Assembly (NCBI GenBank): GCA_964648275.1
Contig: CAZYOB010000005.1
Coordinates: forward strand, 1-49,741
Direction: 5' to 3'
DNA: 49,741 nt
Source of the DNA: an uncultured Pseudomonadales bacterium
Lineage (GTDB): Bacteria > Patescibacteriota > Microgenomatia > UBA1400 > MFAQ01
In this document: in pieces, positions 1 through 49,741 of the stretch
How positions within the stretch are numbered: position 1 is the stretch's first letter
How the letters are laid out: the number at the start of each line of letters is the position of its first letter
Notes under the pieces: generated by a model
What the model was told of the DNA's origin: nothing
Seen by the model: the letters and a program-made list of their open reading frames with translations, nothing else
Database searches by the model: none
Translations under genes and position numbers: made by a program

Positions 1-248
1 GGATGGATGTATTGGAAACCGGCTTTGACGATAAAACCGGTCTCTCCGAATTGTCCTTGGGCAGTTTGACCGATGGTGACTCCCAGTCCGAAAGAGGGGG
101 ATGATAGCTGTCCTCCACCGATGTTTACAGTACTGAAATTGATGTTGAAAGAGGGGGAAAAGAGAAAATCCGCATCGGAGGTATTCGGAGCAAAAATCGT
201 GAAAATGAATACGAGGATAGGGAATAATATAAGGTATTGGAGTTTCAT
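1..248 (-). CDS. partial CDS (5' end inside window): secreted protein with signal-peptide-like N-terminus
   Basis: An ATG at 248-246 (minus strand) opens a frame that runs off the window edge. It translates as MKLQYLILFPILVFIFTIFAPNTSDADFLFSPSFNINFSTVNIGGGQLSSPSFGLGV... It is open-ended, so it is absent from the ORF track. No clear SD. Confidence 0.35.
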   Translation of the reverse strand, partial: MKLQYLILFPILVFIFTIFAPNTSDADFLFSPSFNINFSTVNIGGGQLSSPSFGLGVTIGQTAQGQFGETGFIVKAGFQYIH

Positions 249-411
249 TTCAGGGGGTTTTTGAGGATGTCTTTGGGTTTTGTGAGGTAATCTTTATGCA
301 TGCGATCGGCTTGTCTGTGTAGTTTTGATATGGTCTGTAAAGTAAGGGTGATATAGTTGAGCTTTGTGCGGAAGAGGACTGATATAACCCGAATGAATTA
401 GGCATATATTA

Positions 412-1158
412 TCATTCTAAATCAATCTTATCGGATGTTTCTTTAATTGAGTTTTCAAAAGCGTTCGTGGATGTGTAAAGGGTAATAAGGTCCTGTTGGA
501 TCACCCTTAACTTGTCTACGAAGCCGGAAGGAACTGAGGTGATGTTGTCTCCTTTGGAGTTAAAGAAAATGACCAGGTCGGAGACCGAGTTCAAGACAGA
601 AGAAAGGGATGGTTTGGCCGAAGTCGAGATCCAAAGGAGCGAATCAGTCTCTTCTTCCTGTATCACGTTTGAAAGGATGTGAATTCGTCCCTTTTGAGCC
701 TGGCTTGAGAGGTAGTTGCGGCCAAAGAGGATGGCAAGAGGAGTGACGAAGCCAAGACTAAGAATGTTGATGAGTATTTCAGGAGTGAGATGAGCTTGAT
801 TCTGCCAAAGGAAGAGGCCAATGAGAAGGACAGAGACGGCTCCGGCTTGGAATGGTTGGAAAAGTAGAGCCAGTGCGAAGAGGAGGAAGTCAAGGATGAA
901 AAAGAGTGGTGAGGTGGCTGAACCGGTAGAAAACACCAGTAGAAGGGTGATAATTGTCAGAATGATCGTAGATGACAAATTGGACTGGGTTAGTGATGCC
1001 TTTCTCGATTGGATCATTCTGGTGACGAAATAGACGAATGTAAGGGCTCCGGTGAGCTGTAAGTTGTATTGAGCCAGTGTTGGTGTGCTTGACCAAAGAA
1101 AGCTAAAAATAACCGCAAAGAAGAGAGTGATTGTATGAAGAAGATTCAAGCGATTCAT
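412..1158 (-). CDS. polytopic membrane protein, unknown function
   Basis: 248-aa ORF. The N-terminal ~150 aa form several hydrophobic helices, followed by a soluble C-terminal tail. I recognise no motif. Confidence 0.55.
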   Translation of the reverse strand: MNRLNLLHTITLFFAVIFSFLWSSTPTLAQYNLQLTGALTFVYFVTRMIQSRKASLTQSNLSSTIILTIITLLLVFSTGSATSPLFFILDFLLFALALLFQPFQAGAVSVLLIGLFLWQNQAHLTPEILINILSLGFVTPLAILFGRNYLSSQAQKGRIHILSNVIQEEETDSLLWISTSAKPSLSSVLNSVSDLVIFFNSKGDNITSVPSGFVDKLRVIQQDLITLYTSTNAFENSIKETSDKIDLE

Positions 1159-1569
1159 ACCTTAATAATACTAGAAAAATTAAGATCCAAAATATAACTT
1201 GATTGTTTTAGTCAAAAAAAATAGCCGTCATTCCGGATGGGAATAACTTATAGATGATTGTGAAAAATATAACAAAAGTATATGCCAGAGAGAATGGTAG
1301 GTGTTGCGGTGATTTGCGGAAATGATATAAGTGGGTGCGGAATATGCTGATATATTATGTTCTATAATTATCAGTTATCTTATTAGAGTGCTTGATGTTC
1401 TATGCAAGGATAAGATAATATTATTCCGTGAAAGTTATGTGTCTTATGGTGTTGATTACGAACTGGTTTACGGAAATATAAATATACCGACAATATTTAG
1501 AAAGACAAATATATGAGTGAAAACATACTTAAATAGAGGTATATAGAAAACGGAGTAAAATATATATTC

Positions 1570-2160
1570 ATGGACATTATAAAAATTAGAGATGAAATGA
1601 TGTCACGGAGATGGCTCCTTATCGCAATCATGTTATTTGGTGGCTTTCTAGTTATTACTGGCCTTTTTAGAGGTATTTTAGAGAGTCGTCAGGTTCAAGT
1701 CGAGTACATTGAAAATGATGAGGAAATATTTGAGGATAAAATTATTGTTGATGTTGAAGGAGGGGTAATTAATCCCGGCGTTTATGAGTTATCTTCCGGA
1801 TCAAGAATTAAAGATGCCATAGTGGCGGCAGGGGGAATATCTTCAGATGCAAACCGAGAGACCTTTGTTAAATTATTTAATTTAGCCCAACTTTTGAAGG
1901 ACGGGCAGAAAATATACGTGCCTTTAGCTTCAGAAAGTAATACTGGGGTAGGGTATGATGAGCACAAAAATGCAGATAGGGTAATTAATATTAACGAGGC
2001 AAGTGAGCAAGAGTTAGATACCCTCGAGGGTATAGGACCGGCAAGGGCAATGGCAATTATTCAGGGAAGGCCTTATTCCGAGGTAGATGAATTAGTTGGA
2101 AAAGGAGTGTTGTCGAGCTCTATTTTAGAGAAAATTAGACTTAAGATAATCGTTTATTGA
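1570..2160 (+). CDS. comEA: competence protein ComEA (SLBB + helix-hairpin-helix DNA-binding)
   Basis: N-terminal TM helix. SLBB-like segment VDVEGGVINPGVYELSSGSRIKDAIVAAGG. C-terminal HhH INEASEQELDTLEGIGPARAMAIIQGRPY. Overlaps the next ORF by 4 nt. Confidence 0.85.
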   Translation: MDIIKIRDEMMSRRWLLIAIMLFGGFLVITGLFRGILESRQVQVEYIENDEEIFEDKIIVDVEGGVINPGVYELSSGSRIKDAIVAAGGISSDANRETFVKLFNLAQLLKDGQKIYVPLASESNTGVGYDEHKNADRVININEASEQELDTLEGIGPARAMAIIQGRPYSEVDELVGKGVLSSSILEKIRLKIIVY

Positions 2161-3293
2161 ACCTAAAAATGTTTTGGTTTATTAGGATTGCTGTGTTGTT
2201 ATTTATTTTGGAGCTGAGGCTGTTTAATTCTCAAGTAGAAGGACTGTCGATGGTAAAAGGTAGAAAGGTGAGAGTTACAGGTAATATAGACAAAATATCT
2301 CGTAATGTATCAAACTGTAAAATCGACGTCGGGGATTTTTGGTTTGAAATTGAGGGTTGGTGTAGATTTTCACAAGGGAGCGTAATTAGTGTAATTGGCA
2401 CTATTGATAGGAGTGTGACAGACATGTTTTTCGGGCAAATGAGGCTAACCAGCGCGCTAATAGACGATTCGAATATTGAGGTTGTGGTGACCCAAGAGGA
2501 TGACAAAAAACCAGGGGTTTTTCAGGTTTTGCGTGAAAAAATTAGGCATAGATTTATTCGTGTTTTGCCGGTTTTTGAGGCGGGTCTAGTATCAGGAATG
2601 ATTACCGGTGATAAAGAAGGATTATCAAGGAGCGCTTATCAATTAATGATTGATAGCGGAACAATCCACATTATAGTGGCAAGTGGATATAACGTGATGC
2701 TGGTGGCCGGAACTTTGATGAGTGGCCTTTTCTGGCTGCTTAAGAGGTCCAGAGCGATGATATTCACCTTGGTCAGTGTAGTTCTCTATACCTTACTGGC
2801 AGGAGGTGATCCACCAGTTGTAAGAGCGGCGATAATGGCCGGAGTGTTACTCATAGGAGGAGTGCTGGGAAGAAAGAGTGTCAGCTGGTGGTCGTTATTG
2901 TTGGCGGGGTGGGTGATGGTAATGATAGAACCGGAGATGTTGACGAACGCAAGTTTCCAGTTATCCATGGGAGCAAGTGTGGGGTTGATGATCGTTTACC
3001 CAATGATAATGAGTATGTCTGTTATGAAAAGTAATAGATTGATAGAGTTATCCGATAAGCTTGGGATAATGACGACTGTCTCCACAATGATGACTACCGC
3101 TCCGATCATCTGGTGGCATTTTGGACGATTTAGTGCGGTGGCTTTGTTGAGCAATGTTTTGATACTGCCTTTTGTGAGTGTGATCATGATCCTGGGGGTG
3201 ATGACTTTGGTACTTGGTGGTTTGACCGCGCCGTTTCTTTACGCAGCTTCTCACTGGGTAGTGATGGTAATCGAGTTTTTTGCCAGAGGGTAA
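2157..3293 (+). CDS. comEC: ComEC/Rec2 membrane channel part (N-terminal OB-like region + competence domain)
   Basis: Motif LVSGMITGDKEGLSRSAYQLMIDSGTIHIIVASGYNVMLVAG, followed by multiple TM helices. The ORF stops before the MBL domain normally fused in ComEC. Confidence 0.8.
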   Translation: MNLKMFWFIRIAVLLFILELRLFNSQVEGLSMVKGRKVRVTGNIDKISRNVSNCKIDVGDFWFEIEGWCRFSQGSVISVIGTIDRSVTDMFFGQMRLTSALIDDSNIEVVVTQEDDKKPGVFQVLREKIRHRFIRVLPVFEAGLVSGMITGDKEGLSRSAYQLMIDSGTIHIIVASGYNVMLVAGTLMSGLFWLLKRSRAMIFTLVSVVLYTLLAGGDPPVVRAAIMAGVLLIGGVLGRKSVSWWSLLLAGWVMVMIEPEMLTNASFQLSMGASVGLMIVYPMIMSMSVMKSNRLIELSDKLGIMTTVSTMMTTAPIIWWHFGRFSAVALLSNVLILPFVSVIMILGVMTLVLGGLTAPFLYAASHWVVMVIEFFARG

Positions 3294-3302
3294 ACTAGAT
3301 AA

Positions 3303-4076
3303 GTGAAGAACATATTATGGATTGGGCTAATCTTGTTGATGCTTGGAGTTTGGACTTGGCAACAGTTTCCGGACGGGAAATTGAGGCTCATCTTTTGCGA
3401 TGTCGGCCAGGGTGACGGTGCGGTGATTTCCTTGGGTTATTTCCAAGCGATGATAGATACGGGTGAGAGTGGAGAAAAGATACTTGACTGTTTGTCTGAT
3501 CATATGCCGTATTGGGATAAGAGACTGGAGGTCGTGTTTTTGTCGCATCCGGACAGTGACCATGCCGGGGCGTTACCAGAGATTGAGCGGAGTTATGAAG
3601 TGGGTCGGGTGATAAGAAGTGCCGGTCTTGGTGATATCGTCCGTATCAGAGATTTACAGTTTGAAGTATTAAGTAGGGGGAGTTTGGGTAGTCAAACCGG
3701 TGATGATGGTTGTGAAACCACTAATGAGTGTTCAATGGTAATCAGGGTAGTCTATAAAAAATTTTCGGGGTTGTTCACCGGTGATATGGGAGAAAAGGAA
3801 GAATTGGCACTCTTGGGTCGGGGAGTGATTAAAGAATCGGATGTTTTAAAAGTTGCCCATCATGGGTCAAAATTCAGTTCAACAATTGAGTTTTTGGAGA
3901 CACTACGCCCAGAATTGGCCGTGATATCAGTGGGAGCGAAAAACAGGTATGGTCATCCGACAAGTGATACTTTGAGTCGGTTGGATGCAGTCGGGGCAAA
4001 GGTGATGAGAACCGACGAAAGGGGAACTATAGAGGTAGTGACAGACGGTGAACAGTCCTGGGTGGTAAAAAAATGA
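3303..4076 (+). CDS. MBL-fold hydrolase corresponding to the ComEC C-terminal domain (separate ORF)
   Basis: GTG start. One N-terminal TM helix. Motifs SHPDSDHAGAL, LKVAHHGSKFSS and AVISVGAKNRYGHPTSDTL are typical of the ComEC beta-lactamase-like domain. Same reading frame as 2157..3293. Confidence 0.8.
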   Translation: MKNILWIGLILLMLGVWTWQQFPDGKLRLIFCDVGQGDGAVISLGYFQAMIDTGESGEKILDCLSDHMPYWDKRLEVVFLSHPDSDHAGALPEIERSYEVGRVIRSAGLGDIVRIRDLQFEVLSRGSLGSQTGDDGCETTNECSMVIRVVYKKFSGLFTGDMGEKEELALLGRGVIKESDVLKVAHHGSKFSSTIEFLETLRPELAVISVGAKNRYGHPTSDTLSRLDAVGAKVMRTDERGTIEVVTDGEQSWVVKK

Positions 4077-4095
4077 CCCGCCTGGTGGGCGGGTC
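4075..4095 (-). terminator. rho-independent terminator for 4104..4463, between convergent genes
   Basis: Stem GACCCGCC / GGCGGGTC. On the minus strand it is followed by T7 (plus-strand A-run 4066-4073). Confidence 0.6.
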
Positions 4096-4103
4096 AGATA
4101 AAC

Positions 4104-4463
4104 TTACCGGGATGGACAGAGTTGGTACTCGGCAGAGGGTATAACGACCAAGGAATCCCTTACCCACTCGATAGTGCCATCGGTATAGATGACACTGATC
4201 ATTCTATGAGTAGGAAAGAACCAGGTGGGGAGTTTGTACCATGATTGTTTGCCTTCGGGACTTGTCAGGCTGACAAAGCCGGCACGGTTCTCTTGGCAGG
4301 GCTGGCCGTCTGCAAGTATAGTTTGGCCGGATAATACGACTATGCCGTCACCAGGTTCGATGTTGGTGGGTGCGTCCAACAGGCTCACTGGAAACAGTAT
4401 TCCGAACAAAAGTGCGATCATAAGGGCAAAGAAGGCGATCACGATTAAAGGGTTGTCGTTCAT
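4104..4463 (-). CDS. membrane-anchored small protein, unknown function
   Basis: 119-aa ORF with SD AAGGAG upstream of the ATG, an N-terminal TM helix (LIVIAFFALMIALLFGILFPV) and a terminator downstream. Confidence 0.55.
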   Translation of the reverse strand: MNDNPLIVIAFFALMIALLFGILFPVSLLDAPTNIEPGDGIVVLSGQTILADGQPCQENRAGFVSLTSPEGKQSWYKLPTWFFPTHRMISVIYTDGTIEWVRDSLVVIPSAEYQLCPSR

Positions 4464-4567
4464 TGGGGCTCCTTTTTTTGAAAGTACGGGTTATCTGATG
4501 GGATTGTACCATGACTTATAATATTAAACCAGTGCCTACAAGAAGATGTTAAGTTACAATAGACGAT

Positions 4568-5842
4568 ATGAGATTCGAACCAAAAGTATTTAAATTAGGA
4601 AAATTAAGAGTAGTGCTGGTGAAAGAAGCCAGGGAAAGCGTGACGGTACGAGCGATGGTGGGGACAGGGTCAAGAGAAGAAAGTGACAAAGAGGCTGGGA
4701 GCGCTCATTTCTTGGAACACTTTGTTTTTAAGGGAACCAAAAAATATCCCGGGATGTATGACATAAATACGGCTGTAGAAGAAGTGGGAGGAGCATTCAA
4801 TGCATATACCGGTCAGAATGAAATGGGATTTTGGGTAAAAATGGATAAGACACACCTTGGTAGAGCGGTACAGATAGTTGGTCAGGTAATCACGGAGCCT
4901 TTATTGCCAAAAGAACATTTTGATAAAGAAAGGGGGACAATCTTGGAGGAACTGCATATGTATGAGGACAGGCCTTCGAGTAAGGCGGCCGAGGAGATGG
5001 TGAAGTTGCTATACGGAAAAACAAACCTGGGAAGACCAATCATCGGCACCGTTGAGAGTTTGAATGGGATGACAGTTGAACATCTGAGAGCTTACCTTGA
5101 GAAGTGGTTCGTGGCAGGGAATATCATTGTGGGAGTAGTGGGAGATTACGGGAGTGATGAGAAGGTTTTGGCGATGATTAAAGAAGAGATGGCCAACCTC
5201 ATTGCAGACGAAAGGAAGGTGCCCAAGAAGGATTTGTATGAATGGGATACGCAGAAGGCATTGAGGGCAAAATTGATTTCCAGAAAACTGGATCAGGCGG
5301 CCGTGTTCGTCGGATTTAGGGGAATTGAGTTAACACATAGGTTGAGATATGCGCTAGACCTGACCAACATCATCTTGGGTGATGGCTGGTTGTCCAGATT
5401 ATTGAAAGAGGTACGTGAGGAAAGAGGGTGGGCATATTCGATCAGATCCGGTACGGATCAGTTCCCAGACGTTGGTGATGTGATGATCGGTGCCGGGTTG
5501 CCTAAAGACAAGTTGAATGAAGCGGTGGGATTGATCGTAGACATCTGCATGGGTCTTTCCGGACAGAATCGATGGATGATCAGGGATGAAGAATTAAAGT
5601 CTGCCAAGGATACTTTCAGAGGGAGATTCTCTCTGCAGCATGATATCCCTGAGGAGGTGCTCGGGTCTGCCCTAGAAGACCTGATGTTCGAGGGGAAGAT
5701 CTACACTCCCGATGAGATATTCAAAAACATTGAAAAAGTAACCTTGGATGAAGTGAAGGAACTCTCACAGATGGTATTTAAGAAGGAAAAAATGTCAATT
5801 GCGGTAGTGGGTAACTATCGGAAGTTGGAATTACCTATTTAG
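4568..5842 (+). CDS. M16 (pitrilysin/insulinase) family zinc peptidase
   Basis: Inverted zinc motif HxxEH in GSAHFLEHFVFKGTKKYP. The 424-aa length is typical of two-domain M16B proteins. Confidence 0.85.
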   Translation: MRFEPKVFKLGKLRVVLVKEARESVTVRAMVGTGSREESDKEAGSAHFLEHFVFKGTKKYPGMYDINTAVEEVGGAFNAYTGQNEMGFWVKMDKTHLGRAVQIVGQVITEPLLPKEHFDKERGTILEELHMYEDRPSSKAAEEMVKLLYGKTNLGRPIIGTVESLNGMTVEHLRAYLEKWFVAGNIIVGVVGDYGSDEKVLAMIKEEMANLIADERKVPKKDLYEWDTQKALRAKLISRKLDQAAVFVGFRGIELTHRLRYALDLTNIILGDGWLSRLLKEVREERGWAYSIRSGTDQFPDVGDVMIGAGLPKDKLNEAVGLIVDICMGLSGQNRWMIRDEELKSAKDTFRGRFSLQHDIPEEVLGSALEDLMFEGKIYTPDEIFKNIEKVTLDEVKELSQMVFKKEKMSIAVVGNYRKLELPI

Positions 5843-6005
5843 TTTTTGGCTTGGATGGGTGGAGAGCCTCCGAGTTTTTGATGGCGGAGCATATTGGGCA
5901 GTAGACAGGTTCGGGAAGGTCTTTTTGGGCGTTCAATTTCTGCTCATATTCAGAGTAAACAAAGGAATTGTGGCAGTTTTGGCAGTTAAGGATTTTGTCA
6001 GGCAT
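5835..6005 (-). CDS. small zinc-ribbon protein (start trimmed to avoid tRNA)
   Basis: Two CxxC pairs: MPDKILNCQNCHNSF...PVYCPICSAIK. The track ORF (to 6056) overlaps tRNA-Ala, so I chose the internal ATG at 6005. No obvious SD. Its 8-nt tail overlaps the M16 gene. Confidence 0.45.
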   Translation of the reverse strand: MPDKILNCQNCHNSFVYSEYEQKLNAQKDLPEPVYCPICSAIKNSEALHPSKPKTK

Positions 6006-6020
6006 ATTTTTTGTATTTAG

Positions 6021-6093
6021 TGGACCTGATCGGACTCGAACCGACCACCTCTGCAATGCGAATGCAGCGCTCTACCAGATGAGCTACAGGCCC
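6021..6093 (-). tRNA. tRNA-Ala (anticodon CGC)
   Basis: Reverse complement: GGGCCTGTAGCTCATCTGGTAGAGCGCTGCATTCGCATTGCAGAGGTGGTCGGTTCGAGTCCGATCAGGTCCA. Cloverleaf folds by hand, G3:U70 is present, anticodon loop TTCGCAT. CCA is not encoded. Confidence 0.9.
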
Positions 6094-6203
6094 TCAACCT
6101 ATATTTTATCAGCCTTAGGGTGGGTAATCTCGGGTAATGGTTGATATAATACAAAAGTTTGCTTCGTTAGAGGCAACGGCACATTTCCAAATTTTAAAAA
6201 GGA

Positions 6204-8051
6204 GTGCATATGCTTGGAACAGTGTTGGTCGGCACGTTGATTTTGACTGCGATTCTTGGTCTGCCTCAGTTCTTGGTCAAAGGAGGCATTAAATACGCTC
6301 TCGGATGGCTATTGATCGGGGCGATCTTCAACTTCATCTTCCTGTGGATCTATGTATACTTTGCCCTTCCGGCGATGACCGGACCCCTGGGTGGTTATGG
6401 ATTCTTGTGGCTACCAATATTAATCAACGTTTTTGCAGCCGGTGCAATGACCATGTTCAAGAGTGAGGACTACAGATCCGACGAAGATGATTCAAGAAAT
6501 CACGTTGCGGCCTTTTTGAGCATGGGAAGCGCCTTGCTGGTATTGGTCATAATCTGGGTGGTAATATCTTTCTCTTCCTGGAAACAAGATTCAAGAAAGC
6601 TTGCCTTTTCCAATGTTGTGCCTGCAACCCCGGTGACCGAGATCATGGGCGACGGGACCACCAAAGTAAGAGACGCCTCTATTCCCGGGTCAGACGAAAA
6701 GCATTTGCCGATCGTCACCGACGGAAATGCCCTTAACAGGGCAGGAGGGTCTTTGACCGGAACATTGGGTTCTAACTACAGTTGGGGTAAGCAGGTGGTT
6801 CAGTCGATCAATGGACATCTGTACAGAGTCTCTCTAATGGAGTTCAAGGATTTCTGGGCATGGAAAAGGAACCCTACCAAGACCACACCTCAGTTCATCA
6901 TGATCGATGCGGAGAACCCTCTGGTTGAGAGTGCTCCAACCCCATACACCATCAAATATTTTACCGGGGCCTATTTCGGTAATGACGTCTTACGCTACCT
7001 ATATACCCATGGTTACTCAAGCTACCTGTTGGTCGATCCGACGATTGAGGTCTCGGATGACTTAAAAGTATACGAGACTGTGGGTCTGGGAAAGTATGTC
7101 ATGGGGTGGTCGGGTATCGAGATCCAGGCCATGGCCATGGTCGATGTAACGACCGGTGCGGTCGATGTATGTCAGATAAGCAATTGCCCCGCCTGGATCG
7201 ACAGAGTACTGCCAGATGACGCTACGGATACGTATGTTGACTGGTACGGACTCTACAATGATGCAGGCTGGTGGAACCTTGGTAAGGTCAACACTCTGAT
7301 GGGTGCGGACGACAAGGCGGTTCCAATTTACAACGGGGAACATGTAGCCTGGCAATACATCATGACGAGCCGCAACATGAAAGATAATAGCGGTGTTGGT
7401 CTGATCCTGTATGACGCACGAGAGAGAGTGGGCACCTACTACACTTTCAATAGTCCATTCCCTGTCGGCGGTCAGGTACGCTCCACTTTTGAGAACAACA
7501 AAACCCTGAAACAGTCGTCGACTACGGTGGATCAGATGATCTTGGTCAATATCTTCGGTGAAAACACTTGGGTAGCGACGATGGTGACTCCGGCAGCCAA
7601 TGGTACACAATACCAGTACACGGCCTTCGCCCGGGCTAACAAAACGACGGTGTCCGATGATGTGCAGTTTGATAAGGATCCCAAGATCGCACTGCGAAAC
7701 TATGAGATGTGGTTGGCAACTCACAGGGATACAAGTGAAGCCGATCCGACCCAGGAATCCGTGACGGTGATTCTTGAAGGTTACGTCGCCAGTGTCGGAA
7801 CTACTACCGTTCAGGGAAATACATATCATGTCTTTACTATGAATGACATGGATGCAAAGCCAGTGACCTACACTGATGACAATGGGGCAGAACAGACACG
7901 GTACTTTGTCGGACTTTACAGCCCGACGCAGACGATTGAACTGCCGCTAACAGCTTCCGATCATCATGTATTGGTAACTTATTTGGATACCAACCTCTCA
8001 GCGGAGGTACAGATTCAGGCGTTTGAAGATCTGGATGTACCTCCTCAGTAA
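6204..8051 (+). CDS. membrane protein with ~4 N-terminal TM helices and a ~480-aa extracytoplasmic domain, unknown function
   Basis: 615-aa ORF with SD AAGGAG 6 nt before the ATG and a strong terminator downstream. I recognise no catalytic motif. Confidence 0.65.
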   Translation: MHMLGTVLVGTLILTAILGLPQFLVKGGIKYALGWLLIGAIFNFIFLWIYVYFALPAMTGPLGGYGFLWLPILINVFAAGAMTMFKSEDYRSDEDDSRNHVAAFLSMGSALLVLVIIWVVISFSSWKQDSRKLAFSNVVPATPVTEIMGDGTTKVRDASIPGSDEKHLPIVTDGNALNRAGGSLTGTLGSNYSWGKQVVQSINGHLYRVSLMEFKDFWAWKRNPTKTTPQFIMIDAENPLVESAPTPYTIKYFTGAYFGNDVLRYLYTHGYSSYLLVDPTIEVSDDLKVYETVGLGKYVMGWSGIEIQAMAMVDVTTGAVDVCQISNCPAWIDRVLPDDATDTYVDWYGLYNDAGWWNLGKVNTLMGADDKAVPIYNGEHVAWQYIMTSRNMKDNSGVGLILYDARERVGTYYTFNSPFPVGGQVRSTFENNKTLKQSSTTVDQMILVNIFGENTWVATMVTPAANGTQYQYTAFARANKTTVSDDVQFDKDPKIALRNYEMWLATHRDTSEADPTQESVTVILEGYVASVGTTTVQGNTYHVFTMNDMDAKPVTYTDDNGAEQTRYFVGLYSPTQTIELPLTASDHHVLVTYLDTNLSAEVQIQAFEDLDVPPQ

Positions 8052-8059
8052 GATTTTTT

Positions 8060-8086
8060 CCCCGCCTTAAAAGGGCGGGGATTTTT
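8060..8086 (+). terminator. rho-independent terminator
   Basis: Stem CCCCGCC / GGCGGGG with a 7-nt loop, followed by ATTTTT. Confidence 0.7.
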
Positions 8087-8116
8087 CATGGTTATGTTAA
8101 AATATATGAGTATTTT

Positions 8117-8189
8117 GGGCCCTTAGCTCATCTGGTAGAGCGCTTCTATGGCATAGAAGAGGTGGTCGGTTCGAGTCCGATAGGGTCCA
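8117..8189 (+). tRNA. tRNA-Ala (anticodon GGC)
   Basis: GGGCCCTTAGCTCATCTGGTAGAGCGCTTCTATGGCATAGAAGAGGTGGTCGGTTCGAGTCCGATAGGGTCCA. G3:U70 is present, anticodon loop ATGGCAT. Confidence 0.9.
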
Positions 8190-8230
8190 CAAAGTTGACC
8201 GGCTTGGTAGCCGGTCTTTTAATGTATTGA

Positions 8231-10195
8231 TTACTTTGTCTCTGTGGGGGTTGGAGCGGTTTCTTTTGGAACCAGTGCCTTTAGTTCACCGATCACCTCG
8301 TCCAGCTGTTTCATCTCGTCACTATCAGTCTGGGTGTATTTTTTGGCTTCCTCCATGTACGCAAGGGCACGGGGATAATTCTTGACGCTTTTGTAAACCA
8401 GCCCGAGGTTGTAATAGGGAATGTTCCAGTTGGGTTTGAGCTCGATGGCTTGAGAAAGGACTCTTACTGCCATCTCAGCATCTTCCATTTGGAAATAGAA
8501 GGTACCTAGTTGAACTCTAAGTGTTGGGTTGGTGGGGTCCAGCGAGATAGCCCGGGTATATGTGGCCAGGGTCCAGTCTACGGATCCTTCAATGCCGTAT
8601 CCTGCGAGAGTGCGGGAAATACCGGCAAGGTTTTCCCAGACGACGACGTCATTAGGAGTAAGGTCGGCTGCTGCCTTGGCTTCGTTAAGGGCTTGATTGG
8701 CAAATTCCAGGGCTTTTTGTTTATCCTCATCAGTGACAGTTTTGCCTTCTTGTCCGGTGGTGAGTAAGGACTTGGTCACCGCAAGATATGTTTGAGACAG
8801 GTTAATTTTCAGATACGGGTCGGTGGGATCAAGTTTGGAAGCCTCGATTTGTTTGTTGTATGACTTTATTTGGTTGTCTTTGACGGTTTGAGAGGCTTCG
8901 AAGATGGCCAAGTTGGCAGCATAAGTTCTCGAGGCAATGTTCCAGAAGACAGCCAAAAGGACGACTGAGGCTACCGTTAACAGCCAAGGTAATACCGGAA
9001 GGCCGGGGCGATCCTTGGCGGGTGTTTCCGAATATGCGGAGGTGACTTGTTTGGTGGAAAGATTTAGCTGGACATCTTTGACAGAATGACTGTTTTCCAG
9101 TTTAAGTTTAACTGCAGAGGCAATCAGAAGAATAATACCCATAACCTGAGCAGGGAGACTTGAAGGGACAAGTATAAAAAGAAGGAAGGTGGAGAGGACC
9201 CCCGCCATCAGAAAAGCGGTTTCCGGGTCGGATAAATATTTTTCTTTCAAGAGGGCCCTGATGGTCTTGAGATAAGAAAGGGCGAAGAAAAGTAATCCAA
9301 GAACACCTGTTGTGGTCAAAATGTTTAGCAGCTCGCTACTTGAGCTGGGGAATCTAATTGTCCAGATATTGTTGTCAAGGTTGAGGGATGAGGGTTTGAG
9401 TCGGCTATATACTTGGGTAAAAGTATCTGGTCCGGTGCCTAAAATGGCTGTTTTGGGGGTTTTTAGAGTATCGACGGCGATCGACCAGCCGGCAGAATAC
9501 GGAAGGAGGAGCACACCCCGATTGTCGGAAGTGGGAAGAAGGAGCTTAAGGGAGAAGGCGGATCCGGAAGCGATGATGATGGCAGCGGCAAGCATGAGAG
9601 GCTTGATCATCCAATTGCGAGTAGTAACTCCATAACTTATCGTGGCTAACAAGACGGGTACAGCCAGAGTCAGATAGTTGTAGGGACTGCCAGCAGGATT
9701 GAATACTTTTGATTGAAGCCACTCAGGTCCGGGTATCTGGGCGATGATCCCCAGATGGGAAAAAATAGAAAAAACACTCAGGAGAACTACGGAGCTGATG
9801 GTCCCGATGATGATGCTTCTTACAACCAGGAAGGTTTTTTGGGTAGAGGTTGTTGCCAAGTAGATAATGAACAGCCCGGTGGCAACTGCGGTAGAGTTCA
9901 TAAGAGAAAAGCGCGGATTGGGATGCTTGATCAGAGAGGACAAAATATAGACGACTGACAGGCCTGCCAGCGGGAGAAGTGCGGGGGAGAGGGAAATTTG
10001 GATGTGTCCTCTGGCTACCAGTCTAAGGCAGAAGAAAAGAAGAGCAACTGAGGAGACAATAAAGACCAAAAATTGTTTGTTGACGTGAAAAAATTCCGGT
10101 GTAAGGGGGACAAAGATAAGTGGAATGAGGAGAATTAGAAATGCAGGTAAGTAGCGAAGGATGTTGGTCGACAATTTATCAATCAGTTTACGCAT
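8231..10195 (-). CDS. polytopic membrane protein with C-terminal TPR repeats (O-antigen-ligase/Wzy-like architecture)
   Basis: About 10-12 TM helices in the first ~420 aa. The C-terminus has TPR-like repeats (AISLDPTNPTLRVQLGTFYFQMEDAEMAVRVLSQAIELKPNWNIPYYNLGLVYKS). The family assignment rests on architecture only. Confidence 0.5.
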   Translation of the reverse strand: MRKLIDKLSTNILRYLPAFLILLIPLIFVPLTPEFFHVNKQFLVFIVSSVALLFFCLRLVARGHIQISLSPALLPLAGLSVVYILSSLIKHPNPRFSLMNSTAVATGLFIIYLATTSTQKTFLVVRSIIIGTISSVVLLSVFSIFSHLGIIAQIPGPEWLQSKVFNPAGSPYNYLTLAVPVLLATISYGVTTRNWMIKPLMLAAAIIIASGSAFSLKLLLPTSDNRGVLLLPYSAGWSIAVDTLKTPKTAILGTGPDTFTQVYSRLKPSSLNLDNNIWTIRFPSSSSELLNILTTTGVLGLLFFALSYLKTIRALLKEKYLSDPETAFLMAGVLSTFLLFILVPSSLPAQVMGIILLIASAVKLKLENSHSVKDVQLNLSTKQVTSAYSETPAKDRPGLPVLPWLLTVASVVLLAVFWNIASRTYAANLAIFEASQTVKDNQIKSYNKQIEASKLDPTDPYLKINLSQTYLAVTKSLLTTGQEGKTVTDEDKQKALEFANQALNEAKAAADLTPNDVVVWENLAGISRTLAGYGIEGSVDWTLATYTRAISLDPTNPTLRVQLGTFYFQMEDAEMAVRVLSQAIELKPNWNIPYYNLGLVYKSVKNYPRALAYMEEAKKYTQTDSDEMKQLDEVIGELKALVPKETAPTPTETK

Positions 10196-10204
10196 AGGGC
10201 AATT

Positions 10205-10705
10205 CTAGAGACCGACAACTTGATAGTCAACTGTTCGATTTTCCGTGGAGGCCGTGTCTGTGCTGAGAATGAAGAAACCGTTGCCTTTCGACTTGACAAA
10301 GTAAATGGAACTGTCGCCCTGCTGAGGAATAATGAGTATCTGACTGTTACTGTCTATCTGCTTGTCTTCGATCATGATTTCGGTAAGACCGGCCGAGATA
10401 GTAGCAGTATGGTCAGTGCTGTTTGACTCCTGGACAGTGTCGATAGCTGATGGAGTAGAGGTGTTGTCTGCGGCGATAATGGGGAGATTGACCTCGGTGG
10501 TGGGAGTGGGAGTGACATCTTCACTGATGACTGTCTGAGGCGAGGGCGAGAGGAGGCTGCCGGTAGGTTTGTCGGAGGAGTAGTAGCCGATACCGATGAG
10601 GGTGATGGGGATAAGGATGAAGATAAAAGCAGTGAAGGCAAAAACTATCTTTCCGACGGGGGCGGATCCACGAGAATTATCGAGGTTTGAAAATTCGATT
10701 ACCAC
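10205..10705 (-). CDS. membrane-anchored protein with Thr/Pro/Ser-rich linker, unknown function
   Basis: 166-aa ORF with a GTG start and one TM helix (IVFAFTAFIFILIPITLIGIGYY). Lies directly downstream of 8231..10195 on the same strand. Confidence 0.5.
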   Translation of the reverse strand: MVIEFSNLDNSRGSAPVGKIVFAFTAFIFILIPITLIGIGYYSSDKPTGSLLSPSPQTVISEDVTPTPTTEVNLPIIAADNTSTPSAIDTVQESNSTDHTATISAGLTEIMIEDKQIDSNSQILIIPQQGDSSIYFVKSKGNGFFILSTDTASTENRTVDYQVVGL

Positions 10706-10744
10706 TAGTTTCTTATTATAATAGATATTGTCATAATAGTTCTT

Positions 10745-11413
10745 ATGGAATTGGAAGTAAGTGAATGGCCGAAGGGATTGGAGAAAGTAAAACCGGGTAT
10801 AAAAAACATTTTTTATAAAGGGAATATCGGATTATTGAGTGACGGGCGTCCGAGGTTGGCGGTGGTGGGGAGTAGAAAAATGACCGACTATGGAAGGGAA
10901 ATAATCGACCGCTGGGTACCATCACTGGTCAGGCGTGGAGTGGTGATAGTGTCCGGTTTTATGTATGGCGTCGATCAGGAAGCTCATCGTGTTTGTATAG
11001 AAGAAGGCGGAAGCACTATTGCGGTCTTGGGATGGGGTATAGACAGAAAAGTGGCGAGACTGGACGAGAATCTGTATCAGAAAATATTAGAAAGTGATGG
11101 ATTGATAGTGTCAGAATACCCGGGAGTGACACCTGCCAGAATTTGGACTTTTCCTCAAAGAGATAGGATCGTAGTGGGTATTTCCGACGCAGTTTGGGTA
11201 GTTGAGGGTGCGCTTAAATCGGGAAGTATGATCACTGCTAATCAAGCGACAGCACAGGGGAAGCCACTATTGGCTTTGCCGGGAAGGGTGGGAGTGAATG
11301 TGGCCGAGGGTGTGAATGGACTGATAAAGATGGGAAGAGCAGAAATGGTAACGGGGGTTGGAGATCTCTTCGAGGTGTTGGGTTTGGTTCCGGGTCAGTT
11401 GAGTTTGGGTTGA
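10745..11413 (+). CDS. dprA: DNA-processing protein DprA (Smf), short form
   Basis: Rossmann-like DprA core: AVVGSRKMTDYGREII...VSGFMYGVDQEAHR...TIAVLGWGID...FPQRDRIVVGIS...VVEGALKSGSMITA. Confidence 0.85.
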   Translation: MELEVSEWPKGLEKVKPGIKNIFYKGNIGLLSDGRPRLAVVGSRKMTDYGREIIDRWVPSLVRRGVVIVSGFMYGVDQEAHRVCIEEGGSTIAVLGWGIDRKVARLDENLYQKILESDGLIVSEYPGVTPARIWTFPQRDRIVVGISDAVWVVEGALKSGSMITANQATAQGKPLLALPGRVGVNVAEGVNGLIKMGRAEMVTGVGDLFEVLGLVPGQLSLG

Positions 11414-11470
11414 TCTAGTTTGATATATAATATGGGTTGTACTTTCCAAACCTACGTTTAAGGAGTCAAT

Positions 11471-12349
11471 ATGGCAACTTTTGCTACTTCCGTGCCTGTC
11501 GCATACGCTCTTTGGCCTACCTCCACCCAGTATTTAGGGTCAGAAATTCCTTGGGGAGCCGACCCCAACAATTCCCTGCAGAGACTAATGATCACATTGA
11601 AGGATCCATCTCTGGCTTTGGCCTCGACGATGGATAATTCTGTCTTGCGGGCCTGCGCTTCGAATAGCGCCGCTGTGGTCAATAAGTTCCTGAGAGACGA
11701 AAAATTCACGATCCAACTGACCGACGCCGGTTCTTTGAATATGCTGTACTGCGCTGCAGTGATGAAGCTATTGGGAAAATTTTTGGTTCCAGGCACAAGC
11801 GGTTATTACCTGAGCAAAATCGGTAAAAAAGCGTTCCGTCTAGGACGTGACTCAGGGATAAAGCATTATATGTTCAGGCCGCAGATCGGTGAATCTTTCA
11901 GGATAGTGGAAGTGCCGACCATGGCAGGTTTTTCATTATTGGTCGCCAGGCCGACAGGGGTAACCGGTTGGGATATGTTGATCGACTGGTCGCAAATGAC
12001 CTTCTTTATGAAAGAAGTAGAAGGAAACGGCGTGATTCTCCCGAGTGCACAGATCGACGAAGCGAAGGTGGATGTTAAGGCGCTCGTTGGTATGACAGGT
12101 GGAGAATGGATGATACAGGAAGCATTGATGGCCGCCAAGTTCGGGTTGACTCGTAAAGAGGTCAAGTTCGAAGCTGCCTTTGCCTTTTCGGCCAAACGAG
12201 CTGTTGATCCGCGACATGATCCTGAGCCGGATGATTACGTTGCCGATCACGATCTTTACTTCGCTCTGGTCCGTCAAGGACATATATTGCCGATCGCGGT
12301 TGGTCTGATACCTTCAGAAGAGTTGTCGGACGCAAGCGACGTAGAGTAG
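11471..12349 (+). CDS. hypothetical protein; C-terminal two-thirds resemble a serpin core (divergent and short)
   Basis: SD AGGAG. FRIVEVPTMAGFSLLVARP resembles the serpin 'lelpY.g..lsm.iiLP' segment. EVKFEAAFAFSAKR resembles the hinge (EeGteAaAat). YVADHDLYFALVRQGHILPIAVGLI resembles the 'f.adrPFlf.i...g.ilF.G.v' end. At 292 aa it is ~100 aa short at the N-terminus. Confidence 0.4.
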   Translation: MATFATSVPVAYALWPTSTQYLGSEIPWGADPNNSLQRLMITLKDPSLALASTMDNSVLRACASNSAAVVNKFLRDEKFTIQLTDAGSLNMLYCAAVMKLLGKFLVPGTSGYYLSKIGKKAFRLGRDSGIKHYMFRPQIGESFRIVEVPTMAGFSLLVARPTGVTGWDMLIDWSQMTFFMKEVEGNGVILPSAQIDEAKVDVKALVGMTGGEWMIQEALMAAKFGLTRKEVKFEAAFAFSAKRAVDPRHDPEPDDYVADHDLYFALVRQGHILPIAVGLIPSEELSDASDVE

Positions 12350-12359
12350 TTTTTCTTAA

Positions 12360-12384
12360 GGAGAGGTAACCCCTCTCCTTTTTT
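12360..12384 (+). terminator. rho-independent terminator
   Basis: Stem GGAGAGG / CCTCTCC followed by T6. Confidence 0.7.
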
Positions 12385-12424
12385 GTGGTTATCAGAAAGG
12401 TGGTCGTTGGGTTAAAATACAGCT

Positions 12425-12922
12425 ATGAAAGAAAATGAAAGTCCACTTCAACGATCGTTAGTACTGATTAAACCCGATGCTGTACAAAGGTCTCTGGTAG
12501 GGGAGATAATTTCCAGATTTGAGAAGAAAGGTTTTAAGTTAGTAGGAATGAAGATGATGCAGTTGGATGATGAAACTCTGAAGGAGTGGTATCACCAGTA
12601 TAAAGATGCTCCTTTTTTCCCGAAAATCGCTTCTTATATGAAATGGACCCCGGTAATTGCTATGGTTTGGGAAGGGTATATGGCTGTCGACCTGATCAGG
12701 CGAATTATTGGAACACGTAAAGGCTATGAAGCCGAGGCAGGATCTATCAGGGGAGACTTGGGAATGAGTGGGGGGAACAACTTGGTGCATGCGTCCGATT
12801 CATTAGAGAATGCTGCAAGAGAGATTGGAATCCTATTTAAGAAGAATGAGATGCATAAGTACAACTCTTTGACCGAACAGCTTATCTACAGTGAGGATGA
12901 GATCGGTGGGGTATTCAGATAA
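12425..12922 (+). CDS. ndk: nucleoside diphosphate kinase
   Basis: RSLVLIKPDAVQRSLVGEIISRFEKKGFKLVGMKMM, plus the active-site His context NLVHASDS. Confidence 0.95.
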   Translation: MKENESPLQRSLVLIKPDAVQRSLVGEIISRFEKKGFKLVGMKMMQLDDETLKEWYHQYKDAPFFPKIASYMKWTPVIAMVWEGYMAVDLIRRIIGTRKGYEAEAGSIRGDLGMSGGNNLVHASDSLENAAREIGILFKKNEMHKYNSLTEQLIYSEDEIGGVFR

Positions 12923-12939
12923 GGTAAAATATTGAGGAC

Positions 12940-13011
12940 CGGGGTGTAGTGAATCGGTATCACGCTTCGTTCGGGACGAAGAGACAGGCGGTCCAATTCC
13001 GCCCACCCCGA
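12940..13011 (+). tRNA. tRNA-Pro (anticodon CGG), unusual T-loop
   Basis: CGGGGTGTAGTGAATCGGTATCACGCTTCGTTCGGGACGAAGAGACAGGCGGTCCAATTCCGCCCACCCCGA folds as a cloverleaf with anticodon loop TTCGGGA. The T-loop reads TCCAATT (C at position 55). Confidence 0.8.
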
Positions 13012-13087
13012 CATTGACCTATATAATGCATTGTGGTATATTGCTGGGATCGTAGTTCTTTGAATTTTCGAATCAGGAGGATATGGT

Positions 13088-13417
13088 ATGAGGACAGTGT
13101 TTTCCGCGACCTTGATGGCAGTTGGTGCAGTGCTATGGTTCACAGCCTGGGGATGGATATCCGCATTGGCGGTCTTTGGGGGTATGAACTTTTTTGGTAT
13201 TCTAACCAAACAAGTAAGAGAAGGCAGTGGAGCATTTTATATTGTTGGCTTGGTGACGATCTTGTTGATGGTTGTTTTCTATGTCGGGGCACCTGTGGCT
13301 GCCTGGTTAGTTTGGGGACATTTAGAGGGTATAGCGTACGCCATGATCTCAATTATCGGATTAGTGTTTCTTGTTCGAGATGCCAATCAGATACAACCTG
13401 AGTCGATCGAAAATTAA
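13088..13417 (+). CDS. small membrane protein (3-4 TM), unknown function
   Basis: 109-aa ORF with SD AGGAGGA 6 nt before the ATG. Hydrophobic throughout. Terminator follows. Confidence 0.6.
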   Translation: MRTVFSATLMAVGAVLWFTAWGWISALAVFGGMNFFGILTKQVREGSGAFYIVGLVTILLMVVFYVGAPVAAWLVWGHLEGIAYAMISIIGLVFLVRDANQIQPESIEN

Positions 13418-13425
13418 GATAGTTG

Positions 13426-13449
13426 CCGGGGTTAACACCCCGGTTTTTT
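13426..13449 (+). terminator. rho-independent terminator
   Basis: Stem CCGGGG / CCCCGG followed by T6. Confidence 0.65.
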
Positions 13450-13453
13450 AGCG

Positions 13454-13481
13454 TAAAAAAAGCGGAGCATATAGCTCCGCT
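13454..13481 (-). terminator. rho-independent terminator for 13502..13717
   Basis: Stem AGCGGAGC / GCTCCGCT. T7 follows on the minus strand. Confidence 0.65.
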
Positions 13482-13501
13482 GTCGTAAAAAAATTATAAA
13501 T

Positions 13502-13717
13502 CTATCTGTGGCTATTCTGTGAGTGAGTTCGTAACCAGGAATAGTACTCACGTAATAACGAATCTCGAGTGCTTTTTGGCGTGCAATTTAGGGTACAGAC
13601 TTCTTCGCCTACGGTAATTTCGCCGGTGGCTGCTTTCTTAGTCCGGTCTCTAGTTTCTAGGAGTCGTTCAACTAAAATCTCTACATCATCTTCATCTCGG
13701 GCAAGTATGGTTGTCAT
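13502..13717 (-). CDS. small hypothetical protein (71 aa)
   Basis: ATG at 13717 lies 6 nt after AGGAG (the track uses TTG at 13723). Soluble and charged. Terminator downstream. Confidence 0.5.
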   Translation of the reverse strand: MTTILARDEDDVEILVERLLETRDRTKKAATGEITVGEEVCTLNCTPKSTRDSLLREYYSWLRTHSQNSHR

Positions 13718-13763
13718 ATTCAACTCCTGTGTAAAGGTTCTTGACCCATATTATATCAGAGAG

Positions 13764-13837
13764 TGCTGATGCCCAGAGTCGAACTGGGGACCTGCTCGTT
13801 AGGAGTGAGCTGCTCTATCCATCTGAGCTACATCAGC
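13764..13837 (-). tRNA. tRNA-Arg (anticodon CCT)
   Basis: Reverse complement: GCTGATGTAGCTCAGATGGATAGAGCAGCTCACTCCTAACGAGCAGGTCCCCAGTTCGACTCTGGGCATCAGCA. Anticodon loop CTCCTAA, with one A-C mismatch at the base of the anticodon stem. Confidence 0.85.
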
Positions 13838-13876
13838 ATGAGGATATTTTACTACTTTTAGGTTTAAAATAGGCGC

Positions 13877-14536
13877 ATGAAGAAGGAGTTTGATCTAACT
13901 AAGGAGCTGGGAAGAAGAAATTGGCTTGATAATGCTTCCGGAGAAGCATATTTACTGGGCAGTCTGGCAAATGAGCCTGAATTGGCCATGCAGGGAACGG
14001 TGTTAGCCGGTTTAATAAGGGAAATCCCGTACGACAGCGAGGAGTTTGCATGGGTAATCGCGGCGGGGAAGGATCTAATAAAAAAGATCGATGAGGCCAA
14101 GAGAAGGTCCTCTGCGGTTGTTTTTATCGATGAGGTGGCAGTGTATGAGGAGGGAAATAGGAGGACTACGCTGGATTGGGAATACGATTTGATCTTTGTA
14201 GAAGGTGGATATCAGATCAAGATGGTGATGCCCGAGTATTATGGTAAAAAGCCGAGTGATGATAGAGTAGAAAAAATTTGTGAACTGGCCAGAGCGTCCT
14301 ATGGCAGATTTGACACATTCAGGCGAAGTGAGAAATCACAGATGATGGAGACGCAGAAGATGGACTCGATTGAGGTGTGGGACGGAGTAAAACAGGTCTA
14401 CAGGCAGTTGGATTTTAACCATGAATGTGGGTACAAGCGGGGGCAGTTGAGAATATTCTATTTTGACGATTATTCCCAGGTAATGAATGTTTGGCAGCAG
14501 GTAAGGGCTATTTCAGGTCGAAAGACATCAGGTTAA
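13877..14536 (+). CDS. hypothetical soluble protein
   Basis: 219-aa ORF with no recognisable motif. Its 3' end overlaps the convergent gene 14508..15812 by 29 nt. Confidence 0.55.
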   Translation: MKKEFDLTKELGRRNWLDNASGEAYLLGSLANEPELAMQGTVLAGLIREIPYDSEEFAWVIAAGKDLIKKIDEAKRRSSAVVFIDEVAVYEEGNRRTTLDWEYDLIFVEGGYQIKMVMPEYYGKKPSDDRVEKICELARASYGRFDTFRRSEKSQMMETQKMDSIEVWDGVKQVYRQLDFNHECGYKRGQLRIFYFDDYSQVMNVWQQVRAISGRKTSG

Positions 14537-15812
14537 AGGTGTCGATCCTTTGGTTGATGTTGGTGAGAAGTATGAGTTTGCTGGCATCGGGAGAGGGGAC
14601 AATGAAGTTGGAACTGATCTGGGCATTAGTGACGGTAACAGGATTAATGGCATCATAATCGGTGATTTGAACCCCTTCATTAGAGGTGGTAATCAGCTGG
14701 CGACTACCGTACCAGGAAGTGTTGGTAGTGTAGCGGCTCTCGGTTTGGGCCTTCAGTTGTTTAATCAAGGGCAGACTTGCAGATGGGGTGGAATCACTTG
14801 CAGTGATAATTACTTTAGCCGATTCAGTTGTATCTTGAGATAGTCTGAACTGATAGTTGGTGCCTTCCTTCAAGTCGTAGACATAATAAGCGTCCTTGGT
14901 AAGATTTCTGGTTTCCGGAGTCGAGTTGATATTAGGCAGGGTTTTCCCGACAGTGTTCTCAGGAAGCGAAATATCTTCGAGGGGGCTATAGAAGACTCTC
15001 TCTTTGTCGGGGGAGAAGTAGACGTTGACTGCCTTTTGGATAAAGATATCTGTCATGAACTTGGGATATAAAGTGAGGGAAGATTGATTGATCTTGGCCA
15101 GTTGGTTCTGCCATTCGGAGATGATCAAAGGTAGGCGATAGGTAACATCGGTGAAATTTCTCGATTGATTCATCGACCTGGTGGAAAGGAGGTGCGAAGA
15201 AATAATTCTTTCAGAGGTTTTGGTGGTCTCAAAGAAAACGGCCAGAATCTGGGAGCTATCAGGTGACCAGATGAGAAGTGCTTTTGAATAATCACGCTCG
15301 GAATCAGTGATCTGAAGATTTTGGCTTCCGAGGAGATTGCCGGTGAGAGAATAGACGTAAAGGCCACTATCGGCACTTACGGGTGTGTGACTGAGGACGT
15401 AGGCGATCTTGGTTCCCTCCGGATTAACCGAGGCATTGTCAGCTTGATAAAAAGTGATTGGTGATGTGGCCGGAATGATAGGAAATAGGCGGGTGTCGAC
15501 AGAGGAGACAAGTTCGGATCTGACGGGAACTGACTTTGTCCATGGATGGAAGCCGTCCTTCTCAATTTTAATGGTGTAATTTCCGGGAGTAAGGTAGAGT
15601 TTGTCGTCGGTGACCGTTGTTAACCGATCATTGATGATGACTCTGGAGTCTTTGGGGTAGGATGTGAGGGAAAGAAGGCCAGTACCCTGGATGGCTCGAT
15701 CTTGGATGTTGGGTCTATACCCTTTGGCGAACTGGATGGCCACGGCGGTACCGATGACCAGAACAAGTACTATTAGAAGATTGATGACAAGCCTTTTTGT
15801 TTTGGGATTCAC
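14508..15812 (-). CDS. membrane-anchored PEGA-domain protein with TolB-like beta-propeller repeats
   Basis: N-terminal TM helix. PEGA-like segment SYPKDSRVIINDRLTTVTDDKLYLTPGNYTIKIEKDGFHPW. Repeated motifs PEGTKIAYV, WSPDSSQILAV and YFSPDKERVFY. Confidence 0.6.
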   Translation of the reverse strand: MNPKTKRLVINLLIVLVLVIGTAVAIQFAKGYRPNIQDRAIQGTGLLSLTSYPKDSRVIINDRLTTVTDDKLYLTPGNYTIKIEKDGFHPWTKSVPVRSELVSSVDTRLFPIIPATSPITFYQADNASVNPEGTKIAYVLSHTPVSADSGLYVYSLTGNLLGSQNLQITDSERDYSKALLIWSPDSSQILAVFFETTKTSERIISSHLLSTRSMNQSRNFTDVTYRLPLIISEWQNQLAKINQSSLTLYPKFMTDIFIQKAVNVYFSPDKERVFYSPLEDISLPENTVGKTLPNINSTPETRNLTKDAYYVYDLKEGTNYQFRLSQDTTESAKVIITASDSTPSASLPLIKQLKAQTESRYTTNTSWYGSRQLITTSNEGVQITDYDAINPVTVTNAQISSNFIVPSPDASKLILLTNINQRIDTFNLMSFDLK

Positions 15813-15942
15813 AGGTACTATTATATAGTCTTTTTGATAATATTACCTTTATTGGGCATATACATAATTGTATAAATGAGGTCTAATGTAATACTTTGAT
15901 ATATTAGGATTGGGTTTGGCGTTAGTGTACAATTACACCAAA

Positions 15943-16950
15943 ATGGGATTCAGTTTTTCAAAAAAAGTAGCTATAGATTTAGGAACCGCCAACAGCTTGG
16001 TTTATGTGGTGGGTCAGGGAATCGTATTGGAAGAACCGACTGTGGTGGCTGTATCGGTAAATGACGGAAAAGTGCTGGCAGTCGGGAAAGAAGCACAAAG
16101 TATGTTGGGAAGAACCCCCGGTAATATCAAAGCCAGTAAACCAATGAGAGACGGGGTAATCGCCGATTATGCGGTGACCGAGGCAATGTTGAAGTATTTT
16201 CTAAGAAGAGTAGGTGGTCAGGGAATTTTCAAGCCGGAGGTAATGATCTGTGTTCCCGCAGGAGTAACTCAAGTGGAGAGAAGGGCCGTATTGGGGGCGA
16301 CAATCGCAGCCGGAGCCAGGAATGCCTATCTTATCGAAGAACCCCTGGCAGCGGCAATAGGGGCAGGGGTGCCGATCGCCGAAGCAAGTGGAAATATGAT
16401 ATTGGACATGGGTGGCGGTGCCAGTGAAGCAGCGGTAATATCATTAGGTGGTGTCGTGACATTTAAAAGCGTCAGGGTGGCAGGGAATAGGATTGACGAG
16501 GCTATATCTAAATATGTCAGAAGAAAACATAACTTGGTCATTGGAGAAACGACGGCTGAGGGGGTGAAGGTAAAGATAGGGTCGGCAATGGCTTCAAGTA
16601 AAGAAGAGAGAATGGAGGTCACGGGACGTGACAGTATCACCGGTTTGCCTAGACAGATAGAGATAAGCTCTTACGAGGTTTTTGAGGCCATTAGAGAGCC
16701 TCTGGGAAAAATCATCGCTATGTTAAAGACGGTGATGGAAGAAGTTCCTCCAGAATTAAGCTCTGACATTATTGATAAAGGTATAGTAATGACTGGGGGG
16801 ACAGCACTGTTGAGGGGATTTGATAGACTGATCACTCAAGAAACAGGTGTTCCAGCTTTTGTAGCAGAGGATCCTCATAAGTGTGTAATAAAAGGAATTG
16901 GGATAGCGATAGAGAACTTGGATGTCTACAGTAGAAGTTTAGGTAAGTAA
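15943..16950 (+). CDS. mreB: rod-shape/actin-like protein MreB
   Basis: MGFSFSKKVAIDLGTANSLVYV..., DMGGGASEAAVISLGG, and the C-terminal GIVMTGGTALLRGFDRLI. I prefer the ATG at 15943 over the track TTG at 15910. Confidence 0.9.
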   Translation: MGFSFSKKVAIDLGTANSLVYVVGQGIVLEEPTVVAVSVNDGKVLAVGKEAQSMLGRTPGNIKASKPMRDGVIADYAVTEAMLKYFLRRVGGQGIFKPEVMICVPAGVTQVERRAVLGATIAAGARNAYLIEEPLAAAIGAGVPIAEASGNMILDMGGGASEAAVISLGGVVTFKSVRVAGNRIDEAISKYVRRKHNLVIGETTAEGVKVKIGSAMASSKEERMEVTGRDSITGLPRQIEISSYEVFEAIREPLGKIIAMLKTVMEEVPPELSSDIIDKGIVMTGGTALLRGFDRLITQETGVPAFVAEDPHKCVIKGIGIAIENLDVYSRSLGK

Positions 16951-18514
16951 CTAGATAATTCCCTTAGAATCAATCAATAATTGTGGTTATATCAGAAGAG
17001 TGTGTTTAGTGCTAATTATTAAATTAAGTTTGATTTCATAATTTTCCAAATATCTATATAAGATGAAGTGTTTTTTGTTAGTTGTGAAAATATTGAATGG
17101 TTATTGTGAAAATATAAGCATTTTGACATGATAGTTGATCATTAATTTATACATATATTTTTAAACTATTCTTTTATCCGATAGTACTTAATTATTTATA
17201 ATCCGATTGGTAGTTGTTGATGAGAAGTTAAAAGTAACCGGTGATTTTAGTGGATATTTTTATCGGATTTTCATTTTTTGGAGATAATAATCTTTAGATA
17301 TACCGGTATAGGTTGTGGTATTTCAGTTTAAACATGACATAGGGGGTATCGGTTCTTATCATGTGCTCTCCGACCTGTTCATCTCTAGTATCTGTGGATA
17401 GGGGTAGGGGTATATATATTTTTGGTTGTTTATGCTTAACCCTAACTGAGGGTATGGTATCCGGGTAAAGTCAGGGGATAGGACAATTTTTATTCAAAAA
17501 TTGATGTCTAATTAGGTCGATTATCGATCTAGTTGGTCATGTGGAAGGTCGACATTACTAATATAAGACTAGATTTCTTGGAAGTGGGTATGTAATCTAA
17601 AATACAGATTAATGCCTATTGCCTGTAATATTAGTATTATTTACTTATAGTGATAATTATGTTATGGGCATGATTATTTACGGTGCTTTTGTGCCTAGAT
17701 TATGATTATTTTGTAGCGCTACTATAGAAATCGATCTATTTCAGATAAATCTTAGTATTTTGAAAATATTTGTAGTCATTCACCGGTGATCAAACGATTG
17801 GCTAGTAATATTTAGGTCCCGTCGATGTGTCTTAAGGGTTAATGAGATATGTCAGTTAAGTGTAATAAATATTGGCAATTTTTTTGTACAGAAGGCAGGG
17901 ATAAAAAATATAATTGTTGGCAATTTTTACTACTATTTGCGTGATTAGGGGATTACCCAGTTTATAAATTATGAGGACAAAAATAGATTTATCAGACTAT
18001 ATCAGTGATATTCGATGTATAGGATACCAATTGCGACTTTTTAACGAGGTCTTTATTTTGATCAGCGTTATCCATAAGTTTATATCTAGCATATATATAA
18101 TGATATCAAAATATCCGACATATTTATGCATATTTATTATATTTGCGTTTATTTACTGAGGGTATAATGTACTCAAAAGTATTAAAATATTTTAGTATTG
18201 TTAATGGTATTTTATATATATAGCAAATACATCTGGGCATATATATAGAATCTTTGGGAGTGATATTACCGTAAATCTTATAATACGCGCAAATTCTGCA
18301 AAAAGATGATAAAAATTTGCGTTTGAGTGAAAAAATGACCCAAAAAAGTGACTAAAACGACGGTGTTTGATCCCTAAAACATACGATAAAGCTCGCTACA
18401 CCGATTAAATGATTATAAATACCCTGTTGGCAGTCAGGCAATGTTAGTGATAGATTCGTGCGTAAAATTGGAAGTCGACTTGGCCCGAGGTAGTAAAGGG
18501 CGTAAAATTAGTCT
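16951..18514. other. 1.56-kb AT-rich region without credible coding capacity
   Basis: Only one ORF of 60 aa or more (17971..18159), and it has no SD and low complexity. Hand-sampled 60-nt lines give about 23-32% GC, against about 38-58% in sampled coding lines. Short direct repeats and two 8/9 DnaA-box-like sites are present. Confidence 0.7.
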
Positions 18515-19327
18515 ATGAGAGAGAAAGTGCTTGGTGTTAATGTAGATGTTCTTGGAAAAGAAGAAGTACTAAATATTATATTATCATGGGTCAATGACAG
18601 ATCTTCGGGGTTAAAGCATGTGGTGACGGCGTACAGTGAGTTTTTTGTTAAGGCAAAAACCGATGTTGAGTTTAAACAGGTATTGAATTCTTCCGACCTA
18701 GTGACGCCAGACGGCGTGTCCGTCTTGGCGGCTGTTAATTACGGAGGAAGGGTAAAAGGAGCCAAGACCCTACCGGGAAAGATCCTAGCTGGCTTAAAGA
18801 CCGGCATGGAGGTTATTGGTGGAAGAGTGGGAGAAACGGTTACCGGTGTATGGCTATTTGAGGCACTATGTGAAGCTGCCGGCAAGAAAGGATTAAAAAT
18901 ATTCTTATTGGGTGGCTGGGATGGGGTTGCTGGTCGAGCTGCCAGGCTGGCTCAAAAACGGTATCCGGGGATAAAGATTGAGTTTGATGAGGGAGAAAAA
19001 AGAGTGGGTACAGATCCGGAGCGAAATAGGGAGGTTGTCGAGAGGATAAACAAGTTCAGACCCGACGTCTTGTTCGTATCCTACAACCCCGTGAAGCAGG
19101 AGAAGTGGATAGCCAAACACAGAAAATCACTAAAGGTTGTTGTGGCTATTGGGGTGGGTGGGACGTACAACGAGTTCGTGGGTGACTTGCTTGGGGCACC
19201 TAAATGGATGGCCAAGAGTGGACTAAAGTGGCTGTGGAGGTTATGGTTGGAGCCTAAAAGGCTGGGGAGGATATTGAGCGCAGTTATCGTTTTTCCTTGG
19301 TTGGTTTTTAGAGAGAGTTTGGGCTGA
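18515..19327 (+). CDS. WecB/TagA/CpsF-family glycosyltransferase
   Basis: VVTAYSEFFVKAKTDVEFKQVLNSSDLVTPDGVSVLAAV, KIFLLGG and VAIGVGGTYNEFVG match the Glyco_tran_WecG pattern. Confidence 0.8.
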   Translation: MREKVLGVNVDVLGKEEVLNIILSWVNDRSSGLKHVVTAYSEFFVKAKTDVEFKQVLNSSDLVTPDGVSVLAAVNYGGRVKGAKTLPGKILAGLKTGMEVIGGRVGETVTGVWLFEALCEAAGKKGLKIFLLGGWDGVAGRAARLAQKRYPGIKIEFDEGEKRVGTDPERNREVVERINKFRPDVLFVSYNPVKQEKWIAKHRKSLKVVVAIGVGGTYNEFVGDLLGAPKWMAKSGLKWLWRLWLEPKRLGRILSAVIVFPWLVFRESLG

Positions 19328-19455
19328 ATTTGTCAACTGCCAGAGGTGGGAATATGATTGATTCATGGCAGAAATCCGATGTGGCTATCTAATAACATCG
19401 GAAGGGGTATTTTGAGGTTTCGTGCCTAAAACCGGCTCTCCGGAGTAGGTTTTTG

Positions 19456-19484
19456 TTGACTATAAGATAAAAGTGTGATATATT
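19456..19484 (+). promoter_or_regulatory. sigma70-type promoter candidate
   Basis: TTGACT, a 17-nt spacer, then TATATT with an extended TGn. It lies about 50 nt upstream of the ATG at 19534. Confidence 0.5.
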
Positions 19485-19533
19485 GCTTTTCGTACATTCA
19501 AATCCTATATCCAGTTTTTTCAAGGAGGTTATC

Positions 19534-20682
19534 ATGCGTCGACTCTTTCCAGCTCTGTCATTCTTGGTAGGTTTGGCATTGGTCTTTGCGTCTTTCTACC
19601 CTGTAAGTGCGAATGGGCTCAAAAATATCAGCGCTAAGGCTTTGGACGATCATGAATGTGACTCAACAGAGTGGCATTTTGTGATTACTCAGATAGACAA
19701 TGAAGATCATGCCCCCGGTTCAATAAACGTTTTTTGGGCCAATGGTGCTAGCGAGTCAGTCCCCCTGTGGAAATTCACAGGTGGAACAGCTCACTATGTC
19801 ACTACCAGCAACCTTGATTCGGTTGTGACAAGTGCTACAGCTCAAATCTATGAAGAGTGGAGTGGCCAATTCAATCTCAGCCACGGACCGTGCGGGTCAA
19901 TCCCGACGGCAACCCTGACTGAAGTCATTCCGACCTTGACACCAACGGAGATAATCGTCACCCTGACGGCTACACCCACAGAGGATAACCCAACGCCCAC
20001 CCCTACCGAGGTGATCGTCACCGTGACGGCCACCCCGACGGGAGAAGTGACAGTTACGGCTACTCCGGTTGGCAGTCAGACTCCTACAGCCACGGTCACT
20101 GTGTCACCAACATCTACGCCCACGGTTGAAATCACCGAGACCCCTGGGGTCACGGTAACGCCGACTGCTACTCCTGTGACTGAGGATACGCCCACCCCGA
20201 CCATTACGGTTGTGATTACGGCTACCCCAACAGGAGAGATAACTATCACGGCCACACCGACCGAACCTCCAACAGAAGTCAAGTTCTGGTGCGCTTATGC
20301 CGACTACGAAATTGTCGGTGATATTCTACGCGTCACCGGGTCAGCCAACCGAAAAACCGAGTCACTCAAAGAGGTGACTGTACAGCAGGACCATGTTGTC
20401 CTGGCTAGCGGTCAGACACGGTCGACCGGTGAGTTCACTATTGATTTGACTCAGCCATGGCCCTCTGGCCTCATTGAAGTCTACGTTGCAGGCCGGACGA
20501 GTGATGACTGCCAATTTTCGCTGAATGGTCCGAAGACGACCTCAACGCCAAAACCTCCTAAGACGGGGTTCATGGAAGCCACTGATTTGCCGAGCACGCT
20601 TCCGTTCGCAGGACTGCGTCTGCCCGGTTTCGGCCTGATGGTCTTAAGCATGGTAGCTTTCGCTTTCCTTAGGCGCAAGTAG
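19534..20682 (+). CDS. secreted surface protein with Thr/Pro-rich repeats and a C-terminal PPKTG sorting signal
   Basis: SD AAGGAGG before the ATG at 19534. Signal peptide MRRLFPALSFLVGLALVFASFYPVSANG. PPKTG (20554..20568), then a hydrophobic helix and an RRK tail, i.e. the layout of a sortase sorting signal. Confidence 0.65.
   Translation: MRRLFPALSFLVGLALVFASFYPVSANGLKNISAKALDDHECDSTEWHFVITQIDNEDHAPGSINVFWANGASESVPLWKFTGGTAHYVTTSNLDSVVTSATAQIYEEWSGQFNLSHGPCGSIPTATLTEVIPTLTPTEIIVTLTATPTEDNPTPTPTEVIVTVTATPTGEVTVTATPVGSQTPTATVTVSPTSTPTVEITETPGVTVTPTATPVTEDTPTPTITVVITATPTGEITITATPTEPPTEVKFWCAYADYEIVGDILRVTGSANRKTESLKEVTVQQDHVVLASGQTRSTGEFTIDLTQPWPSGLIEVYVAGRTSDDCQFSLNGPKTTSTPKPPKTGFMEATDLPSTLPFAGLRLPGFGLMVLSMVAFAFLRRK
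19900..20280 (+). repeat. coding low-complexity Thr/Pro repeat region
   Basis: Repeated units such as TATPTGEVTVTATP and TATPTGEITITATP. Antisense ORFs here are shadows. Confidence 0.8.
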
Positions 20683-20697
20683 GATTAGTTTAGTTTT

Positions 20698-20732
20698 GGG
20701 TGGACGGCTTAGGCCGCCCACCCAATTTTTTT
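20698..20732 (+). terminator. rho-independent terminator
   Basis: Stem GGGTGGACGGC / GCCGCCCACCC (one mismatch), followed by AATTTTTTT. Confidence 0.65.
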
Positions 20733-20748
20733 ATTTCCGGAGGTTCAA

Positions 20749-21693
20749 ATGAAAAAATCCTTAAAGCTGCTGATTTCGCTCGGATTCACTCTGTCATTGG
20801 GGCTGGCTTGGTTTACCACAGCACCGGAAGAGGCAGCTATAGGTGAGGTAGTGGTTTATGAGGCTACTACAGAAGCTGTTTTTGCAAATGCAGGAACAGA
20901 GGCTTCACCTCAGGCTACCCTTGACCTTCCGGAACCGACTATTGATCAAACGGCAACAAGTGTTCCCACAATGACTCCTACGCCAACTGAGATGCCCACG
21001 CAGACCCCACCCGCGCCCATAGTCAGTTATTCCATCCTGGGAAAGGTATACATGGGTGGAGGATTGCCGGTGGCTATGTCCATCCGGACAGTCGACGGGA
21101 AGGAGATCTCAAGCAACTGGGCCGGCGCTATCGGATACCAAGACGGGGATGATAAAGATACCGTCTTCAGCCCATACGCAGGCACAGTTTACTCTCACAT
21201 TGATAATGGTTTCTTAGCCACCTGGATACATTCAGGAAGGCTCAAAAAAGCCGACTTGTTTGCTTGGGGACTGGAGAAGTTCGTTTACATGAATGAGCTG
21301 GGAGGACCGCTGACTTTTCCCGAAGGCCAAGATATGATGTCTCAGTTGTTAGGTGCAAGGGTTACCTTGTGCCAAGCCACTGACGGTTCAGTCGAGCCGT
21401 TTGATGATTTTGACCACAACCAGCCATGCCCGGGCAACCAACTGCAGTTAAATATAACTGCAGCCGCATTGATCGAGAGAGAGAACGTAGATGCCTATGA
21501 GGCGGCCACCGGAAAAGTAATTGATTGGTTACTGGAGAACGACCAGGGATCTGGTTTTGACCAGCTCGCGTCGGGGCAGACATTATTGCTTCAGACGTGC
21601 GTTGGAAAGTATAGTGACCAGGTTTCGGACGGGACGAAGGATTATTTATATAACCGTCTGATACTAGGTTTGAGTGTTATTGAGGAGCCCTAA
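20749..21693 (+). CDS. sortase-like transpeptidase (divergent)
   Basis: SD GGAGG and an N-terminal membrane anchor. Candidate catalytic triad contexts: ATWIHSGR (His), GQTLLLQTCVG (like TLxTC) and YNRLILGL (Arg). The His-Cys spacing is longer than in SrtA. It lies immediately after a PPKTG substrate. Confidence 0.45.
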   Translation: MKKSLKLLISLGFTLSLGLAWFTTAPEEAAIGEVVVYEATTEAVFANAGTEASPQATLDLPEPTIDQTATSVPTMTPTPTEMPTQTPPAPIVSYSILGKVYMGGGLPVAMSIRTVDGKEISSNWAGAIGYQDGDDKDTVFSPYAGTVYSHIDNGFLATWIHSGRLKKADLFAWGLEKFVYMNELGGPLTFPEGQDMMSQLLGARVTLCQATDGSVEPFDDFDHNQPCPGNQLQLNITAAALIERENVDAYEAATGKVIDWLLENDQGSGFDQLASGQTLLLQTCVGKYSDQVSDGTKDYLYNRLILGLSVIEEP

Positions 21694-21710
21694 GGGGCTC
21701 CTTTTTTTTT
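21684..21710 (+). terminator. rho-independent terminator
   Basis: Stem GGAGCCC / GGGCTCC with the stop codon in the loop, followed by T9. Confidence 0.75.
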
Positions 21711-21732
21711 GACTAAAAAAGGGGAGAACTGT

Positions 21733-21906
21733 ATGATGAAATCAGGACAGATAGTGTTGGTGTGGCTTCTAATAATACTGACATTGGTTTTTTGGATAAG
21801 GACAGTCATTCTGGATTATCTCAGAGGTTTTTGGGATTCGGTAATCATTAACACTGTATGTAGAAGTCGCGAAAAATGTTATCTAATCGTTGAGATGTTG
21901 ACCTGA
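21733..21906 (+). CDS. possible small membrane protein (57 aa)
   Basis: GGGGAG lies upstream of the ATGATG start, with one TM helix (IVLVWLLIILTLVFWI). It begins right after a strong terminator, so expression is uncertain. Confidence 0.3.
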   Translation: MMKSGQIVLVWLLIILTLVFWIRTVILDYLRGFWDSVIINTVCRSREKCYLIVEMLT

Positions 21907-21943
21907 AAGTTGGGGACCCCACGAGGACGCTCTTTTCTGTGGA

Positions 21944-22192
21944 TTAGCTATTCTGGGAAGAGGGATTGATGCCAAGCATCCAGAGGACTGACTCTTTTTT
22001 GTAGCGACGATCGCCACGTGAGTTGATACGAATGGCGGGGAGTTTGCCGCGTTTGCCCCAGCGTTTAATGGTAAGGGTAGAAACACGGAGAAGTTGGGCA
22101 ACCTCGGAGACAGTGAGAAGATCGGGAAGGTTATTGAGGTCTAATTCCTTTTTAACTATTTTGTTAATTGGTGTTAGGTTTTGGTTGTCCAT
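21944..22192 (-). CDS. excisionase-family (MerR-like, HTH_17) DNA-binding protein
   Basis: LLTVSEVAQLLRVSTLTIKRWGKRGKLPAIRINSRGDRRYKKESV. Confidence 0.7.
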   Translation of the reverse strand: MDNQNLTPINKIVKKELDLNNLPDLLTVSEVAQLLRVSTLTIKRWGKRGKLPAIRINSRGDRRYKKESVLWMLGINPSSQNS

Positions 22193-22319
22193 GTCTGATA
22201 TATAAGTTATCAGTGAGGTAGTAGAGAGTCAAGGGGTAATTTCATTGCTTGAAAACCCATAGTATTGAAGGTATACTATGCGAGTACATATTCTGTTGCA
22301 CTTTCAAATAGGAGCCTAA

Positions 22320-22673
22320 ATGAAGCACATAACCTTGCTTGTATCTGCTCTGGTTGGAGCACTGATAGGCGTGGGTGGAATGGCATTGTTGTCATCCTTC
22401 CTTGAGCCGATCGGAGTTTTGCTTGTTGCCGGATTGGTCGGTGTGGTCTTGGGAGTGATCCTGATCACATCCATGCGTTTAGCGGGATTCTCGTGGGGGC
22501 TGATTGTGCTGGGATTTGTGACCATGCTGATCGTAGCCATACTAGCAGTCCTTGCGGGTAGCTTGCCTGGAGTGCTGGGAGTGTCGATGCCTTTTGTCAT
22601 CAACGTTATCGGCAATACACTGAATGTTATCAACCTAGTTTTTTTGAGAGATGTTGAAGCCCGTAAAAATTAA
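22320..22673 (+). CDS. small Gly/Val/Leu-rich membrane protein (4 TM)
   Basis: 117-aa ORF with SD AGGAG. Divergent from the HTH gene. Confidence 0.55.
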   Translation: MKHITLLVSALVGALIGVGGMALLSSFLEPIGVLLVAGLVGVVLGVILITSMRLAGFSWGLIVLGFVTMLIVAILAVLAGSLPGVLGVSMPFVINVIGNTLNVINLVFLRDVEARKN

Positions 22674-22683
22674 GGAGACACAT

Positions 22684-23322
22684 ATGCGATTTGATATCAA
22701 TAATATTAATATTAAGTCCGGTTCACCCTATTCGAAGATCGTTGATCTTCTTAACAAGGGGAACAGGTTCGTGGTGGTATTCTCACAACCTCTCTCGGTT
22801 GATGATGAAAGACATCAAACGAGGGTATTTATCGACGATCTGTTCACAGCTCGGGCCGATCTTGGGAGCGAGAATTCCCTACCGTTGTTATCCCTGATGG
22901 ACCTGTCGGGTATGGATCTGGCAATTACCGGGAACGGTGTCGACCTGGTCGATTTTGCGTCTTGGATGGCTGCCGTGTACGGAAGACAATTCTCCGGTGT
23001 GGTCGAATCAGTCTTCGGCGGTGAAGTGGTGGAAGTAGGGATCGGTCGGTTACTTGAGTCAAAGGACTCTCCCGATCTTTGGCTAATGGGTTATGGTGAT
23101 CTCTATGTTTCCCTGCTCGTTTTTGACTTTGTCGACCTCGCATACCGAGTCGTCAATACATGGGTAAGCGGCTTTGATAAAGAGATCCCCGATGACATCG
23201 ACGATGCTGTGGGCATACTTAGGGATTCACGGCTTCGAAAAATGATCGACGAATACCGAATTGCCAACAATGACCAAAGGGTCAGATTGGGAATGAGGAT
23301 GTTCTCGTATTTGAGGCAATGA
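22684..23322 (+). CDS. hypothetical acidic soluble protein (212 aa)
   Basis: SD AAGGAG 5 nt before the ATG at 22684 (the track start at 22651 overlaps the previous gene). Terminator downstream. No motif recognised. Confidence 0.6.
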   Translation: MRFDINNINIKSGSPYSKIVDLLNKGNRFVVVFSQPLSVDDERHQTRVFIDDLFTARADLGSENSLPLLSLMDLSGMDLAITGNGVDLVDFASWMAAVYGRQFSGVVESVFGGEVVEVGIGRLLESKDSPDLWLMGYGDLYVSLLVFDFVDLAYRVVNTWVSGFDKEIPDDIDDAVGILRDSRLRKMIDEYRIANNDQRVRLGMRMFSYLRQ

Positions 23323-23330
23323 ATATATCC

Positions 23331-23359
23331 GGACCCGCTTTATAAGTGGGTCCTTTTTT
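23331..23359 (+). terminator. rho-independent terminator
   Basis: Stem GGACCCGCTT / AAGTGGGTCC followed by T6. Confidence 0.7.
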
Positions 23360-23366
23360 GTGCAAC

Positions 23367-23390
23367 AAAAACCCGCCTTGCAGCGGGTTT
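23367..23390 (-). terminator. rho-independent terminator of rplL
   Basis: Stem ACCCGC / GCGGGT. T5 follows on the minus strand, 25 nt after the rplL stop. Confidence 0.7.
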
Positions 23391-23414
23391 CGTAGGTTTC
23401 AAGAGAAGTTGAAA

Positions 23415-23792
23415 TTATTTCAATTCTACTTTGGCACCAGCCTCTTCGAGTTTCTTCTTAGCGGCTTCGGCGTCCTCTTTCTTAGCACCTTCGAGAACAA
23501 CTGCGGGAGCTTTCTCTACAAGGTTCTTGGCTTCGACCAAACCTAGGTCGGTTTTGATCTCACGGACGGCCTTGATAACACCGATTTTGTTGGCACCGGC
23601 ATCAGCGATGACGACGTCAAATTCGGTCTTTTCCTCTGCGGGAGCGGCGGCTGCAGCTACGGTGGCACCGGCGACGGCGACGGGAGCGGCGGATACACCG
23701 AATTTCTCTTCGAGGGCTTTGACTAATTCAGCAACTTCCAAAACGGAGAGTTCACTGACTTGGTCGACGAGTTTTTGGACTTTGTCGGACAT
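23415..23792 (-). CDS. rplL: 50S ribosomal protein L7/L12
   Basis: Ala-rich hinge, then [57 protein letters not shown]. Confidence 0.95.
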
Positions 23793-23823
23793 GTTTTTTT
23801 ATTTATTAATTACTAATTAGCTA

Positions 23824-24351
23824 TTAAGCGGATAATTTGTTCCTGAGGGCATCCAGACCGTAGACGAGATTTTGGATGGGAGCACTGAGCTGTCTGACCA
23901 GAGCTTGGGCGGGAGCTTGGAGTTGAGCCAAGAGACTGGAGAGGAGCTGCTCGCGGCTGGGGAGCTTGGATAGAGAGGTGATCTCGACCGGGGTGATGGC
24001 TTTGCCATCCATGATGCCGGATTTGATCTTAAGCTTGTCATGATCATCGGCAAAGTTCATGACGACCTTGGCACCGGCAACTGCGTCTTTTTTGGAGAAG
24101 AGGACTGCTGTAGGGCCATTGAGGAAGCTGTCAAGGGTATCGACGAGGTCGGCATTGGTCTCTTTAAGAGCTAGGCGGAGGAGGTTGTTTTTGGTGACTA
24201 CAAAGACGGCATCGTTCTTGGAAGCTTCATTCCTGAGCTGGTTTTGTTCCGAAACGGAGAGACCGGCGTATTCGGTAAGGATGACGGCTTTAGAGTCGGA
24301 GAGACCTTTGATGAGTTCGGCCAGTTGATGTATATTTTTTTGGTTTGGCAT
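23824..24351 (-). CDS. rplJ: 50S ribosomal protein L10
   Basis: MPNQKNIHQLAELIKGLSDSKAVILTEYAGLSVSEQNQLRNE... It lies directly upstream of rplL. Confidence 0.9.
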   Translation of the reverse strand: MPNQKNIHQLAELIKGLSDSKAVILTEYAGLSVSEQNQLRNEASKNDAVFVVTKNNLLRLALKETNADLVDTLDSFLNGPTAVLFSKKDAVAGAKVVMNFADDHDKLKIKSGIMDGKAITPVEITSLSKLPSREQLLSSLLAQLQAPAQALVRQLSAPIQNLVYGLDALRNKLSA

Positions 24352-24470
24352 CTGGATTTGATTAGTTTATATTTTTTACCCAATAAAAAGGCGCGTATCC
24401 AAGACGTGCCTATTAGGGTGTTCTACTCGGGGCTTAGTGATCGCCCGAGGTCTTGGAACAAGTGTTATTC
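24352..24470 (-). promoter_or_regulatory. rplJ 5' leader (possible L10-type autoregulatory leader)
   Basis: Untranslated region of more than 100 nt with a hairpin CTCGGG / CCCGAG at 24426..24449. The assignment rests on position only. Confidence 0.25.
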
Positions 24471-24510
24471 TAACACGGGAGGGGGTAATTGCAAGTCTTA
24501 GGATTGCGAA

Positions 24511-24540
24511 TTGACATAATAAGTGCAAATGGAATAAAAT
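24511..24540 (+). promoter_or_regulatory. sigma70-type promoter candidate
   Basis: TTGACA, an 18-nt spacer, then TAAAAT. It lies about 85 nt upstream of the ATG at 24624. Confidence 0.5.
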
Positions 24541-24623
24541 ATGGGGTGTGAACAGGCAATGCCTGTTGAACCTTAAAAAGCTCTAAGTTTTAATCTAAAA
24601 TTTTCCTTTGAGTGGAGGTTACT

Positions 24624-26129
24624 ATGAAGAATGGTGATAAGTTTGGAGAATGGGCCGCTGGCCAGGGTGTTTCGGATCAACACAAGACGCTTCTTTTGAA
24701 TGCGCTTGGGAAGATCCCCCCGGATCAAGCCGATGCTTTAATTGATGAGATTTCAAGTCAGAATTTGCCGATGAAGGATGCACTGCCCAGAATCATGCGG
24801 GCAGCTCTGCCCAGTGCTGCAAAAGTCCAACAGGCCCCTCAGTTCGAACCCGCTCCTCACGAGAAACCAGTGATTGCTAAGGTTGAAGAGAAAAAGAAGG
24901 GGTTTCCCGGTTTGAGCGTGTTTTCCGGCGGTGGTAAAAAGCCTGCCCCTGCTTCCAAGCAGGGCGGTGGTAAAAAGCCCGGCGGAAAAATGATCTTGAT
25001 TGGTGTAGCTGTTGTGGTCATCTTGGCCCTCGCGTTCGTGATGGTGCCCAAACTTATGGGTGGTGGCGAGGTTGAGGGTAACGAAGCCTATCCGGCGATG
25101 GAAGGTTACTTTGTTCAAGGTGAACCAGCACTGCCTACAGAGATAGTTCCCAGTGCGGTGCCGGATCAAGGATTGACTGGATTGTCCGCTGAGGATAAGA
25201 GCGAATGGGCCGCCAGTGTGCTTAAGAGCACTCTGGGCGATCCGGCGCTCAATCGTCCGGTCAGTTGGTCAGCTGCTTTTTCGAATTTCCCCTGGCTTTG
25301 GTTGGTTTATATCCTGGGAGCCCCCGTCCTACTCTTCATGGTTTATCGTGATCGGAGTCAGGCACAGGAACTATCAGATATCAAGCTTGCCAATAGGGGA
25401 TTCTGGTTCATGTTCCTGGCTACCGTACTGAGTGAATTCATCGCGAAGATCTTCATCGCTCAAGGAATGAACCCCACGTCATCTGTTTTCACTGTGTTGG
25501 CGATCGGCGCTATTGGTGCCGTCATCTTCCAGTGGTCGGCGGTGACGTCAGGGAAACGTGATTACAGCGTTTTGGCGGTTGGCGTATTCTCCACCGGCTT
25601 GTTGATCAAGTGGTGGTTGTCCGCTAATGCCACGCTGGCTGCTGTGGCGATGGTCTTGATGGTGGTTGGAATGTTCCTTCTGCTGATCGAGATTCGCAGG
25701 AATGCGAACGAAGCCGAGTCTGATACGGTGATGGTGAAGTCCTTGTTGGGGACTCTGTTGATGGCTATAGTTTTTGTAGCTGTCTTCGGATTTATCTTTA
25801 TCACTATCGATCGCGCTGTCGGTAATATGCCCATTCCTGTTGACATCGAGGGACAAGCAAGGATAGCTACACAGGTAGCCCTTTATACCAAAGGCCAAAT
25901 GCCGATTTCGCTCGTACTGGGCGCATTCGCCGCTTTAGGTGCAGGTCTGGTCTGGGGTGCTATAGCACTTCGACCGGCCAACTCCAAGAGCACCGGCAAA
26001 ATGGTCGATGGCAACATCCTTGGTCTGATCTCACTAGACGCCGATATGATGGCGCTTTTTGTGATGATCCTCTGGTTCCTCATGCCGTGGATGAGCTTGC
26101 TTCCAACGTTGCTGCGTCTATTTATTTAA
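24624..26129 (+). CDS. polytopic (~9 TM) membrane protein with a Lys/Gly/Pro-rich cytoplasmic N-terminus, unknown function
   Basis: SD GGAGG 5 nt before the ATG at 24624. First TM helix MILIGVAVVVILALAFVMVP, an ~85-aa loop, then 8 more hydrophobic helices. No motif recognised. Confidence 0.65.
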   Translation: MKNGDKFGEWAAGQGVSDQHKTLLLNALGKIPPDQADALIDEISSQNLPMKDALPRIMRAALPSAAKVQQAPQFEPAPHEKPVIAKVEEKKKGFPGLSVFSGGGKKPAPASKQGGGKKPGGKMILIGVAVVVILALAFVMVPKLMGGGEVEGNEAYPAMEGYFVQGEPALPTEIVPSAVPDQGLTGLSAEDKSEWAASVLKSTLGDPALNRPVSWSAAFSNFPWLWLVYILGAPVLLFMVYRDRSQAQELSDIKLANRGFWFMFLATVLSEFIAKIFIAQGMNPTSSVFTVLAIGAIGAVIFQWSAVTSGKRDYSVLAVGVFSTGLLIKWWLSANATLAAVAMVLMVVGMFLLLIEIRRNANEAESDTVMVKSLLGTLLMAIVFVAVFGFIFITIDRAVGNMPIPVDIEGQARIATQVALYTKGQMPISLVLGAFAALGAGLVWGAIALRPANSKSTGKMVDGNILGLISLDADMMALFVMILWFLMPWMSLLPTLLRLFI

Positions 26130-26147
26130 ATGCTTAGAACTACTTTA

Positions 26148-26180
26148 CCGTAGTGGAGTAACCCTCCACTACGGGATTTG
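26148..26180 (+). terminator. rho-independent terminator (11-bp stem)
   Basis: Stem CCGTAGTGGAG / CTCCACTACGG. The U-tract is weak (GATTTGTT). Confidence 0.6.
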
Positions 26181-26186
26181 TTCAAG

Positions 26187-26233
26187 ATAATTGCTCAGAT
26201 GAGTAGTTGTTTTGATCAAGTCTGAGCAATTAT
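26187..26233. promoter_or_regulatory. perfect 13-bp inverted repeat with a 21-nt spacer (operator or 5'-UTR hairpin)
   Basis: ATAATTGCTCAGA (26187..26199) and TCTGAGCAATTAT (26221..26233), 58 nt upstream of the ATG at 26291. Confidence 0.5.
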
Positions 26234-26290
26234 GCTCTGCTTGTGTAGAACATTAAAATCCATTCTTATTGCACATACAGGAGGTTTGTT

Positions 26291-27511
26291 ATGGCTAAAA
26301 ATAATCATGCTCAAACTGGCGAGATGATCGTGCGGGATATGTCCAAAAGGAACCCCGCGCTCTTTAGAGAGGCTAATAGAGTCGCCGCGGCTGTTGCGCG
26401 TCAACTGAACCTAGCCACCGAGAAGTTTTCTGAAGCGGGTCGAATTGGTGGGACAGTGAATGCTGTCGCACCCGGCTTGCTGAAGAATCCGGGAGCAGTG
26501 CTTCCTCAGATCACCACGCTCAATGCAGCAGACACGGCCGTTAGCCGGATGATGATTCTCAATACTCTGCTGTCTCCCGAGTTTGACGGTGTGCTGGAGG
26601 ACTTTCAGTTTCGTCTGGCAAATGCCAGTGCTCAGCAACAAGTTGATTTACTGCGATCCTTTTCAGCGGTCGACTGGGCGGCTTTGTCCCGTCCTGCTTT
26701 TGAAAAGAATGCGCCGGCTTTGGCGAAGCTTCAGGGTTTTCTTCATCACCATTCCCAGATGCGCGGAGTCGAGCATGCTGGTTTGCAGGATTTGTTGGTG
26801 TTGACCCGGATTCCGCAGTTTACTCAAATGCTGGTTTTGGCTTCAGGCTATGGAGAGATCATGCTCATGGCATGGGAAATCTTCCAGCAAAATCGAGCCA
26901 GTTTGCTTAAGGACAACGAGGAAAATAAGACCCTCGTGTCACGACTAGATGGTATTCTGTCTGAGTTTACCGAAGCAGAAATGCGCCGGTTGCAGAGTGC
27001 GGTCAACGTGGTTGACCTGACCGAGCAACTTGACCACGCACTACAGGTAGCAGAGATGCTTGCCGGTATGGAAAACCGGACTGCCGACATGCTATCCCGT
27101 ATCGATATCGATAAGATGCTGGTGAAGGAAATGGATACCCACACCGAAGCCAGTGTCGCGTCACAATTGAAACTCTTGGAAGAGTTTGTTACGAGCATGC
27201 ATCTGCTGACCAAGAACAAGACCCGTTTGGCCAAGATCAATAAAGCCATCGGTTCCCTTGATCTTTACATCAAGTGCTACATCGTATTCGAGCTCAATCT
27301 GGCCATGCTTCAGGTTTATATTCTCTCCGGGTCAGCGGCTATCCAGACTGTTCTGGGTAACCAGCTGCGGCTGGTAGGCGAGCGAACTGCCATGACGTTC
27401 TTCGAAGAGCAAATCGCGCCTTTCCAGAAGTTGACAGGGAACTTTGAGAACAATTTCCTTCTGCCTCAGCTAATTGATGATGACGGCGATATCAGCCTGG
27501 TGCAGAAGTAA
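26291..27511 (+). CDS. hypothetical soluble, predominantly alpha-helical protein (406 aa)
   Basis: SD AGGAGG. Terminator downstream. Leu/Ala/Gln/Glu-rich composition. No motif recognised. Confidence 0.65.
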   Translation: MAKNNHAQTGEMIVRDMSKRNPALFREANRVAAAVARQLNLATEKFSEAGRIGGTVNAVAPGLLKNPGAVLPQITTLNAADTAVSRMMILNTLLSPEFDGVLEDFQFRLANASAQQQVDLLRSFSAVDWAALSRPAFEKNAPALAKLQGFLHHHSQMRGVEHAGLQDLLVLTRIPQFTQMLVLASGYGEIMLMAWEIFQQNRASLLKDNEENKTLVSRLDGILSEFTEAEMRRLQSAVNVVDLTEQLDHALQVAEMLAGMENRTADMLSRIDIDKMLVKEMDTHTEASVASQLKLLEEFVTSMHLLTKNKTRLAKINKAIGSLDLYIKCYIVFELNLAMLQVYILSGSAAIQTVLGNQLRLVGERTAMTFFEEQIAPFQKLTGNFENNFLLPQLIDDDGDISLVQK

Positions 27512-27529
27512 GAGTGACGATTTAACCAT

Positions 27530-27557
27530 GCCGGTTGCCAAGCGCAGCCGGCTTTTT
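27530..27557 (+). terminator. rho-independent terminator
   Basis: Stem GCCGGTTGC / GCAGCCGGC (one G-U pair), followed by T5. Confidence 0.7.
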
Positions 27558-27558
27558 A

Positions 27559-27587
27559 TTGACAAAAAGAGGCTAATGTGATATAAT
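27559..27587 (+). promoter_or_regulatory. consensus sigma70 promoter
   Basis: TTGACA (27559..27564), a 17-nt spacer, and TGaTATAAT (-10 at 27582..27587). Both hexamers match consensus perfectly. Confidence 0.7.
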
Positions 27588-27638
27588 ATGGGATAGTTTG
27601 AGGCACTTTAACCCATTCCTTTTTGTCGGAGGGATCTG

Positions 27639-28220
27639 ATGGAAACTTCCTATAAAGTGATCTTTGGGACACATAAAGGTAATTTAATCCAGAGACTATT
27701 GAAGTTTTGGATTATGCCCAGAATGCCCCGCTTGGAGATCCTTGTCTACACTCTGCTGGGTGTTGGTATCTTCAAAAGAGTTTTGATGAATACCGTTGGA
27801 AGGATTGACAAGTATTCATCTCACCAGACCAACTACAATATTGGTAAGCTCAATTTAAAGAATTTACTTACCTTTGCCACCAGTCAGACAATGTTCAATG
27901 AAGGTTGGCACCTGTTCGCATTTCTTGCCACCAATCTTCCCTATCTTATTACCTGGTGGAACGATGGTCGTCCTCTGAGCGCCACCACCGTTTTCTTTCT
28001 GGTCCTGTCGGTCATAACCATTTACTGCGTGATGCTGCAGAGGTATAACAGGGCTAGAATCTGCCTAGTAGTCGAAAGATTGGTCTCAAAAGGCCATACA
28101 GTCGACAGCAGTTACAGAAATTGGTTGGCATTGGATCTGCCCGATCCAGTTGATGAGAATGAGCGTTTGATGAAAGAGTACGGGCTGACACATATATACG
28201 TAGGTCGTTCCCCGCAGTGA
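27639..28220 (+). CDS. membrane protein resembling glycosyl-4,4'-diaponeurosporenoate acyltransferase (CrtO-like family)
   Basis: NEGWHLFAFLATNLPYLITWW...VITIYCVMLQRYNRARI parallels S. aureus CrtO ELIHWISILP...IIIVQRYNRPRL (recalled from memory). 3-4 TM helices. Confidence 0.5.
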   Translation: METSYKVIFGTHKGNLIQRLLKFWIMPRMPRLEILVYTLLGVGIFKRVLMNTVGRIDKYSSHQTNYNIGKLNLKNLLTFATSQTMFNEGWHLFAFLATNLPYLITWWNDGRPLSATTVFFLVLSVITIYCVMLQRYNRARICLVVERLVSKGHTVDSSYRNWLALDLPDPVDENERLMKEYGLTHIYVGRSPQ

Positions 28221-28235
28221 TGCGGGGATTTTTTT
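28210..28235 (+). terminator. rho-independent terminator
   Basis: Stem CCCCGCA / TGCGGGG with the TGA stop in the loop, followed by ATTTTTTT. Confidence 0.75.
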
Positions 28236-28240
28236 GTCAC

Positions 28241-28266
28241 AAAAATCCCCGGCTGGCGGCCGGGGA
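28241..28266 (-). terminator. rho-independent terminator of the minus-strand operon
   Basis: Stem TCCCCGGC / GCCGGGGA. T5 follows on the minus strand. Confidence 0.7.
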
Positions 28267-28286
28267 GGAGAAAATTCTTTGAAAGT

Positions 28287-28385
28287 TTAGAAGCCTGTAT
28301 TGCCGATTACGTAGAATGCGACAACCAGGAAACTGCAGGAAAGCAGGATTAGCCCGATAAGGAGAGGGATGATGATTTTTTTCAC
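28287..28385 (-). CDS. 32-aa hydrophobic peptide (single TM), last gene of the operon
   Basis: Not in the ORF track. GGAGG, a 5-nt spacer, then GTG at 28385. Peptide VKKIIIPLLIGLILLSCSFLVVAFYVIGNTGF. It starts 12 nt after the stop of 28397..29569, and the terminator follows. Confidence 0.45.
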   Translation of the reverse strand: MKKIIIPLLIGLILLSCSFLVVAFYVIGNTGF

Positions 28386-28396
28386 AGTGACCTCCT

Positions 28397-29569
28397 TTAG
28401 GGGATTGAGAACAGCTTCTGAACAAGGGTGGCGTAGTTGACACCGGATTCAAGGCTGTCGGGGTCGATGGTGATGGCCATGTTAGCGAGTGCGTCAGATC
28501 CAATCCCAGTGGCTGCGAAAGTGTAGCTGCAGTATTGCTGAGGCAGAACCTTGGTGGTCATATCATCGGCGTAGACATAATCGCACGGTGATCCCGGTTT
28601 GGCGGGAACTACTACAGTCAGACTTTCCAGCCCGGCGTAGTTATGATCAACACAGGTTGCGTCCTGAGCAGGACAACGAAATCCCGCAACCAGTTGCGCC
28701 GTATCCATGAGGGAGTTGTAGACGTGTTGCTCACCAGGGGTGGTGAGGCTGTCTACAAAGGTCTGATAGAGTTGGTCCGAGTAGATCGAACTTCGGCTGC
28801 CATCTGGCATTAAGGGGGCAAAGCTATCAGCGAGAGCCAGGTCAGGAGCGTCAGCGGTGAGCTCATTAGCCTGCTCTCGGAGATTGTCCCCGAAGAAGAT
28901 CTGTTTGAGGTCGATGACCAGATTCCAGCCACCCTTAAGATCTTTGTAGAAATCGTAGCGCTGATCGAACCTGGTACCCGGGCTATTGAGACCAATCTCC
29001 TTGATGGTGATTGTCACTTTGGCCAGGGCGAGCTCCTGGAAATAGTCATTTCCGGAGGCGTCGACCGCAGGGATTTGAACATGCTGACCCTCCTCTACCT
29101 TTACCTCAAAATCTTCCGGATTGACTAAGATTTGCCAGTCAGTCCAGGTGAGGCTAATGCGGCAGAAGGTATCACCCATGATTGTATAGAGGCCTAAGAT
29201 GTCGCTTTGAACCTGAACACAAACCCAGCCGGCTCCCGGAGCTCCAAGTTCACTGCTGATGAGCAGGTTTCTGGTCTCCGTGTAAGCTTTTGGGCGCATA
29301 GCAGCGATGAAAACCTGGGCGTCGGCAGGAGTCCACTCCACATAAGGGGTGGGCTTGGCCAGCACGACGGCTGTGGCGTTCTGAGCTGAGCTATGGCCGG
29401 GTGTAGGTGTGTACCGAGCAAGAGCCGTGGTGTTAACTGTCGGCGCAGGGCCGGATGGAAGGTGGGGCTGATTCTTGAGCTGAAGGTAAGAGAGTGCAAA
29501 AATTACTATTACTGCGAGCGATCCTAGCAGAATCAGAATACCAATTGTCTTTTTAAAAAAATTAGGCAT
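28397..29569 (-). CDS. bitopic membrane protein with a 350-aa Cys-containing ectodomain, unknown function
   Basis: 390-aa ORF with an N-terminal TM helix (TIGILILLGSLAVIVIFALSYL), 14 nt downstream of the preceding gene. Confidence 0.65.
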   Translation of the reverse strand: MPNFFKKTIGILILLGSLAVIVIFALSYLQLKNQPHLPSGPAPTVNTTALARYTPTPGHSSAQNATAVVLAKPTPYVEWTPADAQVFIAAMRPKAYTETRNLLISSELGAPGAGWVCVQVQSDILGLYTIMGDTFCRISLTWTDWQILVNPEDFEVKVEEGQHVQIPAVDASGNDYFQELALAKVTITIKEIGLNSPGTRFDQRYDFYKDLKGGWNLVIDLKQIFFGDNLREQANELTADAPDLALADSFAPLMPDGSRSSIYSDQLYQTFVDSLTTPGEQHVYNSLMDTAQLVAGFRCPAQDATCVDHNYAGLESLTVVVPAKPGSPCDYVYADDMTTKVLPQQYCSYTFAATGIGSDALANMAITIDPDSLESGVNYATLVQKLFSIP

Positions 29570-29583
29570 TTTATGCCTCCTTT

Positions 29584-30594
29584 TTACTTACAAACGAAGT
29601 AGATGTCATACTTTGTTCCCGTACCAACAGTCATTTTCATGGCACCGGAGTTGTCTATCTGAGCAAGTGAAATGGTAAGACTAGTACCGGTGCTGCAGGA
29701 TTCCGGAAGGGGTGAGCTGATCGCATTGTAAACAACGTAGTCCTCAACACCCTCGGAAACCTGGTAGTATAGTGCCCATTTGATTCGGTCCTGAGGAGTC
29801 GTGCTTTTGTTCTCACCGGACACAGTTGTGATATTGTGCTCGGTCATAACCAGAGCAAGCTCTTCAAGGGAAAATCCTCTTTCTTTCTCTGGCCAGGGAA
29901 CGGCGACTACCTGAGGGATGGACGTGGCTACCGGTGTCGGAGTGACTTTGGGAGTTGGTTCAACCGGGACCTCAGTTGGAGCTTGTACCTCTACGACCTG
30001 AGTGGTCGCGGGGTCAGCTACTGTTGGCTTAGGAGGGTCCTGGACCTGAGAAGATCTCAGATCCAGGATCCAGGTGGTCGTGCTTTGGGTCAGACGTTCC
30101 GAAATTACATCTACCGGTAGGCTTTTGTCATCGCTTGTGTTGGATATATGTTGGGCAAAGGCTTGGTAGTCCCGCTCAACAATTTTTTTCCATTCATCGC
30201 GATACCCTTCCGAAATGTTGTAACACTTACCAACGAATACCGGCGAGACAGTGATCTTATCTTCTTCACCCGGTTTGGTCGATGGTTTGATGACGATCAT
30301 TCCATCGCAAGTAACAATAGGAGCGGATGGTTCCGGAATAGCATTTGAAACTACTCCGGCTACACCGCTCGCCTTTTGCTGAATGAAGCCGACGATTTCA
30401 GTCTGATTGCTGTAGCCGAAATAGCCACCAACGAGAAGAATGATAACCAGAAGCAGGGCGTAGAAGGTTTGGTTGATAAACTTGTCCTGCCTGATCTTCT
30501 TCTGTTGCTTTTTAATTTCCCTTAATCTTGCGAGTTGTGATTCTGCTCTGTGGAGATTCTGCTCCATAGTAGAAAGACCATTATTATCGGACAT
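29584..30594 (-). CDS. bitopic membrane protein: coiled N-terminus, one TM helix, and two ectodomains joined by a Pro/Thr/Val linker; unknown function
   Basis: I chose the ATG at 30594 with GGAGG 6 nt upstream. The track start at 30927 would overlap the SLT gene by 320 nt. TM helix FYALLLVIILLVGGYFGY. Confidence 0.65.
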   Translation of the reverse strand: MSDNNGLSTMEQNLHRAESQLARLREIKKQQKKIRQDKFINQTFYALLLVIILLVGGYFGYSNQTEIVGFIQQKASGVAGVVSNAIPEPSAPIVTCDGMIVIKPSTKPGEEDKITVSPVFVGKCYNISEGYRDEWKKIVERDYQAFAQHISNTSDDKSLPVDVISERLTQSTTTWILDLRSSQVQDPPKPTVADPATTQVVEVQAPTEVPVEPTPKVTPTPVATSIPQVVAVPWPEKERGFSLEELALVMTEHNITTVSGENKSTTPQDRIKWALYYQVSEGVEDYVVYNAISSPLPESCSTGTSLTISLAQIDNSGAMKMTVGTGTKYDIYFVCK

Positions 30595-30604
30595 TGCACA
30601 CCTC

Positions 30605-32161
30605 CTAACGGTGATTTTCGTAGATGGCCATGACTTTGTCGACGTATGAATAGCCGATATCTGATGGCCCGTAGTGCATAAGACCGTCACGCTGTGAACC
30701 CCAGTAGTCGATGAGCCCGCGGAGCATTTCGGTTGCATACATGATGTTGAACTCCGGATCTTTGAGCTCTTCGATTGAAGGTCTGTTAGCGAAACATGGG
30801 CCGTTTTTGCATTGGAAACCGGCAGAAATGCCATCTCGTGGCATAACCTGCAGAAGTCCGACAGCTCCGGCCTTAGACATGATGACCGGGTCACCGCCTG
30901 ATTCTTGAACCATGATGGCGGCGACAAATCTCGGCTCCAGGTCGTTTAGTACAGCGTATTTCTCTATGTACTCACACCAGCGCCTGATCTCTTCAGGATA
31001 TGAGGGTGGTAGAGAACATTCTCTCGGTACCGCTGAGACGGTCATCTGGACCGATCCCTGACTGGTAACGGAAGTAGTTTCTAAGCTGGTCACGAATCCG
31101 ACGCCACCTTCGTTGCTCGTATAGGTGACGAATGAGTTGGCCTCCCTTGGGGGAGTCAGACGAGTGATCGAGGATGCCTTAACTTTTTCGAGACCGACAA
31201 AGAAGAACACACCGACAATGACGAGAGCGATGACGAAGGGGAGTGTTGAGCTCCTGAATTCATCCGAGTAGATGACACCGACCATAAAAACGATGAGGAG
31301 AGCTGCGGCGAGGATGATCGCAATGTTTCTGAAGGGGAGTATCTGGACGATGATCTTTTCGAGCAGGCTGGTCTTGACGACCGGAGCCACATCTGGCAGA
31401 TCAGCATCGGTGACAAATCCCTCCATAGGAGTATTAAGGCTTTCCGGAGACTCGGTGCTTATAGCAGTCCAAGCTTGAGCTGATTGAGCGGGAGCAGAAC
31501 CTTCCACCCGACTGGGGTGGATCCACCAATAACCACTAACAGCCACAGGTGAGGTGACGTCTTCAAAGCTGAAGACGTTGGACCAGAAACCCAAGGTGCT
31601 ATGGTTATGGGGTGGAATGGTGCCGTTCTTCGCAGTAAGAGTACAACTGCCTTCGAATCCGGAACAGCCAGGCTTGCCAACAACCTCGTCGGGCCCAATT
31701 TCTTGGCCGACTTGATAGACATTGACCGGGTTGTAGGAAAGATGGCCCATAAATTGACGCCAGCCCTGACAAGGGCCCTGACCGTCAATAATGATGCTGT
31801 TTCCGCCACCGGCTCTATCGTACCCAACCCAGGACACCACGCCACCATTTTTGAAGGCGACGGTAGTATCAACCAGGTAATCCACGGCCGGCCACTGCTT
31901 TGCATTCCAGCGGTGGAGGCCGAGATAGGTATTGTCCCAGGTGATGTTGCTGTTGCCAGTGCCACCTTCGATGAGACGAATCACATCCATGGTGGGGCGG
32001 CGATCAGCGGCCGGGGGTTGAAATTCACAAGCTGTGGGGTTCTCAGATATCTGTGAACCTTGGGCCGAAACAGGTATGGGAATGGTTACCGATAAGAACA
32101 GCGATAGGACCACGCCCAACAAAAGCAGTAAAGAGATGCTGCGGTACTTTGACCGGGGCAT
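30605..32161 (-). CDS. bifunctional peptidoglycan hydrolase: M23/LytM-like peptidase domain, 2 TM helices, and SLT (GH23) lytic transglycosylase domain
   Basis: Signal peptide. AVDYLVD...GGGNSIIIDG...FMGHLS...GKPGCSG...PPHNH parallels the lysostaphin/LytM motifs (HxxxD, MHLS, PHLH). The C-terminal VAAIMVQESGGDPVIMSKAGAVGLLQVMP is the SLT E-S...GLMQ motif. Confidence 0.8.
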   Translation of the reverse strand: MPRSKYRSISLLLLLGVVLSLFLSVTIPIPVSAQGSQISENPTACEFQPPAADRRPTMDVIRLIEGGTGNSNITWDNTYLGLHRWNAKQWPAVDYLVDTTVAFKNGGVVSWVGYDRAGGGNSIIIDGQGPCQGWRQFMGHLSYNPVNVYQVGQEIGPDEVVGKPGCSGFEGSCTLTAKNGTIPPHNHSTLGFWSNVFSFEDVTSPVAVSGYWWIHPSRVEGSAPAQSAQAWTAISTESPESLNTPMEGFVTDADLPDVAPVVKTSLLEKIIVQILPFRNIAIILAAALLIVFMVGVIYSDEFRSSTLPFVIALVIVGVFFFVGLEKVKASSITRLTPPREANSFVTYTSNEGGVGFVTSLETTSVTSQGSVQMTVSAVPRECSLPPSYPEEIRRWCEYIEKYAVLNDLEPRFVAAIMVQESGGDPVIMSKAGAVGLLQVMPRDGISAGFQCKNGPCFANRPSIEELKDPEFNIMYATEMLRGLIDYWGSQRDGLMHYGPSDIGYSYVDKVMAIYENHR

Positions 32162-32238
32162 GGTAGCCTCCTTGTAAACTTTCTTGAATTTTCAAGGTGC
32201 CCTAGGTACGAGGGACCTGAAGAACTAGGTATGTCTAT

Positions 32239-32267
32239 ATTTTATCTCATATTATGTAAAGCCGCAA
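32239..32267 (-). promoter_or_regulatory. weak sigma70-type promoter candidate for the hydrolase operon
   Basis: On the minus strand: TTGCGG, a 17-nt spacer, then TAAAAT. It lies about 75 nt upstream of the ATG at 32161. Confidence 0.3.
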
Positions 32268-32278
32268 TTATTTATCAT

Positions 32279-32304
32279 AAAAAAGCACCTCCTATAGGAG
32301 TGCT
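32279..32304 (-). terminator. terminator/attenuator-like hairpin after a mini-ORF
   Basis: On the minus strand: AGCACTCC-TATA-GGAGGTGCT (one bulge) followed by T6. The 3' arm contains an SD-like GGAGGTG. Confidence 0.45.
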
Positions 32305-32314
32305 AGTTAGAATA

Positions 32315-32362
32315 TTATGGTTTGGATGCGTAGATACCGAAGACAATGTGATCCGTGTTCAT
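32315..32362 (-). CDS. 15-codon mini-ORF (MNTDHIVFGIYASKP) with a strong SD; possible leader peptide
   Basis: GGAGGTG (32369..32375), a 6-nt spacer, then ATG at 32362. The stop lies 10 nt before the hairpin at 32279..32304. Not in the ORF track. Confidence 0.3.
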   Translation of the reverse strand: MNTDHIVFGIYASKP

Positions 32363-32415
32363 GTAAATCACCTCCAAGATAAGGTGCAAGTTGCGAGCGT
32401 TGTAGGTTAATAAGA

Positions 32416-32442
32416 CAAAGATCCGCCTAAAGCGGATCTTTG
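32416..32442 (-). terminator. 11-bp hairpin downstream of rplA (probable terminator)
   Basis: Stem CAAAGATCCGC / GCGGATCTTTG. On the minus strand it is followed by TCTTATT (modest U-tract). Confidence 0.5.
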
Positions 32443-32468
32443 AAAAAAAGGGTAAATAATTTCTCCTT

Positions 32469-33338
32469 TTATATGGAACTAAGATTGAGCCTGACTGAAG
32501 GAGTGTGAGTGCAAGAGAGGAAGGCGGACTTAATCCTTGTAGAACCGATAGCTCTTAGAGTCTCGTTTACATTGTCAATGAGATCCTGTTCGTTCTGGGT
32601 GATGGGTCCAAGCGCAAGGTGGATGATGGGGGACTTGGATTCAGTCTTGTAAGGGAGTGTGCCTCCGGCAGCCAGATCTTTAGCACGTTTCTCAGGGTTA
32701 TCAGTGATGGTGCCATTTCTAGGGTTGGGCATTATGCCTTTGGGGCCTAGGACCTTGGCGAAACGGGCGAGTTTAGGCATGTCTGCGGGTGTAGCAAGAA
32801 GCATATCAAAGTCCAGAGATCCGGAATTGATCTTAGCCTCTACTTCAGGACCGAAGATGGCGATACGGAGTTCCTTACCGGTGGAGTGTGGAAGTTTGAT
32901 CTCACCTCTGACTCCAGCCTCGCGGGTATTGATGGTCAGTTCGACGGTTTTGAGTTTGGAGGATTTGGCAAGGCGGCTCAAGATTTCAACTGCCTCTTTG
33001 ATTTCATGAGTATTTTCGCGATCGAGTCCTTTGGCCATCATCGAATATTTTTTCGAGCGGGTGCGGGGCTTGATTACTTTTTTGACCTTTTCTGTTTGCG
33101 CAACTTCTTTTTCCTCGACAGTGGCTTTTGCCAGAACTTCCTTGACCTGTTCGATATTGTCGGTGTTGTAGATGGTCCTGATGGAGTTCACGTCCTCTTC
33201 TTTGATGCCTTCTATGGCCATGAGTTCACCATCGGTCTTGGCGATGACTTGTTCAGGTTGAAGACGGGCGGTGCGAAGAGCTTCTGCCACATGGACGGGT
33301 AAGTCGTTGTAAAGATTTTCCCAAATTATTTTTGTCAT
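32469..33338 (-). CDS. rplA: 50S ribosomal protein L1 with an ~88-aa N-terminal extension
   Basis: The L1 core runs from ~residue 90 (RSKKYSMMAKGLD...EAVEIL...VELTINT...LGPKGIMPNPRNGTIT...). The ORF starts 5 nt after the rplK stop. Its 289 aa compare with about 230 in a typical L1. Confidence 0.85.
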   Translation of the reverse strand: MTKIIWENLYNDLPVHVAEALRTARLQPEQVIAKTDGELMAIEGIKEEDVNSIRTIYNTDNIEQVKEVLAKATVEEKEVAQTEKVKKVIKPRTRSKKYSMMAKGLDRENTHEIKEAVEILSRLAKSSKLKTVELTINTREAGVRGEIKLPHSTGKELRIAIFGPEVEAKINSGSLDFDMLLATPADMPKLARFAKVLGPKGIMPNPRNGTITDNPEKRAKDLAAGGTLPYKTESKSPIIHLALGPITQNEQDLIDNVNETLRAIGSTRIKSAFLSCTHTPSVRLNLSSI

Positions 33339-33343
33339 AGTCT

Positions 33344-33772
33344 TTATTTGTCTGAGATGTTAATACCCATTGATTTGGCGGTGCCCTTGATCATTTCCAT
33401 AGCGGATTCGACGTTGGTGGTGTTCATGTCGGCCATTTTCTTTTCGGCAATGGCTCTGACCTGATCAAGAGTGATGGTGCCAACCTTTAGTTTATGGGGT
33501 TCTGCGGAGCCAAGTTTGAGATTAAGGGCTTGTTTAATAAGGGCGGATACCGGAGGGGTTTTAAGCTCGAACTTGAATGAGCGGTCTTCGAAGATGGTAA
33601 CCAGAGCAGGGATGATCTGGCCGCGCATCTCGGCGGTCTTTGCATTGTATTGAGTAATGAACTCCATGATGTTGACACCGTGCTGACCTAGTGCAGGTCC
33701 AACAGGAGGAGCGGGATTGGCGGAGCCGGCCGGAAGGTTAAGCTTCAGGATGGCTTTGACTTTTTTTGCCAT
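33344..33772 (-). CDS. rplK: 50S ribosomal protein L11
   Basis: [46 protein letters not shown]... Confidence 0.95.
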
Positions 33773-33925
33773 GTTTTATTTTGTTTTTTGTAATGGCTGA
33801 TCGAAAAGTGGAAGTAAACCGGAGATGGTTTGATGTAGAAATGAGTAGATCGTACCGGTTCGCTGTTCCTTTTCGGAAAGCTGCCTCACGTAAAAGCGAG
33901 GTAGGAGTATTTTAACACAGAGAGA

Positions 33926-34240
33926 TCATTCAGTGGTAGTGGGGAGAGTATTGGGGGCACATTCACCTGTGATGTAGACAAACATTCCGGCGAGACCGGC
34001 TTCACATGAGTTGATGTAGGTTATGTTATCCCGGCCACAGACAGGTTCGTAAATCTCGGAACAGACTACCTCCGGACGTTGAAGGACGACAGGGGTGACA
34101 ACGGGGGCGGGTTGATCGGCCCGAGTGCGAATCTCACCCCCCCGGGTCTGGAAGATGACCAAGGCAGCCGCAAGGCCGAGTAAAACGATCAGAATTGGTA
34201 GGGCAAGCCAAAGTGACTCTTCCGCCGAAAAAGCCTTCAT
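33926..34240 (-). CDS. membrane-anchored Kazal-like protease-inhibitor domain protein
   Basis: TM helix LWLALPILIVLLGLAAALVIF, then CSEIYEPVCGRDNITYINSCEAGLAGMFVYITGEC. This fits the Kazal pattern (y.PVCG.D..TY.N.C.a......v..G.C) but has 4 rather than 6 Cys. Confidence 0.55.
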   Translation of the reverse strand: MKAFSAEESLWLALPILIVLLGLAAALVIFQTRGGEIRTRADQPAPVVTPVVLQRPEVVCSEIYEPVCGRDNITYINSCEAGLAGMFVYITGECAPNTLPTTTE

Positions 34241-34285
34241 TTGATTTCAGTATGCCAGAGGTTTAAGTAACAGTCAAGAAACCAT

Positions 34286-34311
34286 GAAAAACCCGCCTTT
34301 TTGAGGCGGGT
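34286..34311 (-). terminator. rho-independent terminator of 34394..35338
   Basis: Stem ACCCGCC / GGCGGGT. T5 follows on the minus strand. Confidence 0.7.
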
Positions 34312-34393
34312 AGTGGTGCCAATCCTGACTTTTGAGATTTAAGAAACACATATTGACCAGAAACTTGACATGTTTTCCAAAAGCAGCATTGAC

Positions 34394-35338
34394 TCAGTGC
34401 GAATATACGTAGACGGCCTGAGGGATCAATCTCTCGCTGTATCTAAGAACTTGTTCGGAACCACTGATACGGCAGGACAGCTGAGTGGATCCACCACCGT
34501 CCAACATCATGATGACTTCGGCACCCAGAGACTTCAGAGTAGATTCCATCTGACGTTGATTGGAAGAGGGAGAGACAAGAACCATCAGGGTAGATTCACC
34601 ATGTGTACCAACAAAAGTACGGCCGACGACACTCTTGGGCTTCTTATTTGCGAGCGCAGTAAGGCCGGTAATGATATCAACGGCGTCTGAGTTCTCGAAA
34701 CGGTTTTTATCCAAAGGTGTAATCCGCGTTCTGTCCGGCCAAACTTCCAACATAAGCTTTTCGCCTTTGTGGAACTTTGTTTCCCAACCGTAGGTAATGA
34801 TCTCGCCGTTAGCTTTGAGAGGGGCCGCCAAACCGGTGGGGTATTTAACCATTTTGAAGAACTGACCGTTAAAGGCGCAGGCAAAATTTTCGTTGCCACC
34901 CTGGCTGAGGTAGTCGCCGAGGGCTTTGCTTTTGAAGGCAGTATCGTTTCCATCCCAGATTCCGGGACCAAGAACGTCTCCGGTCGCATTATGAAGAGCT
35001 CTGATGCCTGCTTGATTAAGATCAATTACCAGGAGATAAGTAGCTTCTTGAGAGTAGATAGTGATACCTGGACTGGTAGCGTAGACCGAAAATCCCTGAG
35101 ATGCCGGGTCGACGTTGGGAAGACTGACCACAGAAGGTATCTCGACCGAAGCAGATGATTCTTCACTGATTGGAAGTATGGCTTGGATGATCTGTGGATC
35201 GAAGACATAGTTGTCTTCGTCCTCTAATTCCAAGGTTGTCACAGAAGAGACGAAGGAGTCGGATGAATTTGACGCCGGTGAGATCCAGGCGATGAACAAC
35301 ACTAAAAGGATTATCAATAAAATGACCAGCTTTTTCAC
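34394..35338 (-). CDS. secreted/anchored phosphodiester glycosidase (NAGPA/DUF2233-like) family protein
   Basis: N-terminal hydrophobic anchor. AFNGQFF...GLAAPLKANGE and the C-terminal MMLDGGGSTQL resemble the family's signature LDGGGS motif. Confidence 0.5.
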   Translation of the reverse strand: MKKLVILLIILLVLFIAWISPASNSSDSFVSSVTTLELEDEDNYVFDPQIIQAILPISEESSASVEIPSVVSLPNVDPASQGFSVYATSPGITIYSQEATYLLVIDLNQAGIRALHNATGDVLGPGIWDGNDTAFKSKALGDYLSQGGNENFACAFNGQFFKMVKYPTGLAAPLKANGEIITYGWETKFHKGEKLMLEVWPDRTRITPLDKNRFENSDAVDIITGLTALANKKPKSVVGRTFVGTHGESTLMVLVSPSSNQRQMESTLKSLGAEVIMMLDGGGSTQLSCRISGSEQVLRYSERLIPQAVYVYSH

Positions 35339-35429
35339 GGCGTCACCTCCTTATTTAATGTGCGAACGTATGAGCGTGATTTTACATCAGAAGAGCTCTA
35401 AGAACAACTTATAGCTTTTTGAGGAGAGA

Positions 35430-36044
35430 TTAGATCTTGGAGATCTGGAGGAAGTCAAGTTCGACGGGTGTCTCGCGGCCGAAGATGGAGACGAGAACCG
35501 TGACTTTTCCCTTGGCTTCATCGATGGCAGATACCGTACCGAGAAGATCGGTGAAGGGACCTTCGATGATGCGGACGGCTTCACCAATGGTGAAGGCGGC
35601 TTGGAACTTGGGAGCGGACTGTTCACCGAAAGCGGCGATGGCTTTGACCTCGTTTTCAGGAAGGGGAGTGGGTTGATCGGCGGTGCCGACAAAGCCGGTG
35701 ACCCCTTGAGTAGTGCGGACAGCCAACCAGGAGTCGTCGGTGACGATCATCTTAACAAGCATGTATCCCGGGAAAAGTTTTTCTTTGACAGTGGTCTTCT
35801 TGCCTTTGGTGATCTTGATCTTTTCTTGGGTAGGGATGAGTACCTCGAAGATCCAAGGAGTGAGCCCCATGGCTTCAACACGAGTCCTGAGGGTAACGGC
35901 GACACGGTTTTCGTGGCCGGACTGGGTGTGAACGACGTACCATTTGGCAGACTCAGGGGCCTCGGCCGTGATGACGATGTGGTTTTGGTCAGACAACTTG
36001 GTGCTGACCGGTTTGATTTCTTTTTCGTCGACTATTTTTTTCAT
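35430..36044 (-). CDS. nusG: transcription termination/antitermination factor NusG
   Basis: NGN domain KWYVVHTQSGHENRVAVTL. KOW domain GEAVRIIEGPFTDLLGTVSAIDEAKGKVTVLVSIFGRETPVEL. Confidence 0.95.
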   Translation of the reverse strand: MKKIVDEKEIKPVSTKLSDQNHIVITAEAPESAKWYVVHTQSGHENRVAVTLRTRVEAMGLTPWIFEVLIPTQEKIKITKGKKTTVKEKLFPGYMLVKMIVTDDSWLAVRTTQGVTGFVGTADQPTPLPENEVKAIAAFGEQSAPKFQAAFTIGEAVRIIEGPFTDLLGTVSAIDEAKGKVTVLVSIFGRETPVELDFLQISKI

Positions 36045-36045
36045 T

Positions 36046-36231
36046 TTATCTATTTAGTACTGACTGCAGGAGACGGGTGAATAATACATCAAGTCCGCCT
36101 GCATAAGCTGCCACGACTGCCGAGACGATGACGACCATAGCGGTCATCCTGACTGTCTCTTGATGACTGGGCCATTTTACTTGCACCAGCTCAAGTTTCA
36201 CGGAACGAATAAACTCGAATAGTCGAGGCAT
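36046..36231 (-). CDS. secE: preprotein translocase subunit SecE
   Basis: 61 aa. VKLELVQVKWPSHQETVRMTAMVVIVSAVVAAYAGGLDVLF. Lies 1 nt upstream of nusG. Confidence 0.85.
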   Translation of the reverse strand: MPRLFEFIRSVKLELVQVKWPSHQETVRMTAMVVIVSAVVAAYAGGLDVLFTRLLQSVLNR

Positions 36232-36251
36232 GGGGATATTTTAGCACAAGG

Positions 36252-36860
36252 GTGCCTCGAATGGTAAAATGCAGATTGAGAATGCCGATAATAGAATACG
36301 GACATGATGACGATGGGGAAAAAACAATGACTTGGGTGGAAAATGGTGGTCAAAGAGAGAGAATAAGCTGCAAACAAGTAGAGGAGATTTTTTCAAAGAG
36401 GCCATGGGTAGATGGAACGATCATCCAGACAATCACAAATAGCGATGAGGATGTGGCAGGTATCGATATGTATGTGCCTGTGGGCGATGAAATGTTGGCG
36501 ATGTTGGGGATTTGGAGCGTTGAAGGGTTGGGAATCCCGATTCAGATCAAGTCATCGTTGAAGGAGGCAAAGAGTTTTTTGAATAAGAAAAAAATGACGA
36601 AAGAAGGAAGGCCAATATTCAGGAATGGCCGTTACACGATCACATTGAACGGAACAGACTCGAAAATGCTGATCCTGACCGACATAGTAGGTCAGATGAT
36701 CGTCTTGGCCAGACAGTCTGGAATGGTGAAGAGTGAGGAGGAGTTTTTGGATATACTGGAAAATATTTTTGAAGATTCGGAGGCAGCGGAGACATGGAGG
36801 GAGCAGAGAGAAGTAGTGCTGGACTCAGCCTGGTACGGTCGGCTATTTGACGGTTCTTGA
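36252..36860 (+). CDS. hypothetical protein (start uncertain)
   Basis: 202-aa ORF from a GTG only 20 nt from the divergent secE start; internal Met codons could be the true start. The weak pattern GIDMYVPV...IPIQIKSS may be PD-(D/E)xK-like. Confidence 0.45.
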   Translation: MPRMVKCRLRMPIIEYGHDDDGEKTMTWVENGGQRERISCKQVEEIFSKRPWVDGTIIQTITNSDEDVAGIDMYVPVGDEMLAMLGIWSVEGLGIPIQIKSSLKEAKSFLNKKKMTKEGRPIFRNGRYTITLNGTDSKMLILTDIVGQMIVLARQSGMVKSEEEFLDILENIFEDSEAAETWREQREVVLDSAWYGRLFDGS

Positions 36861-37075
36861 ATTCCAGAATAGAATGTAATTGGCCCAAGAGATCGGTGCT
36901 AGAGGAGGGAGGTTTTTCCTCTACAAGTCTCGTTAAGGGAGGCGGAGTGCTTAAGGGCATGCCTGCTTTTGAGCCAGCCTACCCACCCTAAAATAATTGG
37001 GGAAAGATCCTTTCTTTTCACCGGTCCGGGCCAAGCCTGTCAAACCGGAAACACTGCCCGGAGTTTCAGGTAAAC

Positions 37076-37103
37076 AAAAAAAGAGCCGCGGTTTAGGCGG
37101 CTC
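37076..37103 (-). terminator. rho-independent terminator of 37127..37333
   Basis: Stem GAGCCGC / GCGGCTC. T7 follows on the minus strand. Confidence 0.7.
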
Positions 37104-37126
37104 AGAAGGGGGACAGCTGTGGGCGA

Positions 37127-37333
37127 TTAGCTTTGGTGAAATTGTTCTTGGCTGCGGATACAAAAGTACATAAACGCTGAAGCGAGAGCATAGCCAAGCA
37201 AAGGCCAGTTGATTCCGGACCCGACCGCGAAGTATTCGAAGGCGGCGATCGAGAGGAAAAGTGCGGTTGCGGCCATGGAGATGATCTTCAAGTAATAAAG
37301 CAACTTAAGACGCTGCTCGAGTGAGAGTTTCAT
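37127..37333 (-). CDS. small membrane protein (2 TM, 68 aa)
   Basis: SD GGAGGA 5 nt before the ATG. Terminator downstream. Confidence 0.6.
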   Translation of the reverse strand: MKLSLEQRLKLLYYLKIISMAATALFLSIAAFEYFAVGSGINWPLLGYALASAFMYFCIRSQEQFHQS

Positions 37334-37425
37334 GATTTCCTCCAGAAAGAACGAATGTTAAGGTTAAGTTAGGCGAATTATACCTTATAGGATTCTTAAG
37401 TCAATTAATTTGGTATGATTTATTC

Positions 37426-38208
37426 ATGGAACATAATCGAGAGGACGGGATCACTTTCCAAGGTTTAGACATTGATGATCTGGATTTTCAGGAAGCGGAG
37501 GAGCCGGAAATTAGTGTGAGTGAAACAGGTCTTGAGAGGATTGCACGGGAGGCAGAAGAAGAGTTCGAGCCGAAGGCAGGGAGATCAGGTGGTAAGAAAC
37601 AGAAAAGGCAAGGTAAGGTGACTCTTGAGCAGAAGATGCATGAGGCAATCGAAGGTTCAAGGGAAAATGCCAGGAAGGCTTTATTGGAACACCCTGAGGT
37701 AAAGGCCGAGCTTAACACCGGGATAGAGGAAACGATTGAGAGGCTGATAAAGTTAGATGATAAGGAAGTCGGACTGCCCAACCTTGATCGATATTCCCGC
37801 TGGATATTGGATATATTGGAGGAAAAAGACCCCGACAGAACTGTCTCGAGCGAGAGCGAAATGATCAATTTCAGACGAGGGTCAGGAGCAGGAGGGCAGA
37901 ACGTAAACAAGGTCCAGACATCGGTGAGAATGCAGCACATGCCCACAGGCATGAAGCTTGAAGAGACCCAGGAGCGAGAACAGTCGAAAAACAGGGCAAG
38001 GGCAGAGGAGAGGATGGAGGGCATGGTGAATGATCACCTGGATAAGTGGCTGGAGATAGTGACAGGCAGTGATGCAGGTTCAGTTAAGGATGACGTTTTA
38101 AGGGTTTTGAGGGGGGTAGTCAGGGACAGATTTGATCCAGGAAGGGTGAGGGATAACAAGGTGCAAGCGTATCAGAGGATCAGGAGGCTATTTGAAGCCA
38201 AAAAATAA
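37426..38208 (+). CDS. GGQ-domain (class-I release factor domain 3-like) protein lacking a recognisable codon-reading domain
   Basis: INFRRGSGAGGQNVNKVQTSVRMQHMPTGMKLEETQEREQSKNRARA matches the RF1/RF2 peptidyl-tRNA hydrolase domain. The N-terminal 150 aa are acidic/coiled with no PxT or SPF motif. Confidence 0.65.
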   Translation: MEHNREDGITFQGLDIDDLDFQEAEEPEISVSETGLERIAREAEEEFEPKAGRSGGKKQKRQGKVTLEQKMHEAIEGSRENARKALLEHPEVKAELNTGIEETIERLIKLDDKEVGLPNLDRYSRWILDILEEKDPDRTVSSESEMINFRRGSGAGGQNVNKVQTSVRMQHMPTGMKLEETQEREQSKNRARAEERMEGMVNDHLDKWLEIVTGSDAGSVKDDVLRVLRGVVRDRFDPGRVRDNKVQAYQRIRRLFEAKK

Positions 38209-38230
38209 CCCTCCCGGTTAGGGGAGGGTT
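38207..38230. terminator. hairpin between convergent genes (better U-tract on the minus strand)
   Basis: Stem ACCCTCCC / GGGAGGGT. On the minus strand it is followed by TATTTTT. Confidence 0.6.
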
Positions 38231-38250
38231 TGGTGCTAAGGTAGCGCAGG

Positions 38251-38514
38251 TTATTTGCCGGCGAGCATTTCGACGGCGGCTTGGAAGTCGGCATGTTCCG
38301 CGATTTCGACGTCCAATTCGGCGACTTTCTCGAGCAGGGCAGCCCGTTCTGCGGCTTTGGCCGCGGCGGCTTTGGCATTGGCAGCTTGGCGCTCGGAAAT
38401 CAGCTTTGCGAATTCGGGGAAAACGTGGCTCAGGGCGGAAAGGCGGGCATTGATAGCCTCTTCAATCTCGGCCGAGGCCAGCCAAATCTTGAACTGCTTC
38501 CAATAGTTTTTCAT
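38251..38514 (-). CDS. small Ala-rich alpha-helical protein (87 aa)
   Basis: SD AAGGAG 7 nt before the ATG. Promoter and palindrome upstream. Confidence 0.55.
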   Translation of the reverse strand: MKNYWKQFKIWLASAEIEEAINARLSALSHVFPEFAKLISERQAANAKAAAAKAAERAALLEKVAELDVEIAEHADFQAAVEMLAGK

Positions 38515-38547
38515 GAGAGTCTCCTTAGAAGGAATGGTAGGGATTTG

Positions 38548-38561
38548 AGTGTGCGCACACT
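38548..38561. promoter_or_regulatory. perfect 14-bp palindrome in the 5' UTR (operator candidate)
   Basis: AGTGTGCGCACACT, 34 nt upstream of the ATG at 38514 and ~20 nt downstream of the -10 element. Confidence 0.4.
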
Positions 38562-38580
38562 GATCTCTCAGTATGTGAGC

Positions 38581-38608
38581 AGTATACCATATTATCCTAT
38601 ATTGTCAA
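38581..38608 (-). promoter_or_regulatory. sigma70-type promoter candidate
   Basis: On the minus strand: TTGACA, a 16-nt spacer, then TATACT. Confidence 0.5.
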
Positions 38609-38660
38609 TAGTCGGATAGTATATTAGGCAAAAATAGCCTCAATCGACCTCATCAAATTG

Positions 38661-39152
38661 TCATGGCAGGTTGCATTGGTTAAAAATGATGACCAGGAGA
38701 GGAATCTTAATTACGGACGAGATCATTCCTAGATCAACGCGCCCGTCAGGAGAGGCACAGGTTTCGATAGCGGCGAAGAGCGACTCTTTTCCCTGGAGGG
38801 AGGTACTCGTTTCGGAGAGATGTGTGACATAAAATGACGGTCTTTCTGTTTTTTGGCGGTCCATTTGTATTGCGAAGACGGCCTTTGGCAGGTGGGCTTG
38901 GAGAAGAAGATTCGTGTCCAAGGTATCACCAAGGTAGGATTCTTCAATGGCAGCCTTAATGCGGGAGATCTCAGGGGTCTTGGCCGTGAGCATGACTGCC
39001 TCTTCATCAGACACTCCTTCAATCAAGACGTTTTGTTTCGGATCGGCGACCCAAACACGGTGAAAGTGGCCCTTGTCGTTGTAAGTAGTCCAGGTGCGAA
39101 TACCTGCGAAGCCACCAGCTTCTTGAGTGTACTCAAAAACCACATTGTACAT
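38661..39152 (-). CDS. hypothetical protein (163 aa)
   Basis: SD AGGAGGG 6 nt before the ATG. No motif recognised. Confidence 0.6.
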   Translation of the reverse strand: MYNVVFEYTQEAGGFAGIRTWTTYNDKGHFHRVWVADPKQNVLIEGVSDEEAVMLTAKTPEISRIKAAIEESYLGDTLDTNLLLQAHLPKAVFAIQMDRQKTERPSFYVTHLSETSTSLQGKESLFAAIETCASPDGRVDLGMISSVIKIPLLVIIFNQCNLP

Positions 39153-39406
39153 AAAGCCCTCCTAAGGGTGAGATAGTTGGGGATACCGTTTGACCGGAAC
39201 CCAGTTGGAAAGGTGCTTTGACAGGGTATTTTACCAAATAAAGGGCAGATCCTTTGAGGATGGCCGGTCGGAACTTGATTTCTCAGATAGTTTTCGAGAT
39301 AGATTCTGCAATCGAAGGCCACATTATATCTTTTTCAGCTTATAGATTTTGATTAGTAGATGGGCTTTTCTGATGTCTTGTCGAAGGTAAGTCTGGTATA
39401 TTAAAA

Positions 39407-39988
39407 ATGAGTATGGACCTGCCCGAGATAAAGCGAAAAGCTATCATTAGATTTTTTGACGAGGATAATGCCGAGGATATAAGACGTCTTAAGATTATTG
39501 TCAGAAGTAAGGGGGTAAGAGGGTGGATGGAGGATCTGAAGGGAATGAGAAAAATGGATTTTGAGGATTGGGCAGCCGAGCGAGGTGAGACGGGGTATTT
39601 TCTTTTTGCCGTGTGTGCGCCAAGCCGGAATGAAGCAGGAATGACGCTACCTCAGGGGTTTATTTACCTATATCCCAGAGAGGGAAAAAGGGGTGTCTTA
39701 GAGGTAAGTTATGCAAAAAAACGTTTTGGTAAAAGGGGTTTAATGGGTTCGGCATTACGTCAGGCGAGTCTGAAAGCTAGGAGGATAAGGAAGAGATTGG
39801 GTTACAAAACAAGTTTGCATATAGTGGCTGAAATTGATCCCGAAAACATACCTTCGGAGAGAGTTATCAGAGGGGCCGGTTTCGAGAATACCGGTGAGCG
39901 TATTGGCAGGAGAGATGTGCGTTACGTCTGGGAGTTGAACTGGAGAAGATTGATGAAAAAGATGAGGGAAAAGGGAGAGTTGGCATAA
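39407..39988 (+). CDS. GNAT-family N-acetyltransferase (RimJ/RimL-like)
   Basis: LEVSYAKKRFGKRGLMGSALRQA...AEIDPENIPSERVIRGAGFENTGE follows the 'N..S.rv.ek.GF' pattern of Acetyltransf_3. Paralogous to the N-terminal half of 41869..43053. Confidence 0.65.
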   Translation: MSMDLPEIKRKAIIRFFDEDNAEDIRRLKIIVRSKGVRGWMEDLKGMRKMDFEDWAAERGETGYFLFAVCAPSRNEAGMTLPQGFIYLYPREGKRGVLEVSYAKKRFGKRGLMGSALRQASLKARRIRKRLGYKTSLHIVAEIDPENIPSERVIRGAGFENTGERIGRRDVRYVWELNWRRLMKKMREKGELA

Positions 39989-40109
39989 GTAAATTACGCT
40001 CATATTGCTTGCAAAATCTGAGGGTATTTTTTGTTCAGAAGCTTTAATATCGCAATCTTAGCCTTGTGGTAGCCGATTTCCTACTTAAGCTGGTAAAATA
40101 TGGGTGTCT

Positions 40110-40180
40110 AGGGGTGTCGTTCAGTGGTAGGACCGCGGTCTCCAAAACCGCAGACGGGAGTTCGATCCTCTCCACCCCTG
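40110..40180 (+). tRNA. tRNA-Trp (anticodon CCA)
   Basis: AGGGGTGTCGTTCAGTGGTAGGACCGCGGTCTCCAAAACCGCAGACGGGAGTTCGATCCTCTCCACCCCTG. Anticodon loop CTCCAAA, discriminator G73. Confidence 0.9.
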
Positions 40181-40190
40181 CTAAACCCAT

Positions 40191-40216
40191 CGCCCCCAAA
40201 AGGGGCGCTTTTTTTA
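40191..40216 (+). terminator. rho-independent terminator after tRNA-Trp
   Basis: Stem CGCCCC / GGGGCG followed by CT7. Confidence 0.65.
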
Positions 40217-40236
40217 TATCTTGTTATACTAAAGTC

Positions 40237-40542
40237 ATGAAAGAGTCATGGTGGATGGGATTGCTTCAGGCGTTGGGATTGGGCTTGTATATTCTGGCCG
40301 TCGCAGGATTCATGCAGAACGCCGAGTCATGGATAGGGAATATTGACCAATTTATCGGCCCCGTATTGTTTTTGACACTTTTTGCTTTTTCGGCTCTGGT
40401 GTGCGGATTGATTACTTTCTATTATCCGGTGAAGCTTTTTATGGACAAGAAGCCTAAAAAGGCTGTTCAGGTGGTATTTTACACAGCCGTTTTCCTGTTT
40501 TTATTCCTGGTGGGGGTACTGGTCTTTGCCACAGGAGGATGA
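40237..40542 (+). CDS. small membrane protein (3 TM, 101 aa)
   Basis: I chose the ATG at 40237 because the track ORF (from 40066) reads through tRNA-Trp and its terminator. Confidence 0.55.
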   Translation: MKESWWMGLLQALGLGLYILAVAGFMQNAESWIGNIDQFIGPVLFLTLFAFSALVCGLITFYYPVKLFMDKKPKKAVQVVFYTAVFLFLFLVGVLVFATGG

Positions 40543-40706
40543 GGTTTTTTACAATACTTTCTTTTTTACATTAGATAATGGGCAGAGTTTTCCTCTTCGC
40601 TGATTTTTGTGGTTGAGCAAGGGTCATTATTTAGTAATCAATGTAACAATGCAGGTTTGAGAAATACTGGCTTGCCAGCGAAGCTAATTTAAGATAAGCT
40701 GAAAGA

Positions 40707-41852
40707 ATGGGAATCAAGGAATTGTTGGGTCTAAACAAAAAGGTTACTGAAAAAGCGGAAGAAAAGAAGGATCAGGCTGCCGAGATAAAAGCTGAGGAGA
40801 AACAAGAGTCCATTACGCCTAAGGTAGTTAAAAAAGCCAAACTGAGGATCGATAGACAGGCACTTAAGAAGTTGGGTTTGGTCGTTGTAGCTTATTCGCA
40901 CGTAGAGAGAGAGTGGTTCCCGACCGAGGAATCATATTATGCCGAGGTGGAGGTTGAGGACAGAGCCAAAGAGGTGGCAGAGCGAGTCAAGGGATTGGGT
41001 GTGAACGTGAAGACCTTGCCCGGAGACCCGTACTTTCTTACCAACCTGTTGGTAGACAAGCCGGACCTGGTGCTTAATTTAGTGGATACACTCAAAGGTA
41101 AGGATAAACTTCAGACTTCGGTGCCCGCGGCTTTGGAGTTGTCCAATATTCCCTACACCGGAGCAGGTATGGAAGGATTGGTCATCGGAAACAACAGAAA
41201 TTTAACGAAGAGGTTGCTTTTGGCTTATGGGATCCCGACCCCGGCCTTCCAGTTCATCCGCAGGGCAAAGACAGCCGTGCAGGAGGACTTGGGACTGCCT
41301 TTAATCGTCAAACTAAATGAAAGTGGTGGAAGTGTAGGAATTGATGATCATGCAGTCAAAGAGACTGTCAAGGATGCCCAAAAGAAGGTAAACAAGATGG
41401 TGAGTACCTACAAGATCCCGGTGATCGTAGAACAGTTCATTGACGGTCCCGAGGTAACGGTGGTAGTGTTCGATGACGGTTCAAAGAAGCACGTATACAT
41501 GGGGCAGAAGATCTTCAGAAAGAAACCGGACGGCAAGCACTATTTCACCAGTTTCGAGTCATATGATGACATCCGTGCATACACTTACAAGCATGTAGAG
41601 GAGCCTCTGGCCAGCAAGATCTCACAATTGGCTATCCGGGCTTTCCGCGGACTTCACCACAAAGACTGGGCTAAGTTCGACGTTAGAGTGCAAGATGACA
41701 CCGGTATCCCGTATTTCACGGATTCCAATCCCAACACCGCCTTCGGTCCCGATGCCGGACTGCCTATGACCGAGGTATTAGCTTTACACGGGATAAGCTT
41801 TGACGAAGTACTGGCAAGTTTGCTATCCAACTACGCCCGGGGACAGAAGTAG
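40707..41852 (+). CDS. D-alanine--D-alanine ligase family ATP-grasp enzyme (divergent, Lys/Glu-rich N-terminal extension)
   Basis: IPYTGAGMEGLVIGNNRNLTKRLLLAYGIPTPAF, PLIVKLNESGGSVGID and IVEQFIDGPEVTVVVF match the ATP-grasp/Ddl C-terminal domain. I did not see the canonical N-terminal HG..GEDG motif. Confidence 0.7.
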   Translation: MGIKELLGLNKKVTEKAEEKKDQAAEIKAEEKQESITPKVVKKAKLRIDRQALKKLGLVVVAYSHVEREWFPTEESYYAEVEVEDRAKEVAERVKGLGVNVKTLPGDPYFLTNLLVDKPDLVLNLVDTLKGKDKLQTSVPAALELSNIPYTGAGMEGLVIGNNRNLTKRLLLAYGIPTPAFQFIRRAKTAVQEDLGLPLIVKLNESGGSVGIDDHAVKETVKDAQKKVNKMVSTYKIPVIVEQFIDGPEVTVVVFDDGSKKHVYMGQKIFRKKPDGKHYFTSFESYDDIRAYTYKHVEEPLASKISQLAIRAFRGLHHKDWAKFDVRVQDDTGIPYFTDSNPNTAFGPDAGLPMTEVLALHGISFDEVLASLLSNYARGQK

Positions 41853-41868
41853 GTAGTAAAATACCTCT

Positions 41869-43053
41869 ATGCGTCGATATTTTTATATCAATGATCGGAA
41901 GTTCGTGGTGCGTTTTTTTGATGAGAACAGCGCTCAGGATCTGTCGGATCTGTCGGACATCATCAGGAGCCCCGGAGCACAAAGGTGGATGGACGAGGTG
42001 GATGATGACAGCGTCAATGGGCTCAGGTCATGGATGATGGAGAAGGGGCAAGGGAATCGCTTCCTTTTTGCCATAGCGGATATTGAGACTAGGGAGGGTG
42101 AAGGTAGAGTTCACGGATTCGTCTATATCTACCCACGTCAGGCGGACAAGGCTTTGGAGATCAGCTACGCCAGGAGACCTGATGGGGTGTCAGGTTTGAC
42201 CGCAGATGGAATTCATTTGGCTTTGGAGATAGTACAGGCATATATTGCCTTGAATCGACCATGGATGAGTGAAAGATTGAAGTTTATGGCCGAGATCGAG
42301 AGAGGGAATCTGCTTTCGATCAGGGTGATCGAGAAGGCAGGTTTTATAAAGGTCACTGATTTTGATCGAAGCAACAATGCCCTCTGGGTGTTGACCATCA
42401 AAGACAGGAAGCTCGAGTACAGACCGAGGAAGGTCGGTAGAGTCCGTCAGGTTACCGGTGCGTATTGCGGACCGGCGGTGGTGCAGATACTGGCGGCCCA
42501 TTTTGGAGTGGCACTGGATCAGGAGGCGATAGTGGATGCGGCCGGGGTAAGAGACAAGATAGAACTCAGGGGGATTTCGGTGGAGCAGATGGCTAAGGCA
42601 GTTGGGGTCTTGATGCCGGACTATACTCTCTGGATCAAGATGGAGTCTTCATTGGACGATATTGAAAAGATGGTCAGGGTCTACAACTACCCTGTGGCCG
42701 TAAATTGGCAAGGGATATTCGAGAAAAATGAATATGCGAACAGATTAACACCGGCACAAATGGAGGCGTATGAAGATGAGGAGGAGTGTAAAGGTGAGGA
42801 GGGGCATTACTCGGTGGTAGTGGATATCGACAAGACGATGAACTATGTGCGGATTATGGATCCTTACGGTCACTATTCAGAGGAGGATCGTTTTATCGCA
42901 CTGGGCGAATTCGAGCAGCGATGGTGGGACGACAGAATGGATTATCCGGAAGACGGCACAAAGCAATACTTTTATGCAAAGCAGTTGATGTTCGCACTTG
43001 TCCCAAGAGGAATTAGTTTGCCGGAAAATATCGGTATGAAAGAGATTATTTGA
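41869..43053 (+). CDS. fusion protein: RimJ/RimL-like GNAT domain + C39-like papain-fold cysteine peptidase domain
   Basis: N-terminal half: RFFDENSAQDL...LEISYARRPDG...AEIERGNLLSIRVIEKAGF. C-terminal half: VRQVTGAYCGPAVVQILAAHFG (Cys) and EEGHYSVVVDID...VRIMDPYG (His/Asp), as in Peptidase_C39-like domains. Confidence 0.6.
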   Translation: MRRYFYINDRKFVVRFFDENSAQDLSDLSDIIRSPGAQRWMDEVDDDSVNGLRSWMMEKGQGNRFLFAIADIETREGEGRVHGFVYIYPRQADKALEISYARRPDGVSGLTADGIHLALEIVQAYIALNRPWMSERLKFMAEIERGNLLSIRVIEKAGFIKVTDFDRSNNALWVLTIKDRKLEYRPRKVGRVRQVTGAYCGPAVVQILAAHFGVALDQEAIVDAAGVRDKIELRGISVEQMAKAVGVLMPDYTLWIKMESSLDDIEKMVRVYNYPVAVNWQGIFEKNEYANRLTPAQMEAYEDEEECKGEEGHYSVVVDIDKTMNYVRIMDPYGHYSEEDRFIALGEFEQRWWDDRMDYPEDGTKQYFYAKQLMFALVPRGISLPENIGMKEII

Positions 43054-43219
43054 GCTTGGAAACTTCCTTGTGCTCGGTGTGGTCTCTGCAGGTACGACAA
43101 TATTTAGAGATAGCAAGCTTCTCGGGTGTGTTGGTTTTATTCCTTTCGGAGATATAGTTGAAATGTCCACATTTGGTGCATTTCAAACCTACGTGTTGTC
43201 TGGGTCCTTTTTTAGCCAT
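43046..43219 (-). CDS. rpmG: 50S ribosomal protein L33
   Basis: Not in the ORF track (57 aa). MAKKGPRQHVGLKCTKCGHFNYISERNKTNTPEKLAISKYCRTCRDHTEHKEVSKLK, with the two CxxC pairs typical of L33. Overlaps the convergent gene's end by 8 nt. Confidence 0.85.
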   Translation of the reverse strand: MAKKGPRQHVGLKCTKCGHFNYISERNKTNTPEKLAISKYCRTCRDHTEHKEVSKLK

Positions 43220-43392
43220 AGCGGTGATATTTTAGCACAAAAGTTGATTTATTAGTGTGGGGTAAAGATTGTGAACAAATATCCGGGAAGAGTTTGAGCT
43301 TGGGCAATTAAAAAAAGAGTGTTTGGGTTCTTACAAATCATTTTATTGGATATTCTATAAAAGTGCGTGCGTGAATTGGGCATAATTCTAAG

Positions 43393-43421
43393 TTGACAAG
43401 ACTTTTAAAACAGTTTACAGT
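43393..43421 (+). promoter_or_regulatory. sigma70-type promoter candidate
   Basis: TTGACA, a 17-nt spacer, then TACAGT. It lies ~30 nt upstream of the ATG at 43453. Confidence 0.35.
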
Positions 43422-43452
43422 TATTTGTAGATACTTGTAAAAATAGTTACAA

Positions 43453-45393
43453 ATGAAAGAAAAAGACTACACAGTCAAAGAGGCGGCCAAGTTCCTGGGT
43501 TATTCCACCAACACCGTTTACGGGTATTTAAAGTCCGGAGAGATCAAATCGGTGAGAGTCGGTAAAGGAAAGATACGAATACCTGCCAGTGAGTTGGAAA
43601 AATTCGAGGGAGTAGCCGAAGAGGGGGCTTCCGAAAAGGAAGCGGTCGTCAGTGAGGTAGTGAAAGGACCATTGGTATTACCGACACCGCGTCCGGGAAG
43701 AAGTCTGGAGGCCTTAAGTGGAGAGACACCTTGGCATATAACTAAACTTTGGCTGGAAGAGAGAGTTGGCTTACCACGATTGTTCGATTGGTTGGTGGCG
43801 CTGGCATCCATAGTGTTGGGACTGTCCATGTTCCTCTACAACAGACAACTGGATGTGTTTGTGGCAGGTAATCTGGCCGAGTGGTTCTTGCCCATCAGAT
43901 TGACTCTTATAATCGCCGGTATCGGATTGATACTGGCCAACATGATCCAGGAGGAATTCTCGATGTATTCTCACTTGAATAATGTTTTCAGGGTGATATT
44001 GGTAATTGTTTATTTCGTATTGGCTTATTTACAGATGAGGAGTGGGGATCTGGATGGGTTATTGATCAATGGATTATTTGCATTGACCATTTTATTGGAG
44101 GCGGTCTTTGGGGTGGTGTCGTCGGCGGCTTACGCCTTTTTTATCGGCGGCTTAATGATCGGAATTGTCCTAGCTTTCAGATATTATCCGGAGACCAGCG
44201 GGCTGTCCTCGATATCTACTGCGATATACAGAGTTATAGATGGATATAGTGTGTTGTTAAGTGGACTGGCGTTGATATTGCTAATCTCCCTGGTCTGGGG
44301 TTATTTGGTAAACAAGAAATTATTTAAGATAATTTTAGGACTATGCGGGTTGCTGTTGGTGGCCTTGTCGATACACTACGCGACCGAGAGTTACTGGGCA
44401 AGATCATTCTTTATTTTAATCGCGGCGATGATTGGAATGTTACTGCCATTTTGGGAAGAGTTTAAACGAAGGACCGATGTCGATAGGACATTGGTATTCA
44501 GAATGTTCGGAGCTATCCTGATGTCATTTTCTTTGGCGATAGTTTTGATCGGGGTGGTCCAGTCGATATTGATGAGGAACGCCAGAGTTAATCTGACAGA
44601 GAAGGTGGAGTACGGGAAGATCATTGTAGACAGGGCGGTTGAGAATTCCCTGTCCGCACTTGACGGTCTATCCGGGAACGAATTATTCAGAGAGGCTTTG
44701 ACAAAAGAAAATGAGGCTGATTTAACAAGTTTTTCCAAAGCTTTATTCAAGAATTACAAAGATTTTGAAAACATTGCGATCGTTAATTTGGAGGGCATGG
44801 TGATCGCCGCGTATCCATTAACTTCTCAGACAGGGGTGAGTTTAAGCAGATACGGATATTTTAGCGACGTGGTCAAGGGAAGTGCGAATTATTTTTCTAA
44901 TACTCCAGAAGCATATCCATATGGGGATGAAAAAACCGTCGTGTTGGGCATCCCGGTCAGACAAGCGGATGGTGTAGTGATCGGTGGAGTTTTCGCTTCT
45001 TACAGCATGGAAGTATTGGGAGACAGAATACAGGAGATAGCTTCCGAGCAGACGGGCCAACATTTTGGATTACTGGATATTGACGGTAGGTGGTTGAGCA
45101 ATACAAATTTCGACCTGGTGGGGACAAAAGTGACCGAAACCGATGTTACTTATTTGTCATGGTTAGGAGGAAAAAATATCAACATGGGTTACAACGGATC
45201 GGGAAGGTATTCCGTAGTGGTAATTTCCAGCCCCAAGAATGTCGATTGGACGGTGACTTTAGCCCAACCGGTATTTTCGGTATTGGATATCAGTAACAGT
45301 GGATTGACGACGGTGATGTTCCTATTGTTCGTTATTGCACTTGTGGTGGCCAGCTCATATGCATTAGTTAGAGAAGAAGAGGAATTGCTTTAA
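43453..45393 (+). CDS. membrane-integrated one-component-like protein: excisionase-type HTH + ~8 TM + extracytoplasmic Cache-like domain + terminal TM
   Basis: N-terminal YTVKEAAKFLGYSTNTVYGYLKSGEIKSVRVGKGKIRIPASELEKF. A hydrophobic block spans residues ~110-370. The Cache-like segment is IAIVNLEGMVIAAYP...YFSDVVKGSANYFSN...VVLGIPVRQADGVVIGGVFASYSM. Confidence 0.6.
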   Translation: MKEKDYTVKEAAKFLGYSTNTVYGYLKSGEIKSVRVGKGKIRIPASELEKFEGVAEEGASEKEAVVSEVVKGPLVLPTPRPGRSLEALSGETPWHITKLWLEERVGLPRLFDWLVALASIVLGLSMFLYNRQLDVFVAGNLAEWFLPIRLTLIIAGIGLILANMIQEEFSMYSHLNNVFRVILVIVYFVLAYLQMRSGDLDGLLINGLFALTILLEAVFGVVSSAAYAFFIGGLMIGIVLAFRYYPETSGLSSISTAIYRVIDGYSVLLSGLALILLISLVWGYLVNKKLFKIILGLCGLLLVALSIHYATESYWARSFFILIAAMIGMLLPFWEEFKRRTDVDRTLVFRMFGAILMSFSLAIVLIGVVQSILMRNARVNLTEKVEYGKIIVDRAVENSLSALDGLSGNELFREALTKENEADLTSFSKALFKNYKDFENIAIVNLEGMVIAAYPLTSQTGVSLSRYGYFSDVVKGSANYFSNTPEAYPYGDEKTVVLGIPVRQADGVVIGGVFASYSMEVLGDRIQEIASEQTGQHFGLLDIDGRWLSNTNFDLVGTKVTETDVTYLSWLGGKNINMGYNGSGRYSVVVISSPKNVDWTVTLAQPVFSVLDISNSGLTTVMFLLFVIALVVASSYALVREEEELL

Positions 45394-45395
45394 AT

Positions 45396-48300
45396 ATGGA
45401 GAGAGTATTAGTAACCGGAAAGAAATATCACCCAAGTGTCAGGCGATTATTAGCCGTGATGATTTTTGGTCTGGGTTTGTTGTTGATGTACTTCGTCGGT
45501 TGGAGATGGATGCCTTTGCTGGATATTCCCGAACAGGGAGTAGAGCGAGTACTGATAACCCAGGTGGATGAGCAAACTATCAGTGAGAGTAATTTTGACA
45601 AGCCGGTACTAATGGGAGTGCTGAGAAGCGATCAGTCTTTTTCTTTTGCGACTATTGAGAACGCCAGGATCCGAGGGGAGAAGTATGAAGGATCGGTAGA
45701 GCTCAACTATCAGAACGGTGACTCAGGACAAGTGGAAGAAGTGAACGGTGTGGTGAACGTTTTCTTGACCAGAAGCGGGAAGCGAGAAGAGGTAAAAGTG
45801 GTGGAGAGGGGCCTCATCGGAGTGGAATTGACCGACACGCAGATATTACCGGTGAAAATAATCAATGGGTCGATAGTCCGGGGTAGGCTGATCGGAGAGT
45901 TTGATTTAATCACCCTGACAGATAATCGAGTGATCAAGGGACGATTCGATACCAGAGGAAAACTGTTGAATGTGAGTATCGAACCGTCTCTCAAAGAGCC
46001 CGACGCAACGTTAACTTTGATATCAAAAGAATTATTGAGACTCTCTTTGTTCTTGCAGGGTGGAACGGATGACAAAAGAGTGCTGGGAGTAAGGACGAGC
46101 GTTCTCGACAAACGAGTCGAGCAGATATCGGAGGCTACACAGCAGGTCTCAATTCCTCTTAATATTGGATTGGTTAGTTCTTTCTATCAAGTAGTGAGAG
46201 ATGCGACCGAGGGCTCTTTCATTATTGCGCAAACAGGAGGACCGGGATTCCCGGCAACAGGTCTACCCTCGACCGCCATAACAGTCGGTCCTATCGGACC
46301 CGCTGGTCCTCAGGGACTTCAAGGACCAAAGGGAGACAAAGGGGATCAGGGAATTGCGGGTGCTCAGGGGCCTGCAGGGGCAGATGGGGTCACGGGACCG
46401 GCTGGTGCAGATGGCACCGGAAGCGGATCATCCTTTGACGCTATTACCACCGGTACAAACACAACAGCAGCCATGACGGTTGGGGCGGGTGCTTCTCTTA
46501 CATATTCGGGTGGAACTGCAACCTCAGGAGTTATTAATGTCAACCAATTACTCGGTGGCACATGGGCTATTCCCGGAACAATTGGATCCACGACTCCAAA
46601 CTCTGGTGCTTTCACAACACTTTCATCTACAGGATTGACGACTTTAGGTGACAACTCTGCGACTGTGACAATCAACTCCTCTGATTGGGATATCAGTGCG
46701 ACAGGAGATATGACTAATATTGGTGGAATCTCGATGGATGGAGCTATTACAGGAGCTACAGGATTTAACGGGTTAGTGATCACTGCCAACACCGGTGTGA
46801 TCACGACTGGTGCTTGGAATGGATCTTTGGTCGGCCTAGCATATGGAGGAACAAACAAGAACATGACTGCGGTCAATGGTGGAGTTGTGTGGACGGATGC
46901 GGATTCGATGGAGGTGACTGTTGCAGGTAGCGCCGGTCAATTCCTAGTCTCGAACGGAGCGGCTGCTCCGTCTTGGACGAGTACTGTGACCGCAACATCC
47001 GTTCCATTCTCGGGAATTACGTCAGGAACCAACACAACTGCGGCCATGGTAGTCGATACCGGAGCCTCTCTGACCTTTGCCAATTCCGGGACCATCAATG
47101 CCTCTACCTTACTCGGTGGCACATGGGCTATTCCCGGAACAATTGGATCCACGACTCCAAACTCTGGTGCTTTCACAACACTTTCATCTACAGGATTGAC
47201 GACGCTGGGAAATAATACGGCCACGGTAGCGATTGATGGTACGAATTTTGATTTGACCAGTGGTGGTCTGGTGACATTGTTTGGAGGTTTGCCAGTGGAT
47301 CTGACAACTCCGGTCGCGACCTCACTCACCATTGACTCAGGAACGACCGGGACGTTAACTTTAGGAGGCGATTCGAGTGCCGAGTCAATCAATTTAGGAA
47401 CCGGAGCAGCGGCGAAGACGGTGGTCTTAGGATCGACCGATACCGCATCTACAACAACAATCCAATCCGGGACCGGGAATGTCAACTTCTTGGTGGGACC
47501 AACGTCATCGAGTGGCAGCGTTCGGATAGGGAACAGTGCCTCATCAACTCCCGATCTGTTGGTACTAGATAATGGAACAGCCGACCCAACCGGAGTGAAT
47601 GGGGGGATGTATTACAACACCTCAACATCCAAGTTCAGATGTTATCAAAATGGCTCGTGGACAAATTGCATTGGAGGTGACACGGTTACTGTTTTAAAGA
47701 CAGCCGATCAGTCGGTGATTAGTAGCACAGTTTTAGTTGACGATACTCAACTACAGTTCAGTATTGGGGCAGGAGAGTCTTGGGTTTTTGATATTAGTTT
47801 AATCGTCTCAAATAGTAGTCTTAATACGCCGGATTGGAAGTCGGCCATGTTGGCACCGGTTGGTTCAACATGTAGTGTCATACTATTCGGACATGAGGGC
47901 AGGGGTGAGAATTTCCCCCAGGCTAACACGACCGACTGCACTACTCCGGGGGAAATGATTAACTTGGCCGTGCAAGACGATGATGGTTTTGGATTTAATG
48001 TCGAGATGCAGGGAATAGTGACTGCCGGAGTTACCGGTGGGACGGTCAAGTTGCAATGGGCTCAGGGGACTTCAATCGCAAACAATCTGACTGTTAAGTC
48101 TGGAAGTATTTTGACTGCTTATAAAGTAGGTGGAGCCGACTTGGCTGAAGCATATGGCACTAGTGATCCAACAATCATAGCAGGAGATGTAGTGGTAGTT
48201 GATAATTTAATGCAGAATGGGGTTAAGAAATCCGCCAGACCTTATGACTCCTCAGTATTGGGAATCGTGTCTACCCAACCGGGAATGGTTTTGGGCGACG

Positions 48301-49535
48301 CTAATATTACGGGAAGTCCGGTTCTGGTGGCACTTTCGGGAAGAGTGCCTGTAAAGGTGAATACCGAGAATGGAGAAATCAAATCAGGGGATTATCTAAC
48401 CACTTCTTCTACCCCGGGAGTAGCTATGAAAGCGATTAAGGCAGGAGCTGTTATCGGTACAGCAATGACTGAATATGATGGAGAGGGAATCGGTACCGTT
48501 GTAGTCTTCGTGAAGAATGGCAATAGTACCGGAGCCAAGTTAGCAGATGTAATGAGCGGATTGGATACAACCAATAGTACGTTTAACTCGGAGGTTTTGG
48601 CTAACTTAATCCAAAATATGGCACAGATCGAGACATCGTCAATAGATATGTCGGAGATAATGACAGATAGGGTAGTGGCAGGGCTGGAAATGATCACTCC
48701 AAAATTGATCACTCAGGATATCTTAGCCACAGGAATGTTCGTGATGCAGGACAGCGAGGGGAACGAGAGCGTTAAGATTACCTCCGACGGCAATGCAATA
48801 TTCATGGGAACAATTAAAGCCGACAAGATAGAGGCGAACGAAATAAAGGGATTTAAGTTGCTCACAGACAGTATTTCAACTTTAACAGATAAGGTCGCGG
48901 GGATCGCTACCGCATCAGCTGAACCAGAGATGGTGCTTGAAAAGGAAAAACCGGTTTCGGTCCAGGTGGCTGACCTGATCAGCGGATTGTTTAGACAGGA
49001 GGTCGAGTTTTTTGGCAAGGTGATATTCCATTCGGATGTGTATTTTGCCGGCAGACCGACGTTTAACAAGGATACGGCAGGATTTGCGATCGTGAAGTCC
49101 GGTGGTAATGAGGTAGAGGTGAAGTTTGAGAAAGAATACAAGGACGAGCCGGTAGTGACGGTTTCCATGAATATAGTAGGGGAGACAGATTTAGGAAATT
49201 TGCCTACCTATGCAATCTTAGATCTGAGTAAGCAAGGATTTAAGATCAGACTATCGCGCAATACATCAATGGATATCAGATTTGCCTGGACGGCGATGGC
49301 AGTGGCGGACTTGAATACGAGTGAGGGAGCCGGGTCGGCATCTGTGCCGACTGCTCAACCTACGGTGGCGATTACTCCCGAACTACAGGTAACACCAAAC
49401 CCAACACCAAGTCCAACACCGGAGTTGAGTCCTTCGCCAACACCTGAGACAACTCCTATATTAGTCGAGCCAATACCCGAGGCGACCCCAACACCTGAAG
49501 TGACACAAGAGGCAACAGCAAGCGGTTCACTGTAA
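45396..49535 (+). CDS. 1379-aa surface fibre protein: N-terminal TM anchor, collagen-like GXY repeats, tandem ~187-aa modules, lectin-like C-terminal beta domain, Thr/Pro tail
   Basis: The ATG lies 2 nt after the upstream stop. There are 15 GXY triplets. Duplicated module LLGGTWAIPGTIGSTTPNSGAFTTLSSTGLTTLG. VEVKFEKEYKDEPVVTVSMN...QGFKIRLSRNTSMDIRFAWTAMAV resembles the H-type lectin pattern. Confidence 0.75.
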   Translation: MERVLVTGKKYHPSVRRLLAVMIFGLGLLLMYFVGWRWMPLLDIPEQGVERVLITQVDEQTISESNFDKPVLMGVLRSDQSFSFATIENARIRGEKYEGSVELNYQNGDSGQVEEVNGVVNVFLTRSGKREEVKVVERGLIGVELTDTQILPVKIINGSIVRGRLIGEFDLITLTDNRVIKGRFDTRGKLLNVSIEPSLKEPDATLTLISKELLRLSLFLQGGTDDKRVLGVRTSVLDKRVEQISEATQQVSIPLNIGLVSSFYQVVRDATEGSFIIAQTGGPGFPATGLPSTAITVGPIGPAGPQGLQGPKGDKGDQGIAGAQGPAGADGVTGPAGADGTGSGSSFDAITTGTNTTAAMTVGAGASLTYSGGTATSGVINVNQLLGGTWAIPGTIGSTTPNSGAFTTLSSTGLTTLGDNSATVTINSSDWDISATGDMTNIGGISMDGAITGATGFNGLVITANTGVITTGAWNGSLVGLAYGGTNKNMTAVNGGVVWTDADSMEVTVAGSAGQFLVSNGAAAPSWTSTVTATSVPFSGITSGTNTTAAMVVDTGASLTFANSGTINASTLLGGTWAIPGTIGSTTPNSGAFTTLSSTGLTTLGNNTATVAIDGTNFDLTSGGLVTLFGGLPVDLTTPVATSLTIDSGTTGTLTLGGDSSAESINLGTGAAAKTVVLGSTDTASTTTIQSGTGNVNFLVGPTSSSGSVRIGNSASSTPDLLVLDNGTADPTGVNGGMYYNTSTSKFRCYQNGSWTNCIGGDTVTVLKTADQSVISSTVLVDDTQLQFSIGAGESWVFDISLIVSNSSLNTPDWKSAMLAPVGSTCSVILFGHEGRGENFPQANTTDCTTPGEMINLAVQDDDGFGFNVEMQGIVTAGVTGGTVKLQWAQGTSIANNLTVKSGSILTAYKVGGADLAEAYGTSDPTIIAGDVVVVDNLMQNGVKKSARPYDSSVLGIVSTQPGMVLGDANITGSPVLVALSGRVPVKVNTENGEIKSGDYLTTSSTPGVAMKAIKAGAVIGTAMTEYDGEGIGTVVVFVKNGNSTGAKLADVMSGLDTTNSTFNSEVLANLIQNMAQIETSSIDMSEIMTDRVVAGLEMITPKLITQDILATGMFVMQDSEGNESVKITSDGNAIFMGTIKADKIEANEIKGFKLLTDSISTLTDKVAGIATASAEPEMVLEKEKPVSVQVADLISGLFRQEVEFFGKVIFHSDVYFAGRPTFNKDTAGFAIVKSGGNEVEVKFEKEYKDEPVVTVSMNIVGETDLGNLPTYAILDLSKQGFKIRLSRNTSMDIRFAWTAMAVADLNTSEGAGSASVPTAQPTVAITPELQVTPNPTPSPTPELSPSPTPETTPILVEPIPEATPTPEVTQEATASGSL
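46287..46421 (+). repeat. collagen-like triple-helix repeat coding region (15 x Gly-X-Y)
   Basis: GPIGPAGPQGLQGPKGDKGDQGIAGAQGPAGADGVTGPAGADGTG. Confidence 0.9.
46548..46642 (+). repeat. 95-nt perfect direct repeat, copy 1 (intragenic)
   Basis: Identical to 47109..47203 (ttactcggtggcacatgggctattcccgg...acaggattgacgac). Confidence 0.9.
47109..47203 (+). repeat. 95-nt perfect direct repeat, copy 2 (intragenic)
   Basis: Identical to 46548..46642. The offset is 561 nt (187 codons, in frame). Confidence 0.9.
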
Positions 49536-49563
49536 TCGCAGGATATTTGAGAGGAAGGGGAAA

Positions 49564-49741
49564 TTATTTTTCGAGATAGATGTCGCTTATCCACCAGTTC
49601 TTGGACTGGTCGTCATTACTGAGTCCAATTTGTACCCAGTGATCAATTGACTTAAAGACTAAGACAGTAGAAGTATCTGTTAGGAGTGTAACTTGAGGTG
49701 ATGTCAGGAGAGGTGCGGTGTGGACGGTAATATATCCCGAA
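49564..49741 (-). CDS. partial CDS (3' end inside window), unknown function
   Basis: A minus-strand frame is open from the window edge to a TAA at 49566-49564. It translates as ...SGYITVHTAPLLTSPQVTLLTDTSTVLVFKSIDHWVQIGLSNDDQSKNWWISDIYLEK. Convergent with the giant gene. Confidence 0.3.
   Translation of the reverse strand, partial: SGYITVHTAPLLTSPQVTLLTDTSTVLVFKSIDHWVQIGLSNDDQSKNWWISDIYLEK

Follow-up and report, generated by a model that had tools for sequence, protein, structure and literature searches.

Gene content of the rplA-rplJ interval

The window analysed here is a stretch of DNA of 49,741 nucleotides (49.7 kb). Its ribosomal protein genes keep the order and orientation of the canonical secE-nusG-rplKAJL cluster for nusG, rplK, rplA, rplJ and rplL, but the cluster is broken twice, between nusG and rplK by NAGPA and Kazal genes and between rplA and rplJ by an 8.1-kb module. 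Positions 24352-32468 fill the rplJ-rplA interval exactly (8,117 bp), in agreement with the preliminary description of this DNA. That description spoke of eight ORFs, although its own list held seven; seven genes are supported, three on the plus strand and four on the minus strand (Table 1). The rplA product carries a lineage-specific N-terminal extension of ~95 aa, and no L10-leader RNA was detected at the cluster.

Table 1. Features of the rplA-rplJ interval and of the genes bounding it; positions are counted from the first nucleotide of the window.
Feature	Position	Strand	Basis or remark
rplJ (L10)	23824..24351	-	Insert boundary; Pfam Ribosomal_L10 E 4e-22; NCBIfam L10 E 1.5e-46
Promoter-like TTGACA-18-TAAAAT, 11/12	24511..24540	+	Upstream of p501, divergent from rplJ; consensus scan only
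p501/p505, polytopic membrane protein	24624..26129	+	501 aa from ATG behind GGAGG site; orphan family
GC-rich hairpin, 11 bp	26148..26174	+	After p501; terminator-like, weak U tract; stem covaries in relatives
AU-rich RNA hairpin, 19 pairs, conserved	26175..26222	+	Upstream of p406; RNAalifold
13-bp perfect inverted repeat	26187-26199 / 26221-26233	+	Overlaps 5' arm of AU-rich hairpin
p406, soluble, helix-favouring cytoplasmic protein	26291..27511	+	No hydrophobic segment; orphan family
Terminator-like hairpin	27530..27552	+	After 406-aa gene
Perfect sigma-70 promoter TTGACA-17-TATAAT with TG, 12/12	27559..27587	+	Before CrtO-like gene; consensus match
CrtO-family small membrane acyltransferase, 193 aa	27639..28220	+	Pfam PF18927, E 1.1e-11, 45.6 bits, cut-off 27.3
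Back-to-back intrinsic terminators	28209..28266	.	Close both convergent units
Micropeptide, 32 aa, single membrane helix, VKKIIIPLLIGLILLSCSFLVVAFYVIGNTGF	28287..28385	-	Last gene of hydrolase operon
p390, bitopic	28397..29569	-	N-terminal anchor and ~360-aa outside domain; orphan family
p336, bitopic	29584..30594	-	Orphan family, variable length
p518, membrane-tethered double peptidoglycan hydrolase, 518 aa	30605..32161	-	Pfam SLT and M23 fold
p518 signal peptide	residues 1-33	-	N-terminal signal-like hydropathy segment
p518 M23/LytM-fold domain	residues 34-235 = 31457-32062	-	AlphaFold2 and Foldseek
p518 two-helix membrane hairpin	residues 266-324 = 31190-31366	-	Hydropathy
p518 SLT lytic transglycosylase	residues 397-490 = 30692-30973	-	Pfam PF01464 and PDB
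Weak promoter-like match, 9/12	32278-32251	-	rplA-hydrolase spacer; candidate hydrolase-operon promoter
12-bp hairpin, weak T tail	32416..32442	-	Just after rplA, in 307-bp rplA-hydrolase spacer
rplA (L1, 289 aa)	32469..33338	-	Other boundary; Pfam Ribosomal_L1 E 1.8e-23; TIGR01169 E 1.4e-34

The separation of rplA from rplJ exceeds chance and is unusual among the genomes compared. The gap between the two genes measured 6-350 bp in 47 of 49 loci from other genomes with rplJ detectable downstream of rplA, and the two loci outside this range belong to relatives of the present organism. An assembly chimera, a possibility raised at the outset, is ruled out because separate assemblies at ENA, NCBI and JGI supply nine contigs with the region (99.2-99.8% identical), five of which (L001, L002, L003, L005, L008) span both junctions. 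The insert also lacks the marks of a mobile genomic island: there is no integrase, transposase or other mobility gene in the window and no tRNA at the insert borders, the GC content is not deviant (0.46-0.54 in the insert, 0.44-0.50 in the flanks), and the genes have a fixed position and order in ~14 related lineages. The insert is a vertically inherited, lineage-specific set of envelope genes in one small lineage of ultra-small groundwater Patescibacteria.

p518 combines two predicted peptidoglycan hydrolase domains

The SLT domain of p518 matches PF01464 (family 1) above the curated threshold (56.5 bits, cut-off 21.3; E 2.5e-15), and the match recurs in all nine p518 orthologues. In the PDB it retrieves EmtA (E 5e-15), and E420-S421, the catalytic Glu within its E-S motif, is invariant in the p518 alignment (A5). 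The sequence match to the family 1 lytic transglycosylases EmtA/MltE and Slt70, catalytic Glu-Ser motif included, is clear. Whereas those are lipoprotein or soluble periplasmic enzymes, the p518 domain forms the C-terminal part of a tethered two-enzyme protein in a monoderm-type organism.

p518 had been described as an M23-2TM-SLT protein, of which the SLT domain and the membrane hairpin stand as such and the M23 domain stands at fold level, under the Pfam cut-off. The isolated M23 domain falls short of that threshold (19.7 bits, cut-off 28.7; E 9.8e-4), and an M23 match at E<=1 appears in only two of nine orthologues; a phmmer search of the PDB with this domain returned M23 chains exclusively, at E 0.2. 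When the AlphaFold2 model of the domain (pLDDT 86, pTM 0.84) was compared with the PDB by Foldseek, all 17 top matches were M23 peptidases (probability 0.99-1.00), among them lysostaphin, LytM, DipM, LytU, EnpA, Csd1/2 and LysTt72. For lysostaphin, LytM and DipM-LytM the probability was 1.00 (E 8e-6 to 1e-3), with target-normalised TM-scores of 0.5-0.59. The M23 assignment is thus a predicted one, at the level of fold only, and the sequence is very divergent; the profile of this domain did not detect the canonical M23 genes that adjoin the locus in two relatives (L092, L108).

H83, D94, H140 (GHL) and H185/H187 (HNH) are invariant in 23 p518-family sequences; the central His, the HxH and the Asp are conserved in lysostaphin, LytM and DipM-LytM as well. 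In contrast to these enzymes, the p518 family has Trp or Ile in place of the canonical first zinc-binding His of HxxxD, four residues before the Asp; the invariant H83 sits seven residues upstream of the lost position, and the domain holds extra conserved Cys predicted to form disulfides. We regard it as a putative peptidase that has lost the canonical HxxxD His.

Together the results support p518 as a double peptidoglycan hydrolase with an M23 fold and an SLT domain. Its topology predicts that both catalytic domains face outward, held at the membrane by the two-helix hairpin between them. Extracytoplasmic location is backed by the signal peptide, the hairpin, and the Cys conserved in the M23-like domain and in the outside domain of p390. 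The orthologue in L010 is longer (702 aa), with long Pro/Glu/Val/Ala-rich linkers on either side of the membrane hairpin.

Partner genes of the hydrolase operon

The four minus-strand genes are as tightly packed as first described, with gaps of 10, 14 and 11 nt and, at each, a Shine-Dalgarno (SD) site adjoining or overlapping the previous stop; that of the micropeptide, AAAGGAGG, overlaps the stop of the 390-aa gene. The p518 gene is translationally coupled to those of p336, p390 and the micropeptide, in an order kept across the lineage, and the four genes share one terminator.

Hydropathy agrees with the bitopic topology proposed for the 336- and 390-aa proteins. p336 crosses the membrane with a single helix; its cytoplasmic N-terminus is basic, and a Pro/Thr-rich linker joins its two small outside domains. 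Its family comprises 5 clusters (alignment A2); in L092 it is reduced to the first domain (201 aa), and in L106 its place is taken by an 80-aa bitopic protein. The outside domain of p390 contains four invariant Cys (alignment A1), and its family comprises 11 clusters among 5.8 billion proteins. Neither protein has a Pfam or PDB match. The micropeptide had also been recognised correctly: homologues of 32-61 aa occupy the same place in seven related loci (L091, L093, L097, L102, L103, L104, L105), and it is absent in L010, L092 and L098.

p336, p390, p406 and p501 appear, by sequence comparison, to be orphan families restricted to the present lineage, so that four proteins, and not five as first counted, are without a recognisable family. 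None of the partner proteins has a known fold or family, and it is position that suggests their roles.

Plus-strand genes and transcription units

The longest ORF for p501 starts at a GTG at 24612 and encodes 505 aa. The protein begins with a short cytoplasmic domain, which a Lys/Gly/Pro-rich linker connects to a membrane domain with eight or more helices. It had been described as having ~9 transmembrane segments behind a Lys/Gly/Pro-rich head; the head and the polytopic nature hold, and eight hydropathy segments exceed the threshold behind a 126-residue head that includes the Lys/Gly/Pro-rich stretch. p501 has no match in Pfam, NCBIfam, PDB, PHROGs, PADLOC or plasmids, and orthologues lie at the same position in eight lineages. 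p406 is soluble as described, and its 'all-alpha' label reflects composition only (A/E/L/M/Q/K/R 52%, G+P 7%). An exhaustive phmmer search of 1.84 billion representatives returned just 12 matches, and no PDB, plasmid or phage relative was found. The CrtO-like acyltransferase and its consensus promoter were both identified correctly. This gene, detected in L091 and L102 and undetected in L010, L092, L093, L104, L105, L106 and L110, is an optional member of the module.

Two convergent units with their own promoters and terminators had been proposed. The back-to-back terminators bear this out, and a hairpin plus T run follows the hydrolase operon in relatives too. The plus-strand 'unit', however, may be three transcription units, because a terminator-like hairpin follows each of its genes, and the candidate promoter of the hydrolase operon is weak.

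Conservation in related lineages

The hydrolase gene lies directly downstream of rplA in ~14 further lineages, followed in the same order by the partner genes and rplJ wherever the contig reaches. In the loci examined (L010, L091, L092, L093, L097, L098, L102-L106, L108-L110; rplA identity down to 59%), the hydrolase, 336-like and 390-like genes, usually the micropeptide gene, and the convergent 406/501-like genes lie between rplA and rplJ. The comparison of this junction among relatives that had been proposed thus finds a lineage-specific insert with one gene order, its genes co-conserved and not scattered. The set is not invariant, because the hydrolase is missing from L011 (rplA 64% identical), whose insert is a different one of 3.7 kb, and L106 lacks the 406-like gene and has a 372-aa protein that the 390-aa profile does not match.

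Additional NAGPA, M23, SLT and uncharacterised genes are found on the rplA side in L010, L091, L092, L102, L106, L108 and L109. Other wall-active genes (NAGPA-like, canonical M23, additional SLT) cluster at the same spot in relatives. Among named relatives, a Woesebacteria genome is nearest in NusG and L11 identity, and we take it to belong to the Microgenomatia.

The ratios of synonymous to non-synonymous SNPs in the population are 9:0 for the hydrolase, 20:3 for p501 and 8:1 for p406, and these genes are under purifying selection. The ratio for p390 is 13:12, more in keeping with a surface protein on which selection is diversifying or relaxed than with a housekeeping regulator.

A proposed peptidoglycan-remodelling complex

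The best reading of the insert, to which we give a probability of about one half, is a vertically inherited, lineage-specific envelope module whose core is a peptidoglycan-remodelling membrane complex, a novel one as the preliminary description had suggested. The LytM/M23-fold domain of p518 would cut peptide cross-links and the family-1 lytic transglycosylase domain would cut glycan strands. p336, p390 and the micropeptide would accompany the hydrolase in the membrane and either place it or hold it in check, confining the opening of the wall to local sites. Such an opening would allow the cell to grow and separate, or a surface structure to pass through. p501, with its cytoplasmic head, and p406 are co-inherited with the hydrolase unit and, to judge from synteny, may be a membrane and cytoplasmic control arm; the CrtO-like acyltransferase would be an optional add-on.

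The proposed principle, outside hydrolase domains governed by co-encoded membrane and possibly cytoplasmic partners, resembles that of FtsEX-EnvC/PcsB/CwlO and of SpoIID-SpoIIM-SpoIIP. The latter joins glycan-cutting and peptide-cutting activities with a polytopic scaffold. The comparison is an analogy and not one of membership: no sequence or fold relation of the partners to either system was found, and the present module has no ABC ATPase. Counting against a remodelling complex are the partners' lack of a known fold or family, the separate terminator-like hairpins of the plus-strand genes, two of which also have promoter-like sites, the Trp or Ile in place of the canonical HxxxD His in the putative M23 domain, the departures of L011 and L106 from the set, and the 13:12 SNPs of p390.

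Alternatively, the rplA-rplJ gap may be a hot spot where insertions are tolerated, and its content no single module but two or three unrelated sets of genes: a wall-hydrolase operon, a membrane protein and a cytoplasmic protein with a function of their own, and a stray acyltransferase. Convergent units, separate promoter-like sites and the hairpin after each plus-strand gene would fit such an origin, as would the variable content (the optional CrtO-like gene, extra rplA-side genes in seven loci, the different L011 insert). Likewise, the nusG-rplK junction is interrupted by differing genes in differing relatives. Yet the 501/406-like pair accompanies the hydrolase unit, with order and orientation kept, across lineages in which these proteins have diverged to 25-50% identity, and we consider the hot spot possible, though clearly less probable than the remodelling complex.

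It is unlikely that the module is a host-directed weapon or contact device, in which the tethered hydrolase and fast-evolving outside partners act on the host wall where an episymbiont touches its host. The outward-facing partners are only 30-72% identical where L11 is 83-94% identical, p390 has a high share of non-synonymous polymorphism, and the linkers of the L010 orthologue could span a wall. Furthermore, a cultured Saccharibacterium reportedly cannot grow as an epibiont without its peptidase and lysozyme genes (PMC12102498). Against this, p518 is tied to the membrane and not secreted, the neighbourhood holds no adhesin or toxin-delivery gene, and 'episymbiont' is an assumption from Patescibacteria membership.

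Relation to type IV secretion

Multi-domain hydrolases in the VirB1 role of monoderm conjugation systems, namely PrgK (pCF10), TraG (pIP501) and CwlT-type enzymes, are like p518 membrane-anchored, pair LytM/M23-type and SLT domains, and are encoded beside bitopic and polytopic membrane proteins. In contrast to them, p518 lacks a CHAP/NlpC domain and carries a two-helix membrane hairpin between its catalytic domains, and its locus is a vertically inherited chromosomal one with a fixed place between rplA and rplJ and no VirB4/VirD4 or relaxase gene nearby. An hhalign comparison of p518 with PrgK gave no significant match and had little power, as it also missed domains expected in common.

The preliminary description had likened the partners to VirB6, VirB8 and VirB3 while noting that VirB4/VirD4, relaxase and pilin genes were missing. 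They are indeed missing from the 49.7-kb window and from the sequence flanking 14 related loci (for the ATPases, up to 10 kb on either side). In a monoderm system of the MPF-FATA type a VirB4-family ATPase would be expected within about 20 genes; the Pfam search for it covered a set of window ORFs that includes all four of at least 600 aa, and precomputed Pfam lists for those flanks. The likeness itself is unsupported, in tests that for most partner proteins have low power. No member of the four orphan families matches Pfam VirB6/TrbL (0/7 in the p501 family), VirB8, PrgI or VirB3, none has a PDB profile match, and the partners gave no match by tblastn against 72,556 plasmids or by hhalign against PrgD-PrgM of pCF10. 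p501 aligned with PrgH at a probability of 0.3%, and its common ground with VirB6/PrgH is generic multi-helix topology only. p336 and p390 have no Pfam, PDB or hhalign match to VirB8/PrgL (NTF2-like), and Foldseek found no match, VirB8-like or other, for the weak AlphaFold2 model of p390 (pLDDT 60). A VirB3/PrgI identity is not supported for the micropeptide, which has one helix and 32-35 aa (51-61 in two lineages) and is far shorter than PrgI of pCF10 (117 aa).

On a further reading, the module would be what divergence has left of a Patescibacteria type IV secretion system, or a part dispersed from it, with the VirB4 ATPase encoded elsewhere in the genome; the hydrolase would then stand for VirB1/PrgK, p501 for VirB6/PrgH and p336 or p390 for VirB8/PrgL. 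A LytM and SLT hydrolase beside bitopic and polytopic proteins does recall monoderm conjugation loci such as pCF10 prgH-prgL, and the nearest named relative is presumably one of the Microgenomatia. Such a remnant would agree with the report that Patescibacteria VirB1 homologues often have an M23 domain and are mostly unlinked to virB4, and that Microgenomatia show few or no recognisable VirB6 and VirB8 proteins, which its authors put down to extreme divergence (PMC12102498). However, the same report locates the Patescibacteria type IV secretion genes near dnaA, grouped around virB4, and not at rplA-rplJ (PMC12102498), and the module occurs in a single narrow lineage, unlike the widespread Patescibacteria system; with the missing ATPase, relaxase and pilin, the lack of Pfam, PDB, plasmid and PrgD-PrgM matches and the short micropeptide, this origin is very improbable.

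A conserved RNA hairpin upstream of p406

The perfect inverted repeat noted before p406 is present and coincides in part with a longer AU-rich hairpin. An RNAalifold analysis of six lineages found 100% of the cells of this hairpin paired, with four pairs changed on both sides and the G.U pairs invariant, whereas slid controls pair at 34-57%.

The rplA-rplJ split is real and rare

The preliminary description reported that genes split rplA from rplJ, and its interval coincides exactly with the gap between the two. The region recurs at 99.2-99.8% identity on nine separately assembled contigs from Rifle-type groundwater samples, NCBI GCA_001001475.1 among them. Five of the nine span both junctions of the insert, thus ruling out an assembly chimera. 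We then surveyed 80 genome loci fetched with the L1 protein, in 49 of which rplJ could be found downstream. The gap measured 6-350 bp in 47 of these 49, and the two outliers (8,972 and 3,714 bp) are the closest relatives of this organism. In a Woesebacteria genome, the nearest named outgroup, it is 341 bp. Together these data confirm the split and show that an adjacency otherwise near-universal can be broken stably, an uncommon fate for the rplKAJL cluster. Membership of the insert in a mobile island was tested and rejected.

Seven supported genes lie within the gap, and none has a paralogue elsewhere in the window. The four minus-strand genes are separated by spacers of 10, 14 and 11 nt, with Shine-Dalgarno sites at the preceding stops, and their terminator stands back to back with that of the convergent CrtO-family gene.

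Coordinates of the insert, its surroundings and comparable sites in relatives
Feature	Contig	Position	Strand	Remark
secE-nusG	window	36044-35430	-	
nusG-rplK junction	window	33773-35429	-	
NAGPA-like phosphodiester glycosidase	window	35338-34394	-	nusG-rplK junction
Secreted Kazal-type inhibitor-like protein	window	34240-33926	-	nusG-rplK junction
rplK	window	33772-33344	-	
rplA	window	33338-32469	-	boundary of insert
L1 N-terminal extension	window	33054-33338	-	rplA residues 1-95
Insert	window	24352-32468		rplA-rplJ gap
15-codon ORF	window	32314-32361	-	
518-aa hydrolase	window	32161-30605	-	first after rplA
336-aa protein	window	30594-29584	-	
390-aa protein	window	29569-28397	-	
32-aa peptide	window	28385-28287	-	
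193-aa CrtO-family protein	window	27639-28220	+	rplJ side, convergent
406-aa soluble protein	window	26291-27511	+	rplJ side, convergent
phrog_4094 match	window	26366-26881	+	406-aa protein, residues 26-197
Conserved non-coding block	window	26148-26233	+	between 501- and 406-aa genes
501-aa polytopic membrane protein	window	24624-26129	+	rplJ side, convergent on minus-strand genes
rplJ	window	24351-23824	-	other boundary of insert
rplL	window	23792-23415	-	
comEA, comEC, metallo-beta-lactamase-fold gene, dprA (DNA-uptake set), mreB, 1,379-aa protein, 615-aa ORF	window	1570-4076, 10745-11413, 15910-16950, 45396-49535		neighbouring genes
Expansion zone	L010	3234-4412		
Expansion zone	L091	6537-7415		
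Expansion zone	L092	4520-5500		
Expansion zone	L102	6443-7315		
Expansion zone	L106	7301-9733		
Expansion zone	L108	6016-8548		
Expansion zone	L109	1160-7268		
543-aa polytopic membrane protein	L011	11140-13781		adjoins rplJ, divergent from it

The 518-aa protein is a double peptidoglycan hydrolase of unusual build

The C-terminal SLT domain of the 518-aa protein is unambiguous, with an invariant Glu420-Ser421 pair, and matches phage lysins in PHROGs. Its N-terminal domain scores under the Pfam cut-off for M23. An AlphaFold2 model of this domain built from 23 sequences reached a pLDDT of 86 and a pTM of 0.84, and the best 17 PDB matches of the model are all M23 peptidases (probability 0.99-1.00; lysostaphin, LytM, DipM, LytU, EnpA, Csd1/2 and LysTt72 among them), the next match having an E value of 0.7. 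Activity of the M23-like domain is plausible, though unproven, because Asp94, His140, His185 and His187 are invariant and the canonical His of HxxxD is replaced by Trp or Ile, with an invariant His83 seven residues upstream. Both catalytic domains are placed outside the membrane, with a tether between them, by the signal peptide, the hairpin (residues 266-324) and the conserved cysteines. Catalytic domains flanking a membrane hairpin and a non-canonical M23 active-site motif give the hydrolase an architecture that is new among otherwise known enzymes.

The partner proteins are orphans

Hydropathy indicates that the 336- and 390-aa proteins are bitopic (N-in/C-out), and gives the 501-aa protein eight or more helices after a 126-residue cytoplasmic head containing a Lys/Gly/Pro-rich stretch. 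Searches of Pfam, NCBIfam, the PDB, PHROGs and plasmids returned no family, solved structure, plasmid gene or phage gene akin to the partners. In the PDB, profiles built from the alignments of the four families (390, 336, 406 and 501 aa) found only obvious noise and no match with E under 0.05. Likewise, Pfam scans of the four families member by member found no family in more than two members and nothing of a type IV secretion kind; NCBIfam and PADLOC gave no match, nor did 72,556 plasmids searched by tblastn. A single weak PHROGs match, of the 406-aa protein to the unannotated family phrog_4094 (E 1.2e-4, 22.7 bits), was followed by tblastn against 50,697 phage records, which gave nothing comparable. 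The AlphaFold2 model of the 390-aa protein from 11 sequences was poor (pLDDT 60), and Foldseek found nothing for it in the PDB or among viral structures.

Among the nine population contigs no frame-breaking indel occurs in the module genes. Counts of synonymous to non-synonymous SNPs (hydrolase 9:0, 501 aa 20:3, 406 aa 8:1) show that these three proteins are under purifying selection. The outward-facing 390-aa protein has 13:12 in these near-identical contigs. Although the counts are small, they suggest a surface protein on which selection is relaxed or diversifying.

The module is conserved in a narrow lineage

For both the 390-aa protein and the hydrolase, we traced homologues to the contigs that carry them. 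The hydrolase gene lies directly 3' of rplA in about 14 more lineages (L010, L091, L092, L093, L097, L098, L102-L106 and L108-L110). Where the contig extends, the order is hydrolase, 336-like, 390-like, usually the micropeptide, then convergent 406-like and 501-like genes and rplJ. The CrtO gene is optional. BLAST identities to the window in the lineages compared were 83-94% for L11, 47-72% for the 390-aa protein, 39-73% for the hydrolase, 30-45% for the 336-aa, 25-51% for the 406-aa and 25-38% for the 501-aa protein, indicating that the module has been co-inherited long enough for its proteins to diverge to 25-50% identity. In relative L105 all five proteins are detectable by profile only, and L106 is without the 406-like gene and has a 390-like protein past recognition.

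The families are small. Among 5.8 billion clustered proteins the 390-aa protein is represented by 11 clusters, the 336-aa protein by 5 and the N-terminal part of the hydrolase by 23, nearly all of which also carry SLT. An exhaustive search of 1.84 billion representatives gave 12 matches to the 406-aa protein, and the 390-aa alignment found only 7 loci in metagenomes.

The insert has expanded on its rplA side, where different relatives have different genes added between rplA and the hydrolase. The additions encode NAGPA-like, canonical M23, small SLT, VanW-like and unknown secreted or bitopic proteins. Relative L011 lacks the module at the locus and has a different insert of 3.7 kb. Its 543-aa protein has the position, orientation, overall build and a similar N-terminal head of the 501-aa family, with an acidic, low-complexity linker where that family has a Lys/Gly/Pro-rich one. 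Homology of the two is not supported: the family HMM gave no match and hhalign a non-significant probability of 1%, its single local alignment falling on the family's signature motif (SG.R.Y).

A conserved RNA element lies between the 501- and 406-aa genes

The non-coding block at this junction is more conserved than the flanking proteins and recurs at the same junction in L010, L091, L093, L102 and L104. It comprises a covarying GC-rich hairpin followed by a 19-pair AU-rich hairpin. The latter is an RNA on the plus strand, because in six lineages all cells are paired, with 4 compensatory pairs and invariant G.U pairs. The 13-bp inverted repeat noted earlier is present, and proves to overlap this AU-rich hairpin upstream of the 406-aa gene. 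The element may serve as an RNase III-type processing site, or may regulate the 406-aa gene from its 5' UTR. Searched against Rfam, the region gave no known RNA, the L10 leader included.

The CrtO gene has a perfect consensus promoter in front of it and the 501-aa gene an 11/12 promoter-like match, and a terminator-like hairpin lies 3' of each plus-strand gene. After rplA we found one hairpin and a weak promoter match only, so transcription of rplKA may or may not continue into the hydrolase operon. Between this hairpin and a second, imperfect hairpin with a T run lies a 15-codon ORF, MNTDHIVFGIYASKP, with a GGAGGTG site; it is possibly noise, and relatives have other genes here.

A proposed lineage-specific wall-remodelling complex

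The insert is best read as encoding a membrane complex that remodels peptidoglycan, is inherited vertically and is specific to the lineage. The analyses establish the enzymatic identity and outward topology of the hydrolase, the operon structure and the co-inheritance. The 336-aa, 390-aa and 32-aa products would bind and control the hydrolase, and the 501/406 pair may, judging by synteny, be part of the same machine. The main rival sees the gap as an insertion hot spot occupied by functionally separate units. This is possible, if rather unlikely, and were the two halves unrelated the locus would reduce to a lineage-specific hydrolase operon at such a site. That the hydrolase module is directed at a host's wall rather than the cell's own is improbable.

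The preliminary description had likened the insert to parts of a type IV secretion system. In a 2025 survey, the system of Patescibacteria is of the monoderm type and is built around virB4, as a rule close to dnaA; the VirB1-like hydrolases, sometimes with M23 domains, are mostly unlinked to virB4, and in Microgenomatia VirB6 and VirB8 are detected rarely or not at all (PMC12102498). The idea therefore had room. Neither VirB4 nor VirD4 was found in the window or in the relatives' flanks, no partner is linked to such a system by profile, structure, plasmid or hhalign searches, and the micropeptide is far shorter than PrgI. Aligned by hhalign with pCF10 PrgD-PrgM and two Tn916-like proteins, the five families gave probabilities of at most 5%, except for SLT against the Tn916 Orf14 lysozyme (23%). 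These templates were single sequences and the test had little power, since the expected match of the hydrolase to PrgK failed too. We rate the analogy as unsupported and very unlikely rather than excluded, because several tests were weak (single-sequence templates, a poor model). The earlier interpretation is partly supported; what stands of it is a lineage-specific wall-hydrolase module with orphan partners.

The peptidoglycan-remodelling complex could also be taken further, with the five conserved proteins and the micropeptide forming one undescribed envelope-spanning machine limited to this Patescibacteria lineage. Orphan membrane partners would connect its wall-cutting head, M23 and SLT, with a cytoplasmic helical protein, and the machine would create or sustain a conduit across the wall or a site of host contact. 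It could replace VirB1/6/8-type parts that searches miss in related classes, would have its own conserved RNA hairpin regulator, and would be fixed inside a ribosomal-protein cluster. Taken jointly, these points are unlikely to hold (about 0.15).

Little is known of how Patescibacteria build, open and cross their walls, and few of their envelope proteins carry an annotation. The locus offers a compact, well-delimited and testable case, with a double wall hydrolase, four orphan partner families and a micropeptide. If the partners control or guide the hydrolase, they would define with it a wall-remodelling complex of a new kind. Patescibacteria nevertheless have many orphan envelope genes, and mechanism is established here only for the hydrolase.

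The surrounding ribosomal cluster

In this lineage the ribosomal cluster is a collecting point for envelope genes. Gene calls in the window place two minus-strand secreted-protein genes between secE-nusG and rplK, a second interruption of the cluster. The same junction holds a ParE/HTH toxin-antitoxin pair in relative L105 and an M50 peptidase in L090/L091. The L1 protein has an N-terminal extension of about 95 aa without a Pfam match; L1 is 287-299 aa long in most relatives, and Woesebacteria L1 aligns with it from residue 67 only. Also around the insert are a 615-aa ORF without a family match and a gene whose 1,379-aa product contains collagen-like repeats. The plus strand has a positive GC skew throughout the 49.7 kb, at about 0.0-0.38 per kb with a single slightly negative bin. 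Since nusG-rplKAJL lies on the minus strand, this highly expressed cluster may run head-on to replication, unless the skew reflects another cause.

Follow-up and report, generated by a model that had tools for sequence, protein, structure and literature searches.

What could be the function of a gene for a membrane protein with an excisionase-type DNA-binding head that is immediately followed by a gene for a giant, collagen-like protein? This question is raised by two open reading frames in the 49,741-nt stretch of DNA analyzed here (the window), which originates from a groundwater Collierbacteria-like CPR bacterium (Microgenomates). Both genes and all other features described below are on the + strand; gene 1, the sensor (646 aa), spans 43453..45393, and gene 2, the fibre (1379 aa), spans 45396..49535. 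Most of the parts that a first-pass annotation had listed were recovered at the positions it had assigned, and we consider it reasonably probable that the pair encodes a membrane regulator that autoregulates its operon, along with an anchored, chaperone-assembled, probably self-cleaving attachment fibre.

Locus and conservation of the gene pair

The ORF coordinates place the start of the fibre gene 2 nt past the sensor stop codon, as originally claimed, and a Shine-Dalgarno-like GAGGA is located 12 nt ahead of the gene 2 ATG; gene 2 is predicted to be translationally coupled to gene 1. The first-pass annotation had staked its interpretation in part on the co-conservation of the two genes, and they are found together in every locus examined, namely, in all 26 loci reached from the sensor or its close relatives and in all 12 loci, counted where upstream DNA was present, that were reached from the base domain of the fibre. 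The loci of close fibre homologues (4/4) and those from a genome scan (20/20) all contain the pair. The pairing persists to about 25% sensor identity, being retained by both remote family members checked (25-29% identity), and the gaps between the paired genes are mostly -4 to +18 nt. The same fibre protein is encoded on 6 groundwater contigs, and the sequence occurs in DNA metagenomes only. No description of such a module was found in the literature searched; plausibly, the pair represents a so far undescribed, conserved two-gene cell-surface module of Microgenomates.

An excisionase-type HTH, together with a fibre whose collagen stretch, G2 chaperone and lectin-like parts are typical of phage tail fibres, could suggest a prophage remnant in which an excisionase gene lies beside a tail-fibre gene. 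This explanation is essentially refuted by the structure of both proteins and by their genomic setting: the polypeptide with the HTH also includes 10 TM helices and a dCache domain; the fibre is anchored in the membrane at its N terminus, its base domain is not of phage type, and PHROG matches are confined to its collagen stretch; and the neighbours are housekeeping genes of chromosomal type (NusG, L1, an RF-1 domain, L33, a Ddl-like gene and TatA), with no phage genes among them. The chromosomal contigs that carry the pair in Collierbacteria and Gottesmanbacteria reach lengths of about 1.1 Mb.

The sensor and its candidate operator

The gene 1 product is a predicted polytopic transmembrane transcription regulator that combines HTH_17 and dCache domains, both detected above the Pfam cut-offs, in agreement with the initial description of a membrane-tethered one-component regulator. 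Its cytoplasmic head (aa 6-51, 43468..43605) is an excisionase-type winged HTH, as annotated originally: it matches Pfam HTH_17 with 48.6 bits (cut-off 27) and TIGR01764 ('excise') with 41.9 bits, and the sensor family profile matches the Xis protein of mycobacteriophage Pukovnik (4j2n, E 3.8e-4). The HTH, with its near-invariant GYS.N..Y signature, is the best-conserved segment of the sensor family which, when delineated by the HTH and TM part (E<=1e-10), comprises 189 clusters at 50% identity, nearly all of 600-690 aa. The HTH is followed by a nine-helix membrane domain (aa 110-369, 43780..44559; hydropathy and AF2 helices) that carries invariant LFDW and PFWE motifs (with D112, W113, P332 and W334 invariant), has no Pfam match even at E<=10 and belongs to no known family. 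The extracytoplasmic domain (aa ~391-610, 44623..45282), initially called Cache-like, was identified as dCache at the level of both sequence and fold: dCache_1 scores 47.8 bits over aa 391-556 (cut-off 45), the family profile matches the KinD sensor domain (E 6.5e-12), and in the AF2 model of the sensor (pLDDT 80) this domain matches solved dCache ligand-binding domains, including those of PctA, Mlp37 and Tlp3, with Foldseek probability 1.0 and a TM-score of up to 0.82. A final TM helix (aa 621-639, 45313..45369; hydropathy and AF2 model) leads into a short acidic cytoplasmic tail. The helix count is accordingly nine before the Cache domain and one after it, rather than about eight as first estimated, and the odd number ahead of the Cache domain fits a topology with the HTH inside and the Cache domain outside.

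Upstream of the sensor gene, a promoter scan detected a sigma-70-type promoter (43393..43421; 10/12 matches) that consists of TTGACA (43393-43398), a 17-nt spacer and TACAGT (43416-43421); the 15 orthologous upstream regions that were aligned all retain TTGACA and TA.A.T, at a fixed spacing. Downstream of the -10 box, that is, in a repressor-like position, are operator-like repeats (43425..43452) with core bases that are invariant in the orthologous upstream alignment, namely, TTGTAG (43425-30), TTGTAA (43435-40) and an inverted TTACAA (43447-52) that directly adjoins the sensor ATG. The search for an HTH site in 43220..43452 that had been proposed at first pass therefore yielded a candidate that is conserved across related loci. 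The palindrome TTGTAA-N6-TTACAA is present in a single copy in the 49.7 kb of the window, compared to 0.01 expected. Of 12 related loci that contain a match, 11 have it directly 5' of the sensor gene, and the exception lies within an MreB-like ORF. The motif TTGT[AG]A occurs no more than 80 nt upstream in 18 of 21 loci, against 0.03-0.06 per background window; distant loci contain 4-6 tandem ACTTGTAA copies with a period of about 10 bp, and Gottesmanbacteria-type loci harbor additional inverted motif copies between the sensor and fibre genes. A reading of the conserved upstream repeats as an RNA element is unsupported, given that this region yielded no Rfam match and no stable RNA hairpin.

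The ACTTGTAA/TTACAAGT repeats might, alternatively, be sites of another regulator, or the sensor gene might lie within a small mobile or recombining unit of which they are the inverted ends. The motif copies in Gottesmanbacteria-type loci indeed flank the sensor gene in inverse orientation, and the HTH weakly resembles that of the IS607 transposase (19 bits). We nevertheless regard this possibility as quite improbable: a recombinase domain is absent, the motif keeps a fixed distance from the invariant -35/-10 elements in 15 loci and persists amid unalignable flanking DNA, conservation within the protein is highest in the HTH, and there are no further motif copies elsewhere in the 49.7-kb window. 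The palindrome and the conserved repeats rather point to autoregulation by the sensor HTH, which would bind the TTGTAR/ACTTGTAA repeats after the invariant promoter, so that the operon would be autoregulated from the membrane, following what the dCache domain senses. What is sensed could be either a small ligand or the fibre itself, through the state of its base domain.

The fibre precursor and its chaperone barrel

The gene 2 product is a predicted type-II membrane-anchored fibre precursor. The first-pass annotation correctly noted its TM anchor (aa 18-36, 45447..45503; hydropathy), which follows a basic 17-aa cytoplasmic stub, and the 15 uninterrupted GXY triplets of its collagen triple-helix stalk (aa 298-342, 46287..46421; Pfam and sequence). 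An N-terminal TM helix is present in most of the partner proteins encoded downstream of the sensor (19/20 genome-scan loci), and the stalk in relatives contains as many as 159 triplets. Between the anchor and the stalk lies a conserved juxtamembrane 'base' domain (aa ~50-285, 45543..46250) that has no sequence relatives in Pfam or PDB and is 28-72% identical across loci reached via the sensor, even where the sensor is at 23-25% identity. The base domain and the stalk are the only fibre parts common to all partner genes; the distal modules are swapped from lineage to lineage.

This distribution bears on the rather unlikely alternative that the sensor protein serves mostly in the structure or assembly of the fibre, as a membrane platform docking the base domain as opposed to a ligand-responsive switch; such a platform may tether the locus to the membrane, so that the very long fibre could be transcribed, translated and inserted in a coupled manner. 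Besides the family-wide co-variation of the base domain and collagen with the sensor, this explanation draws on the high conservation of the 9-TM domain and on other CPR fibres in which MerR/HTH_17 or integrase-SAM-like DNA-binding domains are fused directly before the TM anchor, so that a cytoplasmic DNA-binding head seems to be part of the fibre apparatus. A precedent is the transertion at a membrane-bound regulator that has been proposed for Vibrio T3SS2 (PMC9977878, in excerpt). However, a complete, normally folded dCache domain is retained across the family, which argues for ligand sensing, and the platform and regulator roles can both hold.

Distal to the stalk, the fibre associated with this putative ligand-responsive regulator contains the two tandem ~187-aa Thr/Gly/Ser-rich modules (aa 341-526 and 532-708, 46416..47519) previously recognized as tail-fibre-like. 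The relationship between the modules is clear, with 88/188 identical residues (47%), IGSTTPNSGAFTTL at aa 396 and 583, and an alignment score of 354 vs 90 +/- 10 for shuffles (~26 sd higher); they belong to no Pfam family. Next comes a beta-rich domain (aa 719-914, 47550..48137) that forms a conserved block in relatives, has no sequence match in Pfam or PDB and, if the protein is cleaved, would be the distal end.

The segment originally described as SH3/appendage-like has a different fold, that of the C-terminal autochaperone of phi29 gp12 (peptidase G2), with its cleavage motif. This intramolecular chaperone barrel (aa 915-1044, 48138..48527; AF2 pLDDT 80-90) matches 3gqh/3suc in Foldseek (E 1.4e-4) and BFVD 'preneck appendage protein' barrels (E 7e-12, 27-35% identity), and a short hhalign match (76 columns, probability 39%, E 3e-4) aligns the fibre ADLAE with S691-DFAE695 of gp12. 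Pfam Peptidase_G2 has no match in the window's fibre, and the best homologue reaches 24.8 bits (cut-off 25). D915, A917 and E918 are invariant across 14 homologues, D915 and E918 align with the gp12 autocleavage site, and 691 is given as the last residue of mature gp12 in an excerpt of PMC6542822. By this alignment, autocleavage probably occurs at A914|D915.

The C-terminal remainder begins with a helix-rich linker (aa 1045-1223, 48528..49064; AF2 and homologue alignment) that is poorly modelled as a monomer (pLDDT below 50) and includes a conserved SEI.TDR.VAG.EIITP motif. The beta-sandwich that follows (aa ~1224-1302, 49065..49301; pLDDT 70-80) was initially assigned to the H-type lectins, an assignment that is supported at the level of the fold only: Foldseek retrieved SLL-2, the Helix pomatia and H. 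aspersa agglutinins and discoidin II (E 5e-3 to 5e-2, probability 1.0), and H-type lectins account for 5 of the 7 top profile-versus-PDB matches (E about 0.5-1). The Pfam H_lectin score of 13.5-15.2 bits falls below the cut-off of 24, with weak matches in 9/14 family members. As reported at first pass, the protein ends with a Thr/Pro-rich tail (aa 1311-1379, 49326..49532; P 23%, T 19%) that terminates in SGSL and has counterparts with similar endings in homologues.

The location of the lectin-like domain after the predicted cleavage site implies that, although the fold is lectin-like, this domain may not be the tip of the mature fibre. The initial picture, an unprocessed fibre with the G2-like barrel as a structural trimerisation knob and the lectin-like domain as its functional distal tip, is possible but somewhat doubtful. 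It is compatible with the presence of the barrel fold in non-cleaving phage cement and decoration proteins and in the phi29 gp8.5 head-fibre base, with internal copies of the barrel domain in relatives, and with the conservation of the ~335 residues past the barrel, which have no equivalent in gp12 and close with a trimer-compatible lectin fold, to which the C-terminal part of the receptor-binding domain in the cyanophage Pam1 tailspike is a further match. Conversely, the invariant residues coincide with gp12 S691|D692..E695, DxAE is retained even by the internal copies, and the chaperone domain is the very end of other collagen-like relatives (P0023, P0028-31, P0038), as expected of a removable chaperone. 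The second, internal DxAE copy in several relatives implies that not all copies cleave or that the fragments remain together.

For a self-cleaving fibre, we propose that the protein is exported via its N-terminal anchor, that the C-terminal chaperone nucleates three chains, and that these would zip into a trimer through the collagen stalk, the tandem modules and the beta-rich domain. The chaperone would then probably cut itself off, and the 465-aa C-terminal piece (chaperone, helical linker, lectin-like domain and Thr/Pro tail) could be released or non-covalently retained. By analogy, the fibre would likely serve in attaching to, or recognizing, a partner cell or surface; adhesion to a glycan of the partner, as put forward at first pass, is conceivable.

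Comparison with known systems

The fibre shares with the phi29 gp12 pre-neck appendage (MEROPS G2; 3gqh, 3suc) the C-terminal barrel fold, the D-x-A-E motif aligned with the S691|D692 autocleavage site and a presumed role in trimer nucleation. Unlike gp12, it is a cellular, membrane-anchored protein, not a virion part, lacks the beta-helix enzyme body and continues for ~335 further conserved residues after the chaperone; its cleavage is only predicted. As in Streptococcus Scl1/Scl2 and Bacillus BclA, a GXY triple-helix stalk would hold a globular domain off the cell surface, but the fibre has an N-terminal TM helix in place of an LPXTG or exosporium anchor, resembles phage fibres in its distal parts and is encoded by a gene coupled to that of a regulator; the NCBIfam Scl models score 22.5 (cut-off 325). 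With H-type lectins (Helix pomatia agglutinin (HPA), discoidin II and coral SLL-2), the top fold and profile matches for aa 1224-1302, the lectin-like domain has in common a six-stranded beta-sandwich of similar size; it differs in scoring below the Pfam cut-off and in its location past the predicted cleavage site, and the GalNAc-binding Arg63, His84 and Tyr89 of HPA are not visibly kept in a single alignment.

MyRF, a membrane transcription factor of eukaryotes that carries an intramolecular chaperone autocleavage domain of phage type (PMC8326128), likewise brings a DNA-binding domain together with a membrane anchor and a self-cleaving trimerisation domain of the phage tailspike type. Cleavage of MyRF frees the DNA-binding part; here, cleavage cannot release the sensor HTH because the chaperone is outside, on a separate protein, and in P0039-type fusions it lies far beyond the TM helix.

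Transmembrane transcription regulators, such as ToxR, CadC, TcpP and VtrA, are an established class (PMC10269533, in excerpt). Like the sensor, each is a single polypeptide in which one or more membrane spans connect a DNA-binding domain in the cytoplasm to a sensor on the extracytoplasmic side, and they regulate from the membrane, often surface or virulence structures. The sensor is distinguished by an HTH_17 (excisionase/MerR-like) head in place of the OmpR-type winged helix, by ten TM helices, including the conserved 9-helix domain of no known family, by its dCache domain and by its obligatory pairing with a single fibre gene; the consulted excerpt of the survey mentions neither HTH_17, Cache domains nor Patescibacteria. 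In Sulfolobus, membrane-bound one-component regulators, ArnR and ArnR1, control the archaellum and type IV pili (PMC6396743, in excerpt). Their domain set is unrelated, the host is an archaeon and they act on a type IV filament as opposed to a collagen/tail-fibre-like protein, but the likeness, as far as this excerpt goes, is that a membrane-tethered HTH regulator governs a gene for a cell-surface filament.

The gene pair and its genomic context

The ORF scan placed gene 1, encoding the HTH-Cache sensor (646 aa; 43453..45393, forward strand), and gene 2, encoding the collagen-like fibre (1379 aa; 45396..49535, forward strand), at exactly the coordinates proposed in the first-pass annotation, including the 2-nt gap between them. 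A GAGGA Shine-Dalgarno-like sequence is located 12 nt 5' of the gene 2 ATG, inside the final codons of gene 1 (GAAGAAGAGGAA), and a terminator scan (9 hits vs 5.3 +/- 2.5 in shuffled sequences) detected no terminator-like site at the junction of the two genes; weak terminator-like hairpins are found within gene 1 (one, at 44288-44300) and within the fibre gene (four). The neighboring genes code for NusG, ribosomal proteins L1 and L33, an RF-1-domain protein, a Ddl-like ATP-grasp enzyme and TatA. Because these are housekeeping genes, the locus belongs to a cellular chromosome; the possibility that gene 2 encodes a prophage or virion tail fibre was rejected given these neighbors, the lack of a phage structural module, and the retention of the locus in the chromosomes of many MAGs. 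The same fibre protein is present on 6 groundwater-metagenome contigs, and the sequence was located in DNA metagenomes only.

Co-conservation of the two genes, named in the first-pass annotation as a check, is borne out at every locus with sequence on the relevant side. Among the close homologs of the fibre, the HTH-Cache gene is immediately upstream in 4 of 4 cases examined, and two more family members with 25-29% identity show the same arrangement. Genome scans were performed with closer-related subsets of the sensor and base-domain alignments (one genome per species in the case of the sensor). The sensor alignment retrieved 20 loci, all of which contain a large same-strand ORF after the sensor gene, usually at a distance of -4 to +18 nt; this ORF encodes an N-terminal TM helix at 19 of the 20 loci, the exception being L020, whose called ORF begins 337 nt downstream, perhaps because the start was misassigned. 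A reverse metagenome scan with the N-terminal domain of the fibre yielded 13 loci, with the sensor directly in front at all 12 that have upstream DNA. At one locus (L017:11972-12430), masked sequence (the translation runs into XX) limits the partner ORF to 152 aa, which is not a real truncation.

Two parts of the fibre recur across these loci, the juxtamembrane base domain (aa ~50-285), with 28-72% identity, and a collagen stretch that ranges from 3 to 159 triplets; the distal modules vary by lineage, and the combination of a G2 chaperone and a lectin-like block is confined to the Collierbacteria-type fibres. This distribution points to the base domain as the fibre's probable functional partner for the sensor protein, and to an interchangeable distal end.

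The records of the related loci are titled Candidatus Collierbacteria, Gottesmanbacteria or Microgenomates group. Several CPR-type loci (L012, L015, L018, L020, L023, L025-L027, L030) come from records titled 'uncultured Pseudomonadales' or 'Gammaproteobacteria', labels that seem to be wrong. Just upstream of the pair, the window contains the Ddl-like ATP-grasp gene and a gene for a GNAT/papain-like (Peptidase_C39-like) fusion protein (40707-43053); Ddl-like or C39-like genes also adjoin the pair at L006 and L008. A protein of about 720 aa and Tat components recur beside the pair in varying orientation: in L007 (2344-5880), CarboxypepD_reg and Redoxin domains are recognized in this protein, which is accompanied by the genes for TatA and TatC, and in L001 (14169-16507), it has no Pfam match and TatA is the only Tat gene. 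Across the whole window, the GC skew is positive in all 2-kb bins (0.04 to 0.36), and the long ORFs are mostly on the forward strand.

The predicted membrane regulator and its candidate operator

The first-pass annotation described gene 1 as a membrane-tethered regulator with an excisionase-type HTH and an extracytoplasmic Cache-like domain, and both assignments hold. The HTH_17 domain is recognized at aa 6-51 (Pfam, 48.6 bits vs a cut-off of 27), as is the TIGR01764 'excise' domain (NCBIfam, 41.9 bits vs 28.8), on the same polypeptide as the TM helices; dCache_1 (PF02743) is found at aa 391-556 (47.8 bits vs 45), and each of the 30 family members identified carries it. A profile built from 29 members matches the Bacillus KinD sensor domain (E 6.5e-12) and, in the portion that includes the HTH, the excisionase of mycobacteriophage Pukovnik (E 3.8e-4). 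The AlphaFold2 model (mean pLDDT 80), computed for P0121, the representative of the cluster, whose sequence departs from that of the window protein at 2 residues, consists of a small N-terminal winged helix, a disordered linker, 9 membrane helices (aa 110-370), the ninth of which runs on into the long stalk helix of the double-Cache domain, and a last membrane helix (aa 615-640). Hydropathy agrees with the model on these 10 hydrophobic helices, so that the protein is polytopic as previously proposed, but the earlier count of about eight gives way to nine before the Cache domain and one after it. With nine helices ahead of the Cache domain, the HTH would be cytoplasmic and the sensor external. 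The Foldseek top matches are exclusively dCache ligand-binding domains (PctA, Mlp37, Tlp3 and DctB; probability 1.0, target TM-score up to 0.82), the KinD domain is also among the fold matches, and the domain shows the double PAS-like fold on a long N-terminal helix, with TM helices on both sides, that is characteristic of dCache.

The LFDW and PFWE motifs of the 9-helix domain are invariant and predicted to face the cytoplasm, and Pfam offered no family for this domain at a cut-off as lenient as E<=10; the HTH is the best-conserved protein segment of the sensor family. A full HMMER scan with the HTH and membrane part alone produced 189 clusters at 50% identity (E<=1e-10), nearly all of 600-690 aa and matched end to end, which identifies a coherent family of fair size. 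Transmembrane transcription regulators (TTRs) are defined by the presence of a DNA-binding domain and at least one TM region, and are a widespread class in which more than 100 types of DNA-binding domains are in use (PMC10269533). Given that a recognized DNA-binding domain and TM regions are combined in one polypeptide, the gene 1 product is a TTR by this definition. That it binds DNA and controls transcription from the membrane is a prediction, for which the conserved operator-like repeats at its own promoter (see below) are indirect evidence. The text of the survey contains no mention of HTH_17, Cache or Patescibacteria.

The only strong promoter-like site upstream of gene 1 consists of TTGACA (starting at 43393), a 17-nt spacer and TACAGT (ending at 43421). 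When 15 orthologous upstream regions are aligned, no variation is seen in the -35 hexamer, in the TA.A.T positions of the -10 box or in the spacing between them, and the cores of the TTGTAG, TTGTAA and TTACAA repeats located just downstream of the promoter are likewise invariant. The latter two form a palindrome, TTGTAA-N6-TTACAA (43435-43452), that touches the start codon and occurs once in the 49.7-kb window, against 0.01 copies expected. At related loci, this palindrome is found just 5' of the sensor gene, with a single exception inside an MreB-like ORF (L030:1096) that was taken as a chance match. More broadly, 18 of 21 loci have TTGT[AG]A in the 80 nt that precede the sensor gene, compared with 0.03-0.06 occurrences per background window, and at distant loci, where the flanking DNA is unalignable, ACTTGTAA nonetheless recurs 4-6 times at intervals of about 10-11 bp. 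Excisionase-type proteins are known to bind direct repeats that are in helical phase. Most simply, the HTH would bind the TTGTAR-type repeats and autoregulate the operon. Thus, the region 43220..43452, in which the first-pass annotation anticipated a site for the HTH, does contain a conserved candidate motif (43425-43452), but binding itself is a prediction. An RNA element in the leader was rejected because no Rfam family matched it and the stability of the hairpin did not exceed that of shuffled sequences (z 0.11).

The ribosomal protein L33 gene (43046-43219, reverse strand) is divergent from the operon, which implies two divergent promoters within a region of 233 nt; the forward-strand ORF 43070..43255 in the mechanical ORF list is a shadow of the L33 gene. 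In the Gottesmanbacteria-type loci, two inverse copies of the operator motif (TTTTACAAGT) follow the stop codon of the sensor gene and precede the segment of the fibre gene that encodes the TM helix (L026:6121-6149, L027:11038-11054, L028:12030-12046, L031 ~11950-12000, L048 ~6405-6445). Because these copies lie inside the mechanically called fibre ORFs, where they read 'FYKFL', the first ~50 codons of these ORFs may be non-coding regulatory DNA.

Architecture of the fibre: stalk, chaperone and lectin-like domain

Much of the fibre body proved to be as first described. The sole TM helix detected is the N-terminal anchor (aa 18-36), which is preceded by a basic stub of 17 residues; the collagen stalk comprises 15 unbroken GXY triplets (aa 298-342) recognized by Pfam as a triple helix (Collagen, 27.9 vs a cut-off of 27.2), which qualifies gene 2 as a collagen-like protein; the tandem modules of about 187 aa (aa 341-526 and 532-708) are identical at 88 of 188 residues (score 354 vs 90 +/- 10 for shuffles), with the motif IGSTTPNSGAFTTL at aa 396 and again at aa 583; and the Thr/Pro-rich tail (49326-49532) ends with ...ASGSL. 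Across the fibre family, these tails close in similar short motifs (SGSL, SGAL(E), SVL, SGSI), which may act as a signal recognized in processing or sorting. Separate searches of Pfam, NCBIfam, PHROGs and PDB sequences with the base domain, the tandem module, the pre-cleavage domain, the helical linker and the 9-TM domain of the sensor retrieved nothing.

The C-terminal 500 aa of the fibre were modeled with AlphaFold2 from an alignment of 14 sequences, and the model is confident solely at aa 914-1044 and 1224-1302. For the first of these segments, the best matches among solved structures are the C-terminal fragment and the premature form of gp12, the pre-neck appendage protein of phage phi29 (3gqh and 3suc; Foldseek E 1.4e-4), followed by phage cement proteins with the same barrel; among the predicted viral structures in BFVD, the best matches are barrels of 'preneck appendage proteins' (E down to 7e-12, 27-35% identity). 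Profile-profile alignment with gp12 (hhalign) superimposes A914-D915-L-A-E918 on S691-D692-F-A-E695, a short match with a probability of 39%, and D915, A917 and E918 are invariant in all 14 homologs. The Asp and Glu at the gp12 cleavage site (D692 and E695; MEROPS G2) have a catalytic role. Mature gp12 ends at residue 691 (PMC6542822), its C-terminal domain being cut off after folding (PMC3357383). Judging from the model, the fold matches and the aligned, invariant DxAE motif, the segment labeled 'SH3/appendage-like' in the first-pass annotation is instead a peptidase-G2-type intramolecular chaperone with a gp12-type barrel, and self-cleavage is predicted between A914 and D915.

The Pfam family for Peptidase G2 (PF11962) does not match the window fibre at E<=1, scores 24.8 against a gathering threshold of 25 on an internal copy in the homolog P0006, and matches one of the 14 C-terminal blocks (E 8e-4). 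That the fibre stays uncleaved and bears the lectin domain as its tip is somewhat doubtful in our estimate. Caveats to the predicted cut are the occurrence of the barrel fold in cement proteins that do not cleave, the brevity and low probability of the gp12 alignment, and the ~335 conserved residues that follow the chaperone in the window fibre, unlike in gp12. A further caveat is the additional internal DxAE copy in several relatives: the downstream ORFs of L019, L020 and L024 and the proteins P0007 and P0018 contain a pair of DxAE/G2-like chaperone copies, of which one is internal and the other close to the C-terminus, which is unexpected if each copy self-cleaves. The fold matches, the aligned motif and the C-terminal position of the chaperone domain in the other collagen-like proteins found argue for the predicted cut.

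The second confidently modeled segment (aa 1224-1302) is C-terminal to the predicted cleavage site. Its Foldseek matches are coral SLL-2, the agglutinins of Helix pomatia (HPA) and H. aspersa (HAA), and discoidin II (probability 1.0, E 5e-3 to 5e-2), with target TM-scores of 0.54-0.61, or 0.28 for discoidin II, which is aligned over part of its 256-aa chain. In a profile search against PDB sequences, H-type lectins account for 5 of the 7 best matches (E about 0.5-1). Pfam H_lectin (PF09458) scores 13.5-15.2 bits, below the cut-off of 24, and 9 of the 14 homologs show sub-threshold matches to it (best E 2.6e-4). Taken together, these matches support an H-type lectin fold for the modeled segment and do not support membership in the Pfam H_lectin family, so that the 'H-type lectin pattern' of the first-pass annotation survives as a fold. 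The accompanying notion of a lectin-like tip is less certain for the mature fibre, because the domain lies beyond the predicted cut. In a single low-confidence profile alignment, HPA R63 is opposite a Pro and H84/Y89 fall in a gap or a variable stretch, so that the GalNAc-binding residues are not visibly kept.

Putative function and comparison with known systems

In the mechanism that we propose, the membrane-resident regulator would occupy, through its HTH, the operator that controls its operon, and the dCache domain would report either a small ligand or the condition of the fibre base. The fibre would be exported and held by its N-terminal anchor; three chains would nucleate at the C-terminal chaperone to form a trimer with a collagen stalk, and, after trimer folding, the chaperone would cut at A914/D915, the 465-residue C-terminal piece being either released or left attached. 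The role of the fibre would be attachment to, or recognition of, a partner. An unlikely extension is that the pair is a contact-sensing device, in which the base domain docks on the dCache/9-TM protein and the HTH at its own promoter is switched by fibre assembly, by attachment load, or by the self-cleaved lectin-bearing fragment. If true, transcription would be wired directly to an adhesive fibre, an arrangement that may be general in CPR, other lineages of which fuse a DNA-binding head to the fibre protein (P0039-type and integrase-SAM-type).

Such fusions were observed in several giant CPR fibres (P0039, P0017, P0024, P0034 and P0035), in which cytoplasmic DNA-binding-type domains, two MerR/HTH_17 domains in some and integrase SAM-like domains in others, precede the TM anchor, with Peptidase_S74 or G2 chaperones far downstream; at one locus (L045:673-10466), two fused-head fibre genes are adjacent. 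Tying a cytoplasmic DNA-binding head to an external fibre thus seems to be a theme that recurs in CPR.

A life of attachment to other cells is assumed for CPR/Patescibacteria. To our knowledge, the molecules responsible for their attachment and partner sensing are largely unknown, save for type IV pili in Saccharibacteria. The module, with its predicted function, is of interest for CPR biology because it is a concrete, testable candidate for both roles that is widespread in Microgenomates, where the sensor forms no fewer than about 190 clusters (50% identity). Three of its parts are amenable to experiment: the promoter/operator, a sensor domain that can be screened for ligands, and a fibre with assayable self-processing and binding. 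A constant base with distal ends swapped by lineage is the pattern expected of a recognition device under diversifying pressure, and building blocks of phage tail fibres (the collagen stalk, the G2 and S74 chaperones, and lectin-like heads) have been recruited into cellular, membrane-anchored fibres.

Open-access papers on CPR, collagen, Cache, HTH_17 and tail fibres were searched for the module, and none was found to describe it. In its predicted mode of working, the gene 1 protein resembles the ToxR/CadC-type transmembrane regulators and the membrane-bound regulators of surface filaments in Sulfolobus, but differs from both in its domain set and its obligatory fibre partner. The fibre shares a GXY stalk with BclA/Scl-type collagen-like proteins, and a chaperone and head with phage tail fibres, but is cellular and N-terminally anchored. 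Identity with the LPXTG adhesins Scl1/Scl2 was rejected: the NCBIfam equivalog scores 22.5 vs 325 bits, on the collagen stretch only, and the fibre, anchored by its N-terminal TM helix, ends in the Thr/Pro tail with no LPXTG signal and hydrophobic segment there.
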